From IMG/VR virus record IMGVR_UViG_2529292906_000014, positions 1-47,310 of that record: a stretch of 47,310 nucleotides of DNA; one strand, 5' to 3'. This document shows, in pieces, positions 1 through 47,310 of this stretch. Positions within the stretch are counted from its first letter, which is position 1. Each line of letters starts with the position of its first letter. Origin of the DNA: a virus. Its lineage: Duplodnaviria; Heunggongvirae; Uroviricota; Caudoviricetes. The translations under genes were made by a program, and so were the position numbers. The notes beneath the pieces are model-generated. The model was not told the origin of the DNA. It made no database searches and saw nothing but the letters and a program-made list of their open reading frames with translations.

Positions 1-1254
1 ATGCTGGAACAAATGGGCATTGCCGCGAAGCAAGCCTCGTATAAATTAGCGCAACTCTCCAGCCGCGAAAAAAATCGCGTGCTGGAAAAAATCGCCGATG
101 AACTGGAAGCACAAAGCGAAATCATCCTCAACGCTAACGCCCAGGATGTTGCTGACGCGCGAGCCAATGGCCTTAGCGAAGCGATGCTTGACCGTCTGGC
201 ACTGACGCCCGCACGGCTGAAAGGCATTGCCGACGATGTACGTCAGGTGTGCAACCTCGCCGATCCGGTGGGGCAGGTAATCGATGGCGGCGTACTGGAC
301 AGCGGCCTGCGTCTTGAGCGTCGTCGCGTACCGCTGGGGGTTATTGGCGTGATTTATGAAGCGCGCCCGAACGTGACGGTTGATGTCGCTTCGCTGTGCC
401 TGAAAACCGGTAATGCGGTGATCCTGCGCGGTGGCAAAGAAACGTGTCGCACTAACGCTGCAACGGTGGCGGTGATTCAGGACGCCCTGAAATCCTGCGG
501 CTTACCGGCGGGTGCCGTGCAGGCGATTGATAATCCTGACCGTGCGCTGGTCAGTGAAATGCTGCGTATGGATAAATACATCGACATGCTGATCCCGCGT
601 GGTGGCGCTGGTTTGCATAAACTGTGCCGTGAACAGTCGACAATCCCGGTGATCACAGGTGGTATAGGCGTATGCCATATTTACGTTGATGAAAGTGTAG
701 AGATCGCTGAAGCATTAAAAGTGATCGTCAACGCGAAAACTCAGCGTCCGAGCACATGTAATACGGTTGAAACGTTGCTGGTGAATAAAAACATCGCCGA
801 TAGCTTCCTGCCCGCATTAAGCAAACAAATGGCGGAAAGCGGCGTGACATTACACGCAGATGCAGCTGCACTGGCGCAGTTGCAGGCAGGCCCTGCGAAG
901 GTGGTTGCTGTTAAAGCCGAAGAGTATGACGATGAGTTTCTGTCATTAGATTTGAACGTCAAAATCGTCAGCGATCTTGACGATGCCATCGCCCATATTC
1001 GTGAACACGGCACACAACACTCCGATGCGATCCTGACCCGCGATATGCGCAACGCCCAGCGTTTTGTTAACGAAGTGGATTCGTCCGCTGTTTACGTTAA
1101 CGCCTCTACGCGTTTTACCGACGGCGGCCAGTTTGGTCTGGGTGCGGAAGTGGCGGTAAGCACACAAAAACTCCACGCGCGTGGCCCAATGGGGCTGGAA
1201 GCACTGACCACTTACAAGTGGATCGGCATTGGTGATTACACCATTCGTGCGTAA
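1..1254 (+). CDS. proA: gamma-glutamyl phosphate reductase (glutamate-5-semialdehyde dehydrogenase)
   Basis: 417-aa ORF whose translation I recognise as enterobacterial ProA; ends 115 nt upstream of thrW, the known proA-thrW arrangement. Confidence 0.95.
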
Positions 1255-1368
1255 ATAAAACCGGGTGATGCAAAAGTAGCCATTTGATTCACAAGGCCAT
1301 TGACGCATCGCCCGGTTAGTTTTAACCTTGTCCACCGTGATTCACGTTCGTGAACATGTCCTTTCAGG

Positions 1369-1444
1369 GCCGATATAGCTCAGTTGGTAGAGCAGCGCAT
1401 TCGTAATGCGAAGGTCGTAGGTTCGACTCCTATTATCGGCACCA
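1369..1444 (+). tRNA. thrW: tRNA-Thr (anticodon CGU)
   Basis: 76-nt sequence GCCGATATAGCTCAGTTGGTAGAGCAGCGCATTCGTAATGCG...TTCGACTCCTATTATCGGCACCA with cloverleaf features, CGT anticodon loop and CCA end; known P22-type attachment site. Confidence 0.95.
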
Positions 1445-1458
1445 TTTAAATCAATAAG

Positions 1459-2622
1459 TTACACATCATTAGTACCTTCCTTATTTTTTGACTGGGACGA
1501 ATTTGGGACCGATGGGTTCAGGATCGAGTCTATTTGCCGTGCGTGTTCGGTAAGGTGATTAGGTGCAAGGTGAGCATATCGACGAACCATTTCGATAGAC
1601 TCCCAGCCTCCCATTTCCTGTAACACTGACAACGGGACTCCGGCTTGAACCAGCCAACTTGCCCAGGTGTGTCTCAAGTCGTGAAATCTGAAATCATCAA
1701 TACCAGCCCGTCTCAGCGCCGCTTTCCAGGCTGTGTTTGCGTCATACCGCATCTTCCTTACTGTTGGCGCTTTCGTTCCGTCTGGTTTGGTACAGCTTTC
1801 CTTGTACACAAATACCCAACGGTGATGATTCCCGATTTGTTTTTTCAAAACGCGACATGCAGTATCATTCAGCGCAACGCCAATTGCGCGGTTTGATTTA
1901 CTCTCTTCCGGGTTTATCCATGCCACCCGGCGCTGCATGTCTATTTGTTGCCATTCAAGGTTGATGATGTTCGAGCGTCTTAAGCCTGTTGCCAGTGCAA
2001 ATTCAACAACAGACTTTAATGGCTCCGGACATTCATCAATCAGCCTTTGTGCTTCATGGGGCTCCAGCCAGCGGATCCGTTTATTCTTTGGTTGAGGCAC
2101 TTTAATAATTGGTGCCTTATCCAGCATTTTCCATTCACGCTCTGCGGCTCTTAGTAGGGCCTTTATAAATGAAAGATGCGTAGCCTTCGTTGCAACGGAC
2201 GCTGGTTTTGGCGTGTATTCTGGAACAGGTTTCCCTTTTTTTCTGCATGCTTCTGCCCTGAGTCTCCAGTTTTCCTCATGACGCCGGTTCGTCATTTTCT
2301 GCATTGCTGAATAAATTTTTGATTCAGTAATGTCTCTTAGTTGCATTCCTGCGAAATGTTGAAGCCAGAATCCGATCCGGCTTTTGTCATCGTCCAGTGA
2401 TTTTTTATGTGCTTTCTCTTCAAGCCACCTGACACACGCTTCCTCGAACGTTATATCAGGTATTTCACCAAGTTTGCTGACCCGCCATGCTTCAGCCTTT
2501 AGCTTGTCATGGAGTTCTGTCGCCTGCCTTTTGTCCTTTGTTCCAAGAGACTGTTTAAATCTTTTACCGTTCGGCAATGTGAAACTGGCGTACCATATTT
2601 CACCTCTGCGGAAGAGTGACAT
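1459..2622 (-). CDS. int: tyrosine site-specific integrase, P22 Int-like
   Basis: 387-aa ORF starting [25 protein letters not shown]-terminal [10 protein letters not shown] and RRYAHL catalytic motifs; adjacent to thrW. Confidence 0.95.
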
Positions 2623-2849
2623 TTTCTTTCCTCTGTTATGCCATCACCCGCGCTCACCTGGACAGTATGCAGCGGAGACTGAAGAGCCGCAATGCAGGCT
2701 TGTCGTGTTGTGAGGTAAGGAGATTTATTCTTAGTGGGATCTTTGCGTGTTGCCTGAAGACGCCCTGTGCGTATCCAGTTAATGGCAGTCGGTCTGGATA
2801 TCTTGAGAAAATGACAGGCCTCATCGAGTGTGAGGCTGTATGGCTCCAT
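2499..2849 (-). CDS. xis: excisionase (P22 Xis-like)
   Basis: 116-aa product starting [27 protein letters not shown] (HTH); internal ATG chosen over the 144-aa ORF because its start overlaps the upstream stop as ATGA. Confidence 0.85.
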
Positions 2850-3154
2850 TATTTCACCTCTTGCTGTGACATTGTTGAAAAATGGATACCAGCTCGTTGC
2901 TGCCAGACGATCCAACCGAGAGTCATATCCCATGCCATGTATTCGTTATCGCCGTTTTTTGCTCTCCGACGATCTACTAAGTCACCGAAACGCTTTTCCA
3001 TGAATAATTCATAAGCTTCGCGTTCATCTGGTTCTACTTCCAGAGATAGGAGTGCGATTTCATAAGCACGGCGCTCAATATCGTCTCGCACGTCAAGGCT
3101 GCTGATACGCTCTTTAATTTCTTTAATCAGTTCTTTGTCGGTAAAAGTGGTCAT
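2849..3154 (-). CDS. hypothetical early protein, YfdT-like (101 aa)
   Basis: ORF size and position match CPS-53 yfdT; acidic small protein; tightly packed in leftward operon. Confidence 0.6.
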   Translation of the reverse strand: MTTFTDKELIKEIKERISSLDVRDDIERRAYEIALLSLEVEPDEREAYELFMEKRFGDLVDRRRAKNGDNEYMAWDMTLGWIVWQQRAGIHFSTMSQQEVK

Positions 3155-3516
3155 TATGCTCCAGCCTCCGGTGCTTTTGGCATTACTGCCCAGTGAGTGA
3201 TATTGACGTTTTCAAGGTCCCCAACCTGAAATGTCCACTGCCATTCTCCGGTTTCTTTTTGTCCCCAGGTGTACCAGAGAGAACGCCAACCAATTAGCCA
3301 GCCTTCTCCGTTAGCATCGAATAACAAAACACTTTCATTTGCTGGTGGCAGTTCAGTTGACACTGGTATTACTTTGTTTTCCTGTGCTGCACATTTAGCT
3401 TCAAGCGCATCGAATTTACGCACCAGGTATTCAGCATCTGTTTCATTTACTTTCAGATCTCGCGGTACACATCTCCCACGAAGAAACCCTTCCATTTCGA
3501 AAACATTCATGCGCAT
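3154..3516 (-). CDS. hypothetical early protein, YfdS-like (120 aa, possible DUF551)
   Basis: ORF with ATGA overlap to the upstream gene; Trp-rich C-terminal half typical of small phage early proteins. Confidence 0.6.
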   Translation of the reverse strand: MRMNVFEMEGFLRGRCVPRDLKVNETDAEYLVRKFDALEAKCAAQENKVIPVSTELPPANESVLLFDANGEGWLIGWRSLWYTWGQKETGEWQWTFQVGDLENVNITHWAVMPKAPEAGA

Positions 3517-4043
3517 TTGCGTAACTCCGATAACTCGTTAAAGCGTTCCATAAACATCCCGTAGGCATGGCCCGGTGCCAGTGGAATCACGTTGAACATC
3601 TCTGTTGCCGGGATACCTTCCAGTACAGGCCAGAAAGAGCCATCATCAAGCCCGAGATCGCGGCGTTCGGTTGCCAGCATGATGAGATCGGCATATTTCA
3701 CGGGCGTACTCATAACTGGGGGTAACCCGTATTTCTCACGGATTACGGCGTCTATTTTTTCTTCCATTTGTTTATAGTCAGGAAGAAGGCGTTTCAGTGG
3801 TGCGGGAATGTCCTGGCAATACGCTTCTGTTGCATCATGCATTAACGCTTCAAAAGCAAATTCCTGCGGCACCAACTGGCTGCAAAGAACCGCATGTTGG
3901 GCGACGCTGTAGAAGTGCGAAAGATGACCGGCAAAGCGACAGATATTTGAAAGGGAAACCGCGATATCGTTAATATCGATGTCGTCTTTATTTATCCTGT
4001 CATAATAAAAATGCTTCCCGGAAAAAGTTTTAATAAATGACAT
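3507..4043 (-). CDS. HD-domain phosphohydrolase, YfdR-like (178 aa)
   Basis: Internal ATG (MSFIKTF) preceded by GGAGAA; HD-type metal-binding residues (HLSHFYSVAQHAV, LMHDATEAY); length equals K-12 YfdR. Confidence 0.8.
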   Translation of the reverse strand: MSFIKTFSGKHFYYDRINKDDIDINDIAVSLSNICRFAGHLSHFYSVAQHAVLCSQLVPQEFAFEALMHDATEAYCQDIPAPLKRLLPDYKQMEEKIDAVIREKYGLPPVMSTPVKYADLIMLATERRDLGLDDGSFWPVLEGIPATEMFNVIPLAPGHAYGMFMERFNELSELRKCA

Positions 4044-4170
4044 TTTGTTCTCCACGTATATGCGCTGCACCGCGCTGAATTTTGGTTAAAGAAAACCCTC
4101 GCCATCAGGCGATTATTGAGTTAATTACGTTTCTATAAATGCCCCCGCAGGGGCATTTGCAGTAATGAAA

Positions 4171-4995
4171 TCAGGCGGTGAAAGTACCAATAAAGGTTTC
4201 TACTTTGCTGTCTTTGAATTTTTCAACAAGCAGATTACGAAATTCGTTAGCCATTTCTTCCTGTACTGCTTCCAGCTGAATAATGCGCAGAACCAGTACA
4301 GGGCGATCACCAGTGATAATGCTGAGGCGTAATTTAAACGGACGTTCTTTCAGGCCTTCAAACGGAACGCATTTAAACTCAAATGCTACTGGCATAATGT
4401 CTTTAGTTTTCGCTTCGACAGACTCCATCAGAGAGCGTTTGCCGCTGAAGTCATTGTCTTCAAAATCAGCGGTCTGGTTTGCTTCAATCGTGATTTTACG
4501 GACCGCCGCAGCCGCTTTTGTTGCCTGAATGGCGTCACCATTAGCATCAAAGCCCACAAGGTAGTCGGCCCAGTCTTCAATCCATTCTGCCAGTGACTTC
4601 TGGGAGTTACGCTCGCCGTTAACAGACAACAGGGCAGAGAACGGTGCTGTCTTTTTCAGTTTGAGAGTGGCGGTGTTATCTGCGTGACCTGGTTCATCAA
4701 TAGTACCCAGGTTAAGCACACTGACGGCTCGCATATTATCAGCATCGATAAAGCAGCGGGTGCCTTCATCTGCAAGATCTTTAGAATAACGGGTAAAGTC
4801 ATCGATGCTGGCAGTGGAAAGCGCACCACGGAAACGGAAGCGATTTAAATTAAATTTTTCCAGATCATGAATGCGGAAATTCTCAGGCAATGCCACAGCA
4901 TCGGCACCAATCTTACTGATAATTTCATTAACACCCTGAGCAGAAATAAGGGCATGGATTTGATTAATTTCGGTTGCGTCTAAGTTCTGAGACAT
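4171..4995 (-). CDS. DUF2303 family protein, YfdQ-like (274 aa)
   Basis: 274-aa ORF, same length and gene order as CPS-53 yfdQ; hairpin terminator downstream. Confidence 0.75.
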
Positions 4996-5060
4996 AATAA
5001 GTCCTCACTATATAAAGATATTCAGTGATGAGATAAATAATCAGTTAATTAAGAACGATA

Positions 5061-5423
5061 TTAATGACCTGCTGCGCGGAGTTTTCCGTCAGGTTCACCG
5101 GCAAGAGTCAGTAATTGTCCCTGGTCTTCCTGCAGAATAGTCAGGCGACCACCGCGATTGACATACATCGGTGTTTCGGTGGTGTCTTCTTCGGAAATTT
5201 TCCCGCGGTTAGTCGGGCGAACATATGAGAGTTTGTGTTTGATTTTCACACGGTTCTCATCAAATGGTTCGATTTCCAGGTTGAGCGAGACCTTACCTTT
5301 GGTTTTCGTGTTCATCACACCGGAAGCGACTTCACTGAGAACTGCGCCGATTTTGGTTTCAAATACGCCGCCGTCCAGCTCCCCGATAAATGCCTGCACA
5401 TCAGTACTGCGTTCGCTAGCCAT
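5061..5423 (-). CDS. hypothetical protein, YfdP-like (120 aa)
   Basis: Internal start MASERSTDVQAF preceded by GAGGAG; the upstream extension of the 182-aa ORF looks non-coding. Confidence 0.6.
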   Translation of the reverse strand: MASERSTDVQAFIGELDGGVFETKIGAVLSEVASGVMNTKTKGKVSLNLEIEPFDENRVKIKHKLSYVRPTNRGKISEEDTTETPMYVNRGGRLTILQEDQGQLLTLAGEPDGKLRAAGH

Positions 5424-6035
5424 TTTGCTGCTCCTCATCATATCGACCCTGCAAGGTCGGTTAGTTTCTCCACAAAACAGAGAAGAACACCTGCGGTGGC
5501 AGCCGCCCGGATGGATTGGGTTATGAGCCCGTCGTCCGGTGATGCTCTTCTCTGTTTTGTAAAAAGAGCGGTACCAGCCGGAAGCAAGTGTACAAACTGG
5601 TACCGCCAAAGCAGTGGCTGTTGTGGTGACCGGTGCTGATCTCCGGCTTGCGGTTATTTCAGACTCTCACGGGCGTTTAATTGCCCCGCCGAACAGCTCT
5701 TTTCCGCAATAGCTGCAATGTCTTTCGCGCATCAGTCTGCGCATTCACCACAACGCTGAGAGCACTTAGCCAGTTACGGCACCACACTTTGTCGCGGTTC
5801 CATAAATGCCCTCATCGTTGCACCCTGGTCTCTTCCCAGGCGTCAAACCGAATCGCCACGCTGGTTAGGCGTCTTATCAGCATCATCATTGACTTGCACA
5901 TTCCGGCTACCTGGTTTGTTTGCTCGAGCAAGGAGTGGATTGTCCCCTTTAACGTCACCAGACCGCTAACGACGCATGTGCCATACGCCGTGTTACAACC
6001 AAATTTTGTTTTAATCTTGCCTGTGTTATGTTTCT

Positions 6036-6075
6036 TTTAGATACATTATGTATCTCATGGGTACATTGTCAAGTA
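6036..6075 (-). promoter_or_regulatory. candidate pL promoter with OL operator (palindrome GATACAT-T-ATGTATC)
   Basis: On minus strand TTGACA, 16-bp spacer, CATAAT; perfect 7-bp inverted repeat overlaps the -10; sits just past the cI terminator. Confidence 0.4.
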
Positions 6076-6099
6076 TAAAAAAACCTGCCGAAGCAGGTT
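6075..6099 (-). terminator. intrinsic terminator downstream of cI
   Basis: Hairpin AACCTGC-cgaa-GCAGGTT followed on minus strand by a run of 7 T. Confidence 0.7.
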
Positions 6100-6111
6100 C
6101 ATAAATATTGA

Positions 6112-6786
6112 TTAGGCCTTTATTGTGTATCTTCTTGGTTTTCCCGAGAAAATCACTGTACCAATTATAGAGCAATTACCGTTAATCTTAATGTAAGGCT
6201 CAGGCCAGTTTGGGTTTAATGCTTTGAGATAACGCTGTGTTCCATCTTCTATCAATCGCTTGAAGGTGGTTTCGCCTGTATCGTGCATCAATGCAATAAC
6301 GTCGTCACCGTGGCAGGCAGGGACTTCGGGATCAACAAAAATCATGTCTCCAGGGCGGTACTCATCAATCATTGAATCACCAATCACCCGCAAGATATAA
6401 GTCATTTCGCCACAGGGTACAGGGCAGGGATACGTTTCTGCTGTGCTCAAATCAACCTCAGAATAGCCAACTTCTTTCCATGCTCCGGCCTGTACCCATG
6501 ATATGACAGGGACTAACGTTATTTGTTTGTTAGTGATTGAAACATCAGGTTTTTTTGTGATGTTCGTTGTCTGGTGTTCTTGATCAAGCCATCCGACAGG
6601 CAGGTCGAAACATTTTTCGATGTGCCGTGCCATGCTGTCACCGATATTTTTAGTAGCGCCATCCCCCATAAACCTGCTGGTTTGGGTTGGCTCGCGATCA
6701 ATCATGGTGGCAAAGGATGAATTTCCGCCAACACCATCTCTCAGTTTTCTGGCGTTAGACCGCCGGATGTCATGGATTGTTTTCAT
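6112..6786 (-). CDS. cI: CI-type prophage repressor (HTH plus S24 LexA-like peptidase domain)
   Basis: 224 aa; C-terminal S24 domain (LRVIGDSMIDEY..., ...SIIGTVIFSGKP); divergent from cro; no SD upstream, consistent with a leaderless transcript. Confidence 0.9.
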   Translation of the reverse strand: MKTIHDIRRSNARKLRDGVGGNSSFATMIDREPTQTSRFMGDGATKNIGDSMARHIEKCFDLPVGWLDQEHQTTNITKKPDVSITNKQITLVPVISWVQAGAWKEVGYSEVDLSTAETYPCPVPCGEMTYILRVIGDSMIDEYRPGDMIFVDPEVPACHGDDVIALMHDTGETTFKRLIEDGTQRYLKALNPNWPEPYIKINGNCSIIGTVIFSGKPRRYTIKA

Positions 6787-6876
6787 AACGAAATTAAAAC
6801 CTTTGTACCGATAAGGTACAAGTATCTTGAAGGTTCATTTCAATCATGTAATATGTATACCGGAGGTACATATTGT
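6787..6876. promoter_or_regulatory. cI-cro intergenic switch region with operator-like palindrome TTGTACC-GATAA-GGTACAA and candidate pR
   Basis: 19-bp palindrome at 6803-6821; TTGAAG, 16-bp spacer, TAATAT, then GGAGG and ATG of cro at 6877. Confidence 0.5.
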
Positions 6877-7077
6877 ATGAAAGCGTATTGGGACTCTTTA
6901 ACCAAAGAACAGCAGGGCGAGTTGGCCGGAAAAGTTGGCTCAACACCTGGCTACTTACGGCTGGTTTTCAATGGTTATAAAAAAGCCAGTTTTGTGCTGG
7001 CTAAAAAACTTGAGCAATGCACGTCAGGTGCAATTACGAAATCTGACTTAAGACCGGATATCTATCCGAAAGATTAA
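6877..7077 (+). CDS. cro: Cro-like HTH regulator (66 aa)
   Basis: Internal ATG at 6877 with GGAGG 10 nt upstream; small HTH protein divergent from cI. Confidence 0.8.
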   Translation: MKAYWDSLTKEQQGELAGKVGSTPGYLRLVFNGYKKASFVLAKKLEQCTSGAITKSDLRPDIYPKD

Positions 7078-7108
7078 CAGAACACCTTCAATTTTTAACC
7101 ACAGAACG

Positions 7109-7672
7109 ATGAGGCTAACCGTGGGTAAGTATCACTGGAAAGTAGAAAAACAGCCTGAGTGGTACGTGAAAGCTGTCAGAAAAACTATCGCAGCGTTGCC
7201 GGGTGGTTACGCTGAAGCAGCTGACTGGCTGGATGTAACAGAGAACGCATTATTTAACCGCCTTCGTGCCTATGGCGATCAGATTTTCCCGCTGGGATGG
7301 GCAATGGTTTTACAGCGCGCGGCTGGCACTCACTACATTGCGGATGCTGTCGCACAGTCTGCTGGTGGGGTGTTCGTATCGCTTCCTGAAATTGAGGAAG
7401 TAGAGAACGCCGATATAAACCAGCGCCTGCTGGAAGTCATTGAACAGATCGGCAGTTATTCAAAACAGATTCGTTCAGCAATTGAAGACGGTGTAGTGGA
7501 ACCGAATGAGAAGACAGCAATTAACGACGAGCTGTACCTCTCAATTTCGAAGCTGCAGGAGCATGCAGCACTGGTCTACAAAATTTTTTGCATTTCAGAA
7601 AGTAATGACGCCCGCGAGTGTGCAGCTCCGGGCGCCGTGGCGTGTCGTGACTGTGGAGAAACTAACGCATGA
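7109..7672 (+). CDS. CII-like regulatory protein (tentative)
   Basis: 187-aa ORF immediately after cro, the usual cII position; family call is from memory and uncertain. Confidence 0.45.
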
Positions 7673-8007
7673 ACAGTTTAACAACACACTACCGTCGCTC
7701 GCAACTGATTGCGCTTCCTGTACCGGGTGGAAAAGCGAAGGTGGAGTATTGCTATGCAGTAAATGTACCAGGTGACAGGGAAATTGTAACCCACAGCTTT
7801 GCAGAGTGGGCTGTGGGTGATTTCAACCGGCAGAAGGAGACAGTCCTTTGCGACAAGTTAACCGCTGGTTCAAAGATCACTACGGAGTGCCCGTCAGAGT
7901 CATTCGTTGGGAGCCGGAAACACAACGGGTTATCTACCTCCGCGAAGGCTATGAGCATGAGTGCTTCAGCCCGCTCGAACAGTTTCGTCGTAAATTCAGG
8001 GAAGTAG
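7669..8007 (+). CDS. hypothetical protein; frame uncertain in the 3' half
   Basis: 112-aa ORF; a second frame over 7821-8027 reads more protein-like ([54 protein letters not shown]). Confidence 0.3.
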
Positions 8008-8016
8008 AGGTCGGTC

Positions 8017-8958
8017 ATGAGCACTAAATTAACCGGCTATGTATGGGATGGTTGCGCTGCATCAGGCATGAAATTATCCAGCGTGGCAATTATGGCCCGC
8101 CTGGCTGATTTCAGTAATGACGAAGGTGTGTGCTGGCCATCAATTGAAACCATTGCCCGTCAGATTGGCGCGGGGATGAGTACCGTCAGAACGGCTATCG
8201 CACGGCTGGAAGCAGAAGGCTGGTTAACGCGTAAGGCGCGTCGCCAGGGTAACCGCAATGCGTCGAATGTTTATCAGCTTAACGTTGCGAAGCTTCAGGC
8301 AGCGGCATTTTCTCAACTGTCAGATTCTGACCCGTCAAAATCTGACGCATCAAAATCTGACACGTCAAAATTTGATGCGTCGAAATCTGGCAAAAAAGCG
8401 GGTTTTCACCCGTCAGAATCTGGCGGGGATCCGTCAGTAAAATCAAAACATGATCCGTCAGATAAAAAACCTTCTCGTCCGGACGCTTCGCAACCGGACA
8501 CGCAGACGGCTGAACAGGATTTTTTAACTCGCCATCCTGATGCGGTTGTATTCAGCCCTAAAAAGCGCCAGTGGGGAACGCAGGATGATTTGACCTGCGC
8601 ACAGTGGCTCTGGAAAAAAATCATTGCCCTGTACGAGCAGGCCGCCGAATGTGACGGCGAGGTGGTTCGTCCCAAAGAACCGAACTGGACAGCATGGGCA
8701 AACGAAATTCGCCTGATGTGTGTGCAGGATGGTCGTACTCACAAACAAATCTGCGAGATGTACAGCCGCGTCAGCCGCGATCCGTTCTGGTGCCGTAACG
8801 TGCTCAGCCCGTCGAAGTTGCGGGAAAAATGGGATGAGCTTTCCCTGCGCTTATCGCCGTCCGTCAGCACGCACACAGAAAAACGTGAAGACCCGTACTT
8901 CAAAGCCAGTTACGACAACGTGGACTACAGCCAGATCCCGGCAGGATTCAGGGGGTGA
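8017..8958 (+). CDS. replication initiation protein (N-terminal HTH, internal iterons, DnaT-like C-terminus)
   Basis: 313 aa; C-terminus ...DYSQIPAGFRG matches the DnaT C-terminal motif; tandem 15-bp repeats in the coding sequence. Confidence 0.85.
   Translation: MSTKLTGYVWDGCAASGMKLSSVAIMARLADFSNDEGVCWPSIETIARQIGAGMSTVRTAIARLEAEGWLTRKARRQGNRNASNVYQLNVAKLQAAAFSQLSDSDPSKSDASKSDTSKFDASKSGKKAGFHPSESGGDPSVKSKHDPSDKKPSRPDASQPDTQTAEQDFLTRHPDAVVFSPKKRQWGTQDDLTCAQWLWKKIIALYEQAAECDGEVVRPKEPNWTAWANEIRLMCVQDGRTHKQICEMYSRVSRDPFWCRNVLSPSKLREKWDELSLRLSPSVSTHTEKREDPYFKASYDNVDYSQIPAGFRG
8330..8423 (+). repeat. iterons (candidate replication origin) inside the replication gene
   Basis: Four tandem 15-bp units (cccgtcaaaatctga, cgcatcaaaatctga, cacgtcaaaatttga, tgcgtcgaaatctgg), an A-rich spacer, then ccgtcagaatctggc; in frame, giving SKSDA/SKSDT repeats. 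Confidence 0.6.
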
Positions 8959-8960
8959 TC

Positions 8961-9449
8961 ATGAGTCTTTTGAATGACGTTCAGAAATTCATTGAAGCCC
9001 ATCCGGGCTGTACTTCCGGAGACATTGCGGATGCTTTTGCAGGTTACTCACGGCAGCGCGTTCTGCAGTCAGCAAGCAAGTTACGTCAGAGTGGGCGTGT
9101 GGCTCACCGTTGTGAAGGAGATACACACAGACATTTCCCGCGCCTGACTGAGAGAGCGCAGGATCCGGAACCACAACCAGTTCGTGAAACCAGACCTGTG
9201 CGCAATTTCTATGTCGGCACTAACGACCCGCGGGTGATTTTGTGCCTGACCCGCCAGGCGGAAGAACTGGAGTCCAGGGGCTTATACCGTCGTGCTGCAA
9301 CGGTGTGGATGGCGGCATTCCGTGAAAGCCACTCCCAGCCAGAACGAAACAATTTTCTGGCGCGTCGTGAACGGTGTTTACGGAAAAGCAGTAAGCGGGC
9401 TGCATCAGGTGAAGAGTGGTATCTCTCAGGGAATTACGTGGGGGCTTAA
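8961..9449 (+). CDS. putative transcriptional regulator, PerC-like C-terminal region (tentative)
   Basis: ATG at 8961 after a GGGGG tract; motif AEELESRGLYRRAATVWMAAF resembles PerC-family proteins. Confidence 0.45.
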   Translation: MSLLNDVQKFIEAHPGCTSGDIADAFAGYSRQRVLQSASKLRQSGRVAHRCEGDTHRHFPRLTERAQDPEPQPVRETRPVRNFYVGTNDPRVILCLTRQAEELESRGLYRRAATVWMAAFRESHSQPERNNFLARRERCLRKSSKRAASGEEWYLSGNYVGA

Positions 9450-10102
9450 TGAGTAATAAATATTGCCAGGCGCTGGCGGAACTGCGGAACAAACCAGCCC
9501 ATGAACTGAAGGAAGTGGGCGATCAGTGGCGCACGCCGGACAACATTTTCTGGGGAATTAACACTCTGTTTGGCCCGTTTGTTCTGGATCTGTTTACTGA
9601 CGGTGATAACGCCAAATGTGCTGCGTATTACACGGCGGAAGACAACGCGCTGGCGCATGACTGGTCAGAACGCCTTGCGGAGCTTAAAGGTGCTGCCTTT
9701 GGTAATCCCCCATACAGCCGCGCCAGTCAGCATGAGGGGCAATACATCACCGGCATGCGTTACATCATGAAGCATGCCAGTGCCATGCGTGATAAAGGCG
9801 GGCGCTATGTTTTCCTGATCAAAGCTGCCACCAGCGAAGTGTGGTGGCCGGAAGATGCAGATCATATTGCTTTTATTCGCGGGCGTATTGGTTTTGAACT
9901 GCCTGCCTGGTTTATCCCGAAGGATGAGAAGCAGGTGCCGACAGGCGCTTTCTTCGCTGGTGCTATTGCTGTTTTCGACAAGACCTGGAAGGGACCGGCA
10001 ATCAGCTACATCGGGCGCTATGAACTTGAGGCATGTGGTGAGGCCTTTCTGGCGCAGGTTCGCCAGCAGGCAGAAAAACTGGTCAGGGAGATGGCGGCAT
10101 GA
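9449..10102 (+). CDS. phage DNA N6-adenine methyltransferase (Dam-like)
   Basis: Start overlaps the upstream stop (TAATG); catalytic NPPY motif (FGNPPYSRA). Confidence 0.85.
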   Translation: MSNKYCQALAELRNKPAHELKEVGDQWRTPDNIFWGINTLFGPFVLDLFTDGDNAKCAAYYTAEDNALAHDWSERLAELKGAAFGNPPYSRASQHEGQYITGMRYIMKHASAMRDKGGRYVFLIKAATSEVWWPEDADHIAFIRGRIGFELPAWFIPKDEKQVPTGAFFAGAIAVFDKTWKGPAISYIGRYELEACGEAFLAQVRQQAEKLVREMAA

Positions 10103-10425
10103 CGACGTTAACTCAATGCCAGCAGCAGGTGCTGGATATGCTGATTTCTTATCAGAAAGAACGTGGCTTCCCGCCAACCAATCAGGAGGTGGCAACCATG
10201 CTGGGATACCGTTCAGTGAATGCAGCGGTGGAGCATCTTCGCGCACTGGAGAAAAAAGGCGTCATCACGATAAAGCGTGGCGTGGCCCGGGGCATCACGC
10301 TTCATACCGCGGTGAAGGACGACGACAGCGAGGCGGTCGGGATTATCCGCGCACTGCTTGCCGGTGAGGAAAACGCCAGGCTGCGTGCAGCCCACTGGTT
10401 ACATGAGAGGGGCCTGAAAGTATGA
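10099..10425 (+). CDS. LexA N-terminal DNA-binding domain protein
   Basis: 108 aa resembling the LexA winged-HTH domain (QQQVLDMLISYQKERGFPPTNQEVATMLGYRSVNAAVEHLRALEKKGVI) without the peptidase domain. Confidence 0.8.
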   Translation: MTTLTQCQQQVLDMLISYQKERGFPPTNQEVATMLGYRSVNAAVEHLRALEKKGVITIKRGVARGITLHTAVKDDDSEAVGIIRALLAGEENARLRAAHWLHERGLKV

Positions 10426-10811
10426 AGCTGATCTTGCCTTTCCCGCCCAGCGTGAACACGTACTGGCGACACCCCAACAAAGGGGCGTTTGCAGGTAAAA
10501 GCCTGATAAGCGAGGCGGGGCGAAAATTCCAGAGCGCGGCGTGCGCAGCAATAGTTGAGCAGTTACGTCGTCTGCCGAAACCAACGTCGGCACCTGCTTC
10601 AGTGGAGATCGTGTTGTTTCCTCCAGATAACCGGATCCGCGATCTGGACAACTATAACAAGGCGCTGTTTGACGCCCTGACCCACGCGGGTGTGTGGGAA
10701 GACGACAGCCAAGTGAAAAGAATGTTGGTGGAGTGGGGACCGGTTATCCCGGAAGGGAAGGTCGAGATCACTATCAGTAAGTACGAGAAACCGGCGGGTG
10801 CAGCCGCCTGA
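10422..10811 (+). CDS. rusA: Holliday junction resolvase RusA
   Basis: 129 aa; RusA-type sequence MKLILPFPPSVNTYW...DLDNYNKALFDAL; ATGA overlap with the upstream gene. Confidence 0.9.
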   Translation: MKLILPFPPSVNTYWRHPNKGAFAGKSLISEAGRKFQSAACAAIVEQLRRLPKPTSAPASVEIVLFPPDNRIRDLDNYNKALFDALTHAGVWEDDSQVKRMLVEWGPVIPEGKVEITISKYEKPAGAAA

Positions 10812-10830
10812 TTAAGAGGAGAAACGAAGT

Positions 10831-11628
10831 ATGAATAATCTGATGGTCATTGATGGTATTGAAGTTCGTCGTGATGCTTATGGGCGTTACAGCCTGAACG
10901 ATCTGCACAGGGCTGCCGGTTCTCTGGATAAGCATAAGCCTGCATTCTGGCTCCGCAATGAGCAAACTGAACGTTTAATAAGCGAGTTGCAGATTTGCAA
11001 CTCGGTCAATATAGAGCCAGTTAACGTTATTCGTGGCGGAAATAACCAGGGGACGTATGTCTGCAAAGAACTGGTGTATGCCTATGCAATGTGGATCAGC
11101 CCGTCATTCCATCTGAAGGTGATCCGTACTTTCGACATGGTAACCAGCGCACCGGAAAAATTATCCGGACAGGCTGCTGACAAGATACAGGCTGGTGTGA
11201 TTCTGCTGGACTTTATGCGCAGGGAGTTAAACCTGTCTAACTCTTCAGTGCTTGGGGCCTGTCAGAAACTCCAGGAGGCTGTTGGCTTACCGAATCTGGC
11301 ACCGCGCTATGCCATTGATGCTCCTGCTGACGCGCCTGATGGCTCAAGTCGCCCTACGCTGTCGCTGAGTGCACTGCTGAAACAGTATGGTATCCGCCTT
11401 ACGGCTAATCAGGCATATCACCAGATGGCGAAGCTGGGGATCGTTGAACAACGCGAACGATACAGCCGTACCTCGATTAACAACATCAAAAAATTCTGGT
11501 CGCTGACAGCGAAAGGCTGCATGTTCGGCAAGAACATCACCAGTCCCGCAAATCCGCGCGAGACGCAGCCGCATTTCTTCGAATCCCGATTCCCTGAGCT
11601 GTTAAAGCTGCTCGATACCGTTCATTGA
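10831..11628 (+). CDS. KilA-N domain protein (antirepressor-like)
   Basis: N-terminal KilA-N-like region (YSLNDLHRAAG...KPAFWLRNEQTERLISEL...YAMWISPSFHLKVIRTFD). Confidence 0.75.
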   Translation: MNNLMVIDGIEVRRDAYGRYSLNDLHRAAGSLDKHKPAFWLRNEQTERLISELQICNSVNIEPVNVIRGGNNQGTYVCKELVYAYAMWISPSFHLKVIRTFDMVTSAPEKLSGQAADKIQAGVILLDFMRRELNLSNSSVLGACQKLQEAVGLPNLAPRYAIDAPADAPDGSSRPTLSLSALLKQYGIRLTANQAYHQMAKLGIVEQRERYSRTSINNIKKFWSLTAKGCMFGKNITSPANPRETQPHFFESRFPELLKLLDTVH

Positions 11629-11629
11629 G

Positions 11630-12625
11630 GTGACCGTGAGAGCACTACTGACCCCTGAAATTGCCCCGCGTATGGGGATCGTATTGTTCAGACCAGGTTC
11701 AGAGCTGATGCCCCTGTTTATGCAGGGGCGTGTCCTGCTGGAGCCTGAGCCGGAACGTTATTCATCTTTCGCCAGTGGTGCCGTTCCGGCGGCATCACAA
11801 CCGCTGGCGGATGATCCTGCCGTACGGGCCGTGTTCCGCAATGAGGCAGTGATCCGTCGTGCTGGTGGCGTGGAATGTCTTGAAAGCTGGTTACTTCGTG
11901 AAAAAGGCTGCCAGTGGCCTCATTCCGACTGGCACAGCGAGAACATGACAACAATGCGACACGCGCCGGGCGCAATCCGTCTGTGCTGGCACTGCGATAA
12001 CCAGCTGCGCGATCAGTTCACGGAACGGCTGGAATCAATGGCAACGGATAACTGTGCCCGCTGGGTGTTGTCTGTTGTGCGTCGGGATCTCGGTTTTGAT
12101 GACAGTCACGTTGTGACAATGCCGGAACTGTGCTGGTGGCTGATTCGTAATGACCTGGCGGATGCCTTACCGGAAAGTGCAGCCCGTAAGGCACTGAGAT
12201 TACCGAAGCCTGTTGTGCCGTCTGTCACCCGGGAAAGTGACCTTGTGCCTTCGGTTCCTGCCACCAGCATCATCCAGGATAAGGCGAAAAAGGTGCTGGC
12301 GCTGAAAGTGGATCCGGAGTCGCCGGAGTCTTTTATGTTACGCCCAAAACGTCGCCGCTGGGTTAATGAAAAGTACACGCGCTGGGTTAAGACACAGCCG
12401 TGTGCATGTTGTGGAAAGCCCGCTGATGATCCCCACCACCTGATAGGTTACGGTCAGGGTGGAATGGGAACAAAAGCGCATGACCTTTTTGTGTTGCCTT
12501 TGTGCAGAAAGCATCACGACGAGCTGCATGCGGATACCGTGGCATTTGAAGAAAAGTATGGCTCCCAGCTGGAGCTGATATTTCGTTTTATCGATCGCGC
12601 GCTGGCAATTGGCGTGCTGGCCTGA
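11630..12625 (+). CDS. DUF968 family protein with C-terminal Cys/His-rich nuclease-like motif
   Basis: GTG start; C-terminal CACCGKPADDPHHLIGYGQGGMGTKAHDLFVLPLCRKHHDELH. Confidence 0.7.
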   Translation: MTVRALLTPEIAPRMGIVLFRPGSELMPLFMQGRVLLEPEPERYSSFASGAVPAASQPLADDPAVRAVFRNEAVIRRAGGVECLESWLLREKGCQWPHSDWHSENMTTMRHAPGAIRLCWHCDNQLRDQFTERLESMATDNCARWVLSVVRRDLGFDDSHVVTMPELCWWLIRNDLADALPESAARKALRLPKPVVPSVTRESDLVPSVPATSIIQDKAKKVLALKVDPESPESFMLRPKRRRWVNEKYTRWVKTQPCACCGKPADDPHHLIGYGQGGMGTKAHDLFVLPLCRKHHDELHADTVAFEEKYGSQLELIFRFIDRALAIGVLA

Positions 12626-12640
12626 TTTTTTCGGAGAAAG

Positions 12641-13006
12641 GTGATGCGTGATATTCAGATGGTTCTGGATCGTTGGGGAGCATGGGCGGCGAGTGATAGT
12701 TCAGGAGTAGATTATTCTCCTATAGCTGCTGGGTTTAAAGGGCTTCTTCCCTATACAAGCAAAACACGTCAGGCTTGTTCAGATAGTGATGCATTAATTA
12801 TTGAAGGTTGTCTTGCACGTCTAAAGCAAAAAAGACCTGATGAGCATTCGCTTCTTGTGGCACATTATTTATACAGAATATCCAAGCGTAAGATTGCAAA
12901 GGCGCGTGGAAAGGATGAGAAACTAATACGCATTGAGATACAGATGGCTGAGGGGTTTATTGATGGATGCCTTTCAATTCTGGATGTTAAACTTGAAATG
13001 GATTAG
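12641..13006 (+). CDS. Q: late gene antiterminator Q
   Basis: 121 aa, MMRDIQMVLDRWGAWAA...IAAGFKGLL...AEGFIDGCLSILDVKLEMD typical of the small Q family; directly upstream of the late region. Confidence 0.85.
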   Translation: MMRDIQMVLDRWGAWAASDSSGVDYSPIAAGFKGLLPYTSKTRQACSDSDALIIEGCLARLKQKRPDEHSLLVAHYLYRISKRKIAKARGKDEKLIRIEIQMAEGFIDGCLSILDVKLEMD

Positions 13007-13012
13007 TGAAAC

Positions 13013-13030
13013 CCCGGCTTAAGCCGGGGA
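13013..13030. terminator. 18-bp GC-rich perfect palindrome between convergent Q and NYN genes
   Basis: CCCCGGCTTAAGCCGGGG; contains the NYN stop codon; weak flanking T-runs. Confidence 0.4.
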
Positions 13031-13894
13031 TGTTTCAGATTGAAGTGTTTTTTTCTTGGGCTCGTTCTTAGATGATTTTGTTTTCTTTTGACGATTGAGT
13101 TTTTTCTCTTTGCGTCTGTCAATATAATCGTCCCACCAATCAGGTTTTACTGTTGGGACGATTCTGCAAATATCAGCAATTGCAACAACAATGTTGCTCG
13201 ATTGCACTCCATCGACGTGCTCTGCCAGTGAGGGAGGAACTTGTTGGTTCATTGGATCGAGGATAAAATCCACACCCTTTATACGGGCATGTTTAGCGGC
13301 AGGAACGAAATCAGCATCGCCAGCAATCAGGACGATCACATCAACTAGTTTCTCATGAGCAAGGATAGTTATATCCATACCAAGCTTAATATCGACGGCT
13401 TTTTGTTTATATTCGTAGTAGAAATCGTCGTTAGTTAACTCAGACCATTGAATTTCATTACGTAATAGTTTCTTAAGAGTATGTTCTTTTATTTGCCAGT
13501 TACCGACGTTTGAAAGAATACCCATACGAAGTGCCGTTTTACGATTCTTCCTTAGCTCCTCATGAAGCTTGTTTCGTAAAACATTCGGAGCATGTGTCTT
13601 GAAGTTTTTAGTTGATGGGGTTTTGTTGTCTCCATCAGGCAAAGGATACTTAATCTGTTTATCAAGCGGCGGGCAGTCGTAATAGTAAATACGGTAAAGC
13701 TCAAGTGGTTCACGGTCAGCGTGAGCACCATGTGGAACCTCTACATGAAATTTAACAATTCGCCAGATTATTTTAACAAGTTGTTGGCTGTCTAACTCAT
13801 GCCCAGGGAAATGTTTTCGTAGAAAGTAATCAATCCGACGGATGAAGTAGCCGCCGTCAATCAAGACTGCTGTTTTCTTCATTGAAAAACTCAC
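13019..13894 (-). CDS. NYN-domain (PIN-like) putative ribonuclease
   Basis: 291 aa; NYN hallmarks KKTAVLIDGGYF and VIVLIAGDADFVPAAKHARIKGVDFIL; Lys-rich C-terminal tail; antisense to the surrounding late operon. Confidence 0.8.
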   Translation of the reverse strand: MSFSMKKTAVLIDGGYFIRRIDYFLRKHFPGHELDSQQLVKIIWRIVKFHVEVPHGAHADREPLELYRIYYYDCPPLDKQIKYPLPDGDNKTPSTKNFKTHAPNVLRNKLHEELRKNRKTALRMGILSNVGNWQIKEHTLKKLLRNEIQWSELTNDDFYYEYKQKAVDIKLGMDITILAHEKLVDVIVLIAGDADFVPAAKHARIKGVDFILDPMNQQVPPSLAEHVDGVQSSNIVVAIADICRIVPTVKPDWWDDYIDRRKEKKLNRQKKTKSSKNEPKKKTLQSETSPA

Positions 13895-13971
13895 AAAAAA
13901 AGCTCAGAACCGTTGAGTAGACCCTAAATATTATCTACGAACAGTGCTGAGCTGGTGACGCAATAATTAAC

Positions 13972-14063
13972 TATTGACATTTGCGTTGTCAACAAATTTT
14001 GCACTGTTTAAATGTAAATTTTTTCTGCTGTCAACATATAGTGTCATCTTTGGCATGTTGACA
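13972..14063. promoter_or_regulatory. cluster of TGTCAACA/TGTTGACA motifs in the NYN-late operon divergent region (candidate operator and late promoter region)
   Basis: TTGACA at 13974, TGTCAACA at 13987 and 14029, inverted copy TGTTGACA at 14056. Confidence 0.35.
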
Positions 14064-14135
14064 CTATATAAACGCTTACGCGGTCCGCAAAAATAATTGT
14101 ATCATGTTAAGAGTGGTTACTTCGACTCCTTCCTT

Positions 14136-14161
14136 AAAACCGCAGTTGAGCGGTTTTTTTG
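14136..14161 (+). terminator. intrinsic terminator, candidate tR' of the late operon
   Basis: Hairpin AAACCGC-agttga-GCGGTTT followed by T7. Confidence 0.6.
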
Positions 14162-14258
14162 TACCTGTAAACCTGGTGCAGTACAGTAAACACGCTGGTG
14201 GTCGTGAATACTGGCTTTTTATCTTGCTGGCTTTTTAGACAAGAGTTATTGGTATGTC

Positions 14259-14486
14259 ATGTTAACCAGAAGGGAAAAAGACATGCTAAAACAGCAAGAT
14301 ATGACAGAAACCGCCGCCGTAGTCCTTCATTTCCTACCTGCTGACAAGTGGGTAACGCCACGCATGATGACGAGAACTACCGGAGTAAGCGAAGCCCGGT
14401 GCCAGTTAATACTGACTCAGTTAGTTCTGGCGGGTCTGGCGAAGGATAACGGCGGGTACGGGAATAAATTCAGACGCTGCCAGTAA
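14259..14486 (+). CDS. small hypothetical protein (75 aa; alternative start at 14283)
   Basis: ORF between tR' and the methyltransferase; AAGGGA precedes the internal ATG at 14283. Confidence 0.4.
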   Translation: MLTRREKDMLKQQDMTETAAVVLHFLPADKWVTPRMMTRTTGVSEARCQLILTQLVLAGLAKDNGGYGNKFRRCQ

Positions 14487-14636
14487 TGGCGGTTTCCTGC
14501 TGTGAAAATGGGCGGCTGGTGGGTGTTGGTAGCACCTGCCAGCCATTCGCTCATGCTTACTGGTCACAAGCGAACCACGGCCCACTGCTTTAGCGCAAAA
14601 GCAGAGTGAGCCTACCAGAGTTACGCTTACTGATCC

Positions 14637-15689
14637 ATGAAAAATACTGTAAAAATAAACAGTGTTGATTTAATCAACGCTGATTGCCTGCATTTTATTC
14701 AGTCCCTGCCTGATGATTCCATTGACCTGATTGTTACCGATCCGCCGTACTTCAAGGTGAAACCCAACGGCTGGGACAATCAGTGGAAAGGGGACGAAGA
14801 TTACCTTAAGTGGCTGGACCACTGTCTGGCCCAGTTCTGGCGGGTGTTAAAACCTGCCGGAAGCCTTTACCTGTTCTGTGGGCATCGCCTGGCATCTGAT
14901 ATTGAGATCATGATGCGTGAACGTTTCAACGTGCTTAACCATATCATCTGGGCGAAGCCGTCCGGACGTTGGAATGGGTGTAATAAAGAAAGTCTGCGCG
15001 CATATTTTCCTGCCACAGAGCGCGTTCTGTTTGCTGAACATTACCAGGGGCCATATCGCGGCAAAAGTGACGGCTATGCGGCAAAAGAAAGGGAACTCAA
15101 ACAGCACATAATGGCACCGCTGATATCGTATTTCAGGGATGCTCGTGCCGAACTGGGTATAACGGCAAAACAAATTGCCGAAGCCACAGGTAAGAAAAAT
15201 ATGGTTTCCCACTGGTTTGGTGCCAGTCAGTGGCAGTTGCCGAATGAGGCTGACTATCGGAAGTTACAGGCACTGTTTTCCCGTATAGCGGCAGAGAAGT
15301 TTCAGGAACAACAACTGGAACAACCACACCACCAGCTGGTGGCATCTTATGATTCACTGAATCGCAAATATTCTGAATTGCTGGATGAGTTTAAATCTCT
15401 CCGGCGCTATTTCTCCGTATCAGTCTCCGTGCCTTATACCGATGTCTGGACGCATAAGCCCGTTCAGTTCTACCCGGGTAAACATCCGTGCGAGAAACCG
15501 GCGGATATGCTCCGGCAAATAATCAATGCCAGTAGTCGACCTGGTGATCTGGTTGCTGATTTTTTTATGGGCTCCGGTTCCACAATAAAAGCAGCAATGG
15601 CGTTGGGGCGTCGGGCCTTAGGTGTTGAGCTTGAGTCAGAGCGGTTTAACCAGACAGTGAAAGAGATAAACGAGCTGGTGGGGAAATAA
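14637..15689 (+). CDS. DNA methyltransferase, beta-class N6A/N4C (motif IV before motif I)
   Basis: 350 aa; N-terminal DPPY (LIVTDPPYF), C-terminal AdoMet motif [13 protein letters not shown]; first long gene of the late operon. Confidence 0.85.
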
Positions 15690-15756
15690 TCTGGTGGCCA
15701 CGTCAGGTGGCCTTTTTATTTCCATTACACAGCACCCGCATCTGCGAGGTGGGGTT

Positions 15757-15849
15757 ATGAAATCCATGGATAAGTTAACAACGGGTGTCGCCTATGGCTC
15801 CTCAGCAGGTAGTGCCGGGTACTGGTTTTTACAGTTGCTCGATAAAGTC
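15757..15849 (+). pseudogene. S: pinholin S (phage 21 S-type), 5' fragment interrupted by IS
   Basis: [31 protein letters not shown] with the dual-start MKSMDK motif; reading frame runs into the IS terminal repeat at 15851. Confidence 0.8.
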
Positions 15850-15892
15850 ATGAACCGCCCCGGGTTTCCTGGAGAGTGTTTTATCTGTGAAC

Positions 15893-16783
15893 TCAGGCTG
15901 CCAGATCATCGTTTCCGATGGAAGCATAATAAGCTTTTTCTGCTTCTGCCGGAGGAGTATGGCCCAGCCTTCCCAGCAATCGTCGATTGTTATACCAGTC
16001 CACCCACGTTAGTGTGGCCAGTTCCACTTCTGCACGGTTTTTCCAGCTCTTACGGTGTATTACCTCCGCTTTGTAAAGACCATTGATGCTCTCAGCCATC
16101 GCGTTGTCATACGAGTCGCCTGTACTCCCTGTTGATGCCAGTAATCCGGCTTCTTTTAGTCGCTCCGTATAGGCCAGTGACACATACTGAGAGCCTTTAT
16201 CGCTGTGATGGATGGTGCCAGACGGACGACGGGCCCACAACGCCTGCTCCAGCGCATCCAGCACGAATGTCGTTTCCATAGACGATGAGACCCGCCACCC
16301 CACGATGTATCCGGCAAACACATCAATGATAAACGCCACATAGACGAAGCCCTGCCATGTGCTGACGTAAGTAAAATCAGCCACCCACAGCTGGTCAGGA
16401 CGTTCTGCCACGAACTGACGGTTTACGCGGTCACCTGTGGCAACGGTTTTCCGGCTGACGGTAGTGCGGACCTTTTTACCCCGGAGAACACCGGCAAGTC
16501 CCATAACCGCCATGAGGCGCGCCACTGTACATCTGGCCACCCTGATTCCTTCCCGTAACAACTGACGCCAGACTTTACGCACACCGTACACCTGATGATT
16601 TTCATCGTATACGCGCTGTATCTCTCTCTTCAGCCAGTCGTCGTGCTGCGCACGGGCACTGCGTTTATCCGGATGATGTCGCTGTTGCTGACAATGGTAA
16701 TACGTTGACGGGGCAATATGCAGTTCGCTGCATACCGGTCCGACCCCGTACTGCTCACGCAGCTTATCCAGCAGTGGCATCAT
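15893..16783 (-). CDS. IS3-family transposase OrfB (DDE integrase domain)
   Basis: 296 aa with DDE-type catalytic region (WVADFTYV...[10 protein letters not shown]...HSDKGSQY...DNAMAES); overlaps orfA at a run of A's. Confidence 0.85.
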
Positions 16784-17106
16784 TTTTTCCAGAGGCGGTC
16801 GAACTCCGCCTTCGCAAAATAAGCGGAAGCCTGGCGAAGGATATCGTTACTGCGGCGCAGTTCACGATTTTCACGTTCCAGCTCTTTCAGACGCTGACGT
16901 TCAGCGGTGGTGAGCCCACCATCACCGCCCCCGGTATCCCGCTCATGCTGGCGAACCCAGACACGCAGAGTCTCCGGCGTACAGCCAATCTTTGGGGCAA
17001 TGGAACAAATTGCCGCCCACTGTGAGTCATATTCATCCTGACTTTCCAGAACCATACGAATCGCCCGCTGACGGACTTCGGGGGAAAAACGAGTATTTTT
17101 AGTCAT
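16780..17106 (-). CDS. IS3-family transposase OrfA (HTH)
   Basis: 108 aa [22 protein letters not shown]... with leucine-zipper-like C-terminus; I recognise this as IS629-type OrfA. Confidence 0.85.
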
Positions 17107-17162
17107 CCTGTTTACCTCTTTCTCAGGGAGTTTAGTCTCCAGGATTTCCGGGGCGGTTCATC

Positions 17163-17285
17163 ACGCCCTCACAGTGGGCGGCATTAGGTGTGCTGGGTAG
17201 TCTGGTATTTGGCTTGCTGACGTATCTGACAAACCTTTATTTCAAGATTAAAGAAGACAAGCGTAAGGCGGCACGGGGAGAGTAA
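17163..17285 (+). pseudogene. S: pinholin S, 3' fragment
   Basis: Removing the IS and one TCA copy restores ...[44 protein letters not shown], a complete phage 21 S-type holin. Confidence 0.8.
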
Positions 17286-17289
17286 TTCA

Positions 17290-17640
17290 ATGACTCAAAA
17301 CTATGAACTGATTGTGAAAGGGATCCGCAATTTTGAGAATAAAGTTACGGTAACTTTAGCGTTACGGGACAAAAAACGCTTTGCCGGTGAAATTTTTGAC
17401 CTGGACATCTCGCTGGACCGTGTTGAAGGTGCCGTGCTGGAGTTTTATGAGGCAGCAGCCAGAAGGAGCATCAGACAGGTCTTCCTGGATGTTGCTGCCG
17501 GGTTATGTGAAGGGGATGAGCAGTCGCCGGAAAAGCGCCCCGTAATTTTAGAGGCGCAGAATGTATGGATAACCTACAAAGGAAAGCTACCGGGAAGAAT
17601 TACTGGTTCTCTGAAGACTCCTCCGGAATCACAACCTTAA
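17290..17640 (+). CDS. hypothetical protein between holin and endolysin
   Basis: 116-aa ORF starting 5 nt after the holin stop. Confidence 0.55.
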   Translation: MTQNYELIVKGIRNFENKVTVTLALRDKKRFAGEIFDLDISLDRVEGAVLEFYEAAARRSIRQVFLDVAAGLCEGDEQSPEKRPVILEAQNVWITYKGKLPGRITGSLKTPPESQP

Positions 17641-17703
17641 GTCACTGACCGGAACAGATAAACCTGTCCGTGGGCAGAAACCGATAAATCCTGATAAATA
17701 TCC

Positions 17704-18237
17704 ATGAACGCAAAAATCAGATACGGCCTGTCGGCTGCCGTTCTGGCACTGATTGCCGTCGGTGCGCCCGCGCCTGATATTCTCGACCAGTTTCTGGATG
17801 AAAAAGAAGGTAACCACACAACGGCATACCGCGATGGGTCCGGCATCTGGACCATCTGTCGGGGTGCCACGATGGTGGATGGAAAACCCGTTTTTCCCGG
17901 TATGAAACTGTCGAAGGAAAAATGCGACCAGGTCAACGCCATTGAGCGTGATAAGGCGCTGACATGGGTGGAGCGCAATATTAAAGTACCACTGACTGAA
18001 CCACAGAAAGCGGGTATCGCCTCATTTTGTCCCTATAACATTGGCCCAGGTAAGTGTTTTCCGTCGACATTTTATAAGCGGCTGAATGCTGGTGATCGAA
18101 AAGGCGCCTGCGAGGCGATTCGCTGGTGGATTAAGGATGGTGGCAGAGACTGCCGTATTCGTTCCAATAGCTGCTTTGGGCAAGTTTCGCGTCGGGACCA
18201 AGAAAGTGTGCTGGCGTGCTGGGGGATAGACCAGTGA
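17704..18237 (+). CDS. R: SAR endolysin (phage lysozyme, GH24)
   Basis: N-terminal Gly/Ala-rich weakly hydrophobic segment ([16 protein letters not shown]) then lysozyme E-x8-D-x5-T triad ([16 protein letters not shown]); pairs with a pinholin. Confidence 0.85.
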
Positions 18238-18242
18238 ATAAC

Positions 18243-18755
18243 ATGTTTGCTAATGCTTGGTTGAAAGTTGCCACGGTTTCGGCTCTCCTCATTGCCTCAT
18301 TTGTTGCAGGGAGTGTGTGGACGGAACGAGCATGGGAAAAGAAATGGGCGGATCGTAATAGTGAAGAATCCTCTCAGGCTGTGAACGCTCAGATAGCTGC
18401 TCGTATGATTGAACAAGGGCGAGTGATCGCTCGTGATGAGGCTGTTAAAAATGCACAAGAACAGGCTGCAAAAGCGGCTGCGAATGTTGCTGGCCTGTCT
18501 GCCACTGTTAACCAGCTGCGCACCGAAGCAACAAAACTTACCGTCCGCTTGGACGCTGCAAAGCACACCTCAGGTCTTGCCGTTGCCGTCGGAAGCAAAA
18601 CAACCGCCACCAACGCCGCGATGCTTGCCGACATGCTCGGAAGTATTGCAGAAGAAGCTAGATACTATGCTGGGCGAGCTGATGAAAGTTACTTGGCTGG
18701 AATGACATGTGAACACATTTACGGCTCAGTGAGGGACTCAAGTAGTGTTAAATAG
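18243..18755 (+). CDS. Rz: i-spanin Rz
   Basis: N-terminal transmembrane helix ([18 protein letters not shown]) and coiled-coil periplasmic domain; ATG shortly after the endolysin stop. Confidence 0.7.
18433..18705 (+). CDS. Rz1: o-spanin Rz1 (embedded in Rz in another frame; start uncertain, 18451 or 18484 possible)
   Basis: Lipoprotein signal with lipobox LLTSC followed by a proline-rich sequence, entirely inside Rz. Confidence 0.55.
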
Positions 18756-18943
18756 CTGGTATGATGATGTTGAGAAGGCGGCACAGCAGGAGCTGTAATC
18801 GACGAGTGCTAATCTAGCACAATTGAGTTCACAAATTGTCTACTTTTGCTATATTGCAACCGATGCCAACAGCCTTTTTTGAGCAAAAATCATAAATGCT
18901 ATCGTGTTGGCAGTTTTTTTCTTTGACGACACGGAATGATTTT

Positions 18944-19366
18944 ATGTCAGAAGTAGCTGTTGAACTTGAAGAGGATTCTTGGCCTGACTTTTTCCCGGTT
19001 GGAGTACCGCCGAAATCAGCCGTCCCTGCTGAGGGCGAGTTTTTCCGTTTGGTAAGGTCTAATCCACCAACCCCTGCATGTTTCCTCTCTACACATGAAG
19101 AGTATCCGCAGCGGCACAAAAAGTATCGTGGGGAAGCACTTCAGTGTGTCTATGGAACATCATTCTTTTCAGAATCGCGCGGGGCTACGGATGCAAAAGC
19201 TAAATTTCCTGCAGCTCTTGGTCATCGACTCGTTGCTAGTGGTCAGGTCACCCCCGTTTTCGGAGTAATGAAAAAAACATTTGCCGATCCAGCGCACTAC
19301 ACAATTTGGCTTAAGCGTAATTGTGCTATTCATGAACATTTTCACTGTATAGGAGAAGGCGTATGA
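18944..19366 (+). CDS. hypothetical protein (141 aa), first gene of an uncharacterized two-gene cassette
   Basis: ATG at 18944 (MSEVAVELEEDSWPDFF); His/Cys-rich C-terminus (CAIHEHFHCIGEGV); stop overlaps the next start. Confidence 0.55.
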   Translation: MSEVAVELEEDSWPDFFPVGVPPKSAVPAEGEFFRLVRSNPPTPACFLSTHEEYPQRHKKYRGEALQCVYGTSFFSESRGATDAKAKFPAALGHRLVASGQVTPVFGVMKKTFADPAHYTIWLKRNCAIHEHFHCIGEGV

Positions 19367-20655
19367 GTAACGTTTTTCTACCTAATACAATGATGGGCAC
19401 TCTATGTTACAAAAGAGTTTATGAGTTCTTCGAAGAGCCTCGCTTCTTTTCAGTTGAAAATGAAGTTAGTACACTTTTTATCGTTTACTGGATTGGTGAG
19501 GATGATGAATGTGATAGTTGGTTTATCATACCAATTTCTCCAGGGCGATTAGAGTTGATTGAAAGAAAAAGAATATGTATCCGTGATGCTTTGATTAATC
19601 AGGAGCAAAACTTTTTCTATGAAGCCCATATACCATACGATCGTACAGGCAAAGTGACTTGGCTGAGTAAAAACTTGGTTGATATATTTGAAATACCTTT
19701 GCCTGTTTCTGAACTATATATAAGTTCGGTAGTTCCAGTAATGCCAAATGGTAAACTAGGCGAGGCTATTACTTACTCAACTCATGAGATCCATTTAGAA
19801 AAAAGCTCAAAGAAAAGTGCAAAAAATTTGGTTTTAAGTCATGTGTCAAACGTATGCGACAGATTCAGCGATCTTTATGACAGAATGCTGGAGATGGCAA
19901 AGTGCAAAGATAAATTACGTCCTGTCGATGCGCGGCCTGGTTCCTTTATCATTTCTTTTAAAGCTGAGAAATTACATTCCTTTGAAGACACTTTTAAAGA
20001 ATTAAGCAGGCTGATAGAACTTAGAGCTGATATTATTCCTTTTGTTTTCGAAAAGGGTATTGATGTTCCAGCTTTGACAGATCTCTTACAATCCATAGTT
20101 GAAACCGGAACGAATATGGAACTCAAAAGCAACCAGACAGGTGAATTAGCTTTTGTTATTACAAAAGCTGGTGCTGAGTTCTATTTAAAAAAATTATCAC
20201 GTCTTTCTACCTCATTGGTTGGAGGGCATCAAATACCTCAAGCAGATGTCCTCGAGACAGTTTATAAATTAGTGGAAATTGTTTGGAGTGGCGAACCACT
20301 TACTCCTATTAATACTGGTTTGCAAGATAGACATATCTACTATTATAAGCATGCAGCTAAAGTTTTGGGATTACTTGATAGCTTTGGTAATGTCACAACG
20401 TCTGGTCAACAACTCGTACAAAGTGATGAGATGACTAGACATAAAATTGCAGCGAGAAAATTTGAAGTGAGTCATGTGGGATGGGCTTGGATAAATTGGG
20501 CCAGTGTTGAACATTTATCCCAAATTGATCCTGACAGCGCTTTAGACTTCCTATTGGAGCAATGCCACTCTTTAAGTCGTGATACTATTGAACGACGTGC
20601 TACAACTATTAAACACTGGTGCCGTGAATTGAAAAATTATTATACACCTCTGTAA
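19363..20655 (+). CDS. hypothetical protein (430 aa), AT-rich, no recognisable domain
   Basis: Long uninterrupted ORF, roughly 35% GC over its 5' end versus about 50% in flanking phage genes; hairpin plus T6 terminator right after the stop. Confidence 0.7.
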   Translation: MSNVFLPNTMMGTLCYKRVYEFFEEPRFFSVENEVSTLFIVYWIGEDDECDSWFIIPISPGRLELIERKRICIRDALINQEQNFFYEAHIPYDRTGKVTWLSKNLVDIFEIPLPVSELYISSVVPVMPNGKLGEAITYSTHEIHLEKSSKKSAKNLVLSHVSNVCDRFSDLYDRMLEMAKCKDKLRPVDARPGSFIISFKAEKLHSFEDTFKELSRLIELRADIIPFVFEKGIDVPALTDLLQSIVETGTNMELKSNQTGELAFVITKAGAEFYLKKLSRLSTSLVGGHQIPQADVLETVYKLVEIVWSGEPLTPINTGLQDRHIYYYKHAAKVLGLLDSFGNVTTSGQQLVQSDEMTRHKIAARKFEVSHVGWAWINWASVEHLSQIDPDSALDFLLEQCHSLSRDTIERRATTIKHWCRELKNYYTPL

Positions 20656-20681
20656 AGGATAATTTTCGTAGTTAACAATGA

Positions 20682-20708
20682 ACCACTGACGTCTGTCGGT
20701 GGTTTTTT
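20682..20708 (+). terminator. intrinsic terminator after the two-gene cassette
   Basis: Hairpin CCACTGACG...TGTCGGTGG followed by T6. Confidence 0.6.
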
Positions 20709-20770
20709 AATAGATAATTTCCCACTTATCCACTTGATTTTTGATGGGTCCTCCAAGTGGGGGGCCTGCC

Positions 20771-20790
20771 ACGGGGCGGGAGCGTCGCGG
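20771..20790. other. cos site (cosN-like cohesive end site)
   Basis: ACGGGGCGGGAGCGTCGCGG matches lambda cosN ACGGGGCGGCGACCTCGCGG at 15 of 20 positions; followed by an AT-rich 11-bp-stem hairpin; 170 bp upstream of the small terminase gene. Confidence 0.6.
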
Positions 20791-20959
20791 AAAAAGGCTA
20801 GTTTTTGAAATTTCATTCGTCATCACCACCACTGTAATAGATTGATATTACAGTGGTTTTATTTTTATGGTGTCGATTTTGATTGTTTTTTGTTCATCAC
20901 TAACACCGTTTGCCTAAAGTTGTTCGCAAGATGCATGTTTAAAACATTCTGGAGCGGGT

Positions 20960-21454
20960 ATGGATCGAGAGTTAAAAAATCTGACGCTGAATATCAGTCA
21001 ACTGGCGGCACTGTCAGGTGTACATCGCCAGACTGCTGCGGCAAGGCTGCAAAATCTACCCGTTGCAGGGGGGCATGAAAGCAACCTCAAGCTTTATCGG
21101 GTGGTTGATATTGTGTCGGCATTTCTGGCATTGCCACCGCCGGTTGCAGAAGGCGAAATGGACGCGCATGAGCGCAAAGCCTGGTATCAGTCTGAACGTG
21201 AGCGTCTTAAGTTCGAACAGGAAACGGCACAACTCATTCCGGCCAGTGATGTCAGACGGGAGTTTGCCATCTGGGCAAAAGCGGTCGTGCAGGTGCTGGA
21301 GACATTACCGGATATTTTGGAACGTGACTGCGGTCTGCAGCCTGCCGCTGTGAGCCGTGTTCAGTCCATTATTGATGATCTGCGCGATCAGATAGCCCTG
21401 CGGGTGACTGAAGCAGGTGCGGATGATGAGGAGGAATTACAGCAGGAGGAGTAA
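20960..21454 (+). CDS. terminase small subunit (Nu1-like, HTH)
   Basis: 164 aa with N-terminal HTH (NISQLAALSGVHRQTAAARLQNL) and acidic C-terminus; stop overlaps the large subunit start. Confidence 0.8.
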   Translation: MDRELKNLTLNISQLAALSGVHRQTAAARLQNLPVAGGHESNLKLYRVVDIVSAFLALPPPVAEGEMDAHERKAWYQSERERLKFEQETAQLIPASDVRREFAIWAKAVVQVLETLPDILERDCGLQPAAVSRVQSIIDDLRDQIALRVTEAGADDEEELQQEE

Positions 21455-23556
21455 TGCTGAATCAGGAAACCGCAAAGGCAGCACGAACCGATTCAGGTTA
21501 TATCCTTCGCGCACCGAGACGAATGCGGGTTGCTGATGCCGTTGCTCAGTATATGCGGGTGCCCATGGGGGCAGGGAACTCAGTCCCGTGGGATCCGCTG
21601 GTGGCACCGTATGTTATTGAGCCGATGAACTGCCTGGCCTCGCGTGAATACGACGCAGTGATATTTGTTGGCCCGGCACGAACCGGCAAGACTATCGGCC
21701 TGATTGACGGCTGGGTGATTTACAACGTGATTTGCGATCCTGCTGATATGCTGATCATTCAGATGACGGAGGAAAAAGCCCGCGAACACTCCAAAAAACG
21801 ACTCGCCAGAACGTTTCGCGTCAGCCCGGAAGTGGTCAGTCGCCTGAGTCCGAACAAAAATGACAACAACGTTTATGACAGAACATTCCTTGCTGGTAAC
21901 TACCTGAAAATCGGCTGGCCGTCAGTCAATATCATGTCCTCATCAGATTATAAATGCGTCGCGCTGACGGATTATGACCGTTTTCCGGAAGATATTGATG
22001 GCGAGGGGGATGCTTTCTCTCTTGCCTCAAAACGTACCACCACATTTATGTCCAGCGGTATGACGCTGGTGGAGAGTTCCCCCGGCAGGGATGTGAAGGA
22101 TGTGAAATGGCGACGGACTTCACCGCATGAGGCTCCACCAACCACGGGGATCCTGTCGCTCTATAACCGTGGTGATCGCCGTCGCTGGTACTGGCCCTGT
22201 CCACACTGTGGTGAGTATTTTCAGCCCTGCGGCGATGTGGTTGCTGGTTTCCGTGATATTGCCGATCCCGTGCTGGCAAGTGAGGCGGCTTATATTCAGT
22301 GTCCTTCCTGTTCAGGACGGATTATGCCTGAACAAAAACGTGAGCTGAACGGACGTGGGGTCTGGTTGCGGGATGGTGAATCCATCAATGCGGATGGCAG
22401 TCGTTATGGTGATCCCCGACGCTCACGTATTGCGTCATTCTGGATGGAGGGTCCGGCAGCTGCTTACCAGACACTCTCGCAACTCGTTTACAAACTGCTT
22501 ACTGCAGAACAGGAATACGAGACAACCGGAAGTGAAGAAACACTCAAGACGGTTATCAATACCGACTGGGGATTACCTTATCTTCCCCGCGCCAGCATGG
22601 AGCAACGAAAAAGTGAACTGCTTGAGCAGCGGGCAGAGCCAGTTCCTTCCCGCAGTGTGCCGGATGGCGTTAATTTCCTTGTGGCGACAGTGGATGTGCA
22701 GGCGGGACGTCATCGCCGTTTTGTGGTTCAGGTAACGGGCTATGGCAGCCGTGGCGAACGCTGGATTATTGATCGTTACAACATCACGCAGTCATTGCGC
22801 GGTGACAGCGACGGGGAGAGCCAGCGAATTGATCCGGCCAGCTATCCGGAAGACTGGGATGTCCTGCTGACGGATGTTTTTCATAAAAGCTGGCCGCTGG
22901 CCTCCGATCCTTCTCAACAAATGCGACTGATGGCAATGGCGGTGGACTCCGGCGGTGAAGACGGGGTCACTGATAATGCCTATAAATTCTGGCGTCGTTG
23001 CCGTCGTGATGGCCTTGGTAAACGTATTTACCTGTTTAAGGGCGACAGCATCCGGCGCGCAAAACTGATCACCCGTACATTCCCTGATAACACCGGACGA
23101 ACGGGCCGACGGGCGCAGGCCGCAGGTGATGTGCCGCTCTGGCTTCTTCAGACGGATGCACTGAAAGACCGGGTGAATAACGCGTTATGGCGTGACTCGC
23201 CAGGTCCCGGCTATGTGCATTTCCCTGACTGGCTGGGGAGCTGGTTTTACGACGAACTGACGTATGAAGAGCGGAGCAGTGACGGGAAATGGAGTAAGCC
23301 GGGTCGCGGTGCCAACGAAGCTTTTGACCTGATGGTGTATGCCGAGGCTCTGGTCATTCTGCATGGATACGAAAAGATCCGCTGGCCGGATGCACCGGAG
23401 TGGGCGAGCCGGGAAACCTGGCTGGAGTGTGTCCAGGACAGTACCGAACCGTCATCCTCACCGGAACCGGTATCCACGCCTGTTAAAAAACAAAAACGGA
23501 AGAAAACAGTAACTGACGATGTTAACCCCTGGCTGACTTCCGGAGGATGGTTATGA
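21454..23556 (+). CDS. terminase large subunit (GpA-type)
   Basis: 700 aa; Walker A VIFVGPARTGKT; CxxC...CxxC zinc-binding motifs. Confidence 0.9.
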   Translation: MLNQETAKAARTDSGYILRAPRRMRVADAVAQYMRVPMGAGNSVPWDPLVAPYVIEPMNCLASREYDAVIFVGPARTGKTIGLIDGWVIYNVICDPADMLIIQMTEEKAREHSKKRLARTFRVSPEVVSRLSPNKNDNNVYDRTFLAGNYLKIGWPSVNIMSSSDYKCVALTDYDRFPEDIDGEGDAFSLASKRTTTFMSSGMTLVESSPGRDVKDVKWRRTSPHEAPPTTGILSLYNRGDRRRWYWPCPHCGEYFQPCGDVVAGFRDIADPVLASEAAYIQCPSCSGRIMPEQKRELNGRGVWLRDGESINADGSRYGDPRRSRIASFWMEGPAAAYQTLSQLVYKLLTAEQEYETTGSEETLKTVINTDWGLPYLPRASMEQRKSELLEQRAEPVPSRSVPDGVNFLVATVDVQAGRHRRFVVQVTGYGSRGERWIIDRYNITQSLRGDSDGESQRIDPASYPEDWDVLLTDVFHKSWPLASDPSQQMRLMAMAVDSGGEDGVTDNAYKFWRRCRRDGLGKRIYLFKGDSIRRAKLITRTFPDNTGRTGRRAQAAGDVPLWLLQTDALKDRVNNALWRDSPGPGYVHFPDWLGSWFYDELTYEERSSDGKWSKPGRGANEAFDLMVYAEALVILHGYEKIRWPDAPEWASRETWLECVQDSTEPSSSPEPVSTPVKKQKRKKTVTDDVNPWLTSGGWL

Positions 23557-23765
23557 ACCAGAATGATATCGAAGCCATGATTCAGCGTTATATGGAAGCT
23601 GAAATGGCGGTGCTGGACGGAAAATCCGTCACCTTTAATGGTCAGCAGATGACCATGGAAAACTTATCTGAGATCCGGCAGGGACGGCAGGAGTGGGAGC
23701 GCCGCCTTGCGGCTCTGATTACACGACGACGGGGGCATCCCGGGTACCGGCTGGCGAGGTTCTGA
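23553..23765 (+). CDS. W: head-tail joining protein, gpW-like
   Basis: About 70 aa; GGAGGA 8 nt upstream of the ATG at 23553; gene order terminase-W-portal. Confidence 0.7.
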   Translation: MNQNDIEAMIQRYMEAEMAVLDGKSVTFNGQQMTMENLSEIRQGRQEWERRLAALITRRRGHPGYRLARF

Positions 23766-25273
23766 TGGCAATTCTTGATGATGTGATTGGCGTTTTTTCA
23801 CCTGGATGGAAAGCGGCAAGGCTGCGTTCCCGTGCGGTGATCCAGGCTTATGAAGCCGTAAAAACGACGCGGACACACAAAGCCCGACGGGAGAACCGAA
23901 CTGCCGACCAGCTAAGCCAGTACGGGGCCGTGTCGTTACGTGAGCAGGCCCGTTACCTTGATAACAACCACGATCTGGTTATTGGTGTATTTGACAAGCT
24001 GGAAGAACGGGTGGTGGGGAAAAACGGGATTATTGTCGAGCCACATCCGGTATTACGCAATGGGGCCATTGCCCGTGATCTGGCAGCGGAGATTCGCACC
24101 CGATGGAGTGAATGGTCTGTCAGCCCGGAAGTCACCGGGCAGTTTACCCGTCCGATGCTGGAACGTCTGATGCTGCGTACCTGGCTGCGCGATGGTGAGG
24201 TGTTTGTCCAGATGGTTTCCGGGCGCATAAACAGCCTGACGCCTTCTGCCGGTGTTCATTTCTGGCTGGAGGCGCTCGAGCCAGACTTTATTCCCATGAC
24301 CAGTGATGAGAGCAACAGGCTGAATCAGGGCGTGTTTGTTGATGACTGGGGGCGTCCCGAAAAATATCTGGTGTATAAAAGCCGTCCCGTATCCGGACGG
24401 CAGATGGAAACCAAAGAAGTGGATGCAGAGCGAATGCTGCATCTTAAATTTGTTCGCCGTCTGCACCAGATGCGCGGGACGTCTTTGTTGTCCGGTGTGC
24501 TGATCCGCCTCAGTGCCCTGAAAGATTATGAAGATTATGAGCTGACTGCAGCAAGGATCGCCGCTGCTCTGGGGATGTACATCCGCAAAGGCGACGGGCA
24601 GAGCTATGAACCGGATGGTAATGGCAGCAAGGATAAGGAACGCGAGCTTACCATTCAGCCAGGCATTATTTACGACGATCTGAAACCCGGCGAAGAAATC
24701 GGAATGGTGAAGTCGGATCGCCCCAATCCTAACCTTGAAACTTTTCGTAATGGTCAGTTGCGTGCCGTGGCGGCGGGCAGTCGTCTGAGTTTTTCCAGTA
24801 CAGCGCGCAACTATAACGGCACTTACAGCGCCCAGCGTCAGGAGCTGGTTGAATCTACTGATGGCTACCTGATCCTGCAGGACTGGTTTATTGGTGCCGT
24901 CACCCGCCCGATGTATCGTGCATGGCTGAAACAGGCTGTGGCATCCGGTGTTATCAGGCTACCCCGCGATCTTGACCGTTCTTCACTGTATACCGCGGTG
25001 TATTCCGGACCAGTGATGCCGTGGATTGACCCTGTTAAGGAGGCTGAGGCCTGGAAAATCCAGATTCGTGGTGGAGCGGCGACAGAATCAGACTGGGTAC
25101 GTGCAGGTGGTCGTAATCCGGATGATGTCAAACGTCGGCGCAAGGCCGAAATTGATGAAAACCGCAAGCTGGATCTGGTATTTGATACCGATCCGGCCAG
25201 TGATAAAGGAGGCAGCAGTGCCGCAACGAAACGACAGGAGCCGCAGCACACCGACGACCAGTCCGAAGAATAA
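23765..25273 (+). CDS. portal protein (lambda gpB family)
   Basis: 502 aa from MAILDDVIGVF; start overlaps the W stop (TGATG). Confidence 0.85.
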   Translation: MAILDDVIGVFSPGWKAARLRSRAVIQAYEAVKTTRTHKARRENRTADQLSQYGAVSLREQARYLDNNHDLVIGVFDKLEERVVGKNGIIVEPHPVLRNGAIARDLAAEIRTRWSEWSVSPEVTGQFTRPMLERLMLRTWLRDGEVFVQMVSGRINSLTPSAGVHFWLEALEPDFIPMTSDESNRLNQGVFVDDWGRPEKYLVYKSRPVSGRQMETKEVDAERMLHLKFVRRLHQMRGTSLLSGVLIRLSALKDYEDYELTAARIAAALGMYIRKGDGQSYEPDGNGSKDKERELTIQPGIIYDDLKPGEEIGMVKSDRPNPNLETFRNGQLRAVAAGSRLSFSSTARNYNGTYSAQRQELVESTDGYLILQDWFIGAVTRPMYRAWLKQAVASGVIRLPRDLDRSSLYTAVYSGPVMPWIDPVKEAEAWKIQIRGGAATESDWVRAGGRNPDDVKRRRKAEIDENRKLDLVFDTDPASDKGGSSAATKRQEPQHTDDQSEE

Positions 25274-25286
25274 TTCCTGGTTCAGG

Positions 25287-27245
25287 ATGCAGGCTGGTCA
25301 CCAGAGTGACGCGGATATTTATATTTATGACGAGATTGGTTTCTGGGGTGTTACAGCGAAGCAGTTTATCAGTGATCTGAATGCACTGGGCGATATCACC
25401 CACATTAATCTCCATATTAATTCACCGGGTGGCGATGTCTTTGAAGGCATCGCCATTTTTAATGCGCTGAAAACACATGGTGCGTCCATTACCGTTTATG
25501 TCGACGGTGTGGCGGCGTCAATGGCGTCGGTCATTGCGATGGTGGGAAACCCGGTCATTATGCCGGAAAACACCTTCATGATGATTCATAAACCATTTGG
25601 CTTTACGGGCGGTGATGCGGAGGACATGCGCACCTATGCCGACCTGCTCGATAAGGTTGAGGCGGTTCTGTTACCCGCTTATGCACAGAAAACCGGGAAA
25701 ACCACCGATGAAATTGCTGCCATGCTGGCGGATGAGACCTGGATGTCCGGTGCCGAATGTCTGGCACAGGGATTTGCTGATCAGGTGACGCCAGCCGTTA
25801 AGGCAATGGCATGTATTCAGTCAAAACGTACAGAGGAATTTAAAAAGATGCCGGAATCCATTCGAAACATGATTACTCCGCCACGCAACAGTGCTCCACG
25901 CGTACAGGATGATGAACCTGCAGCCTCCCGGACGCCAGTGCAGGCAGCAGCACCCGTGGTGGATGAAAACAGTATCCGTGCGCAGGTACTGGCAGAGCAA
26001 AAAGCGCGTGTAAACGGTATTAATGATCTGTTTGCCATGTTTGGCGGGCGTTATCAGACGCTGCAGGCTCAGTGTCTTGCCGATCCTGAATGTTCGCTGG
26101 AGCAGGCCCGCGAAAAGCTGTTGAACGAGATGGGGCGCGAGTCCACGCCATCCAATAAAAATACCCCGGCTCATATTTATGCCGGAAACGGTAATTTTGT
26201 GGGGGACGGGATCCGCCAGGCGCTGATGGCGCGTGCCGGATTTGAAAAAACCGAACGTGATAATGTCTACAACGGGATGACCCTGCGTGAATATGCCCGT
26301 ATGTCACTGACTGAACGGGGTATTGGGGTTTCCAGTTATAACCCGATGCAGATGGTCGGTGCGGCGTTCACACACAGTACGTCTGACTTCGGTAATATTC
26401 TGCTGGATGTTGCGAACAAAGCCATTCTGCAGGGCTGGGAAGATGCCCCTGAAACCTATGAACAGTGGACGCGGAAAGGTCAGTTGTCTGATTTTAAAAT
26501 TGCCCATCGTGTGGGTATGGGGGGCTTCAGTGCTCTGCGTCAGGTGCGTGAAGGGGCGGAATATAAATACGTCACCACCGGAGATAAACAGGCCACTATT
26601 GCACTGGCGACCTATGGCGAGCTGTTCAGTATCACCCGTCAGGCCATTATCAATGATGATCTGAATATGCTGACCGATGTCCCGATGAAACTGGGCCGTG
26701 CGGCGAAATCCACTATTGCCGATCTGGTTTATGCCATTCTGACGTCTAACCCGAAAATCTCCACAGATAATGTAAGTCTGTTCGATAAAGCGAAACATGC
26801 AAACGTACTGGAGAGCGCTGCAATGGACGTGGCATCGCTGGATAAAGCCCGCCAGTTGATGCGCGTTCAGAAAGAGGGGGAGCGTCATCTGAATATTCGT
26901 CCTGCGTTCGTACTGGTACCGACGGCGATGGAGTCTGTTGCTAACCAGGTCATTCGCTCCTCAAGTGTCAAGGGGGCTGACATTAACGCCGGTATTATTA
27001 ACCCGGTGAAAGATTTTGCGACCGTTATTGCAGAGCCTCGTCTTGATGATAACAGCCAGACCACCTTCTACCTGGCTGCGTCAAAAGGCTCCGATACGAT
27101 TGAAGTGGCTTATCTCAACGGTGTGGATACGCCATATATTGATCAGATGGAGGGCTTCAGTGTGGATGGCGTGACAACGAAAGTGCGTATTGACGCCGGT
27201 GTCGCGCCAGTTGATCACCGCGGTCTGGTGAAATGTACGGCGTAA
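25287..27245 (+). CDS. prohead protease (ClpP/S49-like) fused to major capsid protein
   Basis: N-terminal ClpP-like serine protease motifs (HINSPGGDVFEG, VDGVAASMASVIAMVG) and a C-terminal region of about 330 aa of capsid character. Confidence 0.8.
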   Translation: MQAGHQSDADIYIYDEIGFWGVTAKQFISDLNALGDITHINLHINSPGGDVFEGIAIFNALKTHGASITVYVDGVAASMASVIAMVGNPVIMPENTFMMIHKPFGFTGGDAEDMRTYADLLDKVEAVLLPAYAQKTGKTTDEIAAMLADETWMSGAECLAQGFADQVTPAVKAMACIQSKRTEEFKKMPESIRNMITPPRNSAPRVQDDEPAASRTPVQAAAPVVDENSIRAQVLAEQKARVNGINDLFAMFGGRYQTLQAQCLADPECSLEQAREKLLNEMGRESTPSNKNTPAHIYAGNGNFVGDGIRQALMARAGFEKTERDNVYNGMTLREYARMSLTERGIGVSSYNPMQMVGAAFTHSTSDFGNILLDVANKAILQGWEDAPETYEQWTRKGQLSDFKIAHRVGMGGFSALRQVREGAEYKYVTTGDKQATIALATYGELFSITRQAIINDDLNMLTDVPMKLGRAAKSTIADLVYAILTSNPKISTDNVSLFDKAKHANVLESAAMDVASLDKARQLMRVQKEGERHLNIRPAFVLVPTAMESVANQVIRSSSVKGADINAGIINPVKDFATVIAEPRLDDNSQTTFYLAASKGSDTIEVAYLNGVDTPYIDQMEGFSVDGVTTKVRIDAGVAPVDHRGLVKCTA

Positions 27246-27269
27246 ACGTCGCAGACAACAACTCTGATG

Positions 27270-27288
27270 GCCCGTAAGGGCTTTTTTT
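27270..27288 (+). terminator. weak terminator-like hairpin after the capsid gene
   Basis: GCCC-gtaa-GGGC followed by T7; short stem. Confidence 0.35.
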
Positions 27289-27331
27289 GTACCTGAAATC
27301 AGCCCCTGAACGGGGCTGTGCGGAGACAGTT

Positions 27332-27655
27332 ATGGCAAAGAATTTTGTAGAAGAAGGAAAAACGGTGGCGATTGTTGCCAGTGCAGCCATCAGCAGCGGA
27401 GACCTGGTGCAGGTGGGTGATGTTTTTGCGGTGGCGCTGACCGATATTCCACAGGGTGAAACAGGCGACGGCCTGACCGAAGGTGTGTTTATGCTGCCTA
27501 AGCTGAAAACGGATGACATGAAAACGGGTAAGAAGGTTTATCTGAAGTCCGGAAAAGTTCAGCTGACTAACAGCGGCTCTGATCCGCTGGTCGGGGTTGT
27601 CTGGGCAGATGCCGGAACCAGTGCAGAAGAAGTGCCGGTAAAACTCAATGTCTGA
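27332..27655 (+). CDS. small head-associated protein (DUF2190-like)
   Basis: ATG at 27332 with GGAGAC RBS; about 107 aa beta-rich protein directly after the capsid gene. Confidence 0.55.
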   Translation: MAKNFVEEGKTVAIVASAAISSGDLVQVGDVFAVALTDIPQGETGDGLTEGVFMLPKLKTDDMKTGKKVYLKSGKVQLTNSGSDPLVGVVWADAGTSAEEVPVKLNV

Positions 27656-27923
27656 TCCCTTTTCCCGGCTGGCAGCGCGTATGGATGCGATCACGGTCAG
27701 AAAGATGGGAAAGACAGCCTCGATTAATGATGTCGATATGACTGTGATCCCGGGAGAAACACTGGCAGAGCTGAATGCTCTGTCCGGACCTGCGGTCTCT
27801 CTGGTGGTGTTTTCTTCGGGATACCGCCCACGGCGCGGGGATCGCGTTGTTTATGACGGACAACATTGGACGGTCACACGGCATGAACGCTTTAACGGTA
27901 AGCCAATGATCTTTATTGAGTAA
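27648..27923 (+). CDS. head-tail connector / head completion protein
   Basis: 91-aa ORF between head and tail modules with overlapping start. Confidence 0.55.
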   Translation: MSDPFSRLAARMDAITVRKMGKTASINDVDMTVIPGETLAELNALSGPAVSLVVFSSGYRPRRGDRVVYDGQHWTVTRHERFNGKPMIFIE

Positions 27924-27934
27924 AGAGGTGTGGG

Positions 27935-28513
27935 ATGAAGGGGCTTGAGAATGCCATCCGCAATCTGAACAGCCTTGATACCCGTATGGTGCCACAGGCC
28001 AGCGCATGGGCGATAAACCGTGTGGCACAGAAAGCGGTCTCGGTTGCCACCCGGCAGGTTGCCGGGAATACCGTTGCGGGAGATAACCAGGTGAAAGGGA
28101 TACCCCTGAAACTGGTACGTCAGCGTGTCCGGGTGTTTAAAGCCAGTCCGTCAGGAAAAATGACGGCCAGGATCCGCGTTAACCGGGGCAATCTGCCTGC
28201 CATTAAGCTGGGGACCGCCCGGGTCAGACTGACCCGGCGTGGTGGAAAACTGCAGTACCGTGGCAGCGTGCTGAAGGTGGGTAAATATCTTTTCCGGGAT
28301 GCGTTTATTCAGCAACTGGCGAATGGTCGCTGGCATGTGATGCGGCGTATTGATGGCAAAAATCGTTACCCCATTGATGTGGTGAAAATCCCTCTGTCCG
28401 GACCGCTGACACAGGCATTTGAAGATGCCCGCGACCGCATCATTGCTGCGGAAATGCCGAAACAGCTGGGGTATGCACTGAAACAACAACTGAGGTTATG
28501 GCTGACCCGATGA
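27935..28513 (+). CDS. Z: minor tail protein Z (tail completion)
   Basis: 192 aa, gpZ-family sequence and position before U. Confidence 0.8.
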   Translation: MKGLENAIRNLNSLDTRMVPQASAWAINRVAQKAVSVATRQVAGNTVAGDNQVKGIPLKLVRQRVRVFKASPSGKMTARIRVNRGNLPAIKLGTARVRLTRRGGKLQYRGSVLKVGKYLFRDAFIQQLANGRWHVMRRIDGKNRYPIDVVKIPLSGPLTQAFEDARDRIIAAEMPKQLGYALKQQLRLWLTR

Positions 28514-28911
28514 ACCGACATACACAAATCCGCCAGGTCGTACTGGCACGCCTTCGGGAACAGTGTGGAGACAGCGCCACGTTTTTTGACGGGCTTCCGG
28601 CATTTGTTGATGCGCAGGAACTGCCTGCCGTGGCGGTGTGGCTGAGTGATGCTCAGTACACCGGAAAAATGACGGATGAAGATGACTGGCAGGCTGTTCT
28701 GCATATTGCTGTCTTCATCCGGGCACAGGCACCGGATTCAGAGCTGGATATGTGGATGGAGAGCACCATTTTCCCGGCCCTGAATGATGTACCGGTACTT
28801 TCCGGACTCATCGACACCCTGATCCCACTCGGTTTTAACTATCAACGTGATAATGAGATGGCCACCTGGGCGATGGCGGAAATCACGTACCAGATCACGT
28901 ACACGAATTAA
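28498..28911 (+). CDS. U: tail terminator protein U (true start possibly 28510)
   Basis: Recognisable similarity to lambda gpU (...ATFFDG...PAVAV.L...YTG...). Confidence 0.8.
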   Translation: MADPMNRHTQIRQVVLARLREQCGDSATFFDGLPAFVDAQELPAVAVWLSDAQYTGKMTDEDDWQAVLHIAVFIRAQAPDSELDMWMESTIFPALNDVPVLSGLIDTLIPLGFNYQRDNEMATWAMAEITYQITYTN

Positions 28912-28921
28912 GGAGGTGGCA

Positions 28922-29665
28922 ATGACCACACCAAATCCACTGGCAAAAACGAAAGGTGCGGGAACGACGTTCTGGATGTACACCGGCAAGGGCGATGCGT
29001 TTGCGAACCCTTTATCGGACACTGACTGGCTGCGTCTTGCGATGGTGAAGGATCTGCAGCCTGGCGAAATGACCGCTGATGCAGAAGATGACACTTATCT
29101 CGATGATGAAGATGCAGACTGGAAAACGACAACCCAGGGGCAGAAATCCGTCGGTGATACTTCGGCGACGCTGGCCTGGCGTCCGGGTGACAGCGGGCAG
29201 AAAAAACTGGTTCAGTTGTTCGACTCCGGTGAAGTCTGCGCGTTTCGTATCAAATATCCCAACGGTACTGTTGATGTTTTCCGTGGCTGGCTGAGTTCAC
29301 TGGGTAAAACCATTGCCTCAAAAGACGTGATGACCCGCACAGTGAAAATCAGCGGTGTGGGGCGTCCGTATCTGGCAGAAGAAGGTACTGAAACCGTGGG
29401 CGTTACCGGGCTGACGGTGGCACCGGCATCTGCCAGTGTAAAAGTGGGAGCAACCACCACGCTGACCTTTACAGTAAAACCTGACGGAGCCAGTGACAAA
29501 GCGATCAGTGTGCATTCGACAGATCCACAGACTGCCACGGTGACCCTGAACGGGCTTGTGGCCACAGTGAAAGGCGTGAAGCAGGGCAGTGTCAGCATTG
29601 TGGGCATGACTTCTGACGGCGATTTTGTGGCAGTGGCTGCGGTGGCTGTCAGCGCCGCAGGTTAA
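28922..29665 (+). CDS. V: major tail protein V with C-terminal Ig-like domain
   Basis: ATG at 28922 after AGGAGG; 247 aa; strong terminator downstream. Confidence 0.85.
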   Translation: MTTPNPLAKTKGAGTTFWMYTGKGDAFANPLSDTDWLRLAMVKDLQPGEMTADAEDDTYLDDEDADWKTTTQGQKSVGDTSATLAWRPGDSGQKKLVQLFDSGEVCAFRIKYPNGTVDVFRGWLSSLGKTIASKDVMTRTVKISGVGRPYLAEEGTETVGVTGLTVAPASASVKVGATTTLTFTVKPDGASDKAISVHSTDPQTATVTLNGLVATVKGVKQGSVSIVGMTSDGDFVAVAAVAVSAAG

Positions 29666-29685
29666 CAGGACGATACTCATCATTT

Positions 29686-29709
29686 GCCCCGGTTATCCGG
29701 GGCTTTTTT
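29686..29709 (+). terminator. intrinsic terminator after major tail gene
   Basis: GCCCCGG-ttat-CCGGGGC followed by T6. Confidence 0.7.
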
Positions 29710-29722
29710 GCAGGTGGAGAAC

Positions 29723-30112
29723 ATGATGTTTCTGAAACAGGGCACGTTTAATTATGAAAAGCAGTCCGTGGTGCTCAGTGAGCTGTCCGGGCTGCAGAGA
29801 ATTGAATATCTGGCGTTTGTTCAGCAGCGAACGGCAAAGTTTGATGCCGAAGAGGGAGAACTGCCGGAGGCTGAACGACAGATTGCTTTTCTGCGGATGG
29901 GGATGGATATCAATGCCTGGCTGGTTTCCCGCTCACTGTGGAATGCGGATCAGTCTAAGGATGTTGAGACGCTTTGCGCATCCGTTATTACAACATGGTC
30001 GTATGATGCCCTGGGAGCGGGGGCGGAGATGGTTCTGTCGCTGAGCGGTATGGGAGCCATTGAGAATGCCGGGGATTTGGAGCATGAGGTGCTGACGCCG
30101 GAAAAGTCCTGA
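29723..30112 (+). CDS. G: tail assembly chaperone G
   Basis: About 130 aa from MMFLKQGTFNYEK; followed by an overlapping -1 frame ORF as in lambda G/GT. Confidence 0.8.
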   Translation: MMFLKQGTFNYEKQSVVLSELSGLQRIEYLAFVQQRTAKFDAEEGELPEAERQIAFLRMGMDINAWLVSRSLWNADQSKDVETLCASVITTWSYDALGAGAEMVLSLSGMGAIENAGDLEHEVLTPEKS

Positions 30113-30450
30113 CGCGGGAAATGCAGTTTGTCATGCGGCTTGCCCGGGAGTTCCGGCGGGCAGACTGGCGGCGGATGCTGTCGGAAATGTCGGCCACTGA
30201 GCTTGGTGAGTGGGGCGATTATTTCCGGATGCAGAGCTTCAGTGATGTGTGGATGGATGCGCAGTTTGCCTCGCTGAAGGCATTGATCGTGAGAATGGTG
30301 TCCGGCAGCAGTGATGCTGCGGTGGCTGATTTCAGCCTTTTACCGGAAGAGAACGGGATACCGGAGCGAACGGACGAAGAACTGATGCATCTTGGGGAAG
30401 GTATTTCCGGAGGTGTGCGTTATGGACCAGATAGCCAACCTGGTCATTGA
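30088..30450 (+). CDS. T: tail assembly protein T, made as G-T fusion by -1 programmed frameshift
   Basis: -1 frame opens at 30088 inside the 3' end of G; A-rich CCGGAAAAG at 30098-30106 is the probable slip site. Confidence 0.6.
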   Translation, partial: GADAGKVLTREMQFVMRLAREFRRADWRRMLSEMSATELGEWGDYFRMQSFSDVWMDAQFASLKALIVRMVSGSSDAAVADFSLLPEENGIPERTDEELMHLGEGISGGVRYGPDSQPGH

Positions 30451-33400
30451 TTTGGGGATTGATGCGGCAGAGTTTAAAAATGAAATTCCCCGTATCAAAA
30501 ACCTTCTGAATGGTGCAGCCAGCGATGCAGAACGGTCTTCTGCCCGTATGCAGCGTTTTATGGAGCGTCAGACTCAGGCCGCCCGGCAGACAACGCAGGC
30601 GGCGTCTTCGGCTGCAACAGCCGCATCCGTCCATGCGCAGACGGTGGAGAAGAACGCACAGGCTCATGAACGCATGTCCCGCGAGGTGGAGAAAACCCGC
30701 CAGCGTATGGAGGCACTGAGCCAGAAAATGCGCGAGGAACAGGCGCAGGCCATGGCTCTGGCGGAGGCTCAGGATAAAGCAGCTGCTGCGTTTTATCGTC
30801 AGATTGACAGTGTGAAACAGGCCAGTGCGGGGCTGCAGGAATTACAGCGTATTCAGCAGCAGATCCGACAGGCCAGAAACAGTGGCGGGATTGGTCAGCA
30901 GGATTATCTGGCGCTGATTTCTGAGGTTACGGCGAAAACCCGTGTTCTTACGCAGGCTGAGGAAGAGGCTACCCGACAGAAAGTGGCGTTTATCCGTCAG
31001 CTTAAAGAGCAGGCAACCCGCCAGAATCTTTCTTCTTCTGAGTTGCTTCGTGCTAAGGCTGCCCAGCTGGGGGTAAGCAGTGCTGCAGAAGTGTATATCC
31101 GCAAAATGGAGCAGGCAGGAAAAGCCACGCATTCGCTGGGTCTGAAAAGTGCAGCGGCCCGCCAGGAGATAGGCGTTCTGATAGGTGAACTGGCCCGCGG
31201 CAATTTAGGTGCGCTGAGGGGATCCGGGATAACGCTGGCTAACCGTGCCGGATGGATAGACACACTGATGTCACCGAAAGGCATGATGCTTGGCGGGGTT
31301 ATTGGCGGTATTGCCGCGTCCGTCTATGGTCTGGGTAAAGCCTGGTATGACGGTCAGAAGGAGGGGGAAGAATTTAACCGCCAGCTGTCGCTGACGGGGC
31401 ATTATGCCGGAGTCACTGCCGGGCAGCTGTGGACGCTCAGTCGTGCTATTTCCGGGAATGGTATCACGCAACATGCTGCAGCCGGTGCGCTGGCTCAGGT
31501 GGTGGGGAGTGGTGCTTTTCGTGGAAACGATACCGGTATGGTGGCGAGAGCTGCTGCACAGATGGAGCGATCGGTTGGCCAGTCGGTCAGCGATACCATA
31601 AGTCAGTTTAAGCGGCTGAAGGATGATCCTGTAAATGCCGCGAAGGCTCTGGACAATGAGCTGCATTTTCTTACTGCCACTCAGCTTGAGCAGATACGCG
31701 TCCTTGGGGAGCAGGGGCGGTCCAGTGATGCTGCACGGATAGCCATGTCTGCACTGGCAGAGGAAACCGATCGTCGTACTGCGGATATTGATAATAACCT
31801 CAATGCGCTGGGTAGCACGCTGCAAACCTTGTCTGACTGGTGGAAGCAGTTCTGGGATGCGGCCATGAATATTGGTCGTGAAGACTCGCTGGATGAACAG
31901 ATTGCCGCTTTACAGGAGAAAGTATCGCGGGCGAAAAGACTCCCCTGGACGGCATCATCTTCTCAGGTTGAATACGATCAGCAGCGTCTTAACGATCTTC
32001 AGGAGAAAAAACGCCAGAAGGATTTGCAGGATGCAAAAGAGCAGGCAGAGCGGAATTATCAGGAGCAACAGAAACGCCGTAATGCTGAAAATGCTGCACT
32101 GAACCGGATGAATGAAACGGAAGCAGCACGGCATCAGCGTGAAATTGCGCGTATTAATGCCATGCAGTACGCCGATCAGGCTGTCAGGGATGCGGCGATA
32201 CAACGTGAAAATGAACGTTACGAGAAAGCCCTGGCATCCGGTAAGAAAAAACACGCGAAACCCGTAATGATGAGGCCACCCGGTTATTGCTGCAGTACAG
32301 TCAGCAACAGGCACAGGTGGAAGGGCAGATTGCTGCTGCAAGACAGTCAGCAGGCATTGCCACTGAAAAGATGACAGAAGCGCATAAACAGCTTCTGGCT
32401 CTGCAGCAGCGCATCAGCGATCTGGACGGGAAAAAACTGACGGCAGATGAAAAGAGTGTGCTGGCCCGTAAAGATGAACTGATTCAGGCACTGACGCTGC
32501 TGGATTTAAAACAGCAGGAGCTTCAGAAACAGACGGCACTCAACGATCTGAAGAAAAAAACAATTCAGCTGACCAGTCAACTGGCTGAAGAAGAGCGCGC
32601 TCAGCGTCAGCAACATGACCTGGATATCGCCACGGTGGGTATGGGTGATCAGCAGCGGCAGCGATATCAGGTACAACTGAGTCTTCGCCAGAAATACCAG
32701 CAACAGCTGGAGCAGTTGAGGCGGGATAGTGAGCAGAAAGGGACATATAACACGGATGACTACAGAAAGGCCGAGCAGGCGCTGACGGAGAGCCTGAACA
32801 GGCAACTGAATGAGAATCGCCGTTACTGGCAACAGCTTGAAATTGCTCAGGGTAACTGGAAAAACGGTGCCATGCGTGCATTTCAGGATTTTACCGTGGA
32901 TGCAGACAATACGGCAGGCACTGCTGAGCAGATGCTTACAGCGGCATTTAACAGTGCAGGTAATGCACTGGCAACCTTCTGTACCACCGGAAAACTGAAC
33001 TTCAAATCTTTTACCGCCTCGCTCCTTTCTGATCTGGCAAAAATCATGGCCCAGATGTCCATGATGCAGGCAGTTAAGGGGATTGGTTCGGCGTTTGGCT
33101 GGGGGAGTGCAGCAACTGCCAGTGTGACGCCCAATGCTGATGGTGGTGTTTATCAGTCTGCTGATTTGAGTCGTTACAGTGGCACGGTGGTTAACCGTCC
33201 GACGTTTTTTGCTTTTGCAAAAGGTGCAGGTGTGATGGGGGAAGCTGGGCCTGAAGCCATTCTGCCTCTGCGTCGTGGTGCTGACGGTAAGCTGGGGGTT
33301 GTGGCGGATATTGGTGGTTCAGGTATGGCGATGTTTGCCCCGCAGTACAACATTGAGATCAATAACGATGGCACGAACGGGCAGATAGGTCCGGCTGCCC

Positions 33401-33495
33401 TGAAGGTGGTTTATGACCTCGGGAAAAAAGCAGCAGCGGACTTTATGCAACAGCAGTCCCGTGATGGTGGTCTGTTCTCCGGAGGTGGACGATGA
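30422..33495 (+). pseudogene. H: tail tape measure protein (gpH-like), reading frame broken at an A6 tract near 32246-32251
   Basis: Two overlapping ORFs (30392-32374 and 32287-33495) in different frames; C-terminus ends ...INNDGTNGQIGPAALKVVYDL...DGGLFSGGGR like lambda H; one extra A in the A6 run restores a continuous coiled-coil frame. Confidence 0.75.
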
Positions 33496-33821
33496 AAACC
33501 TTCCGCTGGAAAGTGAAACCCGGTATGGATGTGGCTTCGGCCCCTTCCGTAAGAAAGGTGCGCTTTGGTGATGGCTATTCCCAGCGAGCGCCTGCCGGGC
33601 TGAATGCCGACCTGAAAACGTACAGCGTGACGCTTTCTGTTCCCCGTTGGGAGGCCACGGCGCTTGAGTCGTTTCTGGCTGAGCACGGGGGCTGGAAATC
33701 CTTTCTGTGGACGCCGCCTTATGAGTGGCGGCAGATAAAGGTGACCTGCGCAAAATGGTCGTCGCGTGTCAGTATGCTGCGTGTTGAGTTCAGCGCAGAG
33801 TTTGAACAGGTGGTGAACTGA
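33492..33821 (+). CDS. M: minor tail protein M
   Basis: 109 aa recognisably lambda gpM-like; start overlaps the H stop. Confidence 0.9.
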   Translation: MKTFRWKVKPGMDVASAPSVRKVRFGDGYSQRAPAGLNADLKTYSVTLSVPRWEATALESFLAEHGGWKSFLWTPPYEWRQIKVTCAKWSSRVSMLRVEFSAEFEQVVN

Positions 33822-34519
33822 TGCAGGATATCCGGCAGGAAACACTGAATGAATGCACCCGTGCGGAGCAGTCGGCCAGCGTGGTGCTCTGGGAAATCGA
33901 CCTGACAGAGGTCGGTGGAGAACGTTATTTTTTCTGTAATGAGCTGAACGAAAAAGGTGAGCCGGTCACCTGGCAGGGGCGACAGTATCAGCCGTATCCC
34001 ATTCAGGGGAGTGGTTTTGAACTGAATGGCAAAGGCACCAGTACGCGCCCCACGCTGACGGTTTCTAACCTGTACGGTATGGTCACCGGGATGGCGGAAG
34101 ATCTGCAGAGTCTGGTCGGCGGAACGGTGGTCCGGCGTAAGGTTTACGCCCGTTTTCTGGATGCGGTGAACTTCGTTAACGGAAACAGTGACGCCGATCC
34201 GGAGCAGGAGGTGATCAGCCGCTGGCGCATCGAGCAGTGCAGCGAACTGAGCGCGGTGAGTGCCTCCTTTGTACTGTCCACGCCGACGGAAACAGATGGC
34301 GCTGTTTTTCCGGGACGTATCATGCTGGCCAACACCTGCACCTGGACCTATCGCGGCGATGAGTGCGGTTATCACGGTCCGGCGGTCGCGGATGAATATG
34401 ACCAGACAACGTCCGATATCACGAAGGATAAATGCAGCAAATGCCTGAGTGGCTGTAAGTTCCGCAATAATGTCGGCAACTTTGGCGGCTTCCTTTCCAT
34501 TAACAAACTTTCGCAGTAA
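33821..34519 (+). CDS. L: minor tail protein L
   Basis: 232 aa lambda gpL-like with C-terminal Cys cluster. Confidence 0.9.
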   Translation: MQDIRQETLNECTRAEQSASVVLWEIDLTEVGGERYFFCNELNEKGEPVTWQGRQYQPYPIQGSGFELNGKGTSTRPTLTVSNLYGMVTGMAEDLQSLVGGTVVRRKVYARFLDAVNFVNGNSDADPEQEVISRWRIEQCSELSAVSASFVLSTPTETDGAVFPGRIMLANTCTWTYRGDECGYHGPAVADEYDQTTSDITKDKCSKCLSGCKFRNNVGNFGGFLSINKLSQ

Positions 34520-34524
34520 ATCCC

Positions 34525-35268
34525 ATGACAGAGACAGAATCAGCGATTCTGGCGCACGCCCGGCGATGTGCGCCAGCGGAGTCGTGCGGCTTCGTGGTGA
34601 GAACGCCGGACGGGGAAAGATATTTTCCCTGCGTGAATATCTCCGGTGAGCCGGAGGCGTATTTCCGGATGTCGCCGGAGGACTGGCTGCGGGCAGAGAT
34701 GCAGGGTGAAATTGTGGCGCTGGTCCACAGCCACCCCGGTGGTCTGCCCTGGCTGAGTGAGGCTGACCGGCGGCTGCAGGTGCAGAGTGATTTGCCGTGG
34801 TGGCTGGTCTGCCGGGGGACGATTCATAAGTTCCGCTGTGTGCCGCATCTCACCGGGCGGCGCTTTGAGCACGGGGTGACGGACTGTTACACGCTATTCC
34901 GGGATGCTTATCATCTGGCGGGGATTGAGATGCCGGATTTTCATCGCGAGGATGACTGGTGGCGTCACGGTCAGAATCTCTATCTGGATAATCTGGAGGC
35001 CACAGGGCTGTATCAGGTGCCGTTGTCATCAGCACAACCGGGCGATGTGCTGCTGTGCTGTTTTGGTTCATCGGTGCCGAATCATGCCGCCATTTACTGT
35101 GGTGATGGCGAGCTGCTGCACCATATTCCTGAACAACTGAGCAAACGAGAGAGGTATACCGACAAATGGCAGCGACGCACACACTCCCTCTGGCGTCACC
35201 GGGCATGGCACGCATCTGCCTTTACGGGGATTTACAACGATTTGGCCGCCGCATCGACCTTCGTGTGA
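34525..35268 (+). CDS. K: tail assembly protein K (JAMM/MPN plus NlpC/P60-like)
   Basis: 247 aa with JAMM motif HSHPGG...SEAD; lambda gpK-like. Confidence 0.9.
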   Translation: MTETESAILAHARRCAPAESCGFVVRTPDGERYFPCVNISGEPEAYFRMSPEDWLRAEMQGEIVALVHSHPGGLPWLSEADRRLQVQSDLPWWLVCRGTIHKFRCVPHLTGRRFEHGVTDCYTLFRDAYHLAGIEMPDFHREDDWWRHGQNLYLDNLEATGLYQVPLSSAQPGDVLLCCFGSSVPNHAAIYCGDGELLHHIPEQLSKRERYTDKWQRRTHSLWRHRAWHASAFTGIYNDLAAASTFV

Positions 35269-35837
35269 AAACGGGGGCTGAAGCCATCCGGGCGCTGGCC
35301 ACACAGCTCCCGGCGTTTCGTCAGAAACTGAGCGACGGCTGGTATCAGGTACGGATTGCCGGGCAGGATGTCAGCACGTCCGGATTAACGGCGCAGTTAC
35401 ATGAGGCCCTGCCTGATGGCGCTGTGATTCATATTGTTCCCAGAGTCGCCGGGGCCAAGTCAGGTGGCGTATTCCAGATTGTTCTGGGGGCTGCCGCCAT
35501 TGCCGGATCATTCTTTACTGCCGGAGCCACCCTTGCAGCATGGGGGGCAGCCATTGGGGCCGGTGGTATGACCGGCATCCTGTTTTCTCTCGGTGCCAGT
35601 ATGGTGCTTGGCGGTGTGGCCCAGATGCTGGCCCCTAAACCCAGAACTCCCCGTACACAGACAACGGATAACGGTAAGCAGAACACGTATTTCTCGTCAC
35701 TGGACAACATGGTTGCCCAGGGCAATGTTCTGCCTGTTCTGTACGGTGAAATGCGCGTGGGGTCACGTGTTGTCTCTCAGGAGATTAGCACGGCAGACGA
35801 GGGGGACGGTGGTCAGGTTGTGGTGATTGGTCGTTGA
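35166..35837 (+). CDS. I: tail assembly protein I
   Basis: 223 aa starting MAATHTLPLASPGMARICLYGDLQRFG, which I recall as near-identical to lambda gpI; overlaps the 3' end of K. Confidence 0.9.
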   Translation: MAATHTLPLASPGMARICLYGDLQRFGRRIDLRVKTGAEAIRALATQLPAFRQKLSDGWYQVRIAGQDVSTSGLTAQLHEALPDGAVIHIVPRVAGAKSGGVFQIVLGAAAIAGSFFTAGATLAAWGAAIGAGGMTGILFSLGASMVLGGVAQMLAPKPRTPRTQTTDNGKQNTYFSSLDNMVAQGNVLPVLYGEMRVGSRVVSQEISTADEGDGGQVVVIGR

Positions 35838-35897
35838 TGAAAAACGTTTTATGTGAAACCGCCTCAGGGCGGTTTTGTCGTTTCTGGAGCGAGAGGA

Positions 35898-38800
35898 ATG
35901 GGTAAAGGCAGCAGTAAGGGGCATACCCCGCGCGAAGCGAAGGACAACCTGAAATCATCCCAGATGCTGAGCGTGATAGACGCCATCAGCGAAGGGCCGG
36001 TTGAAGGTCCGGTGGATGGATTAAAAAGCGTGCTGCTGAACAGTACACCGGTGCTGGACAGTGAGGGGAATACCAACATCTCCGGTGTCACGGTGGTGTT
36101 CCGGGCAGGTGAGCAGGAGCAGACACCGCCGGAGGGTTTTGAATCCTCCGGCTCCGAGACGGTGCTGGGTACGGAAGTGAAATACGACACGCCGATCACC
36201 CGGACCATCACGTCTGCAAACATCGACCGTCTGCGTTTTACCTTCGGTGTGCAGGCACTGGTGGAAACCACTTCAAAGGGGGACCGGAATCCGTCGGAAG
36301 TCCGCCTGCTGGTTCAGATACAGCGTAACGGTGGCTGGGTGACGGAAAAAGACATCACCATTAAGGGCAAAACCACCTCGCAGTATCTGGCCTCGGTGGT
36401 GGTGGATAACCTGCCGCCGCGCCCGTTCAATATCCGGATGCGCAGGATGACACCGGACAGCACCACAGACCAGCTGCAGAACAAAACGCTCTGGTCGTCA
36501 TACACCGAAATCATCGATGTGAAACAGTGCTACCCGAACACGGCACTGGTCGGCGTGCAGGTGGATTCGGAGCAGTTCGGCAGCCAGCAGGTGAGCCGTA
36601 ATTATCATCTGCGCGGGCGCATTCTGCAGGTGCCGTCGAATTATAACCCGCTGACGCGGCAATACAGCGGTATCTGGGACGGAACGTTTAAGCCAGCATA
36701 CAGCAACAACATGGTCTGGTGTCTGTGGGATATGCTGACCCACCCGCGCTACGGCATGGGGAAACGTCTTGGTGCGGCAGATGTGGATAAATGGGCGCTG
36801 TATGTCATCGGCCAGTACTGCGACCAGTCAGTGCCGGACGGTTTTGGCGGCACGGAGCCGCGCATCACCTGTAATGCGTACCTGACCACACAGCGCAAGG
36901 CGTGGGATGTGCTCAGTGATTTCTGCTCGGCGATGCGCTGTATGCCGGTATGGAACGGGCAGACGCTGACGTTCGTGCAGGACCGACCGTCGGATAAGGT
37001 GTGGACCTATAACCGCAGTAATGTGGTGATGCCGGATGATGGCGCGCCGTTCCGCTACAGCTTCAGCGCCCTGAAGGACCGCCATAATGCCGTTGAGGTG
37101 AACTGGATTGACCCGGATAACGGCTGGGAGACGGCGACAGAGCTTGTGGAGGACACGCAGGCCATTGCCCGTTACGGTCGTAACGTCACGAAGATGGATG
37201 CTTTTGGCTGTACCAGCCGGGGGCAGGCACACCGCGCCGGGCTGTGGCTGATTAAAACGGAGCTGCTGGAAACGCAGACCGTGGACTTCAGCGTGGGCAC
37301 AGAAGGGCTTCGCCATGTACCGGGCGATGTCATTGAAATCTGCGATGATGACTATGCGGGCATCAGCACCGGTGGGCGCGTGCTGGCGGTGAACAGCCAG
37401 ACGCGGACACTGACGCTCGACCGTGAAATCACGCTGCCAGCCTCCGGCACCACGCTGATAAGTCTGGTTGACGGGCAGGGGAGTCCGGTCAGCGTGGAGG
37501 TTCAGTCCGTCACCGACGGCGTGAAGGTAAAAGTGAGCCGGGTTCCTGACGGTGTTGCTGAATACAGCGTGTGGGGGCTGAAGCTGCCGACGCTGCGCCA
37601 GCGCCTGTTCCGCTGCGTGAGTATCCGTGAGAACGACGACGGCACGTATGCCATCACTGCCGTGCAGCATGTGCCGGAGAAAGAGGCCATCGTGGATAAC
37701 GGGGCGCACTTTGACGGTGACCAGAGCGGCACGGTGAATGGTGTCACGCCGCCAGCAGTGCAGCATCTGACCGCCGAAGTCACTGCAGACAGCGGGGAAT
37801 ATCAGGTGCTGGCGCGATGGGACACGCCGAAGGTGGTGAAGGGTGTGAGCTTTATGCTTCGCCTGACTGTGGCAGCAGACGACGGCAGTGAGCGGCTGGT
37901 CAGCACGGCCCGGACGACGGAAACCACATACCGCTTCACGCAACTGGCGCCAGGGAACTACAGGCTGACAGTCCGGGCGGTAAATGCGTGGGGGCAGCAG
38001 GGCGATCCGGCATCGGTATCGTTCCGGATTGCCGCACCGGCAGCACCGTCGCGGATTGAGCTGACGCCGGGCTATTTTCAGATAACCGCAACGCCGCATC
38101 TTGCCGTTTATGATCCGACGGTACAGTTTGAGTTCTGGTTCTCGGAAAAGCGGATTGCGGATATCAGGCAGGTTGAAACCACAGCCCGCTATCTTGGTAC
38201 GGCGCTGTACTGGATAGCTGCCAGTATCAATATCAAACCGGGCCATGATTATTACTTTTATATCCGCAGTGTGAACACCGTTGGCAAATCGGCATTCGTG
38301 GAGGCTGTTGGTCAGCCGAGTGATGATGCATCCGGTTATCTGGATTTTTTCAAAGGCGAGATAGGGAAAACCCATCTGGCTCAGGAGCTGTGGACGCAGA
38401 TTGATAACGGTCAGCTTGCGCCTGACCTGGCTGAAATCAGGACGTCCATTACGGATGTCAGCAATGAAATCACGCAGACCGTCAATAAGAAACTGGAAGA
38501 CCAGAGTGCGGCAATTCAGCAGATACAGAAGGTTCAGGTTGATACAAATAATAACCTGAACAGCATGTGGGCTGTGAAGCTGCAGCAGATGCAGGACGGA
38601 CGCCTTTATATCGCGGGTATTGGTGCCGGTATTGAGAACACCCCTGACGGCATGCAGAGTCAGGTGCTGCTGGCGGCGGACAGGATTGCGATGGTTAATC
38701 CTGCGAATGGCAACACAAAACCGATGTTTGTTGGTCAGGGCGATCAGATATTCATGAACGACGTGTTCCTGAAACGCCTGACGGCCCCCACCATTACCAG

Positions 38801-39395
38801 CGGTGGAAATCCACCGGCATTTTCCCTGACACCGGACGGAAAGCTGACCGCTAAAAATGCGGATATCAGTGGCAGTGTGAATGCGAACGCCGGGACGCTC
38901 AACAATGTCACGGTAAATGAAAACTGTACGATTAAGGGCATGCTGGAGGCGACTCAGGTCAGAGGTGACTTCGTTAAAGCTGTATCCAAATCATTTCCGA
39001 AACAGGCTGGTACGTGGGGTAACACGGAAACACCAAACGGGACGGTTACAGTCACCATCAGCGATGATCATAACTTTGACCGTCAGATTATTATTCCGCC
39101 CATTATCTTTAACGGAATAGCGTATAGCGATCCGGGAAGTGGTAATAACCCGGGAGGTACAAGATACACGGGTTATGGTTTTGAAGTTCGCAAAAACGGT
39201 GTATTAATCGCATCCAGAGAAACTAAAGGGGCCATTCCCGGTAGCTACAGTGCGGTTATTGATATGCCGAGTGGCAGGGGAAGCGTCACTCTGGAGTTTA
39301 AGGTTTTCCATAAAGGCAATCAGCGGGCAGGTAATATCACCGACTGTACGGTGATTGTGACCAAAAAAGCCGCTTCCGGCATCAGTATTCGTTGA
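35898..39395 (+). CDS. J: central tail fiber / host specificity protein J
   Basis: About 1165 aa from [20 protein letters not shown]; lambda gpJ-like over the first roughly 1000 aa, divergent in the last roughly 150 aa. Confidence 0.9.
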
Positions 39396-39415
39396 AATTG
39401 TTATAACCCATATAA

Positions 39416-39441
39416 GGGCACCAGAAATGGTGCCTTTTTTA
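39416..39441 (+). terminator. intrinsic terminator after J
   Basis: GGCACC-agaaat-GGTGCC followed by T6. Confidence 0.7.
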
Positions 39442-39464
39442 TTGCAGAAAAGCGAGAGGTAATT

Positions 39465-40064
39465 ATGCGTAAACTTTATGCCGCCATTTTTTCCGCAGCC
39501 ATTTGTCTGGCCGTATCCGGTGCGCCTGCATGGGCATCTGAACATCAGTCCACGCTGAGCGCGGGGTATCTTCATGCCTCGACGAACGTTCCCGGCAGCG
39601 ATGATCTGAACGGGATTAACGTGAAATACCGTTATGAGTTTACGGACACACTGGGGATGGTGACGTCATTCAGCTATGCAGGAGACAAGAATCGCCAGCT
39701 GACCCATTACAGCGATACCCGCTGGCATGAAGATTCCGTTCGTAACCGCTGGTTCAGCGTGATGGCGGGGCCGTCTGTGCGCGTGAATGAATGGTTCAGC
39801 GCGTATGCGATGGCGGGTGTGGCTTACAGCCGTGTGTCGACTTTCTCCGGGGATTATCTCCGCGTAACTGACAACAAGGGGAAAACGCACGACGTGCTGA
39901 CCGGAAGTGATGACGGTCGCCACAGCAACACGTCTCTGGCGTGGGGAGCTGGCGTGCAGTTTAACCCGACCGAATCCGTGGCCATTGATATTGCTTATGA
40001 AGGCTCCGGCAGTGGTGACTGGCGCACTGACGGTTTCATCATGGGTGTCGGTTATAAATTCTGA
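39465..40064 (+). CDS. lom: outer membrane protein Lom (Ail/Lom family)
   Basis: 199 aa with signal peptide MRKLYAAIFSAAICLAVSGAPAWA and beta-barrel pattern; lambda Lom-like; between J and stf. Confidence 0.9.
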   Translation: MRKLYAAIFSAAICLAVSGAPAWASEHQSTLSAGYLHASTNVPGSDDLNGINVKYRYEFTDTLGMVTSFSYAGDKNRQLTHYSDTRWHEDSVRNRWFSVMAGPSVRVNEWFSAYAMAGVAYSRVSTFSGDYLRVTDNKGKTHDVLTGSDDGRHSNTSLAWGAGVQFNPTESVAIDIAYEGSGSGDWRTDGFIMGVGYKF

Positions 40065-40090
40065 TTAGCCAGGTAACACAGTGTTATGAC

Positions 40091-40117
40091 AGCCCGCCGG
40101 TTCAGGCGGGCTTTTTT
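40091..40117 (+). terminator. intrinsic terminator after lom
   Basis: AGCCCGCC-ggttca-GGCGGGCT followed by T6. Confidence 0.7.
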
Positions 40118-40128
40118 GTGGGGTGAAT

Positions 40129-43100
40129 ATGGCAGTAAAGATTTCAGGTGTACTGAAAGACGGCACAGGAAAACCGGTACAGAACTGCACAATCCAGCTG
40201 AAAGCAAAACGTAACAGCACCACGGTGGTGGTGAACACGCTGGCCTCAGAAAATCCGGATGAAGCCGGGCGTTACAGCATGGACGTTGAGTACGGTCAGT
40301 ACAGCGTTATTCTGTTGGTGGAAGGATTCCCGCCGTCACATGCCGGGACCATCACCGTGTATGAAGATTCCCGACCCGGTACGCTGAATGATTTTCTCGG
40401 TGCCATGACGGAGGATGATGCCCGTCCGGAGGCACTGCACCATTTTGAACTGATGGTGGAAGAGGTGGCGCGTAACGCGTCCGCGGTGGCACAGAACACG
40501 GCAGCCGCGAAGAAGTCAGCCAGCGATGCCGGCACATCAGCCCGTGAGGCGGCAACCCATGCGACTGATGCTGCAGGCTCAGCACGTGCAGCCAGCACAT
40601 CAGCCGGGCAGGCCGAGACGTCGGCTCAGTCAGCGTCTTCCAGCGCAGGAACGGCATCAACAAAGGCTACTGAAGCATCAAAAAGTGCTGCCGCTGCAGA
40701 GTCCTCAAAAAGCGCGGCGGCTACCAGTGCTGGTGCGGCGAAAACGTCAGAAACGAATGCTGCAGCGTCACAAAAATCTGCAGCCACTTCTGCATCCACC
40801 GTGACCACGAAAGCGTCAGAAGCTGCCACCTCAGCCCGGGATGCGGCGGCCTCAAAAGAGGCAGCGAAATCATCAGAAACGAGCGCCGCCTCGAGCGCCA
40901 GCAGCGCAGCTTCCTCGGCAACGGCGGCAGCAAATTCTGCGAAGGCGGCAAAAACGTCCGAGACGAACGCCAGGTCTTCTGAAACGGCAGCGGGACAGAG
41001 CGCCTCAGCTGCGGCAGGCTCAAAAACAGCGGCTGCATTATCTGCCAGTGCCGCGTCAACAAGTGCCGGGCAGGCCTCAGCCAGTGCCACCGCCGCCGGA
41101 AAATCGGCAGAAAGTGCTGCATCGTCTGCTTCAACAGCCACAACGAATGCTGGCGAAGCCGCTGTACAGGCCAGCGCAGCAGCGAAGTCTGCTTCCGCAG
41201 CGAAGACATCCGAAACGAACGCGAAAGCGTCGGAAACCCGTGCAGAATCCTCAAAAACGGCAGCCGCATCGTCCGCCAGTTCGGCAGCGTCATCGGCATC
41301 ATCTGCGTCTGCTTCAAAAGATGAGGCGACCAGACAGGCGTCAGCAGCGAAGGGTAGCGCCACGACGGCATCCACGAAGGCGACAGAGGCAGCTGGCAGT
41401 GCGACGGCAGCAGCTCAGAGCAAAACTGCTGCTGAATCCGCTGCGACCCGTGCGGAAGCTGCTGCTGATCGTGCTGAAGAGATTGCCGGTGCAGTTGCGA
41501 TGGAAGACGCAAGCCTTACAACTAAAGGTGTTGTGAAACTTAGCAGTGCTGTCGATAGCACCAGCGAATCACTGGCTGCAACTCCAAAGGCAGTTAAAGC
41601 TGCGAATGACAATGCGAATAGCCGATTGGCGAAGAATCAGAATGGCGCTGATATCCCAGACAAGGGCCGCTTCCTGAGTAACATTAATGTTTACAGCAAA
41701 GGTGAAGTGGATAAGAAAAAGGGGAAGCGAAAATACACTTTCTCTGCTCCTGCAAATGCAGTAAGCGGTAAGTGGTATCCTGTAGTCTTTCGCCGAACTG
41801 GTGGTGGCACAGATGAATTAGCCTCACGAGTGGTTATCACCACTTATTCCTCAGCTGGCGGATACGCCATGAATAATTGTGAATTTAATGGGTTTGTTAT
41901 GCCTGGCGGTTGGTCTGATCGCGGTTCATATGCGGCTGGTTTTTTCTCAATATATTCTACTGCTGAGCGAGCTATACACTCGATTATCGCAAGCGTGAAA
42001 GATGATGATTTGTGTAGTGTATTTTACGTTGAGACAAGAGCATTCCCTATCCAGATTTTTGCTGAGGAAGGATTAAATGTGATTGTTCCAACGGCTGATT
42101 ATGCAGTTGGTCAAACCACTTATAAGTGGGGGGCAACTGATCCTTTATCAGAAAGTACGAATGCACAGATAATTTTGGACTTTAAAAATGGACGAGGTTA
42201 TTACTGTTCACATCCATTTATTTCAAGTCTTTCAGGAAATGCTGCTACAGCCACGAAATTGCAGACGGCAAGATCTATCGGTGGAGTTGTTTTCGACGGT
42301 TCTGCAAATATTAACCTTCCAGGTGTAAACACTACGGGTAATCAGAACACCACTGGTAATGCTGCAACTGCTACAAAACTTCAGACGGTAAGAAAAATAT
42401 CCGGTGTTCCATTTGATGGTTCTACTGATATCACTTTAACCGCTGCGCATGTTGCCGCTTTCGCAAGAAGGGCAACAGGGTCATATGCGGATGCTGATGG
42501 TGGCGTGCCGTGGAATGCTGAATCTGGTGCTTACAATGTAACTAGAACAGGCGACAGTTATATTCTTGCCAACTTTTATACCGGAGTCGGAAGTTGCCGG
42601 ACCCTGCAGATGAAGGCGCATTACAGAAATGGTGGTCTGTTCTACCGTTCTTCAAGAGACGGTTATGGTTTTGAGGAAGGCTGGGCAGAAGTTTATACCT
42701 CGAAAAATCTTCCACCAGAAAGCTACCCAGTCGGCGCACCAATCCCGTGGCCATCAGATACCGTTCCGTCTGGTTATGCCCTGATGCAGGGGCAGACTTT
42801 TGACAAATCTGCCTACCCGAAACTTGCAGCCGCTTATCCGTCAGGCGTGATCCCTGATATGCGTGGCTGGACGATTAAGGGCAAACCCGCCAGTGGTCGT
42901 GCCGTATTGTCTCAGGAACAGGACGGCATTAAATCGCACACCCACAGCGCCAGCGCATCCAGTACGGATTTGGGGACGAAAACCACATCATCGTTTGATT
43001 ACGGCACTAAATCCACGAATAACACTGGTGCACATACCCATAGTATTAGCGGGACAGCAAATAGTGCCGGTGCGCACCAACACAAGAGTTCCGGTGCATT

Positions 43101-43416
43101 TGGTGGCACGAACACGAGCATTTTCCCTAATGGTTATACCGCGATTTCAAATCTAAGCGCGGGGATTATGAGCACAACAAGCGGTAGTGGCCAGACTCGT
43201 AATGCAGGGAAGACATCATCAGATGGTGCTCATACCCACTCGCTGTCCGGCACTGCTGCAAGCGCAGGCGCACATGCACATACTGTCGGTATTGGTGCTC
43301 ATACGCACTCCGTTGCGATTGGTTCACATGGACACACCATCACCGTTAACGCTGCTGGTAACGCGGAAAACACCGTCAAAAACATCGCATTTAACTATAT
43401 TGTGAGGCTTGCATAA
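40129..43416 (+). CDS. stf: side tail fiber protein Stf
   Basis: 1095 aa from [26 protein letters not shown]; long Ala/Ser/Thr-rich repeat region; C-terminal GAHTHS/GAHAHT His-box repeats ending [11 protein letters not shown]. Confidence 0.9.
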
Positions 43417-44000
43417 TGGCATTCAGAATGAGTGAACAACCACGGACCATAACAATTTATAATCTGCTGGCCGGAACTAATGAATTTATTGGTGAAGGTG
43501 ACGCATATATTCCGCCTCATACAGGTCTGCCAGCAAACAGTACCGATATTGCACCGCCAGATATTCCGGCTGGCTTTGTGGCTGTTTTCAACAGTGATGA
43601 GGCATCGTGGCATCTCGTTGAAGACCATCGGGGTAAAACGGTCTATGACGTGGCTTCCGGCGACGCGTTATTTATTTCTGAACTCGGCTCATTACCGGAA
43701 AATGTCACCTGGTTATCCCCGGAAGGGGAGTTTCAGAAGTGGAACGGTACAGTCTGGGTGAAGGATACGGAAGCAGAAAAACTGTTCCGGATCCGGGAGG
43801 CGGAAGAAACAAAAAACAGCCTGATGCAGGTAGCCAGTGAGCATATAGCGCCGCTTCAGGATGCTGTAGATCTGGAGATTGCAACGGAAGAAGAGGCGTC
43901 GTTGCTGGAAGCCTGGAAGAAGTATCGGGTGTTGCTGAACCGTGTTGATACATCAACTGCACCTGATATTGAGTGGCCTGCTGTCCCTGTTATGGAGTAA
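43416..44000 (+). CDS. tfa: tail fiber assembly protein Tfa
   Basis: 194 aa; start overlaps the stf stop; lambda Tfa-like. Confidence 0.9.
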
Positions 44001-44222
44001 TCGTTTTGTGATATGCCGCAGAAACGTTGTATGAAATAACGTTCTGCGGTTAGTATATTGTAAAGCTGAGTATTGGTTTATTTGGCGATTATTATCTTCA
44101 GGAGAATAATGGAAGTTCTATGACTCAATTGTTCATAGTGTTTACATCACCGCCAATTGCTTTTAAGACTGAACGCATGAAATATGGTTTTTCGTCATGT
44201 TTTGAGTCTGCTGTTGATATTT

Positions 44223-45354
44223 CTAAAGTCGGTTTTTTTCTTCGTTTTCTCTAACTATTTTCCATGAAATACATTTTTGATTATTATTTGAATCAATTCC
44301 AATTACCTGAAGTCTTTCATCTATAATTGGCATTGTATGTATTGGTTTATTGGAGTAGATGCTTGCTTTTCTGAGCCATAGCTCTGATATCCAAATGAAG
44401 CCATAGGCATTTGTTATTTTGGCTCTGTCAGCTGCATAACGCCAAAAAATATATTTATCTGCTTGATCTTCAAATGTTGTATTGATTAAATCAATTGGAT
44501 GGAATTGTTTATCATAAAAAATTAATGTTTGAATGTGATAACCGTCCTTTAAAAAAGTCGTTTCTGCAAGCTTGGCTGTATAGTCAACTAACTCTTCTGT
44601 CGAAGTGATATTTTTAGGCTTATCTACCAGTTTTAGACGCTCTTTAATATCTTCAGGAATTATTTTATTGTCATATTGTATCATGCTAAATGACAATTTG
44701 CTTATGGAGTAATCTTTTAATTTTAAATAAGTTATTCTCCTGGCTTCATCAAATAAAGAGTCGAATGATGTTGGCGAAATCACATCGTCACCCATTGGAT
44801 TGTTTATTTGTATGCCAAGAGAGTTACAGCAGTTATACATTCTGCCATAGATTATAGCTAAGGCATGTAATAATTCGTAATCTTTTAGCGTATTAGCGAC
44901 CCATCGTCTTTCTGATTTAATAATAGATGATTCAGTTAAATATGAAGGTAATTTCTTTTGTGCAAGTCTGACTAACTTTTTATACCAATGTTTAACATAC
45001 TTTCATTTGTAATAAACTCAATGTCATTTTCTTCAATGTAAGATGAAATAAGAGTAGCCTTTGCCTCGCTATACATTTCTAAATCGCCTTGTTTTTCTAT
45101 CGTATTGCGAGAATTTTTAGCCCAAGCCATTAATGGATCATTTTTCCATTTTTCAATAACATTATTGTTATACCAAATGTCATATCCTATAATCTGGTTT
45201 TTGTTTTTTGAATAATAAATGTTACTGTTCTTGCGGTTTGGAGGAATTGATTCAAATTCAAGCGGAATAATTCAGGGTCAAAATATGTATCAATGCAGCA
45301 TTTGAGCAAGTGCGATAAATCTTTAAGTCTTCTTTCCCATGGTTTTTTAGTCAT
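44223..45354 (-). pseudogene. AT-rich cargo gene of unknown function (about 375 codons), broken by two frameshifts at A/T homopolymers
   Basis: Minus-strand coding signal continues across three frames (45354-45187, 45186-44968, 44967-44223); shifts occur at AAAAACAAAAACC and GGTATAAAAAG; about 30% GC. Confidence 0.45.
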
Positions 45355-46135
45355 AAAACTCTCCATTTTGATAGGTTGCATGCTAGATGCTGATATATTT
45401 TAGAGGTGATAAAATTAACTGCTTAACTGTCAATGTAATACAAGTTGTTTGATCTTTGCAATGATTCTTATCAGAAACCATATAGTAAATTAGTTACACA
45501 GGAAATTTTTAATATTATTATTATCATTCATTATGTATTAAAATTAGAGTTGTGGCTTGGCTCTGCTAACACGTTGCTCATAGGAGATATGGTAGAGCCG
45601 CAGACACGTCGTATGCAGGAACGTGCTGCGGCTGGCTGGTGAACTTTCGATAGTGCGAGTATTGAATGATTTCCAACTGTTATCGATTTTGCGTATTTTT
45701 TGCATGAGAGGATTTTTACCTCCTCCCACCGATCCTCCATGGCTTTACGCCAGTGTCTCTGGTCTGCTATGTGCCAGGAGCAGCCATTGCTAAGTCCATC
45801 CTGTATTGTGCAGGTCAGCTCGTTTTTAAAGAGTCCGGCCATCATCTTACTGGTACAGACACCATATACTTTGTGACGGTCAGGCTACATATGCACAACT
45901 CAACTTATTCATCTATTTTTTGCTTTAGCATGTCAGTGTTGCTTTCTCGTCGGCGGGTGAGCGGTGACCTGACTTGTCGATAAAGGAACGTAGCACGTTT
46001 TATGCAACACCCGCATGCGGCAGAAAATTATTGCCGAACGTTTACCCCTGTCAACAAGCTTTACTTTCTGAGGCGCGCCAGCCCGCGAGGAAAACAATCT
46101 GAACATCAAACAATTAATGACACAAGAAATACGAT

Positions 46136-46162
46136 TAAAGATTTTTTTGTGCATGCCGATAG
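46136..46162 (+). promoter_or_regulatory. sigma-28 (FliA) class 3 promoter
   Basis: TAAAGATT, 11-bp spacer, GCCGATAG versus consensus TAAAGTTT-N11-GCCGATAA; AAGGAG RBS and ATG follow at 46186. Confidence 0.6.
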
Positions 46163-46185
46163 TGCTTTTTTAAAAGGAGAAATCT

Positions 46186-46518
46186 ATGTCTGTCACAATT
46201 CAGGGAAATACCTCAACCGTTATTTCAAACAACTCCGCCCCGGAAGGAACATCAGAAATAGCCAAAATCACAAGACAAATTCAGGTGCTGACTGAAAAGC
46301 TTGGGAAAATCTCATCGGAAGAGGGGATGACGACACAGCAGAAAAAAGAAATGGCTGCATTGGTACAGAAGCAAATTGAAAGCCTCAGGGCTCAACTGGA
46401 GCAGTTGTTAAGGCAGCAGGCAGAGAAAAAGAATGAAGACGCGACAGTTCAGCCTGATAAAAAAGAAGAGAAAAAAGACGATACAAATACCGCTGGCACC
46501 ATTGATATTTACGTCTAA
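46186..46518 (+). CDS. flxA: FlxA-like coiled-coil protein (FliA-regulated prophage cargo)
   Basis: 110 aa, low-complexity Lys/Glu/Gln-rich coiled coil; size and the sigma-28 promoter match flxA of the K-12 Qin prophage. Confidence 0.65.
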   Translation: MSVTIQGNTSTVISNNSAPEGTSEIAKITRQIQVLTEKLGKISSEEGMTTQQKKEMAALVQKQIESLRAQLEQLLRQQAEKKNEDATVQPDKKEEKKDDTNTAGTIDIYV

Positions 46519-46878
46519 GTGACAGCCGTATTGTGGCCCTCATCGGGCCACTTTTCGCCATCAGCCTTTTCTTTAAAGACATATTATCTTTGTATCATTT
46601 CTGATAGTTAACATTACAAGATATAAGTAATGGACGCACTCCCAATTAGTCTATTTAAATCGCCACGAGTTTAACTGACAACCCATGATCAATTATGAAT
46701 TGCAACTATTTCTGTAGTCACTTTTGTGGGGACAGTCCACAAAACTGCCAACTTCCGCTTCTTGCTCATAGCGGACCTTACAACCACCTGATTGGTCCGC
46801 TCCGTGTCAGGAGCGGATACCGTAAGCATTTTATCCTCTGGAGGGGCATCCCTTTCAAGAAATGCATCCGTTGTGGAT

Positions 46879-47310
46879 TTATGCAACACCTGAAGCTACT
46901 AACAAAGAACAATTTGTCTGACCAAAGGCATTTTTTAGCAGCGGGAAAAGAGGGGGAAGTTCCGTTAGCGATTTTAGAGGCTTGAGGCTCTTAAGTGATT
47001 TAAGTGATGGCAAATTAGGTGTGGTAACCATGTCTTTTACTGCACAGGCAACATAGCCATCGTGATCAATCAACATACCATTAGTAAACCAGCCTAAATG
47101 ATTCCCATTGAATCCATAAACATCAAACTCATTGTTCTGGTTATGTTTAAGGTAGGCGCTTGGTTCACCCTCCCAACTATATAAAGTCAACTCGTCATCA
47201 AGTGAAATATAAACGACGGCGTTGCCTTGATTATCATATAGATCTAGGTCATTACTCGCAGTAACACAAGCTGAGAAAAGAAACATAACTAGCACGAGTG
47301 ATTTTTTCAT
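46879..47310 (-). CDS. putative secreted protein or lipoprotein; start at window edge, 3' extent uncertain
   Basis: N-terminus MKKSLVLVMFLFSACVTAS (signal peptide with a Cys at a lipobox-like position); C-terminal part reads through simple repeats (KSLKSLKPLKSL). Confidence 0.4.
   Translation of the reverse strand: MKKSLVLVMFLFSACVTASNDLDLYDNQGNAVVYISLDDELTLYSWEGEPSAYLKHNQNNEFDVYGFNGNHLGWFTNGMLIDHDGYVACAVKDMVTTPNLPSLKSLKSLKPLKSLTELPPLFPLLKNAFGQTNCSLLVASGVA

Follow-up and report, generated by a model that had tools for sequence, protein, structure and literature searches.

Which element takes the place of the N gene in lambdoid phages that do without it? SfV, SfII, SfIV, ST64B, cdtI, mEp460, the Stx2c phages and the cryptic prophage e14 have so far been described just as phages without N; for SfII, SfV and SfIV, the absence of N, cII and cIII homologues was published earlier (PMC3851460). 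Here, we analyse a stretch of phage DNA of 47,310 nucleotides, referred to as the window, in which the transcript between the early-left promoter pL and the first gene, yfdP, is 615 nt long, non-coding, and occupies the position of N in lambda. We find this position filled by a modular RNA leader akin to the DicF and STnc100/PasD loci, together with a conserved element outside Rfam. This opens two questions to testing, namely how early-left expression is controlled in the absence of N and what advantage a copy of the initiator anticodon arm brings to a phage.

The promoter is located where the preliminary description had suspected it, near 6040-6072. A promoter scan of the minus strand gives 11/12 consensus matches across 6072-6045, with a -35 box TTGACA at 6072-6067, a 16-nt spacer and a -10 box CATAAT at 6050-6045; the transcript is predicted to start near 6038. 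Operator-like palindromes (6048-6066 and 6028-6046) overlap pL, which lies just downstream of the repressor-gene terminator (6100-6081). Homology with mEp460, whose leader is 99% identical and whose immunity region is different, ends at approximately 6010, and thus the leader module starts just past the transcript start. At the opposite end, yfdP (ORF 5061-5423, minus strand, ATG at 5423-5421) opens the early-left operon. It is annotated under this name in RefSeq E. coli and belongs to PHROG 204, which has no function assigned.

The inverted repeats within this leader are helices of a conserved RNA that is read on the pL-sense (minus) strand. A perfect 15-nt inverted repeat had been described at 5472-5486 and 5546-5560; it is present there and exceeds chance: when the 688-nt interval was simulated 300 times with a first-order Markov model, the longest perfect arm had a mean of 8 and a maximum of 12 nt, and none reached 15. 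The repeat extends to arms of 25 nt (5472-5496 and 5536-5560) with 84% complementarity. The second repeat, built on GGTACC, is likewise real, a perfect 10-nt inverted repeat at 5568-5577 and 5597-5606. A perfect arm of 10 nt is by itself not rare (24 of 300 simulations), but the GGTACC hairpin is nonetheless kept in relatives. The minus-strand RNA folds with z = -6.6 for 5640-5424 and z = -4.7 for 5775-5424, and compared with shuffles there is no fold excess in the pL-proximal half, 6038-5770 (z = -0.25). Among the options raised in the preliminary description, it is the structured regulatory RNA or sRNA that is upheld: the helices are conserved, strand-specific and carry compensatory changes, and the covariance check that it had proposed across related prophages yields 9 and 14 compensatory pairs in two sets of sequences. 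From 5' to 3' on the pL-sense strand, the leader comprises an STnc100-like domain, a hairpin SL1 with a U tract, a large stem-loop SL2, a small hairpin SL3, and an unpaired Shine-Dalgarno sequence.

SL2 (5467-5565, minus strand) contains the large inverted repeat and consists of a 22-bp basal stem, P2, which incorporates the SL1 U tract, and a three-way junction. One arm, P3 (5539-5535 with 5511-5507, minus strand), bears a tRNA-like hairpin, and the other, P4 (5506-5493, minus strand), is a variable hairpin. For a first set of 30 relatives, RNAalifold yields 35 pairs, 9 of which show compensatory changes, and 98.1% of the cells are paired; sliding the partners lowers this to 42-56%. In 59 distinct IMG/VR sequences that form an independent set, the figure is 98.6%, with 14 compensatory pairs. 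The strand is minus, as shown by G-U pairs and by the covariance model, which gives 145.9 bits for the minus strand against 33 bits for the plus strand. The 22 pairs of P2 are nearly perfect (98.9% of cells paired), and the stem reaches the length of about two helical turns (20 bp or more) expected of an RNase III substrate. As the divergent members L048 and L069 have a basal stem of just 6 bp, the long duplex is not universal. A scan of the window against Rfam 15, at the gathering threshold as well as at E<=10, returned no model for SL2, and scans of relatives gave nothing beyond sub-threshold matches to STnc100 and DicF. Neither pattern searches nor the covariance model detected a second copy in the 47-kb window, including the region downstream of pR; the element occurs once per phage record, and IMG/VR contigs have one match each.

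SL1 (5561-5607, minus strand) precedes SL2 and is a GC-rich hairpin with GGUACC-based arms (5607-5597 and 5577-5568). Its stem of 10-13 pairs is directly followed by UCUUUUU (5567-5561), which is the sequence pattern of an intrinsic terminator. An SL1-type hairpin with 5-7 U residues was found in 29/30 relatives, with at least five unrelated stem sequences, and also in divergent IMG/VR members. Its loop measures 15-45 nt, which is unusual for efficient terminators, and a simple terminator scanner missed SL1 because the loop exceeds 8 nt. Both the GGTACC repeat and the string that had been called boxA-like (CGCTCTTTTTA, 5570-5560, minus strand) are parts of this one structure: the latter, CGCUCUUUUUA, comprises the 3' arm and the U tract of SL1 and is not kept as a boxA, since relatives carry GCCCUUUUU, GACCUUUUU or GCACUUUUUU instead and thereby lose the GCUCUU core. 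On the other side of SL2, the small hairpin SL3 (CGACCU-UGCA-GGGUCG, 5444-5459, minus strand) lies between SL2 and the yfdP ribosome-binding site, where the Shine-Dalgarno sequence GAGGAG (5436-5431, minus strand) remains unpaired 3' of it. Nearly all relatives have a hairpin at the SL3 position, with at least five stem variants (CGACC/GGUCG, GGCGG/CCGCC, GGCUG/CAGCC, GCGCC/GGCGC and CCUU/GAGG).

With regard to coding capacity, it had been stated that no N-like gene exists and that the leader is free of ORFs. The first statement is borne out: when 19 ORFs of the window and one of SfV, taken from the leader and from the left and right operons, were scanned against PHROGs, CII-like, O-like and Q-like proteins turned up but no N-like protein. 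The second stands insofar as no ORF is conserved, but mechanical minus-strand ORFs of 25-49 aa do exist in the interval, for which about 25-30 aa had been given. Across SL2, every reading frame is interrupted in at least one of the 30 relatives, and lengths differ among relatives by amounts that are not divisible by three. The pL-proximal part of the leader has conserved blocks, but a frameshift separates the window from phage P1, so that the two have no ORF in common there; a 48-aa ORF (5958-5812) was discarded for this reason. We also considered a 25-aa ORF, MRRLMRERH... (5744-5667), as an N-like peptide and rejected it, because stem changes in the relative L035 (GCGC to GCCC plus the matching arm) keep the hairpin while they alter and truncate the peptide. 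Neither the 30 relatives nor PHROGs reveal a conserved small N-like protein in the interval. The ORFs that are annotated across the element, namely ymfH in e14 and hypotheticals in Ayreon, Eeyore and mEp460, as well as PHROGs 33599 and 3651, have to be seen in this light: ymfH and the two PHROGs are the element mis-annotated as small proteins, and the same probably applies to plp and upl of P1.

The 5' part of the structured region resembles known prophage sRNAs. A long-range helix of GUUGUGGUGA (5754-5745) and UCACCACAAC (5629-5620) closes a domain at 5620-5754 (minus strand) with internal hairpins at 5742-5727 and 5646-5630. This helix was detected as an inverted repeat as well as in the predicted fold, and it covaries: P1 has GUUGCGGUG:CACCGCAAC, Qin has GUGAUGCGGUG:CACCGCAUCAC, and the relative L023 has GUUGUGA:UCACAAC. 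A long-range helix (xUGGUGAAU ... CACCAx) around hairpins including CCGGnAGnCAnCCGG, followed by a terminator, is also the arrangement of the STnc100/PasD prophage sRNAs (bioRxiv 10.64898/2026.05.13.724894); the descriptions of STnc100 and PasD consulted here include no SL2-type downstream element. The STnc100 model (RF02076) gives sub-threshold scores of 37.5 and 38.8 bits in 118970_sal3 and Qin, respectively, against a gathering score of 47, and has no match in the window, E<=10 included. The DicF model (RF00039, gathering score 48 bits) has no match in the window even at E<=10; it scores 20.5 bits on SL1 of phiNP and 76.7 bits on the genuine DicF of Qin. Since neither model is reportable in the window and none of the 19 other relatives has an STnc100 or DicF match at the gathering score, the kinship with both is distant.

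The Qin dicB operon has a similar arrangement: it contains DicF, an SL2-like stem in degenerate form, and an A:B domain whose 15-bp helix abuts the DicF terminator. Like the window leader, the Qin leader belongs to a repressor-controlled early-left operon of a lambdoid prophage. DicF is an sRNA that ends in a GC hairpin and U tract and permits read-through into the downstream genes; SL1 occupies the same location in a lambdoid early-left leader with the same hairpin and U tract, and read-through is predicted here as well. The 5' arm of SL1 (UUUGGCGGUAyCAGUUU) and its ...CCGCCCUUUUU end align with Qin DicF. In contrast, the GGUACC-based stem of the window is longer (11-13 bp) and the loop sequence is different, and therefore DicF targets such as ftsZ should not be assumed for SL1. 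SL2 with its tRNA-like arm is intact in the window, whereas it is degenerate in Qin. DicF itself is reportedly made by termination together with RNase III and RNase E processing, which Faubladier, Cam and Bouche are said to have described in J Mol Biol in 1990.

The apex of SL2, ACGGGCUCAUAACCCAAUC (5514-5532, minus strand), is composed of three G-C pairs and the 7-nt loop CUCAUAA (5527-5521). In the arm CGaCGGGCUCAUAACCC, 16 of 17 positions, 14 of them contiguous, are identical to the anticodon stem-loop of initiator tRNA-fMet from E. coli; the tRNA sequence was verified against all 5426 E. coli genomes and metY. Three consecutive G-C pairs are the hallmark of the initiator and are read by the ribosomal P site and IF3. 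The motif occurs once in the window. Its GGG:CCC pairs are constant in the 30 + 59 sequences while the other helices covary, and the UCAU of the loop is invariant across these 89 sequences and in diverged copies in P1, both of which retain GGG-nUCAUAn-CCC-AAUC. Loop positions 37-38 vary (AA, UA, UC), where U37 is not tRNA-like, and the copy of e14, a defective prophage, is without CAU. The copied part of the tRNA is the anticodon arm only. The apex is not recognised as a tRNA: ARAGORN has no call there, its sole call in the window being a tRNA-Thr at 1369-1444, and the Rfam tRNA model has no match in 5300-6200 at E<=10. We estimate the chance of a 14-nt match to some tRNA in such a leader at roughly 1%.

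Three further ideas were tried and discarded. An attP-type origin disagrees with the identity being located on the 5' side and loop rather than in the 3' half of the tRNA, and with helices that covary as RNA. A pairing of the loop with a start codon (CUCAU:AUGAG), inspected by eye, is not consistently conserved. Homology of SL2 with the metY-rimP hairpin was dropped as well, as the SL2 model matches the metY anticodon arm alone.

Judged from sequence matches, the element is widespread among E. coli prophages and also present in phage P1. Of 5426 complete E. coli genomes, 3085 match some part of 5400-6120; in a sample drawn across the ranking, about one in two partial matches spans the SL1-SL3 end. 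The module heads the early-left operon irrespective of the first gene, which may be yfdP, xisE, an HD-phosphatase gene or an RdgC-like gene, and the distance from the element to the next start codon ranges from approximately 25 to 150 nt among relatives. In P1, the leader of the C1-controlled ban operon harbours two diverged tandem SL2 copies, both without a preceding U-tract hairpin, along with a dicF-like region and three tRNA genes. The trnI-ban spacer of P1 also has in common with the window the pL-proximal leader block (5830-6004, minus strand), which shows little structure and matches plasmids with 82-87% identity; its P1 counterpart starts immediately 3' of tRNA-Ile2. In the early leaders of P1 and relatives, tRNA genes and remnants resembling tRNAs surround the element. 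Literature searches for tRNA-like lambdoid leaders, yfdP, ymfH, the P1 ban operon and the motif sequence found nothing on the element.

Implementing these observations, we tentatively read the locus as an RNA leader of the dicB-operon type, an account that may well be correct and in which the SL1 terminator would attenuate, the SL2 duplex would be an RNase III site, and the apex would provide a recognition surface. We infer two steps of this account from the sequence: transcripts would end at SL1, and RNase III would cleave SL2. As an intrinsic terminator, SL1 would release a leader sRNA, and only a fraction of the pL transcripts would continue, so that the early-left genes are attenuated. In read-through transcripts, the SL2 duplex would be cut by RNase III. 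Such a cut would trim the 3' end of the sRNA, as reportedly occurs for DicF, would give the early-left mRNA a new 5' end that is shielded by SL3, and would free an apical RNA of roughly 70 nt. The invariant tRNA-fMet-like arm, in this account, could be recognised by a factor that reads the anticodon arm of initiator tRNA. RNase III processing leaves the invariance of the apex unexplained.

A long hairpin that separates the first cistron from a non-coding 5' part is also known from the lambda pL leader and the metY-rimP-nusA leader. The lambda leader has nutL and an RNase III site upstream of N, whereas the window phage has neither N nor nut. In metY-rimP, the part ahead of the mRNA comprises a tRNA-fMet gene, a long hairpin and a terminator; in the window, the order of hairpin and terminator is reversed and there is no homology. 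Regnier and Grunberg-Manago are said to have reported in 1989 that RNase III cleaves between metY and the downstream mRNA.

The reading that stands next to the dicB-type leader, and is compatible with its processing steps, sees SL2 mainly as a trans-acting mimic of the initiator-tRNA anticodon arm, made early from pL and possibly excised, which would bind or decoy a tRNA-fMet factor. We regard it as possible, though rather doubtful. Candidate partners are MetRS, the P site of the 30S subunit together with IF3, and PIN toxins that cleave tRNA-fMet, for instance the enteric VapC. The 16/17 identity and the constancy of GGG:CCC and UCAU in 89 sequences and the P1 copies, while every other helix covaries, speak for such a role, as does the position amid tRNA genes and remnants with two tandem copies in P1; furthermore, the variable spacing to the start codon (~25-150 nt) suits a function in trans better than a precise geometry in cis. 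On the other hand, there is the estimated chance match of ~1%, positions 37/38 are not tRNA-like in several members, and e14, albeit defective, has a copy without CAU. Conserved flanks (AAUCCA, CAUCACC) and a long stem would also be superfluous for a simple decoy.

In its most specific form, that of a phage-made mimic of the initiator anticodon arm on a Y-shaped scaffold, this idea seems unlikely, and it comes in two versions. SL2 might bind to the P site of the 30S subunit together with IF3 and thereby load or park ribosomes on a long untranslated early transcript, or it might act during induction as a decoy or inhibitor of toxins that target tRNA-fMet, such as VapC. The VapC of Shigella and Salmonella reportedly cleaves tRNA-fMet within the anticodon loop, a finding attributed to Winther and Gerdes in 2011. 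Either version, if true, would constitute a new class of RNA mimicry. A hairpin that copies a tRNA anticodon stem-loop in an mRNA leader is familiar from the thrS operator, which mimics the tRNA-Thr anticodon arm, adjoins the ribosome-binding site and is the target to which ThrRS binds when it regulates its own synthesis. The window mimic differs in that it resembles the initiator tRNA, is separated from the start codon by 90-110 nt and precedes unrelated genes.

The element is most probably neither an N/nut system, nor a put RNA, nor an operator. The put-like antitermination considered in the preliminary description would require SL2, alone or with SL1, to act in cis, bind RNA polymerase and carry it past terminators within the long early-left operon in place of N, which we consider improbable. 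In its favour, the phage has no N, as published for SfII, SfV and SfIV (PMC3851460), the operon starts with the element irrespective of the first gene, and two adjacent stem-loops recall the put architecture (PMC9378689). Between yfdQ and yfdR, there is a weak terminator-like site. HK022 putL and putR are, like the window leader, non-coding early-leader RNAs with adjacent stem-loops in an N-less lambdoid phage; put RNA has a length of ~70 nt, two stems and a conserved G35/G36 junction (PMC9378689). But put is present in each of the two early operons, ahead of the terminators that it suppresses, whereas SL2 measures about 100 nt plus flanks, about twice the put size, occurs once per phage with no copy after pR, and is positioned 3' rather than 5' of the leader terminator. 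The SL2 model has no match in the HK022 immunity region at E<=10, and putL, which was located in the HK022 sequence, and SL2, compared by eye alone, have no obvious resemblance. P1 carries two copies in one leader and is not known to use a put-like system. The put RNA of HK022 binds RNA polymerase, suppresses terminators without the help of other factors and is Nus-independent. On the contrary, mEp460, which has the same leader, is named like the phages of a Nus-dependent collection (PMC11893012), to which we infer its membership from the name.

That the leader is a nut site (boxA and boxB) for an N-like protein whose gene lies at another place in the phage and has escaped recognition is very improbable. 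A displaced N has a precedent, as mEp021 encodes an N-like protein in its right operon (PMC11893012), CGCUCUUUUUA does resemble boxA, and the hairpin CCUGG-GAAGAGA-CCAGG (5840-5824) has a GAAGA-containing loop like boxB of lambda nutL as well as a compensatory change in P1. However, GCUCUU is replaced in most relatives, so that the pair of a conserved boxA (YGCUCUUUA) and a boxB hairpin is not found, the boxB-like hairpin is common to P1 and has no adjacent boxA, and PHROGs detect no Arg-rich or N-like protein in either operon. A further upstream block, TGCTCT...GTTGTGGTGAATGC, with its hairpin was tried as boxA/boxB and rejected, as complete P1 units reveal it as the 3' strand of an SL2-type stem followed by an SL3-type hairpin.

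Finally, that the repeats are DNA sites (a cruciform or the extra repressor sites suggested earlier) or that the interval encodes a small protein is scarcely credible: GTACC does recur in the OR/OL palindromes, as had been noted for OR, and ORFs are annotated in e14, Ayreon, Eeyore and mEp460 and in the two PHROGs, but no frame is conserved through indels that are not multiples of three, the same GGTACC hairpin coexists with unrelated repressors, e.g., in mEp460, the G-U pairs and the strand-asymmetric model score favour a single-stranded reading, and other relatives swap the hairpin sequence completely while the pairing is kept.

The prophage in the window is lambdoid and of the SfV / e14 / ST64B type. 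Its LexA-family (S24) repressor gene, annotated ymfK (6112-6786, minus strand; terminator at 6100-6081), has a near-consensus pL downstream of the terminator (TTGACA, 16 nt, CATAAT; 6072-6045, minus strand) and a cro-like gene on the opposite side. The leftward operon starts with yfdP (5061-5423), followed by yfdQ and yfdR; CII-like, O-like and Q-like proteins are products of the right operon according to PHROGs. The preliminary description had claimed that an N-like gene is missing, and indeed PHROGs detects no such product in the left or the right operon. SfII, SfV and SfIV have already been published as phages without N, cII and cIII homologues (PMC3851460). Phage mEp460, which has the same leader as the window, also has no N. 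Judging from its name, mEp460 appears to belong to a phage collection described as Nus-dependent (PMC11893012); if this is truly the case, some Nus-dependent step would exist in these N-less phages.

The gene-free leader between pL and yfdP carries an element that is a new, widespread RNA motif within a known kind of prophage leader. Read 5' to 3' on the pL-sense (minus) strand, a long-range helix (GUUGUGGUGA : UCACCACAAC; 5754-5745 : 5629-5620) encloses two small hairpins and is followed by the GC-rich hairpin SL1 (5607-5568) with the tract UCUUUUU (5567-5561), by SL2 (5565-5467) and by SL3 (5459-5444), 3' of which an unpaired GAGGAG ribosome-binding site precedes the yfdP ATG. SL2 has a three-way junction on top of P2, a 22-bp stem that uses the U tract of SL1 for its first pairs. 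Its arm P3 (CCGGA / UCCGG) leads via a small internal loop to GGG-CUCAUAA-CCC, and its arm P4 is a variable hairpin. Both inverted repeats reported earlier lie where they had been placed: the arms of the large one extend to 25 nt (5472-5496 / 5536-5560), and the GGTACC repeat is a perfect 10-mer pair (5568-5577 / 5597-5606). None of 300 Markov simulations reaches the perfect arm length of 15 nt (mean 8, maximum 12). The minus-strand RNA folds with z = -6.6 for 5640-5424 and z = -4.7 for 5775-5424; the pL-proximal half of the leader shows no unusual folding (z = -0.25).

Matches to some part of 5400-6120 occur in 3085 of the 5426 complete E. coli genomes; of the partial matches sampled, about half include the SL1-SL3 end. 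This end is found in SfV, SfII, SfIV, cdtI, Ayreon, 2H10, mEp460, Stx2c and Stx2a phages, ST64B, 118970_sal3, phiNP, Kp4866-6 and others, as well as in prophages of Citrobacter, Enterobacter, Kosakonia, Mixta, Atlantibacter, Leclercia, Erwinia and Klebsiella. RNAalifold, applied to 30 non-identical sequences, folds SL2 with 35 predicted pairs, nine of them with compensatory double changes; 98.1% of the cells are paired, versus 42-56% with the partners slid, and the covariation score of 0.202 (0.111 in shuffles) is attained by none of 500 shuffles. In an independent IMG/VR set (82 matches, 59 distinct sequences), 98.6% of the cells are paired and 14 pairs are compensatory; this alignment is model-fitted and hence biased towards the structure. 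Five divergent relatives (L077, L117, L121, L048 and L069) share the architecture but none of the P2 and P3 sequence. Nearly all relatives have a hairpin at SL1 and another at SL3, and for either one there are at least five stem sequences unrelated to each other. G-U pairs are frequent, and the SL2 model scores 146 bits on the transcribed strand versus 33 on the opposite one, which shows a single-stranded reading of the transcribed strand.

SL2 has no frame that is open from end to end in every relative, and its length variants (100-127 nt) differ by numbers that are not multiples of three. It is therefore most likely that the ORFs annotated here are artefacts; they comprise ymfH of e14, hypothetical proteins in several phages, and PHROGs 33599 and 3651. 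In e14 of E. coli K-12, the element (2496-2640) is immediately followed by xisE and carries the annotation of a protein, YmfH. A 25-codon ATG ORF (MRRLMRERHCSYCGKELFGGAIKRP; 5667-5744, minus strand) starts within the hairpin 5742-5727. We regard it as fortuitous: in the related locus L035 the hairpin survives through compensatory changes in its stem, which by translation alter and truncate the peptide.

The apical arm of SL2 reads (G/A)(C/U)GA-CGGG-CUCAU(A/U)(A/C)-CCC-AAUCC in all members except the defective e14, where the loop has decayed to UUAAUAA. The window's CGACGGGCUCAUAACCC is identical at 16 of 17 positions to the anticodon stem-loop of E. coli initiator tRNA, CGUCGGGCUCAUAACCC, a sequence checked against metY and the complete set of E. 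coli genomes. Three apical G-C pairs are invariant in 89 sequences and the adjoining helices covary; GGG-nUCAUAn-CCC-AAUC is kept in both diverged P1 copies. A tRNA gene was rejected, as only the anticodon arm is copied and neither ARAGORN nor the Rfam tRNA model makes a call.

The module occurs once per phage and heads the operon whatever the first gene (yfdP, xisE, an HD phosphatase gene or an RdgC-like gene). From this, we favour a role that acts on the whole operon after initiation, with the dicB operon as the model. Some of the pL transcripts would be terminated at SL1, yielding a leader sRNA and attenuation. In read-through RNA, the 22-bp P2 duplex, absorbing the U tract, would form an RNase III site; the predicted cut would part sRNA from mRNA and leave SL3 at the new 5' end. 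This model leaves the invariant tRNA-fMet-like arm unexplained, which must be a recognition surface for some partner. The main rival, alternatively a complement to processing, is that the SL2 arm acts in trans as a tRNA-fMet mimic or decoy. Put-like antitermination ranks low: there is a single copy per phage, two copies in P1, SL2 is on the wrong side of the terminator, and it shows no similarity to put. The boxA-like CGCUCUUUUUA (5570-5560) of the preliminary description turns out to be made up of the U tract and the three bases before it, which end the 3' arm of SL1; relatives read CCGCCCUUUUU, CGACCUUUUU, GGCACCUUUUUU or CCGCACUUUUUU at this position. Another boxA-like block, GUGCUCUCAGCGUUGUGGUGAAUGC with a hairpin (5763-5727), was also discarded; complete P1 units identify it as the 3' side of an SL2-type stem, followed by an SL3-type hairpin. 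N/nut antitermination is very unlikely, and operator or coding readings are contradicted by the data. Among the interpretations proposed at the outset, the broadest one, a structured regulatory RNA, stands, and boxA, nut or put, and operators are dropped. Separately, a hairpin CCUGG-GAAGAGA-CCAGG (5824-5840, minus strand) carries GAAGA in its loop like lambda nutL boxB; its P1 counterpart, GCCGG-GAAGAGU-CCGGC, shows a compensatory change, and no boxA lies beside it.

DicF aligns with the SL1 5' arm (UUUGGCGGUAyCAGUUU) and the SL1 end CCGCCCUUUUU. At relaxed thresholds, SL1 of phiNP matches DicF weakly, and the upstream domain plus SL1 of 118970_sal3 reaches 37.5 bits with Rfam STnc100 (gathering score 47); the window itself gives no reportable score with either model. 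STnc100 and PasD are described as related prophage-encoded sRNAs (bioRxiv 10.64898/2026.05.13.724894). In Qin, the dicB operon comprises, in order, a degenerate SL2-like stem, a domain shared with the Ayreon leader, DicF (76.7 bits), an STnc100-like domain (38.8 bits) and dicB. The 15-bp closing helix of the STnc100-like domain, UUUUGUGAUGCGGUG / CACCGCAUCACAAAA, lies directly 3' of the DicF terminator. At its apex, the long SL2-like stem (Qin 1790-1875) retains UUCAUAG and has lost GGG:CCC. P1 (AF234172) bears two diverged SL2-type copies (1799-1942 and 2086-2164, plus strand) in the C1-controlled ban-operon leader, between tRNA-Thr and tciA, with an annotated dicF-like region, tRNA-Asn and tRNA-Thr upstream. 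The hypothetical genes plp and upl, which overlap these copies and are annotated on the other strand, may thus be spurious. Window segments 5830-6004 and 5619-5755 recur in this P1 region, beside tRNA-Ile2 and tRNA-Thr. These early leaders are thus mosaics drawn from one shared set of RNA modules.

An approximately 60-nt block (UUUGGUUGUAACACGGCGU.UGGCACAUGCGUCGUUAGCGGUCUGGUGACGUU) of the pL-proximal leader (5946-6004, minus strand) is nearly identical to P1 3090-3150, which begins right after the tRNA-Ile2 3' end; the two copies are mutually frameshifted and hence not coding. tRNA-like remnants occur in leaders of 118970_sal3 (about 1840-1930), of the related loci L007, L008, L015 and L038, and of P1 (1583-1666); they lie just 5' of the STnc100-like domain, contain T-arm-like GGUUCGAUUCC or GUCCGUUCAAUUCGGAC hairpins and are not recognised as tRNAs by ARAGORN. 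IsrK and C4 antisense RNA matches above the gathering score lie in the right operons of SfV (4911-5099) and mEp460 (6599-6787), within a gene annotated 'immunity region' or Rha antirepressor. This stretch is a P1 immI-like module, of which the window's right operon shows no match. Near the window's left end lies a tRNA-Thr (CGU) gene (1369-1444, plus strand), which probably served the prophage as its bacterial attachment site. The window also has Rfam matches to the ALIL pseudoknot, a frameshift element of the IS3 family, and to IS009 RNA (16709-16825, minus strand; 43759-43957, plus strand), which indicate that the prophage contains or adjoins insertion-sequence or island material.

Follow-up and report, generated by a model that had tools for sequence, protein, structure and literature searches.

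The main new result of this analysis is the architecture of an accessory cassette, in which a promoter, a palindrome, a leader RNA and a gene encoding an NYN-domain nuclease succeed one another. The window, i.e., the whole stretch of DNA that was analyzed, comprises 47,310 nucleotides of a tailed-phage record (IMGVR_UViG_2529292906_000014), and all positions given below refer to it. We consider it reasonably probable that the locus is an autonomous accessory cassette (a "moron") lodged between the antiterminator gene Q and the late promoter pR', from which an NYN RNase would be expressed in the lysogen under the control of its leader, for exclusion or abortive infection. The cassette is constituted of a predicted sigma-70 promoter with its -35 box inside a TTGACA-N7-TGTCAA palindrome, of a 5' leader of ~60 nt that folds into one long hairpin of three tiers with a U-run behind it, of a Shine-Dalgarno sequence with a 287-aa NYN endoribonuclease whose acidic active site is intact, and of a hairpin common to NYN and to the convergent Q gene. 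The hairpin-terminator leader located between promoter and start codon is the most informative feature of the locus.

The NYN Gene and Its Active Site

The open reading frame extends at most over positions 13019-13894 of the minus strand, i.e., 291 aa counted from a GTG, and this was the length given in the first-pass annotation. The gene is intact and convergent to Q, as had been proposed there; its length is probably 287 aa, the predicted NYN-domain ribonuclease gene covering 13019-13882 with an ATG start at 13882. This ATG is likely the true start and the GTG at 13894 an unlikely one, because RefSeq protein WP_000750482.1 starts at the ATG, because an MKK/MKR N-terminus is found in 30/30 aligned homologues, and because the GTG sits at the 3' edge of the U-run of the leader terminator.

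The Pfam NYN profile (PF01936) matched residues 109-212 with 39 bits for a cut-off of 24.2 (E = 1.4e-9), and among the matches listed it was present in all of 120 homologues, barring two fragments. The prophage protein presents the PIN-like / flavodoxin-like NYN fold together with the acidic metal-binding set of these enzymes (N-terminal DG motif, KxxD, GDxDF). Residues D9 (IDGG), D164 (QKAVD), D170, D189 and D191 (AGDADF) are unchanged in all 30 sequences compared, whose identity goes as low as 41%. Profile and alignment both bear out the catalytic Asp residues that were to be confirmed, and the prophage protein is predicted to be a nuclease with an intact acidic active site.

A PDB sequence search with the NYN protein gave no match, and PADLOC-DB 2.0 gave no significant one (HEC-09, E = 4.5e-4, and "NYN" PDLC01154, E = 4.9e-4, each over ~47 residues). 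HEC-09 is similar in being a suspected defense RNase with an NYN domain. It differs by an N-terminal HTH-like domain and by its location inside Hma loci, and its match to the prophage NYN is marginal and partial. Also, HEC-09 is the one NYN candidate tested elsewhere, and it gave no protection against any phage assayed. KHNYN, N4BP1 and Regnase-1 are NYN/PIN-like RNases of animal antiviral RNA decay. In contrast to these proteins and to MARF1, the bacterial NYN has an insertion of ~90 residues and a basic C-terminal tail, and the KH, zinc-finger and LOTUS partner domains of the eukaryotic NYN RNases are absent from it.

The gene does end in an 18-bp perfect palindrome, CCCCGGCTTAAGCCGGGG, with arms of 9+9 (13012-13029, both strands), as noticed in the first-pass annotation. 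This palindrome overlaps the last NYN codons including the stop, lies 6 nt past the Q stop, and folds with -17.2 kcal/mol (z = -4.8). It is predicted to be a bidirectional terminator-type hairpin common to the convergent Q and NYN transcripts. GC-rich hairpins were found at the equivalent place behind Q in cdtI, PhiR40_1, ETEC4079 and Edwardsiella. As the U-runs at the hairpin behind Q are weak, the efficiency of termination there is only presumed.

The Leader RNA

The leader RNA (13894-13954, minus strand), of ~60 nt, combines a three-tier hairpin with a downstream U-run, and 11 nt separate its 3' end from the start codon; it is predicted to be an intrinsic terminator or attenuator. Its fold has an energy of -23.5 kcal/mol (z = -4.4). 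For 16 distinct homologous leaders, RNAalifold returned 17 pairs, with compensatory changes in 13/17. Paired cells amounted to 96.7% in the real leaders vs. 83.2% in shuffles, the real value being reached by 0/500 of them, and fell to 26-44% when the partners were slid. Judged from these alignments, the covariation is strong. The covariance model built on the leader scored 77.9 bits at the window locus vs. 21 bits on the antisense strand. It gave a single strong match per locus, directly upstream of NYN, in 35 loci, and an NYN homologue is encoded at every one of them; loci devoid of NYN gave zero matches.

The leader accompanies nearly all NYN family members examined, across phyla, despite complete sequence turnover. 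In all leader classes, hairpin and U-run end 4-46 nt before the start codon, and all members examined have the terminator after the promoter and ahead of the Shine-Dalgarno sequence. The chromosomal homologues of Rhodanobacter and Dyella, which have no obvious mobile context, present a simpler hairpin only. Class A leaders (such as that of the window) and class B leaders were analyzed apart; a joint MAFFT alignment misaligned the two. Many class B leaders with weak U-runs escaped a strict hairpin screen (at least 5 T in 9) and were recovered by inspection. The leader could also be simply a strong terminator which damps expression.

A comparable RNA exists in Staphylococcus aureus, namely TEG147 (Rfam RF03535). 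Both are 5' hairpins of ~60 nt with internal loops and then a U-run, and the staphylococcal copies are placed directly upstream of an NYN ORF. The difference is that the class A leader of the window falls outside RF03535, with no match even at E = 10, and is devoid of the AGUA/GAA loop. Class B leaders matched RF03535 over the full length of the model with 35-41 bits, below the gathering score of 56.1, and they have a conserved unpaired AGUA...GAA, a motif which in TEG147 is a sarcin-ricin loop according to a JAR3D prediction. As the window leader stays below the RF03535 threshold, it is to be described as a structural and positional analogue and not as a TEG147 member; it is probably a distant homologue of TEG147.

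In staphylococcal contigs, RF03535 copies of 86-89 bits immediately precede an intact NYN ORF, a location of TEG147 that this analysis shows. In S. aureus, the leader is retained and the NYN ORF has decayed to a remnant. Teg147 has been catalogued as a 60-nt bona fide sRNA, detected in S. aureus (PMC5826253). The literature that we found on Teg147 gives no function and makes no mention of a link with an NYN gene. If our reading is right, the S. aureus sRNA Teg147 / RF03535 would be accounted for, as an NYN leader. In the Rfam scan of the window region, the leader was unmatched and the only match was a weak one to STnc130, over tR' on the minus strand (25.5 bits vs. 55).

Promoter, Palindrome and Motif Cluster

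Three copies of TGTCAACA/TGTTGACA lie upstream of NYN, at 13987-13994, 14029-14036 and 14056-14063. Over the whole window the motif occurs 4 times vs. 2.15 expected, which is not significant alone; three copies inside 77 bp are far beyond chance. Also, TTGACA hexamers are depleted across the window (17 vs. 31.8 expected), and 4 of these 17 fall in 90 bp. The cluster reported in the first-pass annotation was thus found again with its three copies; they are not equivalent sites, copy 1 being part of the palindrome of the proximal promoter and copies 2 and 3 of a distal block.

The proximal NYN promoter P1 (13963-13992, minus strand) was predicted by a promoter scan with 10/12 matches. It consists of a -35 box TTGACA (13992 to 13987), an 18-nt spacer and a -10 box AATTAT (13968 to 13963), which, with this spacer, is weak in the window. 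The start site is predicted at ~13956, at the foot of the leader hairpin. A P1-like geometry (TTGAC(A/G), 16-18 nt, TAnnnT) was observed in 28 distinct homologous upstream regions, across which the -10 box ends ~10 nt 5' of the hairpin. On the basis of sequence comparison, NYN cassettes are predicted to bring their own sigma-70-like promoter.

Copy 1 of TGTCAACA and the TTGACA at 13974 together make up the TTGACA-N7-TGTCAA palindrome (13974-13992, both strands), which surrounds and overlaps the P1 -35 box and is a candidate operator. About 60% of the distinct homologous upstream regions, among them those of Pseudomonas and of distant class B loci, have the pattern TTGAC-N5-9-GTCAA (at most 1 mismatch) at a distance of 107-117 nt 5' of the ATG, and the -35 palindrome recurs in homologous cassettes of other hosts and slots.

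The distal block (13995-14097) was kept only among the versions of the cassette in the Q slot, i.e., those of E. coli, Edwardsiella and locus L038. It contains copy 2 (TGTCAACA) and copy 3 (TGTTGACA), which are only partly conserved in the Edwardsiella and L038 versions, as well as an 11-bp inverted repeat, ATATAGTGTCA/TGACACTATAT (14036-14046 and 14059-14069), whose position is constant in the three versions and whose arm sequences differ. A second NYN-sense promoter, P2, is tentatively proposed at 14097-14105 (minus strand) from the extended -10 TGATACAAT; at this position TGATATAAT is read in Edwardsiella and TGCTATAAT in L038, both of them perfect TGnTATAAT. The candidate P2 overlaps the putative pR' -10.

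The Slot, Its Borders and Its Cargo

On the left, the slot is bordered by the antiterminator gene Q (12641-13006, plus strand), which belongs to the Q21-type family (Pfam PF06530, Phage_antitermQ, E = 8.9e-52). In sequence it matches the structures of phage 21 Q (6p18/6jnx) only weakly (E = 0.0065), and the window Q is only distantly related to 21Q. On the right, the putative late promoter pR' (14100-14125, plus strand) comprises a -10 box TATCAT (14100-14105) and the conserved initial transcribed block GTTAAGAGTGGTTACTTCG. A TAnnnT hexamer is present directly 5' of GTTAAGAG in six phage variants with differing cargo. The homology shared with phages of the same Q type starts at 14065-14104, and that with a phage of another Q type only at 14147. 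We infer that the late promoter is located to the right of the motif cluster, at ~14100-14125. It had been suggested that part of the cluster was the late promoter; this did not hold, the putative -10 lying beyond the cluster and being followed by tR'. The QBE of phage 21 is made of direct repeats TGAGCA spaced 8 bp, between -35 and -10 (PMC6606751), and repeats of this type were not found upstream of the putative pR' -10.

Downstream of pR', the terminator and the small ORF that had been announced upstream of NYN were both found. The former is a tR'-type intrinsic terminator (14138-14165, plus strand) with AAAACCGCAGTTGAGCGGTTTTTTT at ~14138-14162, conserved in cdtI, PhiR40_1, mEp460, SfV and Stx2c phages. 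The latter (phrog_331, plus strand, 14259-14486, or 14283-14486 in RefSeq, 67-75 aa) stands at the head of the late region. Because relatives without NYN also have it, it is assigned to the phage backbone, outside the NYN cassette. The prophage of the window also carries an IS inside its holin gene.

In the same Q-pR' slot, related phages carry other antisense cargo. An empty site, with Q directly followed by pR', was sought in relatives and none was found, each one examined having antisense cargo. These comparisons point to the Q-pR' gap as an interchangeable cargo slot. PADLOC, Pfam and PHROGs searches on the alternative cargo genes returned only DUF6731 and phrogs of unknown function; therefore, the slot would be at most a candidate defense hotspot. 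The slot had also been equated with the position of the stx toxin genes, which is not the case, as stx genes lie downstream of pR'/tR' in sense orientation. Antisense accessory genes are already known from the interval between Q and the late promoter. For example, the order in DLP12 is quuD, nmpC (minus strand) and essD, and the lc porin gene of PA-2 is an antisense moron between Q and the lysis genes. DLP12 nmpC resembles the present locus by the succession of Q (+), accessory gene (-) and lysis genes (+), and by being an autonomous unit variably present among relatives; it differs in that a porin is encoded there, and here a cytoplasmic NYN nuclease with a conserved leader-terminator RNA.

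The NYN gene was detected in 27/5426 complete E. coli genomes (0.5%), and IS1 interrupts the ORF in 3 of these 27 copies. In the window, the ORF has its full length, and many unrelated strains carry a copy with 100% identity to it. As is typical of morons, the gene is variably present among close phages, between conserved backbone genes, and has its own sigma-70-like promoter and a 3' hairpin, both predicted. The idea of a lone insert under its own control agrees with this predicted promoter, with the rarity of the gene in E. coli and with the other cargo of relatives; the gene does not belong to a syntenic core, and its acidic residues are not replaced.

In Edwardsiella, an 86%-identical copy of the cassette is found behind a lambda-type Q, with 230 bp of upstream sequence conserved. 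In ev099, E212, Proteus phage Brookers and Brenneria, the homologue follows cI immediately and is read from the cI strand, an arrangement counted in at least 34 loci overall; further sites are beside integrases, ahead of gpJ and at the DinI/gtrABC end. Some homologues occur in chromosomal contexts without a clear prophage. The family is very large: at 90% identity, its close subfamily forms >3000 clusters and the wider one >8000, and members are known from at least 544 species genomes. rexAB and BstA are the known residents of the cI-N slot, which has been described as a mosaic hotspot with abortive-infection systems (PMC8585504). Downstream of cI and on the same strand, NYN homologues fill the very slot of lambda rexAB and BTP1 BstA. 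They are unrelated to RexAB and BstA in sequence and in fold, and they have their own promoter with a preceding terminator, and not merely the shared pRM.

Proposed Function and Alternative Explanations

We hypothesize that NYN transcription would be independent of Q and would take place in the lysogen. The majority of transcripts would end at the leader terminator, giving a discrete small RNA, and NYN would be encoded by read-through transcripts only, so that the level of the nuclease would be low or conditional. The protein would act as a metal-dependent RNase, and its likeliest role would be superinfection exclusion or abortive infection on behalf of the lysogen. Considering the slots occupied by NYN genes, such an RNA-targeting role is plausible. 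Several of these steps are inferred: expression in a lysogen carrying this prophage, the efficiency of leader termination, the cleavage of RNA by the protein together with the choice of targets, and the action against phages. Expression from the repressed prophage has indirect support only, from the homologous Teg147 RNA detected in S. aureus. To our knowledge, no anti-phage phenotype is known for the prophage NYN family, and our literature search on the NYN domain with prophage, defense or exclusion gave no functional study of this family. If the proposal is true, a large uncharacterized bacterial NYN family would gain a defined genetic architecture and a regulatory partner. The Q-pR' gap of this phage group would be, like the cI-N slot, a place for new exclusion genes, and a prophage NYN gated by a structured RNA would parallel the animal antiviral NYN/PIN-like RNases and provide a compact experimental system.

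A refinement that is compatible with this best explanation is a type III-like toxin-antitoxin or abortive-infection pair, in which the abundant terminated leader RNA would bind and neutralize the NYN RNase and a drop in transcription would free the nuclease; we regard it as possible and rather doubtful. The trigger would be phage takeover or loss of the prophage, upon which transcription of the cassette would fall and the RNA would decay. We are also skeptical that non-repetitive pairs of this kind occupy prophage accessory slots of Proteobacteria, Firmicutes, Bacteroidota and Acidobacteria, with Teg147 as a surviving antitoxin. The order of ToxIN is promoter, small RNA, intrinsic terminator and endoribonuclease gene. 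The same order is found here, the intrinsic terminator standing between the RNA and the endoRNase gene, and carriage by mobile elements is shared with ToxIN and AbiQ/antiQ; an abortive-infection logic is plausible for NYN. The pairing of the leader with nearly all NYN members examined, across phyla, points in the same direction, as do unpaired leader motifs that exceed the needs of termination (AGUA...GAA in class B), the S. aureus leader persisting as an expressed sRNA beside a decayed NYN ORF in the fashion of an orphan antitoxin, and the IS1 insertions in 3/27 E. coli copies, which are consistent with a costly gene. However, no tandem or direct repeats are present in 13883-14100 and each locus has a single leader copy, a single hairpin, whereas all type III antitoxins that we know of are tandem repeats. 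Moreover, NYN is PIN-like and does not have the ToxN/AbiQ fold, and co-inheritance of leader and gene is equally expected of a plain cis-regulatory element. Such pure cis-regulation, with the leader as an attenuator or as an autoregulatory target cleaved or bound by NYN, would leave to the nuclease an RNA processing of housekeeping or lysogenic-conversion type, without defense. A stem-loop of the Regnase-1 mRNA is a target of Regnase-1 itself, Rfam files TEG147 under "Cis-reg", the terminator separates promoter and Shine-Dalgarno sequence in all members, and homologues also exist in chromosomes without a clear prophage. We nevertheless hold this explanation to be improbable, since the NYN genes of viral contigs occupy prophage accessory slots known for exclusion genes and the gene is patchy in E. 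coli.

Two further explanations were considered. That NYN is a lytic-cycle gene, for degradation of host mRNA or processing of phage RNA, with the TGTCAACA cluster as a Q-dependent late promoter or QBE, appears very unlikely to us. NYN does adjoin Q and pR', copy 3 abuts the block common to Q21-type phages from 14065, and the putative P2 and pR' -10 overlap. Nevertheless, the gene runs antisense to the early-right and late units, with a hairpin between it and Q, and the motifs lie at least 50 nt upstream of the putative start site, unlike the phage 21 QBE (PMC6606751). Copies 1 and 2 were considered as pR'/QBE elements, and this assignment is largely refuted: relatives with the same Q and pR' block have no TGTCAACA motifs, and copy 1 and the palindrome accompany NYN, both in cI-N slots and in a phage whose Q is of lambda type. 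The other explanation, a decaying passenger without function, would fit the rarity of NYN in E. coli, the IS1 insertions in 3/27 copies, the remnant in S. aureus and the IS in the holin gene of the window prophage; we find it scarcely credible. The ORF is full length and identical in many unrelated strains, and catalytic residues, leader and promoter are intact and evidently constrained across phyla, a pattern of conservation that argues for function.

Gene layout and the NYN protein

The window corresponds to a lambdoid prophage of E. coli, and its region 12600–14700 is 100% identical to E. coli strain CREC-629. In gene order, RusA, KilA-N and DUF968 precede Q (12641–13006, plus strand; Pfam Phage_antitermQ, E = 9e-52), which is convergent to the NYN ORF (13019–13894 as longest reading, minus strand). 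A non-coding stretch of 364 bp separates this ORF from a small ORF (phrog_331), itself followed by an N6/N4 DNA methyltransferase gene and then by the lysis genes. The ORF, palindrome, motif copies, terminator and small ORF described in the first-pass annotation were all found where it had placed them; its interpretation of these elements was only partly supported. The proposed 291-aa product starts at a GTG located at the 3′ end of a terminator-like hairpin's U-run, and the start was corrected to the ATG at 13882 (MKK...), used in RefSeq and in 30/30 aligned homologues.

The protein matched Pfam NYN above the curated cut-off, as well as PHROG 5783, a family of unknown function (E = 8e-109). 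Residues D9, D69, D164, D170, D189, D191, D205 and D224 were invariant in a 30-sequence alignment with identity down to 41%, the invariant aspartates being located within the IDGG, QKxVD and AGDxDF motifs, and the AlphaFold model was confident (pLDDT 89.6). This profile match, these aspartates and this model place the protein in the NYN family by its sequence, predicted fold and active-site residues, and the initial proposal of a NYN nuclease with catalytic aspartates is upheld at the level of a predicted RNase. The close family comprises 3231 clusters (E 1e-5 or better). With a query from the Clostridia branch, at least 8000 candidate relatives were found among the matches listed, and relatives are encoded by at least 544 species-level genomes.

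Two other observations concern the window itself. Relative to CREC-629, a 1310-bp IS3-family insertion sequence (15851–17160; orfA 16780–17106 and orfB 15893–16783, both on the minus strand), which we take to resemble IS629/IS1203, lies inside the holin gene essD, its junctions overlapping by 3 bp; the prophage is therefore probably lysis-defective. Also, the sole tRNA of the window, a tRNA-Thr (CGT) at 1369–1444, may mark the prophage attachment site or host flank.

An exchangeable cargo between Q and the late promoter

The NYN gene is present in only 27 of 5426 complete E. coli genomes. In phages with these same flanks, Q (left) and the late region (right), the gap between Q and the late promoter pR′ is filled by other antisense genes: a DUF6731 gene plus a phrog_8552 gene in cdtI and ETEC4079, and a 308-aa gene in mEp460_4F5. 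An antisense gene of unknown function occupied the gap in every relative examined (DUF6731 + phrog_8552; phrog_3152; 308-aa ORF; loci L002 2930–4318, L003 2994–3440, L004 2930–4162 and L008 2026–2952), and no empty site was found among them. The NYN gene is an exchangeable cargo and not a core gene, as its first description as an insert had implied. The alternative cargo genes gave no match to known defence models; they could code for further accessory or exclusion functions. DLP12, with the order quuD, nmpC (minus strand), essD, offers a precedent for an accessory gene lying in antisense orientation behind Q and ahead of the lysis genes. The slot had also been likened to the position of the stx genes. 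These lie downstream of pR′ and its terminator tR′ in sense orientation, and the two positions are thus not equivalent. Each cargo ends behind Q in a GC-rich hairpin. For NYN this hairpin corresponds to the 18-bp palindrome (-17.2 kcal/mol, z -4.8), consistent with a terminator acting in both directions on the convergent transcripts.

In phages of the same Q type carrying a different cargo, homology to the window starts between 14065 and 14104, and in mEp460, which has another Q type, only at 14147, inside the terminator. A TAnnnT hexamer stands directly 5′ of a conserved GTTAAGAGTGGTTACTTCG block in six variants (TATCAT at 14100–14105 in the window), and the terminator (14138–14162) follows some 25 nt later. 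As read from the sequence, this layout is the one expected for a putative pR′, a short transcript and tR′. The putative -10 box of pR′ lies to the right of the motif cluster, part of which had been suspected to be the late promoter. No Q-binding element was identified, the TGAGCA repeats of phage 21 being absent; the Q of the window and 21Q are only distant relatives. At 14128–14264 on the minus strand, antisense to tR′ and to the start of the small ORF, the Rfam model of the Salmonella sRNA STnc130 gave a full-length but sub-threshold match (25.5 bits for a gathering score of 55, E = 0.41).

Predicted promoter and leader RNA of the NYN gene

Three copies of TGTCAACA/TGTTGACA are found within 77 bp, for four in the whole 47-kb window, and 4 of the 17 TTGACA hexamers of the window fall within 90 bp; their clustering near NYN is clearly non-random. 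Comparison of the upstream regions across all NYN homologues revealed a constant architecture, with a sigma-70-type promoter made of TTGAC(A/G), a spacer of 16–18 nt and TAnnnT. In the window, the -35 box TTGACA reads from 13992 to 13987 and the -10 box AATTAT from 13968 to 13963 (minus strand). This -35 element usually coincides with one arm of a palindrome, TTGAC-N5-9-GTCAA; about 60% of distinct sequences have it 107–117 nt ahead of the ATG, among them Pseudomonas loci and distant loci whose leader belongs to class B, the second of two sequence classes. Since the window version reads TTGACA-N7-TGTCAA (13974–13992), the first copy of TGTCAACA is one palindrome arm and doubles as the -35 box when read on the minus strand. 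The palindrome looks like an operator, as a candidate only.

The second and third copies fall within a distal block (13995–14097) kept only among the three versions of the Q slot (E. coli, Edwardsiella and viral contig L038), with incomplete conservation of the motifs themselves. An inverted repeat at 14036–14069 is present in all three with differing arm sequences; in the window it is a perfect 11-bp repeat, ATATAGTGTCA(12 nt)TGACACTATAT (14036–14046 / 14059–14069), which suggests a putative second structured element or binding site. Also, an extended -10 sequence, TGATACAAT, overlaps the TATCAT hexamer on the opposite strand, and the other two versions have a perfect TGnTATAAT at its position. 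This could, tentatively, represent another promoter in the NYN sense.

A long hairpin follows about 10 nt past the end of the -10 box, so that the predicted transcript begins at the hairpin foot. The hairpin (13954 to 13901, minus strand) consists of three stacked helices with small internal loops and a 10–12-nt apical loop. Seven consecutive U (13900 to 13894) come next, then a Shine-Dalgarno sequence and the ATG. The hairpin fold (-23.5 kcal/mol, z -4.4) is conserved: RNAalifold on 16 distinct class-A leaders, the class of the window, gave 17 pairs, with compensatory double changes at 13. On the fixed structure, 96.7% of cells are paired; shuffling reduces this to 83.2%, with 0 of 500 shuffles attaining the original value, and sliding the partners lowers pairing to 26–44%. 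Three features assign the structure to the NYN-sense RNA: its G-U pairs, the U-run, and covariance-model scores of 77.9 bits in sense versus 21 bits in antisense on the window leader. Of 51 loci scanned, 35 contained exactly one strong match (60–83 bits) and all 35 encode a NYN homologue; no strong match occurred in NYN-less loci. The distance from match to ATG was about 10–16 nt where coordinates were compared, and about 35 nt in one locus (L084). The more distant NYN members (39–46% identity) carry class-B leaders of the same topology, with conserved GGCAGUA(A/C)G ... GCCGA(A/C)CC loops, in Beta- and Gammaproteobacteria, Acidobacteria, Bacteroidota and Clostridia.

Relation of the leader to Teg147

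Class-B leaders matched Rfam RF03535 (TEG147, "S. aureus small RNA", Rfam type Cis-reg) over the full length of the model at 35–41 bits, below the gathering score of 56.1. The class-A leader of the window gave no match to this model and is therefore not assigned to it. Scanning metagenome contigs with the TEG147 consensus yielded 22 loci, four of which (L205, L188, L189, L204) reached 86–89 bits when re-scanned, above the gathering score. In two of the 22 (L205 590–1330, and L188), an intact NYN ORF (MEKVAILVDGG..., 56% identical to a Clostridia NYN) begins 19 nt past the element. By tblastn, none was found in the remaining 20, which include the S. aureus-type contigs L189 (3471–3600) and L204 (6747–6806); translation of L189 showed the ORF reduced to a 14-codon remnant, IDKVAILIYGVFIN*. 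The S. aureus sRNA Teg147 is thus the leader of a NYN gene, a link not mentioned in the literature examined on Teg147. It was described in strain HG003 as a bona fide sRNA of 60 nt (PMC5826253), located on a genomic island (PMC3053349), with an internal loop predicted as a sarcin-ricin motif (PMC13085918). In vivo, a homologue of the leader thus exists as a discrete small RNA, which supports the view that most transcripts would stop at the leader terminator.

Possible functions of the cassette

An 86%-identical NYN copy is found in Edwardsiella prophages, likewise antisense in the Q-holin interval, behind a Q of the lambda family (PF03589). Homologues of 55–60% identity (phages ev099, 2B8 and E212, Proteus phage Brookers, Brenneria prophages) lie directly downstream of cI, on the same strand and before N, a gap known as the classical home of rexAB and BstA (PMC8585504), and 48 Stx2a phages encode a 59%-identical homologue. 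Against a small reference set, 34 of 99 loci could be assigned to the cI-downstream group and 25 to the Q-convergent group; when unclassified loci were checked with Pfam, further cI-downstream cases emerged, along with integrase-adjacent, pre-gpJ and DinI/gtrABC-end positions.

Very probably, the locus is an autonomous, Q-independent cassette in which an intact NYN gene is preceded by a promoter of its own and a leader terminator, with the late promoter to its right. It combines known kinds of elements: a prophage moron, a NYN RNase and a TEG147-like leader. The spread of homologues over prophage accessory slots is the main, indirect argument for an accessory function expressed in the lysogen. 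From gene position and analogy, we tentatively consider that this function might be RNA-targeting exclusion or abortive infection, in line with the abortive-infection or RNA-targeting role first suggested. This reading is weakened because PADLOC returned no real match for NYN, HEC-09, a NYN candidate tested elsewhere, gave no protection, and no functional study on NYN with prophages, defence or exclusion was found in the literature.

A type III-like toxin-antitoxin system, in which the terminated leader would be the RNA antitoxin of NYN, is attractive but appears rather unlikely. The leader does accompany nearly all family members examined, across phyla, its loop motifs are conserved beyond the needs of termination, and it persists as an sRNA where the NYN ORF has decayed. 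IS1 insertions in the ORF of 3 of the 27 E. coli copies point the same way; however, neither the tandem repeats nor the ToxN-type fold that define known type III systems were found here. The exclusion or abortive-infection reading is retained, tentatively, and the conserved RNA-RNase pairing is the unexpected, testable feature of the cassette.

These IS1 copies (L209, E. coli F5505-C1, 527–1224; also hits H112 and H116) lie early in the ORF and remove the N-terminal catalytic aspartate, which may hint at a costly gene or be due to chance. In a Pseudomonas genome (L160, 1432–1615), a C4 antisense RNA and its a1/b1 target sites, of the P1/P7 immunity type, were matched at 83.6 and 48.6 bits, both above the gathering score, about 1 kb upstream of the NYN cassette; this locus is therefore a P1/P7-like prophage immunity region. 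Also, a viral contig (L101) showed a Pistol ribozyme match at 914–976 (minus strand; 35.7 bits for a gathering score of 34.5), some 2 kb upstream of the NYN gene in that contig.

Follow-up and report, generated by a model that had tools for sequence, protein, structure and literature searches.

An insertion sequence, identified here as IS629, interrupts the pinholin gene of an E. coli prophage between two copies of a TCA triplet; the observation of an insertion with target duplication is confirmed in every structural detail. The reading we favour, with a probability of about 0.85, is that IS629 recently entered the loop-coding region of the pinholin gene, that the timer of lysis would be lost as a result, and that the endolysin would still be transcribed by read-through and bring about slow lysis. 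The DNA analysed, called the window below, comprises positions 1-47,310 of the virus record IMGVR_UViG_2529292906_000014. It holds a lambdoid prophage beside proA and tRNA-Thr(CGT), the proA-thrW integration site of E. coli, in which an integrase and a CPS-53-like early region are followed by Q, a methylase, the lysis cassette, a terminase, an HK97-like head and a lambda-like tail. Further along, the window shows no att repeat of the tRNA-Thr 3' end, which places attR beyond the window. The features of the lysis region are collected in Table 1.

Table 1. Features of the interrupted lysis region, in window coordinates.
Feature	Position	Strand	Basis
Pinholin 5' fragment (essD/S21-type), codons 1-31 and base 1 of codon 32	15757-15850	+	tblastn, hydropathy
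Left TCA target-site duplication	15848-15850		sequence; 3-bp overlap in empty-site relative
IRR, 25-bp terminal inverted repeat, orfB end	15851-15875		repeat pairing, CP-1639 annotation
IS629 orfB, 296 aa, HTH_21 and rve DDE integrase core	15893-16783	-	domain search
ALIL pseudoknot RF01497	16709-16825	-	Rfam, 121.5 bits (gathering score 50)
IS629 orfA, 108 aa, HTH_Tnp_1	16780-17106	-	domain search; 1 aa different from CP-1639 IS629 OrfA
IRL, 25-bp terminal inverted repeat, orfA end	17136-17160		repeat pairing, CP-1639 annotation
Right TCA target-site duplication	17161-17163		sequence; 3-bp overlap in empty-site relative
Pinholin 3' fragment, codons 32-71 and stop	17163-17285	+	tblastn, hydropathy
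YdfR/DUF1327 gene, between holin and endolysin, intact	17290-17640	+	domain/PHROG search; 99% protein identity to relative
Endolysin (phage lysozyme), intact	17704-18237	+	PF00959; 100% protein identity to relative
Rz-type i-spanin (DUF2514), intact	18243-18755	+	domain/PHROG search; 100% protein identity to relative
Rz1-type o-spanin ORF, embedded, +1 frame, exact start uncertain	18433-18705	+	phrog_11621 Rz-like spanin, E = 2e-10

Identity of the inserted element

Sequence reading and blastn delimit the element as a complete copy of 1310 bp on the minus strand, at 15851-17160. Its left end reads TGAACCGCCCCGG... from 15851 (the same end is read as TGAACCGCCCCGGG in the segment 15400-17700), and its right end runs up to 17160 as ...CCGGGGCGGTTCA, the complement of the left-end sequence; the two ends have the form TG...CA. 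The 25-bp terminal inverted repeats are imperfect, with 13 of the 13 terminal bases paired and 22 of the first 25, and the 25-bp IS629 repeats annotated in phage CP-1639 (AJ304858) mark the same ends as the match in the window. [quoted passage not shown] Aligned to copies annotated as IS629 by their depositors in CP-1639 and several Stx2 phages, the element is 99.2% identical without a gap (1300 of 1310 positions, over 1310 of 1310), and the ends coincide; the name is based on these depositor-annotated copies, and membership is drawn at a nucleotide identity of at least 95%. Ten substitutions and no gaps separate it from the CP-1639 copy, amounting to one amino acid change in OrfA and three in OrfB. 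Over its full length it matches thousands of loci in E. coli, at identities of up to 99.9%. These comparisons go beyond the likeness first proposed and identify the element as IS629 itself.

Both transposase reading frames are uninterrupted and lie antisense to the phage late operon. OrfB matches the NCBIfam model NF033516 for IS3 family transposases (315.7 bits), and orfB would be entered from orfA through a -1 frameshift in the A-run GGAAAAAATGA where the two genes overlap. The ALIL pseudoknot recognised in the element is a frameshift-stimulating RNA element of IS3-family transposase mRNAs. The copy is complete and apparently able to transpose. In its length, ends, repeats, orfA/orfB frameshift and 3-bp duplication it is like the IS629 of Shigella sonnei and EHEC E. 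coli, from which it shows no structural difference, and its location in a prophage agrees with the report that 62% of the IS629 copies of O157 lie in prophages (PMC3271280). The same study gives target duplications of 3-4 bp for IS629, finds no sequence-specific target, and treats IS1203 and IS3411 as isoforms (PMC3271280).

The empty site in related prophages

The closest relative among complete genomes is E. coli O25:H16 F5505-C1, whose prophage occupies the same proA-thrW site. In a blastn comparison, window positions 14501-15850 and 17161-35374 fall on adjoining segments of this genome that share exactly 3 bp, as expected where 1310 bp have been inserted and 3 bp of target duplicated. A 988-bp query rebuilt without the IS and one TCA gave a single ungapped match in 188 complete E. 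coli genomes (best identity 99.3%), and the matched stretches are annotated there as DNA methyltransferase, EssD (RefSeq) and YdfR. The empty site is also present in viable phages, for example PhiR40_1 and mEp460. The imperfect terminal repeats and flanking TCA copies of the original prediction both held on re-inspection.

These comparisons bear on whether the IS reached the holin gene in an assembler instead of in a cell, as a multi-copy repeat misplaced in a draft contig. We hold this to be extremely improbable: the source assembly is a draft and the junction was found in no other record, but the element is exactly full length, its 3-bp duplication is perfect and the site is continuous in relatives, and misassembly would not create a target-site duplication.

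The interrupted pinholin gene

Excision of 15851-17163, that is, of the IS and one TCA, yields a holin of 71 aa, complete as had been claimed. Against PF04971 ("Bacteriophage P21 holin S") the restored protein scores 117.6 bits (cut-off 26) over profile positions 1-63 of 64, and it also hits the holin PHROGs phrog_9876 and phrog_20; among NCBIfam models none matched the holin, YdfR or the spanins. Its hydropathy profile has a weakly hydrophobic Gly/Ala/Ser-rich segment at residues ~7-28 (TMD1) and a strongly hydrophobic segment at ~35-58 in which G40, S44 and G48 form a glycine-zipper-like G-x3-S-x3-G motif, followed by a basic tail. Two such transmembrane domains, a dual start and a basic C-terminus mark the phage-21-type pinholins, and the motif has been described before (PMC9025707, PMC9636201). 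We assign the restored protein to the phage-21-type class II holins (PF04971, essD family).

The gene is split after codon 31, in the region coding for the loop between TMD1 and TMD2; tblastn with EssD of the relative bears out the predicted break point, aligning residues 1-31 at 15757-15849 and residues 31-71 at 17160-17282 in another frame. The weakly hydrophobic TMD1 lies in the 5' fragment, preceded by the dual-start motif M1-K2-S3-M4. From the ATG at 15757 the frame of this fragment continues into the antisense strand of the IS as far as a stop at 16084-16086, which gives a 109-aa fusion of TMD1 and 78 nonsense codons. The end of the loop, all of TMD2 (G40/S44/G48) and a charged C-terminus are left in the 3' fragment. 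Upstream of this fragment a TAG at 17133-17135 closes the frame, in which no start codon comes before a GTG at 17190; this GTG lacks a properly spaced Shine-Dalgarno, and the 31-aa remnant ORF beginning there drops G40 and the first third of TMD2. Since the 5' part codes for TMD1 and nonsense codons and the 3' part lacks a start codon that could be used, the reading frames show that neither fragment would yield a functional pinholin or antiholin from this locus, which we classify as a pseudogene of an essD/S21-type pinholin, broken by IS629.

Lysis could nonetheless be essentially unaffected if the whole TMD2, which lies downstream of the IS, were expressed as a fragment and formed pinholes, or if another prophage supplied a holin in trans. 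S21 without TMD1 is said to be still lethal, in work by Park et al. 2006, and in two other genomes (L007 and L023) PGAP has called holin ORFs whose starts fall within the IS end; here, however, the TAG and the poorly placed GTG described above argue against an expressed fragment with an intact TMD2. As to supply in trans, E. coli genomes carry this type of cassette at a median of 2 and a maximum of 11 copies, and another resident prophage could make up for the loss with its own holin, but only if it were induced at the same time. Taken in either form, we consider unaffected lysis very unlikely.

An alternative intact holin within the prophage, which the original prediction had named as a finding that would count against it, was found in the window by none of three approaches. 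A transmembrane-segment scan of all ORFs of 40-250 aa revealed no second holin, returning nothing but shadow ORFs and a few candidates in intergenic sequence; those candidates that were tested had no PHROG match; and the annotation of the closest relative lists EssD as the sole holin.

Downstream genes and transcription across the element

The endolysin and spanin genes are intact, in line with the original prediction, and the SAR nature of the endolysin is read from sequence features. The endolysin is homologous to the phage 21 lysozyme 3HDE (R21, E = 4e-16) and to RrrD (4ZPU), and its catalytic E-x8-D-x5-T motif pairs with EGVSYIPYKDIVGVWT in the alignment to 3HDE. One Gly/Ala-rich, weakly hydrophobic N-terminal segment at residues ~7-23 would be compatible with a SAR domain and suggests that the enzyme is SAR-type. 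In the Rz1-type ORF, ...LLTSC may be a lipobox, and the tail is rich in proline. The cassette is like S21-R21-Rz/Rz1 of phage 21 and essD-rrrD-rzpD of DLP12 in having a PF04971 holin followed by a lysozyme whose N-terminal segment looks SAR-type and by embedded spanins. It differs from them in that the holin is interrupted, a YdfR/DUF1327 gene stands between holin and endolysin, the endolysin is distant from R21 and RrrD (E ~1e-16) and the i-spanin is of the DUF2514 type.

A Q-family antiterminator is encoded upstream of the lysis cassette, at 12641-13006 (PHROG search), and a terminator-like hairpin at 15696-15712, between the methylase and the holin, suggests that the operon depends on antitermination in any case. 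Inside the IS, the sole terminator-like feature of the plus strand is a weak 5-bp hairpin with a T-run at 15860-15872. RNA polymerase modified by lambda Q resists intrinsic and Rho-dependent terminators alike. Because the IS holds no strong plus-strand terminator and Q-modified polymerase ignores terminators, the endolysin and spanins should still be made.

A fully polar insertion would instead silence the endolysin and spanins too and leave no lysis at all. Some 1.2 kb of antisense IS RNA, from the fusion stop at 16086 to ydfR at 17290, would go untranslated and could invite Rho-dependent termination, and the weak hairpin with its T-run points the same way; but the cassette lies downstream of the Q-family antiterminator, whose modified polymerase would be expected to pass such terminators, the IS carries no strong intrinsic terminator on this strand, and both ydfR and the endolysin gene possess a start codon of their own. 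We regard full polarity as rather unlikely.

How read-through compares with a promoter in the IS can be judged from the orientation of the element. In the IS3 family an outward -35 element sits in IRR, which is here the left end of the IS and is directed away from the lysis genes. Plus-strand sequence close to the right IS end was scanned for an outward promoter and contained no sigma-70-like site, and promoter-like sites in the region number 8, against 6.7 ± 2.8 in shuffled sequence, which is no excess. The proposal that the endolysin could be transcribed from outward-facing sequence of the IS is unsupported by these results, and Q-antiterminated read-through would be the simpler route to endolysin transcription.

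Expected effect on lysis

Pinholins form small (~2 nm) heptameric holes, which depolarise the membrane and do not release a cytoplasmic endolysin. Their collapse of the proton motive force leads to the release and activation of membrane-tethered SAR endolysins (PMC9636201), and SAR endolysins alone cause slow, gradual lysis (PMC9025707). We propose that IS629 transposed into the loop-coding region of the pinholin gene and duplicated its TCA target. On induction, Q-modified RNA polymerase starting from the Q-dependent late promoter would cross the IS, and production of YdfR, the SAR-type endolysin and the Rz/Rz1 spanins would continue. Lacking depolarisation by the pinholin, the endolysin would leave the membrane only by slow spontaneous escape, and lysis would be delayed and gradual instead of sharply timed.

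The likely phenotype is a loss of timed, abrupt lysis and not an absence of lysis. The claim that the prophage cannot lyse normally stands in so far as timed, abrupt lysis would be lost; it does not reach to lysis itself, which SAR endolysins can achieve slowly by themselves (PMC9025707). Precise excision of IS629 could in principle reverse the insertion. Such excision of IS629/IS1203v depends on the transposase, is strongly enhanced by IEE and repairs genes that the element had broken, stx2 and bla among them (bioRxiv 10.1101/2023.06.07.543989; PMC9330008).

Age of the insertion and a second lesion

The insertion is very recent in evolutionary terms, as near-identical prophages carry the empty site. 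A look-up of the KilA-N protein led to the source contig, AIFV01000004.1 of assembly GCA_000249595.2, which is 100% identical to window positions 2831-19628 (16.8 kb) and carries the IS, while in GCA_033847405.1 and GCA_002226865.1 flanks of 99.99-100% identity (0-1 mismatch over 16.8 kb) enclose an empty site. Eight records are listed with this very YdfR allele; five of them have an intact 71-aa holin, and the source contig is the only one with the IS.

A 2-kb filled-site query run against 5,426 complete E. coli genomes found the same junction in none; high-coverage matches to this query were rejected as the same insertion, their pieces being joined from other arrangements. An exact search of the GTDB species-representative genomes gave no match to the left junction, and a look-up of the 109-aa TMD1-IS fusion product gave no record. 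The metagenome ERZ28581646, a candidate second occurrence, was rejected: two of its contigs break in the holin at ~15795 and ~17203. These breaks are 55 and 42 bp away from the IS junctions and fit contig ends caused by repeats better than they fit this insertion. As far as the searched collections show, the insertion is private to one isolate.

The prophage carries a second lesion in its tape-measure gene, where a 1-nt deletion in the A-run 32246-32252 (A7 here, A8 in the closest relative) leaves two ORFs at 30422-32374 and 32287-33495. The truncated product is on record only in GCA_000249595.2 and in an independent assembly of the run SRR094143; the literature yielded no mention of the assembly and run accessions. 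Either the frameshift is genuine or the homopolymer was misread in sequencing. With a genuine frameshift, no tails would be built whatever the status of lysis, and the disruption of the holin would not be the sole obstacle to phage production. The prophage is probably defective, and it may already be non-productive, so that the lysis phenotype would matter little to the phage.

Recurrent insertions in P21-type holin genes

IS629-type insertions are found in P21-type holin genes of several other E. coli. In AHB12 the duplication is GGC, at codon ~21; a cluster of eight O157:H7-type genomes (the strain 4276 group) has GGT at codon ~23/24, with the element in the orientation opposite to that in the window; CFSAN027350 has GCT at codon ~27/28, and O157:H7 F6667 has an insertion at the same GCT triplet and codon, in the opposite orientation and of a different IS629 subtype; in an O145:H28 lineage the element lies at codon ~37/38, together with an upstream deletion. 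Other copies of the IS629/IS1203 type lie in ydfR or a short way before the start of the holin gene. These holin insertions share with the one studied here the IS family, the gene family and, where it could be read, the 3-bp duplication, all between codons ~21 and 38. They differ from it in position, duplication (TCA in the window), orientation and IS629 subtype, and none has the junction of the window.

A more far-reaching proposal is that the loop between TMD1 and TMD2 is a preferred landing zone for the IS629 family or a selected knock-out point, and that such insertions act as an IEE-reversible switch of lysis timing instead of marking decay. Its basis is at least six independent insertions between codons ~21 and 38, two of them at one GCT triplet in opposite orientations; the queries were anchored on the junction of the window, and the apparent clustering is subject to ascertainment bias. 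We think the proposal unlikely to be right. If it were, pinholin-null prophages would keep a working SAR endolysin and spanins, and precise excision by way of IEE would switch lysis timing back on.

What is unusual about the locus is mild, and consists of the repeated insertions in one short stretch and the near-isogenic prophages with an empty site.

Significance

IS629 insertions in the Sakai Sp prophages have reportedly been described by Ooka et al. and by Asadulghani et al. 2009. The present case is also like that of IS1203v in stx2 of E. coli O157:H7 (Kusumoto et al.), in which the same element family inactivates a prophage gene by simple insertion. The difference lies in the target, which is a timer of lysis here and a toxin or morphogenesis gene there. 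The event is one of ordinary prophage decay, a known IS in a known type of prophage gene. It has little significance beyond annotation, where the locus should be labelled as an IS629-interrupted pinholin pseudogene in a thrW lambdoid prophage. It does provide a natural pinholin-null allele beside an intact SAR-type endolysin, together with virtually isogenic empty-site prophages in other strains, and such a pair of alleles would allow holin-independent lysis and the excision of IS629 to be studied conveniently by natural comparison. The repeated IS629-type insertions within the same 50 bp of one gene family may give a modest hint of how such elements choose their targets or of selection that acts against lysis by prophages.

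Prophage mosaicism and candidate defence genes

Compared with L004, its closest relative among complete-genome prophages, the prophage has a replaced immunity region, comprising the repressor gene and its neighbours, and identity in the distal tail genes (J, Lom and tail fibre) reaches only 75-94%. Past the tail-fibre-assembly gene the cargo is different too: avs2 is absent from the window, which carries instead genes for a 205-aa phrog_19262 protein, a FlxA-like protein and a Bflower-domain protein. These differences are typical lambdoid mosaicism. Within the tail-fibre-assembly gene itself, the 3ˊ portion holds an Rfam match to a candidate sRNA, IS009.

Features of the window with their coordinates and database matches
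Feature	Position	Strand	Match or remark
Immunity region	5628-7093		replaced relative to L004
Repressor gene	6112-6786		within immunity region
NYN-domain protein, 291 aa	13019-13894	minus	weak PADLOC matches: HEC-09 and an NYN nuclease model
Insert, first gene (140/156-aa protein)	18896-19366		PADLOC PD-T4-10_A, E = 1.3e-5
Insert, second gene (430-aa DUF6575 protein)	19363-20655		PADLOC PD-T4-10_B, E = 2.8e-4
Tape-measure gene	30422-33495		split into two ORFs
A-run	32246-32252		1-base deletion
Tape-measure ORF 1	30422-32374
Tape-measure ORF 2	32287-33495
J, Lom, tail fibre	within 35374-47310		75-94% identity to L004
Tail-fibre-assembly gene	43416-44000
IS009 candidate sRNA	43759-43957	+	Rfam RF02111, 221.6 bits

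A two-gene insert lies between the spanin genes and the small terminase subunit gene; its matches to the two PD-T4-10 models are weak but concordant, and the gene order is correct. Judged by these sequence matches, the insert is a possible moron encoding a distant anti-phage defence pair. The gene for the NYN-domain protein sits on the opposite strand, with the Q antiterminator gene on one side and the late genes on the other; IS1B truncates its counterpart in the closest relative.

The tape-measure gene

An A-run in the tape-measure gene has seven A residues in the window versus eight in the closest relative, and this one-base deletion leaves two ORFs. Either the deletion is genuine, and a second lesion that inactivates the prophage, or it is a sequencing error in the homopolymer; an assembly of run SRR094143 made independently has the truncated product as well.

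Recurrent insertion into P21-type holin genes

Besides the window's own insertion at 15850/17161, at least five more independent IS629/IS1203 insertions, all at codons ~21-38 of P21-type holin genes, were found at loci in other E. coli genomes (L001, L007, L008, L023 and L024). At two of these loci (L007, 1945-2166; L023, 1645-1836), PGAP annotates a "class II holin family protein" ORF that starts within the IS end and continues into the 3ˊ part of the holin gene, indicating that IS insertion can give rise to N-terminally replaced holin chimeras. No such IS-end-to-holin ORF exists in the window because of an in-frame TAG at 17133-17135.

Two of the holin-gene insertions, by different IS629 subtypes, share one GCT triplet as their target and face opposite ways. 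The clustering of IS629/IS1203 in holin genes may mark a micro-hotspot or reflect selection that favours loss of the holin, but the search design was itself weighted towards this part of the gene.

Follow-up and report, generated by a model that had tools for sequence, protein, structure and literature searches.

In the window (the whole stretch of 47,310 nucleotides of DNA that was analysed), two genes of an E. coli prophage, here termed A and B, are placed between the lysis genes and the cos site and form the cassette described below (Table 1). As claimed by the original prediction, two ORFs with an ATGA overlap are present between Rz and cos: at nt 19363–19366 the TGA stop codon of A overlaps the ATG of B, with a Shine-Dalgarno sequence for B (GGAGAAGG) located within the 3' end of gene A. 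An alternative in-frame ATG for gene A, at nt 18896, would lead to a protein of 156 aa, and the start at nt 18944 was preferred on the basis of RefSeq and of the alignment of homologues. The holin gene of the host prophage is split by an insertion sequence.

Table 1. Position of the cassette, its signals, the regions of protein B and the neighbouring genes in the window.
Feature	Position (nt)	Strand	Description
Endolysin	17704-18237		Upstream of the cassette
DUF2514 Rz-type spanin	18216-18755		Upstream of the cassette
Whole accessory insert (moron), by comparison with related lambdoid phages	18756..20738	+	From the spanin stop to the regained backbone homology
Predicted sigma-70-like promoter	18828..18855	+	TTCACA, 16 nt, TGcTATATT (extended -10)
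8-nt inverted repeat, candidate operator	18864..18912	+	Between promoter and gene A start
Gene A	18944-19366	+	140 aa; PD-T4-10A-like small protein, putative antitoxin or partner of B
Gene B	19363-20655	+	430 aa; DUF6575 protein
B residues 1-130	19363..19752	+	Conserved DUF6575 core
B residues 131-294	19753..20244	+	Middle region peculiar to the 430-aa family
B residues 295-430 and stop	20245..20655	+	Helical C-terminal region; predicted tandem winged-helix, weak DUF7226 match
Intrinsic-terminator-like hairpin	20683..20708	+	CCACTGAC, loop GTCT, GTCGGTGG, then T6
cos-region homology	starts 20739		Downstream of the cassette
DUF1441 small terminase	20960-21454		Downstream; large terminase also downstream

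Signals and boundaries of the insert

The predicted promoter was the top promoter match of the region (10/12 positions plus the TG), and its hexamers are invariant in the copies of E. coli 155, Kluyvera and Raoultella despite the divergent surroundings. The arms of the inverted repeat, TGCCAACA (nt 18864–18871) and TGTTGGCA (nt 18905–18912), are kept in all four aligned copies, with a single A-to-G change in Raoultella; the 33 nt between them vary. When folded as RNA, the leader was no better than shuffled sequence (z = -0.5), and no Rfam match to an RNA element was retrieved in the leader and intergenic regions. A terminator had also been proposed after gene B, where indeed the hairpin reported in Table 1 was found, having an 8-bp GC-rich stem, a 4-nt loop and a U6 tract (-16 kcal/mol, z = -2.9; 1/200 shuffles folding as well); this hairpin is absent from the list of the consensus terminator scanner.

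Backbone homology with the lambdoid phages phi458 and mEp460 is regained at nt 20739–20742 (blastn). Phage phi458 shows 99.7% identity over cos and the terminase genes, yet it does not carry the cassette, and only tiny ORFs are found between Rz and cos in both phi458 and mEp460, in accordance with the moron position first suggested for the two genes. No flanking repeats marking an insertion were found at the cassette. The GC content is 47.3% in A and 37.0% in B, versus 50.5% for the whole window and 50.7%, 53.0%, 53.3% and 54.5% for the flanking spanin, endolysin and two terminase subunit genes, respectively, and ranges between 35 and 47% over the insert (nt 18756–20738), thus confirming B as AT-rich when compared with the neighbouring phage genes. 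A horizontal acquisition, as originally suggested, is supported by the low GC together with the location of the other copies: the sequence in common with the Raoultella copy is the cassette alone, and relatives in other prophages lie beside the integrase, between Q and holin, or between the lysis genes and terS; four different prophage accessory sites, in unrelated prophages, are occupied by relatives. The cassette is a self-contained, horizontally mobile unit, made of a predicted promoter, two translationally coupled genes and a terminator-like hairpin.

Sequence families of the two proteins

No family had been recognised for either protein in the original prediction, a statement that did not hold, since B belongs to Pfam DUF6575 and both proteins match PADLOC models of PD-T4-10. 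Protein B aligned with DUF6575 (PF20215) with a score of 129.3 bits (E 1.8e-37; residues 3–221 on profile positions 2–214 of 218), exceeding the gathering threshold of 26.6 bits, and a protein identical to B is named DUF6575 domain-containing protein in RefSeq. The core fragment is sufficient for the match (residues 3–121, 8e-29) and is beta-rich in the AlphaFold2 model (pLDDT about 85–94), with no invariant polar residues of the catalytic sort. The middle region has two invariant motifs in an alignment of 45 sequences, T140-H-E-x-H144...K147 and R191-P-G-S-F195, and showed neither a sequence match in PDB, PHROGs and NCBIfam nor any detectable similarity with the other C-terminal classes of B. 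A PD-(D/E)xK or a His-Me nuclease was considered by eye for this region, but the order of secondary structures and the conserved residues did not fit, and no tool supported either fold.

The C-terminal region of B scored 23.9 bits with DUF7226 (PF23871) as a fragment and 22.8 bits within the whole protein, below the gathering threshold of 27, and a precomputed match with the same family is present in 10 of 47 homologues of B. In the structure model (pLDDT 90.7), the C-terminal winged helices resemble those of BrxA (PDB 7zge) and of the recognition domains of FokI and N.BspD6I, a likeness at the fold level only (7–13% identity); searching PDB with B by Foldseek gave nothing significant. Unlike these proteins, the cassette is accompanied by neither BREX nor restriction genes and lacks a FokI-type nuclease domain, and B is not a member of the BrxA/DUF1819 family at the sequence level, nor does it lie in a BREX operon. 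As modelled, the C-terminal region of B probably binds nucleic acid. Searches of B revealed neither a nuclease nor another effector fold, and gave no match with toxin families. Sequence and profile searches of A and B against PDB chains retrieved chance matches only (myoglobin and nitroreductase). A match of a 4-kb Salmonella "plasmid" to the C-terminus of B alone was discarded, being a gene truncated at the contig end and not an independent domain.

Protein A did not match any family, enzymes included, in Pfam, NCBIfam, PHROGs and PDB, and the search of PHROGs with the whole A family gave just six weak matches, all to an unannotated family. It was recognised by the PADLOC model PD-T4-10_A (1.1e-5, profile positions 25–144 of 148), as were 95 of 137 representatives of its family, which counts at least 474 clusters at 50% identity from several phyla. 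Despite a mean identity of 23% among these representatives, S73 and G107 are invariant and R35, H118 and W122 are conserved in at least 90% of them; the R, S, G and H residues are present also in the validated PD-T4-10A. The His/Cys-rich HEHFHC tail pointed out beforehand in A is real but restricted to a close subfamily, with no conservation in the wider family. The AlphaFold2 model of A, built on a 13-sequence alignment, had a pLDDT of 33. Assignments of A to ADP-ribosyltransferase-like (R-S-E) or 2H-phosphoesterase (HxTx) enzymes were considered by eye and rejected for the same reasons given above for the nucleases, the order of secondary structures and the conserved residues being a misfit and no tool lending support. 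The apparent N-terminal extensions of some A-family proteins are devoid of Pfam domains and seem to come from miscalled starts.

Relationship with the PD-T4-10 system and conservation of the gene pair

PD-T4-10 was described in E. coli ECOR65 (RCO36089.1/RCO36088.1; Vassallo et al. 2022, Nat Microbiol; PMC9519451) as a pair in which B is toxic and A neutralises B; A could not be deleted, deletion of B abolishes T4 resistance, and protection against T-even phages in E. coli takes place by abortive infection, through the death of infected cells (PMC9519451). By means of the published primers, which gave exact matches and the published operon length of 1604 bp, the locus was recovered in E. coli 13C1079T, coding for an A protein of 171 aa and a B protein of 363 aa, the latter named DUF6575 protein in RefSeq. 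Here the pair lies in a P2-like prophage, between replication and portal genes, adjoining an AIPR-family gene.

In PADLOC, the cassette matched PD-T4-10_A (see above) and PD-T4-10_B (2.8e-4) and nothing else; the B match covers 58 of 353 profile positions, about 16%, and was found in register in 10/10 further members of the 430-aa family. The A-family profile aligned with the real PD-T4-10A over 115 columns (hhalign 97.5%, E 8.7e-12; hmmsearch 1.1e-14), and the B core profile with the real PD-T4-10B (hhalign 91.5%, E 8.5e-7), residues 12–124 of B corresponding to residues 15–124 of PD-T4-10B. Beyond residue ≈125, the remaining ≈300 residues of B have no detectable similarity with PD-T4-10B. 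Pairwise BLASTP values are weak (A, 28% identity over 64 aa, E 0.004; B, 21% over 42 aa, E 0.001), and homology therefore rests on the profile comparisons and on the conserved gene order. These alignments show that A is homologous end to end with the PD-T4-10A antitoxin and that the N-terminus of the PD-T4-10B toxin has its homologue in the first ≈125 residues of B. Judged in this way, the cassette is a distant relative of PD-T4-10 whose large protein has a different C-terminal half.

The two systems share two co-oriented genes, small A followed by larger B, with an identical ATGA overlap; both are AT-rich, with B below A (45%/39% GC in PD-T4-10, 47%/37% in the cassette), both are located in accessory regions of temperate prophages, and both are rare, the two being found in 13 and 8 of 5,426 complete E. 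coli genomes. They differ in the size of B (430 aa in the cassette versus 363 aa), in the THExH/RPGSF middle region and the tandem winged-helix (DUF7226-like) C-terminus found in the B protein of the cassette, and in the host element, a lambdoid prophage with the pair at the Rz–cos site versus a P2-like prophage. Moreover, of the two, PD-T4-10 is the one with measured toxicity, neutralisation and defence.

An A-like ORF was found directly upstream of a B-like ORF, coding for the DUF6575 core, in all of the 24 related loci examined, from Enterobacterales, Vibrio, Psychromonas, Rheinheimera, Acidobacteria, a cyanobacterial plasmid and metagenomic genomes; the pair thus co-occurs far outside this prophage lineage, a point on which the original prediction had been made to depend. 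The core is the sole part of B common to PD-T4-10B and to all the other partners of A-family proteins, the part shared with distant B-like proteins spanning about the first 90–180 profile positions (mostly ≈115–150). The C-terminal part is absent, PDC-M63B-like, an SF2 helicase, of the PD-T4-10 type or of the type of the cassette. The other members of DUF6575, whose gene is likewise preceded by an A-family gene in every locus examined, vary in length and C-terminus, with core-only proteins of 134–206 aa, proteins of 396–404 aa with a PDC-M63B-like C-terminus and SF2 helicase fusions of 807–826 aa, and are uncharacterised. The 430-aa architecture was found in gamma-proteobacteria only (Enterobacterales, Vibrio, Psychromonas and Rheinheimera). 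Members of the family are also present on plasmids and at non-phage chromosomal sites. The dN/dS ratio is about 0.07–0.11 for both genes (about 0.10 for A), indicating that the cassette is under purifying selection.

Proposed function, alternatives and wider meaning

The defence role guessed for the cassette is backed by its homology, with two genes in the same order, to the validated PD-T4-10, but is weakened by B sharing with the toxin only the N-terminal ≈125 aa; for the latter reason we infer the defence function from the relationship between the two systems, and consider it likely by analogy. In our opinion the cassette would, on balance, be a PD-T4-10-type toxin-antitoxin-like system, most likely protecting the lysogen from other phages by abortive infection. 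According to this model, A would bind the DUF6575 core of B, holding B inactive, and infection would remove or override A; the freed B might then act on nucleic acid by means of its middle region and its C-terminal tandem winged-helix domains, and growth of the infected cell would stop before phage release. Should the toxicity of PD-T4-10B reside in its own C-terminal part, it would not be transferable to the B protein of the cassette.

Some observations count against this model. Invariant or near-invariant R35, S73 and H118 are unusual for a purely stoichiometric antitoxin, the DUF6575 core has no invariant residues of the catalytic type, and B has no identified effector fold. An unlikely alternative, which the first two of these features would fit, is that the roles are reversed or enzymatic, with A being catalytic, either a type VII-like modifier of B or the true effector, and B a nucleic-acid-sensing scaffold whose variable C-terminus would determine what it senses. 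The residues kept in A in spite of its divergence would be in accordance with it, as would the minimal systems, made of A and a core of 134–157 aa alone, and the C-terminal modules of B, which are of DNA-binding or helicase type and not obvious toxins. On the contrary, B of PD-T4-10 is toxic by itself while no toxicity was reported for A alone (PMC9519451), A has no enzyme-family match in the databases searched, and its conserved residues could be structural or located at an interface.

Type II toxin-antitoxin systems resemble the cassette in the bicistronic overlapping genes with a small first gene, in the palindrome of the leader, a candidate operator, and in the mobile carriage. The differences are that both proteins fall outside the known fold families of toxins and antitoxins, that no DNA-binding domain is recognisable in A, and that it is B, the putative toxin, which carries the DNA-binding-like domains. 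That the cassette is an addiction module, a toxin-antitoxin pair only stabilising the prophage or spreading itself with no anti-phage role, seems to us improbable, and slightly more so than a catalytic A. Its architecture is the classical one, it moves between elements, and it has been retained both in a Qin-like remnant of a defective prophage and in the present prophage with its IS-split holin gene; however, the sole relative tested, PD-T4-10, does defend (PMC9519451), the pair recurs at defence-type accessory sites, distant relatives adjoin a DNA methylase, helicase fusions and an AIPR-family gene, and PDC-M63B, a defence-candidate domain of PADLOC, is found in other B variants.

Finally, the closeness of B to cos and the terminase genes, its predicted C-terminal tandem winged-helix region and the conserved inverted repeat in the leader of the cassette might suggest a DNA-binding regulator or exclusion factor, and no toxin, serving the phage's own biology (cos/packaging, lysis timing or repression of superinfecting genomes), but this is very improbable given that phi458, deposited as a complete phage with host E. 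coli MC1061, lacks the cassette in spite of its almost identical cos, terS and terL, that the family occurs at the other prophage, plasmid and chromosomal sites listed above, and that tblastn retrieved no homologue of the cassette in 50,697 deposited phage genomes. A role in packaging or lysis was indeed rejected on the basis of phi458 and of the varied positions of the family, and no homology with structural, packaging or lysis proteins, the finding that would have spoken against an accessory function, was found for A or B.

For PD-T4-10, whose defence role in E. coli is validated, no later papers were found in the open literature searched. The comparisons reported here place it in a much larger family, which is defined by A and the ≈125-residue DUF6575 core and not by the whole toxin. 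Such variants are probably missed by automated defence annotation, the match of B being weak, covering a small part of the model and presumably lying below the PADLOC thresholds. The cassette offers a tractable case for DUF6575, being a 2-kb unit of E. coli with its own predicted promoter and a confident structure model of B. Since everything but the core of the large protein has been exchanged between lineages, the interface between A and the core stands out as the proposed conserved control step to examine. A more speculative reading, to which we give little credit at present, is that A and the core are a widespread control switch mounted on interchangeable output modules (winged-helix DNA binders, an SF2 helicase, a PDC-M63B domain, the PD-T4-10 toxin domain, or none), with A, instead of a passive antitoxin, acting as a small enzyme with a new type of fold (R, S and H being invariant) and either controlling the response or carrying it out itself. 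If this were true, the family would represent phage-sensing modules of a mechanistically new class, of which PD-T4-10 would be just one instance.

Organisation, site and expression signals of the cassette

The two genes that the original prediction placed between the spanin gene and cos, with overlapping stop and start codons, were borne out as ORFs A and B (see table). They are preceded by the genes for the endolysin and a DUF2514 Rz-type spanin and followed by the cos region and the DUF1441 small and the large terminase genes. A longer gene A, starting at the ATG at 18896 and coding for 156 aa, is an alternative, the start in the table being favoured since the RefSeq start of the identical gene is equivalent and most close homologues open with MSE. 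The Shine-Dalgarno sequence of B (GGAGAAGG) is located within the 3' end of A. The lysis genes have a GC content of 51–53%, A of 47.3%, B of 37.0% and the terminase genes of 53–54%, in agreement with the AT-richness first noticed for B, and a terminator-like hairpin was found after B, where a terminator had been suspected.

Features of the cassette and of the prophage carrying it
Feature	Coordinates	Strand	Remarks
Integrase gene	1459–2622	-	adjoins tRNA-Thr
NYN (RNase-like) domain ORF	13019–13894	-	291 aa; Pfam 1.4e-9
N6/N4 DNA methylase gene	14637–15689	+	Pfam 1.3e-42; just 5' of the lysis genes
Holin fragments	~15694–15850 and 17161–17285
IS3-family insertion sequence	15851–17160		1310 bp; splits the holin (S) gene
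IS orfB	15893–16783	-
IS orfA	16780–17106	-
Sigma-70-like promoter	18828–18855		TTCACA, 16 nt, TGcTATATT; best match in the region
Inverted repeat	18864–18871 + 18905–18912		8 nt, TGCCAACA/TGTTGGCA; between promoter and A
Gene A	18944–19366	+	140 aa
Gene B	19363–20655	+	430 aa; ATG overlaps the A stop (ATGA)
Terminator-like hairpin	20683–20708		8-bp GC-rich stem, then U6; -16 kcal/mol, z = -2.9
Perfect inverted repeat	20828–20857		12 nt, ACCACTGTAATA/TATTACAGTGGT, 6-nt loop, then T-run; between cos and terS

From nt 20739 across cos, terS and terL, the window and the related lambdoid phage phi458 share 99.7% identity. Since phi458, with two small ORFs only, and the similar mEp460 carry nothing but small ORFs between Rz and cos, the segment 18756–20738 (~2 kb) is an insert occupying the accessory-gene site of the right end. 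Both hexamers of the predicted promoter are unchanged in the copies from Kluyvera and Raoultella, the remaining upstream sequence of the latter being diverged, with nothing beyond the cassette in common with the window. The arms of the 8-nt inverted repeat are likewise conserved (one change in Raoultella) around a variable spacer and, as RNA, the repeat folds no better than shuffled sequence; it is a candidate operator. Judging from the sequence, the predicted promoter, the two coupled genes and the terminator make up a classical autonomous accessory unit (moron).

The cassette was found in 8 of 5,426 complete E. coli genomes, every copy with at least 98.6% identity; of the two copies whose context was viewed, one is part of a degraded Qin-like prophage remnant, the other of an intact lambdoid prophage, 5' of terS and terL. 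Partial query matches occurred in more than 2,000 genomes, those among the matches listed corresponding to the cos-side ~160 bp. No copy was found in deposited phage genomes, either at DNA level or by tblastn. With dN/dS values of 0.096 (A) and 0.069 (B) against the Kluyvera copy, and 0.11 and 0.088 against the Raoultella one, both genes are under purifying selection. The four enterobacterial copies compared (E. coli 155, Kluyvera, Raoultella and an Enterobacteriaceae MAG) all preserve the 4-nt overlap. The 430-aa family occupies four different prophage accessory sites, namely Rz-cos (the window, and Kluyvera with a different terminase), lysis-terS (a Proteus HK97-type prophage), Q-holin (other E. 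coli prophages, with a 48% identical variant) and next to the integrase (a Vibrio cholerae prophage), and has members on large plasmids as well. The contig L003 (JAEWTL010000010.1), labelled 'MAG: Bacillota bacterium', codes for a 100% identical B protein (DNA ~99% identical to the window) and also carries flanking E. coli-type lambdoid genes, while L007, under the same label, holds a truncated, ~64% identical copy; almost certainly, both contigs stem from enterobacterial prophages and were wrongly binned into Bacillota genomes.

The prophage of the window is lambdoid and complete, comprising lysis, terminase, head and tail genes and also encoding an S24-type repressor. Homology with mEp460 ends at nt 15850 and restarts at nt 17161, with a 3-bp duplication, at the borders of an insertion sequence whose terminal repeats (TGAACCGCCCCGG...) presumably resemble those of IS629/IS1203. 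The prophage is probably lysis-defective and trapped, with the cassette retaining its own predicted promoter. The N6/N4 methylase gene has the same placement in mEp460 and in phage cdtI, an orphan methylase being typical of such phages. The NYN-domain ORF runs opposite to the surrounding early and late genes and may be a further accessory or defence gene. The 12-nt inverted repeat belongs to the conserved phage backbone, not to the cassette, and may serve as a terminator or as an element of cos related to terminase or IHF.

Homology with the PD-T4-10 system

No family had originally been recognised for either protein, a view that does not hold: B matches Pfam DUF6575 (1.8e-37, 129 bits, residues 3–221), and the sole PADLOC matches are PD-T4-10_A for A (1.1e-5, nearly full length) and PD-T4-10_B for B (2.8e-4, residues 32–89). 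A weak match of the B C-terminus with DUF7226 (22.8 bits) was under the cut-off, and neither protein had a match in PHROGs or NCBIfam. PD-T4-10, discovered by functional selection in E. coli ECOR65, consists of two overlapping ORFs without predicted function and protects against T-even phages via abortive infection; B is toxic and neutralised by A, which could not be deleted, and deletion of B abolishes T4 resistance (PMC9519451). Beyond this 2022 discovery and one 2024 survey, no literature on PD-T4-10 or DUF6575 was found.

Because the HMM matches alone were weak, the real PD-T4-10 A/B junction was rebuilt from the cloning primers of Table S8 (PMC9519451). A 48-mer of the junction had an exact match in 13 of the 5,426 E. 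coli genomes and, in one of these genomes (E. coli 13C1079T), the four gene-specific primers all fall on the annotated ends of the genes, delimiting a 1604-bp operon, identical to the published length, with A of 171 aa, B of 363 aa (RefSeq name, DUF6575 domain-containing protein) and an ATGA overlap. The operon belongs to a P2-like prophage, where the replication endonuclease and portal genes flank the site; within nt 8275–10026 of the locus it directly adjoins an AIPR-family (abortive-infection phage resistance) gene, two defence candidates sharing one site.

By BLASTP, window A shares 28% identity over 64 aa with PD-T4-10A (E 0.004) and window B 21% over 42 aa with PD-T4-10B (E 0.001). Profile comparisons were stronger: a 137-sequence A-family profile reached PD-T4-10A with 97.5% and E 8.7e-12 over 115 columns by hhalign (1.1e-14 by hmmsearch), and a 20-sequence B-core profile reached PD-T4-10B with 91.5% and E 8.5e-7, aligning B 12–124 on 15–124. 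Past residue ~125 of B, neither BLASTP nor profile comparison gave any similarity. These direct comparisons with the recovered system show both cassette genes to be homologous to PD-T4-10, A throughout and B in its N-terminal core only; the cassette would also function like that system. Full-length homology of B being one criterion of membership, the cassette was not classed as PD-T4-10 itself but filed as a new architectural variant in a broader family, of which the A protein and the DUF6575 core are the defining elements.

A modular family around A and the DUF6575 core

Run against 1.84 billion representative proteins, the A profile retrieved 474 A-family clusters at E ≤ 1e-3, of which 73 reach E ≤ 1e-10; nearly all members are 120–150 aa long. 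In the alignment (137 sequences, mean identity 23%) S73 and G107 are invariant, and conservation is 90% or more at P14, P18, P22, P23, R35, V37, F47, H118 and W122; PD-T4-10_A is matched by 95 of the 137 sequences, with essentially no other PADLOC match and no meaningful one in Pfam. B homologues form ~47 clusters of conserved length (~430 aa, 40–95% identity) in Enterobacterales and Vibrio, and all ten tested match PD-T4-10_B weakly, in the same register and at the N-terminus only.

Linkage of A and B is complete in the loci examined: an A-like ORF lies directly 5' of the B-like one in 11/11 loci fetched via B, and a DUF6575 gene directly 3' of the A-family gene in 7/7 fetched via diverse A proteins. 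The same order recurs in an Oscillatoria plasmid and in the Vibrio, E. coli (48% variant), Proteus and PD-T4-10 loci. What the B-like partners have in common are roughly the first 90–180 residues, mostly ~115–150; after the core, no similarity between classes was detectable. Besides the PD-T4-10 type and the type of the window's B, these classes comprise the core only (134–157 aa), the core with a module of the PADLOC defence-candidate family PDC-M63B (396–404 aa, E 9e-14) and, in Acidobacteria, the core with an SF2 DEAD/ResIII helicase (807–826 aa).

PDC-M63B falls in the C-terminal ~250 aa of the DUF6575 proteins of loci L017 (5502–6692, E 9e-14) and L018 (5418–6629, 2e-6); the Oscillatoria protein (L022, 3983–5197) has no PADLOC match and a C-terminus 63% identical to that of L018. 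The common N-terminal core links this predicted system with the PD-T4-10 family. In the Acidobacteria MAG CAILAC010000016.1 (L010, 2817–8418), an ORF of 928 aa, by eye methyltransferase-like with an NPPY motif, is overlapped at its 3' end by the A-like gene, and the helicase-fused B (807 aa) comes directly after; the locus looks like a restriction- or BREX-like island having recruited the A-core pair. L011 holds a B-like ORF similar to the helicase-fused one.

The AlphaFold2 model of B (45 sequences) was confident (pLDDT 90.7, pTM 0.71) and shows a beta-rich N-terminal part, a mixed middle and a helical C-terminal third; the structures it resembles include the BrxA-like 3bhw. Foldseek gave nothing significant against the PDB, and against BFVD the sole match was a further member of DUF6575, encoded by an uncultured siphovirus; no solved analogue of the core and middle folds could thus be detected. 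Two motifs of the middle region, T140-H-E-x-H144..K147 and R191-P-G-S-F195, are invariant across the family; no defensible match of this region with a nuclease architecture was obtained.

Proposed function and alternatives

The original guess of a defence role gains from the homology of both genes with a validated toxin-antitoxin system of abortive infection and loses in that only the N-terminal core of B is homologous. A defence toxin-antitoxin system is, on balance, our reading of the cassette as a whole, with this homology, the strict A-core linkage, the predicted expression signals of its own, the purifying selection and the prophage accessory sites as support. A would bind the DUF6575 core and keep B inactive until phage infection lifts this control; the freed B would then arrest the infected cell by means of its own modules, the middle and the winged-helix ones, its target probably being nucleic acid.

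The main internal doubt of the defence reading concerns the seat of the activity. Conserved residues of catalytic appearance are absent from the core, whereas the R, S and H invariant or near-invariant in A are also kept in PD-T4-10A, which speaks for an enzymatic A, acting as a type VII-like antitoxin or as the effector; we hold this unlikely, though a live alternative. Less likely are a purely addictive role, which is doubtful, and a role in phage biology or DNA binding, which is very improbable.

To the specialist, a PD-T4-10 relative at a prophage accessory site comes as no surprise; what merits pursuit is that the family is modular and that polar residues are conserved in the small A protein.

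Follow-up and report, generated by a model that had tools for sequence, protein, structure and literature searches.

The broken tape measure gene of a lambdoid prophage in Escherichia coli DEC6A very probably reflects a homopolymer sequencing artefact

The H protein of phage lambda (gpH, 853 aa) ends in the lambda-type C-terminal domain described by TIGR01541 and PF09718, and its gene is preceded by the chaperone genes G and T and followed by M and L. Tape measure proteins encoded at the same position of the tail module are known from phages cdtI (orf13), mEp460 (gp13), Ayreon and PhiR55_1, and those of E. coli and Shigella prophages (e.g., EFY5898816.1) sit in the same place and carry the same Pfam and TIGRFAM domains. 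Judged from its sequence, the gene dealt with here is one of these known lambdoid tape measure genes, which are very common. The gene order at the locus is Z, U, V, G, T, tape measure, M, L, K, I, J, Lom and tail fibre, so that the tape measure gene follows the G/T chaperone pair and precedes the tail-tip genes M, L, K, I and J. The chaperone genes themselves (region 29684..30450) show a lambda-like arrangement, with the stop codon of G at 30110..30112 and T at 30121..30450 in the -1 frame; the canonical GGGAAAG slip site is absent from this region, where the sole A-rich slip candidate is CCGGAAAAG at about 30098..30106. Separately, a 237-nt stretch of the Aeromonas phage AP1 record (MT713136.1, 251326..251563), without annotated feature and near the end of 254 kb of sequence, is 97% identical to the E. 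coli tape measure gene and may represent contamination or a chimeric end.

The window, that is, the whole stretch of 47,310 nt analysed here, is 100% identical to contig AIFV01000004.1 of the E. coli DEC6A draft GCA_000249595.2. The element, a lambdoid prophage, is inserted at tRNA-Thr(CGT), adjoining proA, with the pao (yagQRST) genes past the right end. In the attachment region, tRNA-Thr(CGT) coordinates fall at 1369..1444 and 1399..1462 of the window, and a 64-bp repeat of the 3' part of the tRNA (95% identity) lies ~340-400 bp outside its right end. The whole prophage is therefore ~46 kb long, and the window contains almost all of it. The gene at 1..1254, for which icd had been considered, is proA, beside tRNA-Thr. 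Positions 40129..43416 hold a continuous 1095-aa tail fibre ORF, of which the gene calls of the DEC6A contig recover just the C-terminal 596 aa, beside an antisense 245-aa ORF. In GCA_033847405.1 the identical DNA is annotated with all 1095 aa, and this discrepancy is one of annotation, not of sequence.

The tape measure gene and its parts are as follows.

30422..33495, plus strand: tape measure gene, lambda gpH-like, whole; a single 1024-aa ORF given an A7 run
30422..32374, plus strand: N-terminal fragment, deposited as EHV63193.1 (E. coli DEC6A); 650 aa, with 609 native and 40 aberrant residues
32246..32251, plus strand: A6 homopolymer, site of the frame change; A7 in relatives
32371..33495, plus strand: C-terminal fragment, deposited as EHV63194.1 (E. 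coli DEC6A); 374 aa as annotated

A preliminary description of this DNA had reported that the gpH-like gene changes frame at an A6 run, that the upstream frame stops soon afterwards while the downstream frame opens at the run itself, and that one additional A would yield a continuous protein of about 1025 aa with a lambda-type C-terminus. All of this was borne out. Positions 32240..32254 read GGT AAG AAA AAA CAC, and the upstream frame, which starts at ATG 30422, continues past the A6 through 40 aberrant codons (HAKPVMM...ALPLKR) into a TGA at 32372..32374. The downstream frame is closed by a TAA (32242..32244) directly 5' of the A-run and stays open from 32245 until 33495. The gene as deposited with A6 thus has no continuous ORF, and insertion of one A restores it, in 3075 nt that encode 1024 aa plus the stop. 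The start codon of the C-terminal fragment and the stop codon of the N-terminal one overlap as ATGA (32371..32374), and this overlap is an accidental by-product of the frame shift.

From end to end, the repaired protein aligns collinearly and without gaps with an intact tape measure protein of 1024 aa (98.7% identity), and it is likewise collinear with the tape measure proteins of four phages (94% identity). When the DNA is aligned with four phages, the single-base gap falls exactly in the A-run, A6 versus A7. The repaired protein matches PF06791 (TMP_2), PF24622 (TMP_4) and PF09718 (Tape_meas_lam_C), as well as TIGR01541 (tape_meas_lam_C; E=3.6e-92), all of these matches exceeding the curated cut-offs, which agrees with the gpH-like identity proposed before. 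The domains are divided between the two fragments: TMP_2 (residues 228-426) falls in the N-terminal one, and TMP_4 and Tape_meas_lam_C fall in the C-terminal one, so that the break at residue 609 parts TMP_2 from TMP_4 and the lambda-type C-terminal domains.

Comparison with intact homologs, the check that the preliminary description had proposed, returned A7 and a single ORF. Every homolog examined consists of one ORF of 1018-1024 aa, and the natively separate genes named there as the counter-case did not turn up among them. A tape measure gene split by nature into two ORFs could have drawn on the two proteins annotated in the deposit and on the overlap of the first stop codon with the second ATG at 32371..32374. 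However, it conflicts with the single ORF of the homologs, and the first ORF ends in 40 residues that are translated out of frame. We give this native split virtually no credence; the homolog comparison refutes it. A protein search with the out-of-frame tail returned a sole match, an 88-aa fragment from an error-ridden Logan contig (SRR30949728) on which the tape measure gene lies in six pieces.

The distribution of the two run lengths across sequence collections is equally lopsided. All full-length phage matches (17/17) span one base more than the query, A7 having been aligned directly in 4 phages. The 38-mer with A7 occurs in at least 120 IMG/VR contigs and the 37-mer with A6 in none; A6 was also absent from a metagenome scan and from a scan of species-representative genomes. 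Among the roughly 1,800 complete E. coli records that have the segment, at most 2 contain the exact 67-mer with A6. In the listed complete-genome carrier, NZ_CP028772.1, frameshifts are flagged in seven adjacent tail genes, which marks it as an error-prone assembly. Since the other carriers of A6 are all laden with errors, the A-run is a demonstrated miscall hot spot. A6 is otherwise confined to one data set, and clone-like relatives are without it. Indeed, the exact 650-aa and 374-aa fragments are found only in the DEC6A deposit and in the Logan re-assembly of SRR094143, whereas at least 12 other contigs encode exactly the repaired 1024-aa protein. The SRR094143 contig, probably built from reads of the same strain, agrees with the deposit at 100% identity along 13 kb and also shows A6. 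Any error must therefore sit in the read consensus and not in a slip of the assembler.

The most informative comparison is with a near-identical prophage. Contig JAWXVJ010000004.1 of GCA_033847405.1 (76079-105074) matches DEC6A along ~29 kb, from position 20422 of the window to the point that corresponds to 49413; the match lies at the same chromosomal site and runs into the same pao genes. Over this length we found 0 substitutions and 4 differences, each of them a 1-nt contraction of an A or T run in DEC6A: A7 to A6 at 32246, T8 to T7 at 44233, T6 to T5 at 44977 and T7 to T6 at 45204. Similarly, a Logan contig of SRR6249585 is identical to DEC6A over 11.7 kb save the A. The three T-runs lie in one gene, ~12 kb downstream of the tape measure A-run.

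About 44124..45354, minus strand: Ea47-like gene (PF26900, 32% GC; 410 aa in relatives), fragmented by three 1-nt T-run contractions
44233..44239, no strand assigned: T7 run in the Ea47-like gene; near-identical relatives and the inspected RefSeq records have T8
44977..44981, no strand assigned: T5 run in the Ea47-like gene; T6 in relatives
45204..45209, no strand assigned: T6 run in the Ea47-like gene; T7 in relatives

The Ea47-like region is otherwise 100% identical to the relatives, and two further near-identical prophages have the gene intact (410 aa). The three contractions were first seen against the closest complete genome, NZ_CP180609 (99.1% identity), relative to which the window is shorter at every 1-nt homopolymer difference. 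They are most likely artefacts of the same type as the tape measure A6. An independent run, ERR975176, has two of the three. Shared ancestry was considered and rejected, as the same runs are shortened in mutually conflicting combinations across unrelated noisy assemblies, a set that includes low-coverage contigs and a "complete" genome, CP163516.1, with six contractions in the Ea47-like gene. These noisy matches were selected by queries with such sequences and do not count as independent confirmation. The Ea47-like runs are recurrent miscall hot spots and not marks of descent, and it was only through the near-identical relative (GCA_033847405.1) that this question could be settled. The errors of NZ_CP028772.1, CP163516.1, SRR30949728 and other public assemblies look like those of unpolished long reads. 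As an observation in its own right, homopolymer contractions are abundant in these phage genes in several public assemblies, two of them labelled complete genomes.

A different case is position 28909, just past the stop codon of U, where the window reads A2 and both NZ_CP180609 and another relative read A3. Near-identical relatives have the state of the window, which on this comparison makes the difference a true intergenic polymorphism rather than an error.

Within the comparable region, contraction depends on run length, affecting 1/1 runs of 8 nt, 2/5 of 7 nt, 1/40 of 6 nt and 0/84 of 5 nt. What remains to distinguish DEC6A from near-identical sequence is, in sum, all homopolymeric, one-directional and length-dependent, as is to be anticipated of an artefact. 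The left 14 kb, compared with a 99.8%-identical relative, agree at 8/8 runs of 7 and 19/19 runs of 6; the assembly is hence not uniformly poor. The flanking pao genes, also considered as an error-rate control, are almost without long homopolymers and so lend no power.

Had the lesion been a real, very recent and private event, replication slippage would have cost the A7 run one A, either in DEC6A itself or in a laboratory stock of it. Cut after residue 609, the protein would lack TMP_4 and the lambda-type C-terminal domains, by which it is anchored in the tail-tip initiator; no tails would be assembled, and the prophage, already without holin, would bear a second lethal lesion. Lambda-type tape measure proteins determine how long the tail is, and tails are not built without them. 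We infer that a real break would abolish tail assembly, as anticipated from the established knowledge of lambda gpH. The holin lesion invoked in this scenario had likewise been noticed in the preliminary description, and we traced it to an insertion.

15851..17160, minus strand: IS3-family element, 1310 bp, inserted in a 71-aa class II holin gene (Phage_holin_2_1), with TCA duplication

The element is flanked by a 3-bp TCA target duplication (15848..15850 and 17161..17163), has terminal repeats TGAACCGCCCCGG, and encodes orfA (16780..17106) and orfB (15893..16783), both on the minus strand; by its ends, we take it to be IS629/IS1203-like. A look-up for the chimeric holin-IS ORF found none on record. 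With these hallmarks in the DNA, the holin lesion is real, and the insertion leaves the prophage lysis-defective, whatever the state of its tape measure gene. A bona fide inactivating lesion besides the frame break is thus present in this prophage.

Such a background could accommodate a true loss of the A, in that a prophage which is already defective is under no selection against losing its tails. A7 to A6 is, in addition, the commonest type of spontaneous frameshift, the break precedes the C-terminal domains, two assemblies (the deposit and the SRR094143 re-assembly) agree on A6, and no fault shows in the other homopolymers of the left 14 kb. The clustering of three of the four contractions in a single 32%-GC gene would also fit the decay of a dispensable gene. 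Yet within very large collections the allele belongs to a single data set, and near-identical prophages separated from DEC6A by zero substitutions over 29 kb have A7. The lesion is neither common to related strains nor accompanied by neutral substitutions, as a pseudogene would have it. A true mutation would further have had to arise with three more homopolymer contractions and without a single substitution, an improbable outcome even in a mismatch-repair mutator: E. coli lines defective in mismatch repair accumulated 5,324 small indels against 30,061 substitutions, ~15% of point mutations (PMC8510543), and at this indel share four indels in four changes have a probability of ~0.15^4 = 5e-4. 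Extended genome-wide, such a density of frameshifts would not be viable, yet it would be typical of an error-prone draft. For repair-proficient cells, the probability of four indels out of four is lower still. A set of four homopolymer contractions, free of substitutions, is what systematic undercalling would leave behind, and it does not fit natural decay. We therefore regard a real inactivation as unlikely; as to the earlier choice between real inactivation of the tail and a homopolymer error, the comparison favours the error, and the former is the less supported of the two.

If A6 were nonetheless real, the A7 tract could be a hot spot at which slippage turns tail production off in defective prophages, and partly on again through rare -1 slippage, and a phage structural gene would thus contain a phase-variable contingency tract; we deem this very improbable. 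Still more doubtful, and to our mind barely worth entertaining, is that the gene is expressed across the break, either by a -1 slip of tRNA-Lys on AAA AAA or by stuttering of RNA polymerase that adds an A, in which case the A-run would switch tail production in a programmed or phase-variable manner. A-runs are slippery sequences in E. coli, dnaX being an example, and a -1 slip after AAG AAA AAA would read ACA next and give the wild-type ...GKKKTRETR.... However, the canonical X XXY YYZ heptamer is out of phase, the zero frame being AAG AAA AAA CAC and the heptamer G AAA AAA. The 89 nt downstream fold no better than shuffled sequences (MFE -24.8 kcal/mol versus a shuffle mean of -26.0, z = +0.41), and the two-frame arrangement is not conserved, all homologs having A7 and a single ORF. 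Programmed -1 frameshifting was accordingly rejected on phase, on the absent stimulatory structure and on the single-ORF homologs. As for transcriptional slippage, six or seven As are too few for it to be efficient.

We therefore favour the reading that the frame break is a homopolymer sequencing artefact, which the comparisons with relatives make very probable. The true DEC6A prophage would then carry A7 and encode one ordinary 1024-aa lambda-H-type tape measure protein, and GCA_000249595.2 (AIFV01000004.1) would contain a one-base undercall at the A-run and the same kind of error at the three T-runs. Flow-based reads (e.g., 454), or others similarly blind to homopolymers, would under-report long A and T runs, and any assembler would reproduce the shorter run; we infer that the cause lies in the sequencing chemistry. 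Artefactual length variation of single-nucleotide repeats is a well-documented problem of sequencing (PMC4746626). The practical meaning is that in this 2012-era draft, apparent frameshifts at A/T runs of 6-8 nt need read support before they are scored as decay or pseudogenes, and the same caution applies to several public "complete" genomes. A near-identical relative is an effective control where reads are lacking. The biological weight of the case is small, the gene being a common lambdoid one in a prophage that is lysis-defective anyway.

Set against known systems, the locus shares with lambda gpH the lambda-type C-terminal domain and the gene order, with the chaperone genes G/T on the upstream side and M and L on the downstream side. 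It differs, in a comparison by domains and not by direct alignment, in that the protein here is longer (1024 aa) and has an N-terminal part matching TMP_2 (PF06791). With respect to draft and long-read homopolymer artefacts, a difference is that other long runs in the window are correct. Otherwise the likeness is close: 1-nt contractions in A/T runs of 6-8 nt, all in one direction and without substitutions, produce apparent frameshifts in otherwise intact genes, as in NZ_CP028772.1 and CP163516.1. Finally, once one A is restored, the protein shows 94-100% full-length identity to those of cdtI, mEp460, Ayreon, PhiR55_1 and the E. coli and Shigella prophage group. What sets deposited DEC6A apart from the cdtI, mEp460, Ayreon and PhiR55_1 group is an A6 in place of A7, and hence ORFs of 650 and 374 aa.

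Follow-up and report, generated by a model that had tools for sequence, protein, structure and literature searches.

Phage lambda ea47, interrupted by three single-base frameshifts in the draft sequence of a thrW prophage of Escherichia coli DEC6A, and the possible role of its family

ea47 in the right arm of a thrW prophage

The DNA that we analyzed, which we will call the window, is 47,310 nt long. At its left end, the order is proA, thrW (tRNA-Thr CGT, 1369..1444), and integrase. In the source contig, at least 48 nt from the 3' half of thrW are repeated in direct orientation about 336 nt past the end of the window, and this repeat is attR. The window thus corresponds almost exactly to a single lambdoid prophage of about 46 kb, integrated at thrW. 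Positions 34223-47310 are 100% identical, without gaps, to contig AIFV01000004.1 from the draft genome of E. coli DEC6A (GCA_000249595.2). Past attR, the contig contains a yagP-like LysR remnant and then a four-gene xanthine-dehydrogenase-type cluster, which we take to be paoABCD. The thrW/proA site is presumably also the site of the cryptic prophage CP4-6 in E. coli K-12.

The cargo of the right arm lies between the tail fiber assembly gene (tfa) and attR. The features at this end of the prophage are:

43416..44000, plus strand: tfa, tail fiber assembly, 194 aa (homolog of lambda orf-194), convergent with ea47
44125..45354, minus strand: ea47 coding region with three frameshifts (1230 nt here, 1233 nt if intact)
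45355..45800, minus strand: lambda-homologous region upstream of ea47; the homology stops at about 45800 (lambda 24365)
about 45732-45983: small hypothetical gene, further cargo inside attR
46186..46518: flxA, further cargo inside attR
46879..47310, minus strand: gene for a "4-fold beta flower" protein, further cargo inside attR

The original prediction was that an AT-rich minus-strand gene lies downstream of tfa, is split over several frames, and was acquired as an accessory gene. This holds up. The GC content of 44000-45500 is 0.30-0.33, whereas that of the flanking tail genes is about 0.50; the gene is in a cargo position; and its homologs are lone cargo in many mobile elements.

The family had not been recognized, but the gene is already known: the coding signal at 44125..45354 is ea47 of phage lambda (lambdap80, NP_040606.1, 410 aa), and the source record already labels it so. 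(The depositor's name for the truncated fragment is "protein ea47 [Escherichia coli DEC6A]".) Using megablast against annotated phages, all 1451 bases of the query matched lambda 22611-24064 with 99.7% identity. The same 99.7% match was found to HK629, HK630, and other records of lambda-type phages, and the query was 3 nt shorter than every matched phage subject. We also aligned the region base by base to lambda (NC_001416) and to the chromosome of E. coli PS1Phumofeces1 (PS1). There are exactly four differences from lambda in the ea47 region. One is a synonymous substitution (T>C at 45265), which PS1 shares. The other three are deletions of a single A on the coding strand, in runs of seven, six, and eight (A7->A6, A6->A5, and A8->A7). 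If one base is added to each run, then the product is 410 aa and is 100% identical to NP_040606.1, with no amino-acid changes. Given 99.7% identity of the DNA and 100% identity of the repaired product, the match to lambda Ea47 is far beyond chance. The repaired reading frame also matches PHROG 19262 across residues 1-410 (E = 2.6e-295).

As deposited, the sequence has no single uninterrupted reading frame of about 410 aa, because of three -1 frameshifts:

45204..45209, minus strand: frameshift 1, A6 on the coding strand (T6 on the plus strand) versus A7 in lambda and PS1, codons 50-51
44977..44981, minus strand: frameshift 2, A5 versus A6 in the reference, near codon 127
44233..44239, minus strand: frameshift 3, A7 versus A8 in the reference, codons 374-376

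Thus, the predicted shifts in A/T homopolymers are confirmed, but their number and the extent of the gene are not. The gene had been placed at 44223-45400, with about 375 aa and two shifts over three frames; it actually runs from 45354 to 44125 and encodes 410 aa, and three shifts (frame path 0 -> 2 -> 1 -> 0) leave four fragments. Frameshift 1 closes the first fragment, which reads MTKK...FIIQK and then TKTRL*. Frameshift 3 makes a false C-terminus, "...WKIVRENEEKNRL" ("...EEKNRL*"), which had been taken for the end of the protein. It hides the last 35 codons (44232..44125), which are back in the original frame; the true C-terminus of Ea47 is "...EEKKPTLEISTADSKHDEKPYFMRSVLKAIGGDVNTMNN". The list of open reading frames includes co-linear minus-strand entries of 64, 52, and 205 aa, and a precomputed tag for PF26900 (Phage_lambda_Ea47) is attached to the 52-aa and 205-aa fragments as well as to the cluster representative.

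The setting of ea47 is much as in lambda. Homology to lambda extends over 43279-45800 of the window (lambda 21836-24365), which includes the region upstream of ea47. tfa ends at 44000 and the stop codon of ea47 is at 44125-44127, about 125 nt downstream; this convergent arrangement is common to lambda, HK629, and PS1, and the AT-rich composition is shared with lambda. Unlike lambda, the window's prophage is a thrW-integrated mosaic. The homology ends before lambda's ea31 and ea59, which are absent from the window; the small hypothetical gene, flxA, and the "4-fold beta flower" gene are in their place. The closest match in setting is the ea47 of PS1 (WP_000162952.1, in NZ_CP180609.1), which is also at thrW, has the same order of genes (tfa, ea47, hypothetical, flxA, beta flower), and has the same synonymous C variant. 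It differs in having A7, A6, and A8 at the three runs in ea47 and an intact tape-measure gene.

The record for HK629 annotates a sigma-70-like promoter that maps to about 45403-45433, which is an annotator's consensus match only. It was not among the sites from our local sigma-70 scan. In that scan, promoter-like sites were no more common than in shuffled sequence, and no terminator was found.

Other parts of the window also appear to carry cargo. There is a probable cargo gene on the minus strand at 13019-13894, downstream of the Q antiterminator gene, which matches a gene for a NYN-domain protein in strain F5505-C1. Another probable cargo locus, at 18896-20655 between the lysis genes and terminase, is a pair of a hypothetical gene and a DUF6575 gene. 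(The names for both loci are from the relative's annotation.) The gene for the 1097-aa tail fiber (40123..43416) contains a long low-complexity stretch at 40500-41500 that is rich in Ala, Ser, and Thr, with a GC content of about 0.61 and a strong AT skew. The identity of this gene to stf of lambda is only 70-88%, and the source's gene caller split it differently.

Losses in A/T runs and the broken frame

To compare indels across the window, we used the finished genomes of F5505-C1 (for 1-24500) and PS1 (for 24501-47310), and we counted clean indels outside of locally divergent patches. We found five clean indels relative to these closest relatives. All five are 1-nt losses in A/T runs, and there are no gains. 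Three of the losses are in ea47. The others are:

32246..32251, plus strand: A7 in PS1 -> A6, in the tape-measure gene; splits it into reading frames at 30392..32374 and 32287..33495
28910..28911, plus strand: AA versus AAA in the relative; intergenic, with the genes for the major tail protein and the minor tail U-family protein on either side

The loss in the tape-measure gene, at a homopolymer, had been reported in the original prediction. The gene is intact in PS1, and the tail module is otherwise well conserved. This break is separate from the natural frameshift of the G/T chaperones, which lies upstream (reading frames at 29684..30112 and 30121..30450).

A further difference from PS1, at 44054 in the spacer between tfa and ea47, is not at a homopolymer: the window has one copy of TTAG and PS1 has the tandem TTAGTTAG. 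This is a 4-nt change of the slippage type.

Relative to the nearest relatives, the rate of loss climbs with the length of the A/T run:

A/T runs of 5 nt: 0/104 shortened
A/T runs of 6 nt: 1/54 shortened
A/T runs of 7 nt: 2/15 shortened
A/T runs of 8 nt: 1/1 shortened
G/C runs: 0/38 shortened

The same kind of loss is seen in an unrelated sequencing run. A contig from ERR975176, with the lambda context ea59-ea31-ea47, has no substitutions relative to lambda and five deletions of a single A in A-runs. Among the affected runs are A6 and A8 of ea47, together with an A5 run that adjoins the window's A7 run. Since the same A6 and A8 deletions recur in ERR975176, it appears that the A-runs of ea47 are repeatedly under-called. 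Two records, AIFV01000004.1 and the ERR975176 contig, contain exactly the truncated product of 205 aa, and the exact frameshifted junction had no match among the GTDB species representatives. Intact versions are common: as the original prediction had suggested checking, a related strain (PS1) has an intact ea47 in the same setting, and about 120 complete genomes of E. coli contain ea47 at 99% identity or above.

Because every clean indel is a -1 change in an A/T run, the rate of loss rises with the length of the run, and the losses recur in ERR975176, we think that a sequencing artifact is the likeliest explanation. The three deletions in ea47 are quite probably due to under-calling of homopolymers in a draft assembly from the 2012 era, rather than to real mutations. 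This agrees with the earlier suggestion that the gene is either a pseudogene or mis-sequenced, perhaps with systematic error. If so, then ea47 of DEC6A would be intact and would encode the 410-aa Ea47, with one A missed in each of the A7, A6, and A8 runs. (The DEC genomes may have been sequenced on a homopolymer-sensitive platform, but we do not use this as evidence.)

It is also conceivable, although we consider it unlikely, that the deletions are real slipped-strand mutations, in which case ea47 would be a pseudogene undergoing decay, and the prophage, with its broken tape-measure gene, would be defective. The decay could have followed an episode of mismatch-repair deficiency, or there could have been selection against a costly gene. 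The deletions are denser in ea47 than elsewhere: they affect 3 of its 7 A/T runs of 6 nt or more, versus 1/63 in the rest of the window (p = 0.0024, Fisher's exact test). A rough stratification by length, done by hand, gave p ~0.01, so p ranges from ~0.002 to ~0.01. Also, there are no homopolymer indels in 1-24500 of the window relative to F5505-C1. This concentration of deletions in ea47 could reflect its AT-rich context, low coverage, or real decay. Decay would also fit with the tolerance for loss of ea47, since it is non-essential, and with the polymorphism of the A8 run in other assemblies. Specifically, the deletion at frameshift 3 (the A7 type) recurs on a different allele background in MBS8593532.1. 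An A9-type allele, whose product (WP_236268581.1) is 387 aa long and has a different tail, is found on eight contigs with RefSeq WP accessions. On the other hand, there are just two substitutions relative to PS1 in 42000-47310 (5.3 kb), and no amino acid of ea47 is changed, so three independent real frameshifts would have had almost no time to arise. Mutation spectra from repair-proficient E. coli imply that substitutions should outnumber indels in runs, yet ea47 has three indels and no amino-acid substitution. Furthermore, all five events (5/5) are deletions, the same deletions were found in lambda reads from an unrelated run without any substitutions, and the assembly that the window comes from is an early draft.

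If the split frames were functional, they might be joined by programmed ribosomal frameshifting or by transcriptional slippage at the A-runs. A-runs of seven or more can support transcriptional slippage, and the net shift over the three sites is -3, which returns the last segment to frame 0. However, a single uninterrupted, otherwise identical reading frame is present in lambda, in PS1, and in about 120 genomes of E. coli, the relatives across genera are all single reading frames of about 410 aa, and three consecutive obligatory events would give a negligible yield. With the frameshift not conserved in lambda, PS1, or the cross-genus relatives, we rejected programmed recoding, which seems extremely improbable. 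Nor do the fragments seem to be separate small genes with independent functions. Gene callers do list reading frames of 64, 52, and 205 aa, but no fragment has a family of its own: all are co-linear on one 410-aa protein, they share the PF26900 tag, and the relatives are single genes. We rejected this explanation as well, and we give it next to no credence.

With an assembly error as the most likely cause, the broken reading frame bears on the sequence record and not on membership in the Ea47 family. The "unknown disrupted cargo gene" is a false alarm: the gene is ea47 of lambda, and the best reading of its breaks is that a draft genome from 2012 contains errors at homopolymers. For this reason, other frameshifts in the DEC6A assembly, such as the one in the tape-measure gene, should not be over-interpreted.

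The length of the A8 tract, which lies toward the 3' end of ea47, varies (A7, A8, or A9) among public assemblies and among allele backgrounds. In view of this variation, the run may also be a true hotspot for slippage.

The Ea47 protein family

What remains of interest is the function of the Ea47 family, rather than this locus. Homologs of the repaired protein are abundant. We found 1,308 representatives (clustered at 50% identity, E <= 1e-3), including proteins from Vibrio, Shewanella, Pectobacterium, Cronobacter, Citrobacter, Aeromonas, Azoarcus, and other genera. The relatives are very uniform in length (about 400-445 aa). They have their own family in Pfam (PF26900, from precomputed tags) and their own PHROG (19262, of unknown function).

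Searches against other families gave little. When we scanned Ea47 and 62 relatives against Pfam-A (a local copy, scanned without PF26900), NCBIfam, and PADLOC, we found only chance-level hits. In particular, the HMMs of PADLOC-DB 2.0 gave no hits for Ea47 itself and three weak hits across the 62 family members (best E = 0.002). A profile search against the sequences in PDB had no hits at E <= 10. Foldseek against PDB had none at E <= 0.001, and its weak GAF-like hits were not significant.

Using the 62 homologs, we obtained a confident AlphaFold2 model (pLDDT 89.5, pTM 0.88), in which the N-terminal module is helical and the C-terminal module is alpha/beta. In the alignment of the 62 sequences, the invariant residues are mostly in the first 96 positions, and they include R83-N84-x2-E87-K88-x-G90-D91. 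A second invariant cluster comprises D297, K301, R306, E325, W327, and E347. Ea47 may resemble HEPN toxins and RNases (the HEPN-MNT toxin, 7ae2; SO_3166, 5yep; and Csm6, 6tug). We take this as a likeness at the level of the fold only, because the Rx4-6H motif of HEPN proteins is not present: in the alignment of the 62 sequences, residues 1-190 contain no invariant or nearly-invariant histidine.

A few relatives are longer (P0194, P0240, P0252, P0255, P0215, P0227, and P0281). In these proteins, a SEC-C zinc motif and TPR or TPR-Sensor repeats come after the Ea47 module. The PADLOC hits for the long relatives fall on the SEC-C motif only, so they are uninformative for the Ea47 module. One long relative has an N-terminal fusion to DUF5677.

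Genomic contexts of the relatives and a possible role

The relatives of ea47 are lone genes without a conserved partner, and their settings are diverse:

Vibrio misgurnus: single cassette in an integron-like array
Pectobacterium: integrase-bounded island with AbiTii, FRG, DUF5677, and a UvrD helicase
Citrobacter: end of a Mu/P2-like prophage
V. parahaemolyticus: directly after a prophage integrase
Cronobacter: nin region of a lambdoid prophage, between P and ninB
Aeromonas: lone insertion among housekeeping genes

In the Pectobacterium island, the gene that adjoins the ea47 relative encodes DUF5677 (9439-10272 of locus L007).

Among viruses, the neighbors on 15 contigs from non-lambda phages include integrases, Ogr/Delta regulators, and P2-type tail genes. 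On the same 15 contigs, there were strong matches of neighbors to Drt4, to the specificity subunit of a type I system, and to several of PADLOC's candidate systems (PDC). From this list of neighbors, a defense-gene neighborhood for the relatives of Ea47 is suggestive only.

In the literature that we searched, no function is reported for Ea47, which places it among the lambda genes still in that position. It is a non-essential gene of the lambda b region in a CRISPRi map of essentiality (PMC10695390), and it appears in a list of yeast two-hybrid interactions, as N-Ea47 and U-Ea47 (PMC3224144). The remaining mentions describe ea47 as a convenient, non-essential site for insertions.

Ea47 is similar in several ways to the defense genes that are found as "morons" or at hotspots in prophages, such as rexAB of lambda, old and tin of P2, and the Septu-like ea59/ea31 (discussed below). 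Like these, it is non-essential, AT-rich, and located at a variable site near prophage ends; it moves horizontally as a single gene; and it is found beside recognized defense genes. Unlike them, Ea47 does not match any PADLOC model, and its role in defense is our hypothesis. Because Ea47 behaves as a mobile, stand-alone moron, and such genes are often involved in conflict or defense, we tentatively propose that Ea47 might be a stand-alone conflict or anti-phage protein that is expressed from the prophage. We regard this as a serious possibility that falls somewhat short of being probable. The highly conserved helical bundle at the N-terminus would act as the effector, joined to the C-terminal alpha/beta module. 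This idea is cheaply testable, and it draws on the locations of the relatives at prophage ends, in an integron-like array, and in Abi islands, and on their fusions to SEC-C/TPR-Sensor and DUF5677.

A broader and more doubtful proposal is that the Ea47 family (about 1,300 clusters at 50% identity, from Proteobacteria and temperate phages) might be an uncatalogued single-protein system for anti-phage defense or abortive infection. In this proposal, the module with R83-N84-x2-E87-K88, which would have a HEPN-like fold without the histidine, would be a new kind of effector. The C-terminal alpha/beta half would sense infection, and SEC-C and TPR-Sensor repeats would take over this role in the long relatives. 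The A8 tract, close to the gene's 3' end, might serve as a natural switch that is prone to slippage. Finally, the b region of lambda could be a defense islet with two systems, ea47 and the Septu-like ea59/ea31.

As for ea59 and ea31 (92-2556 of locus L001, outside the window), we did not find a paper in the literature we searched that links these lambda genes to Septu. Lambda Ea59 matches the model for PtuA of Septu (E = 5e-184), and Ea31, an HNH protein, matches the PADLOC candidate PDC-M01B (E = 6e-113). This Septu-like pair adjoins ea47 in the b region of lambda.
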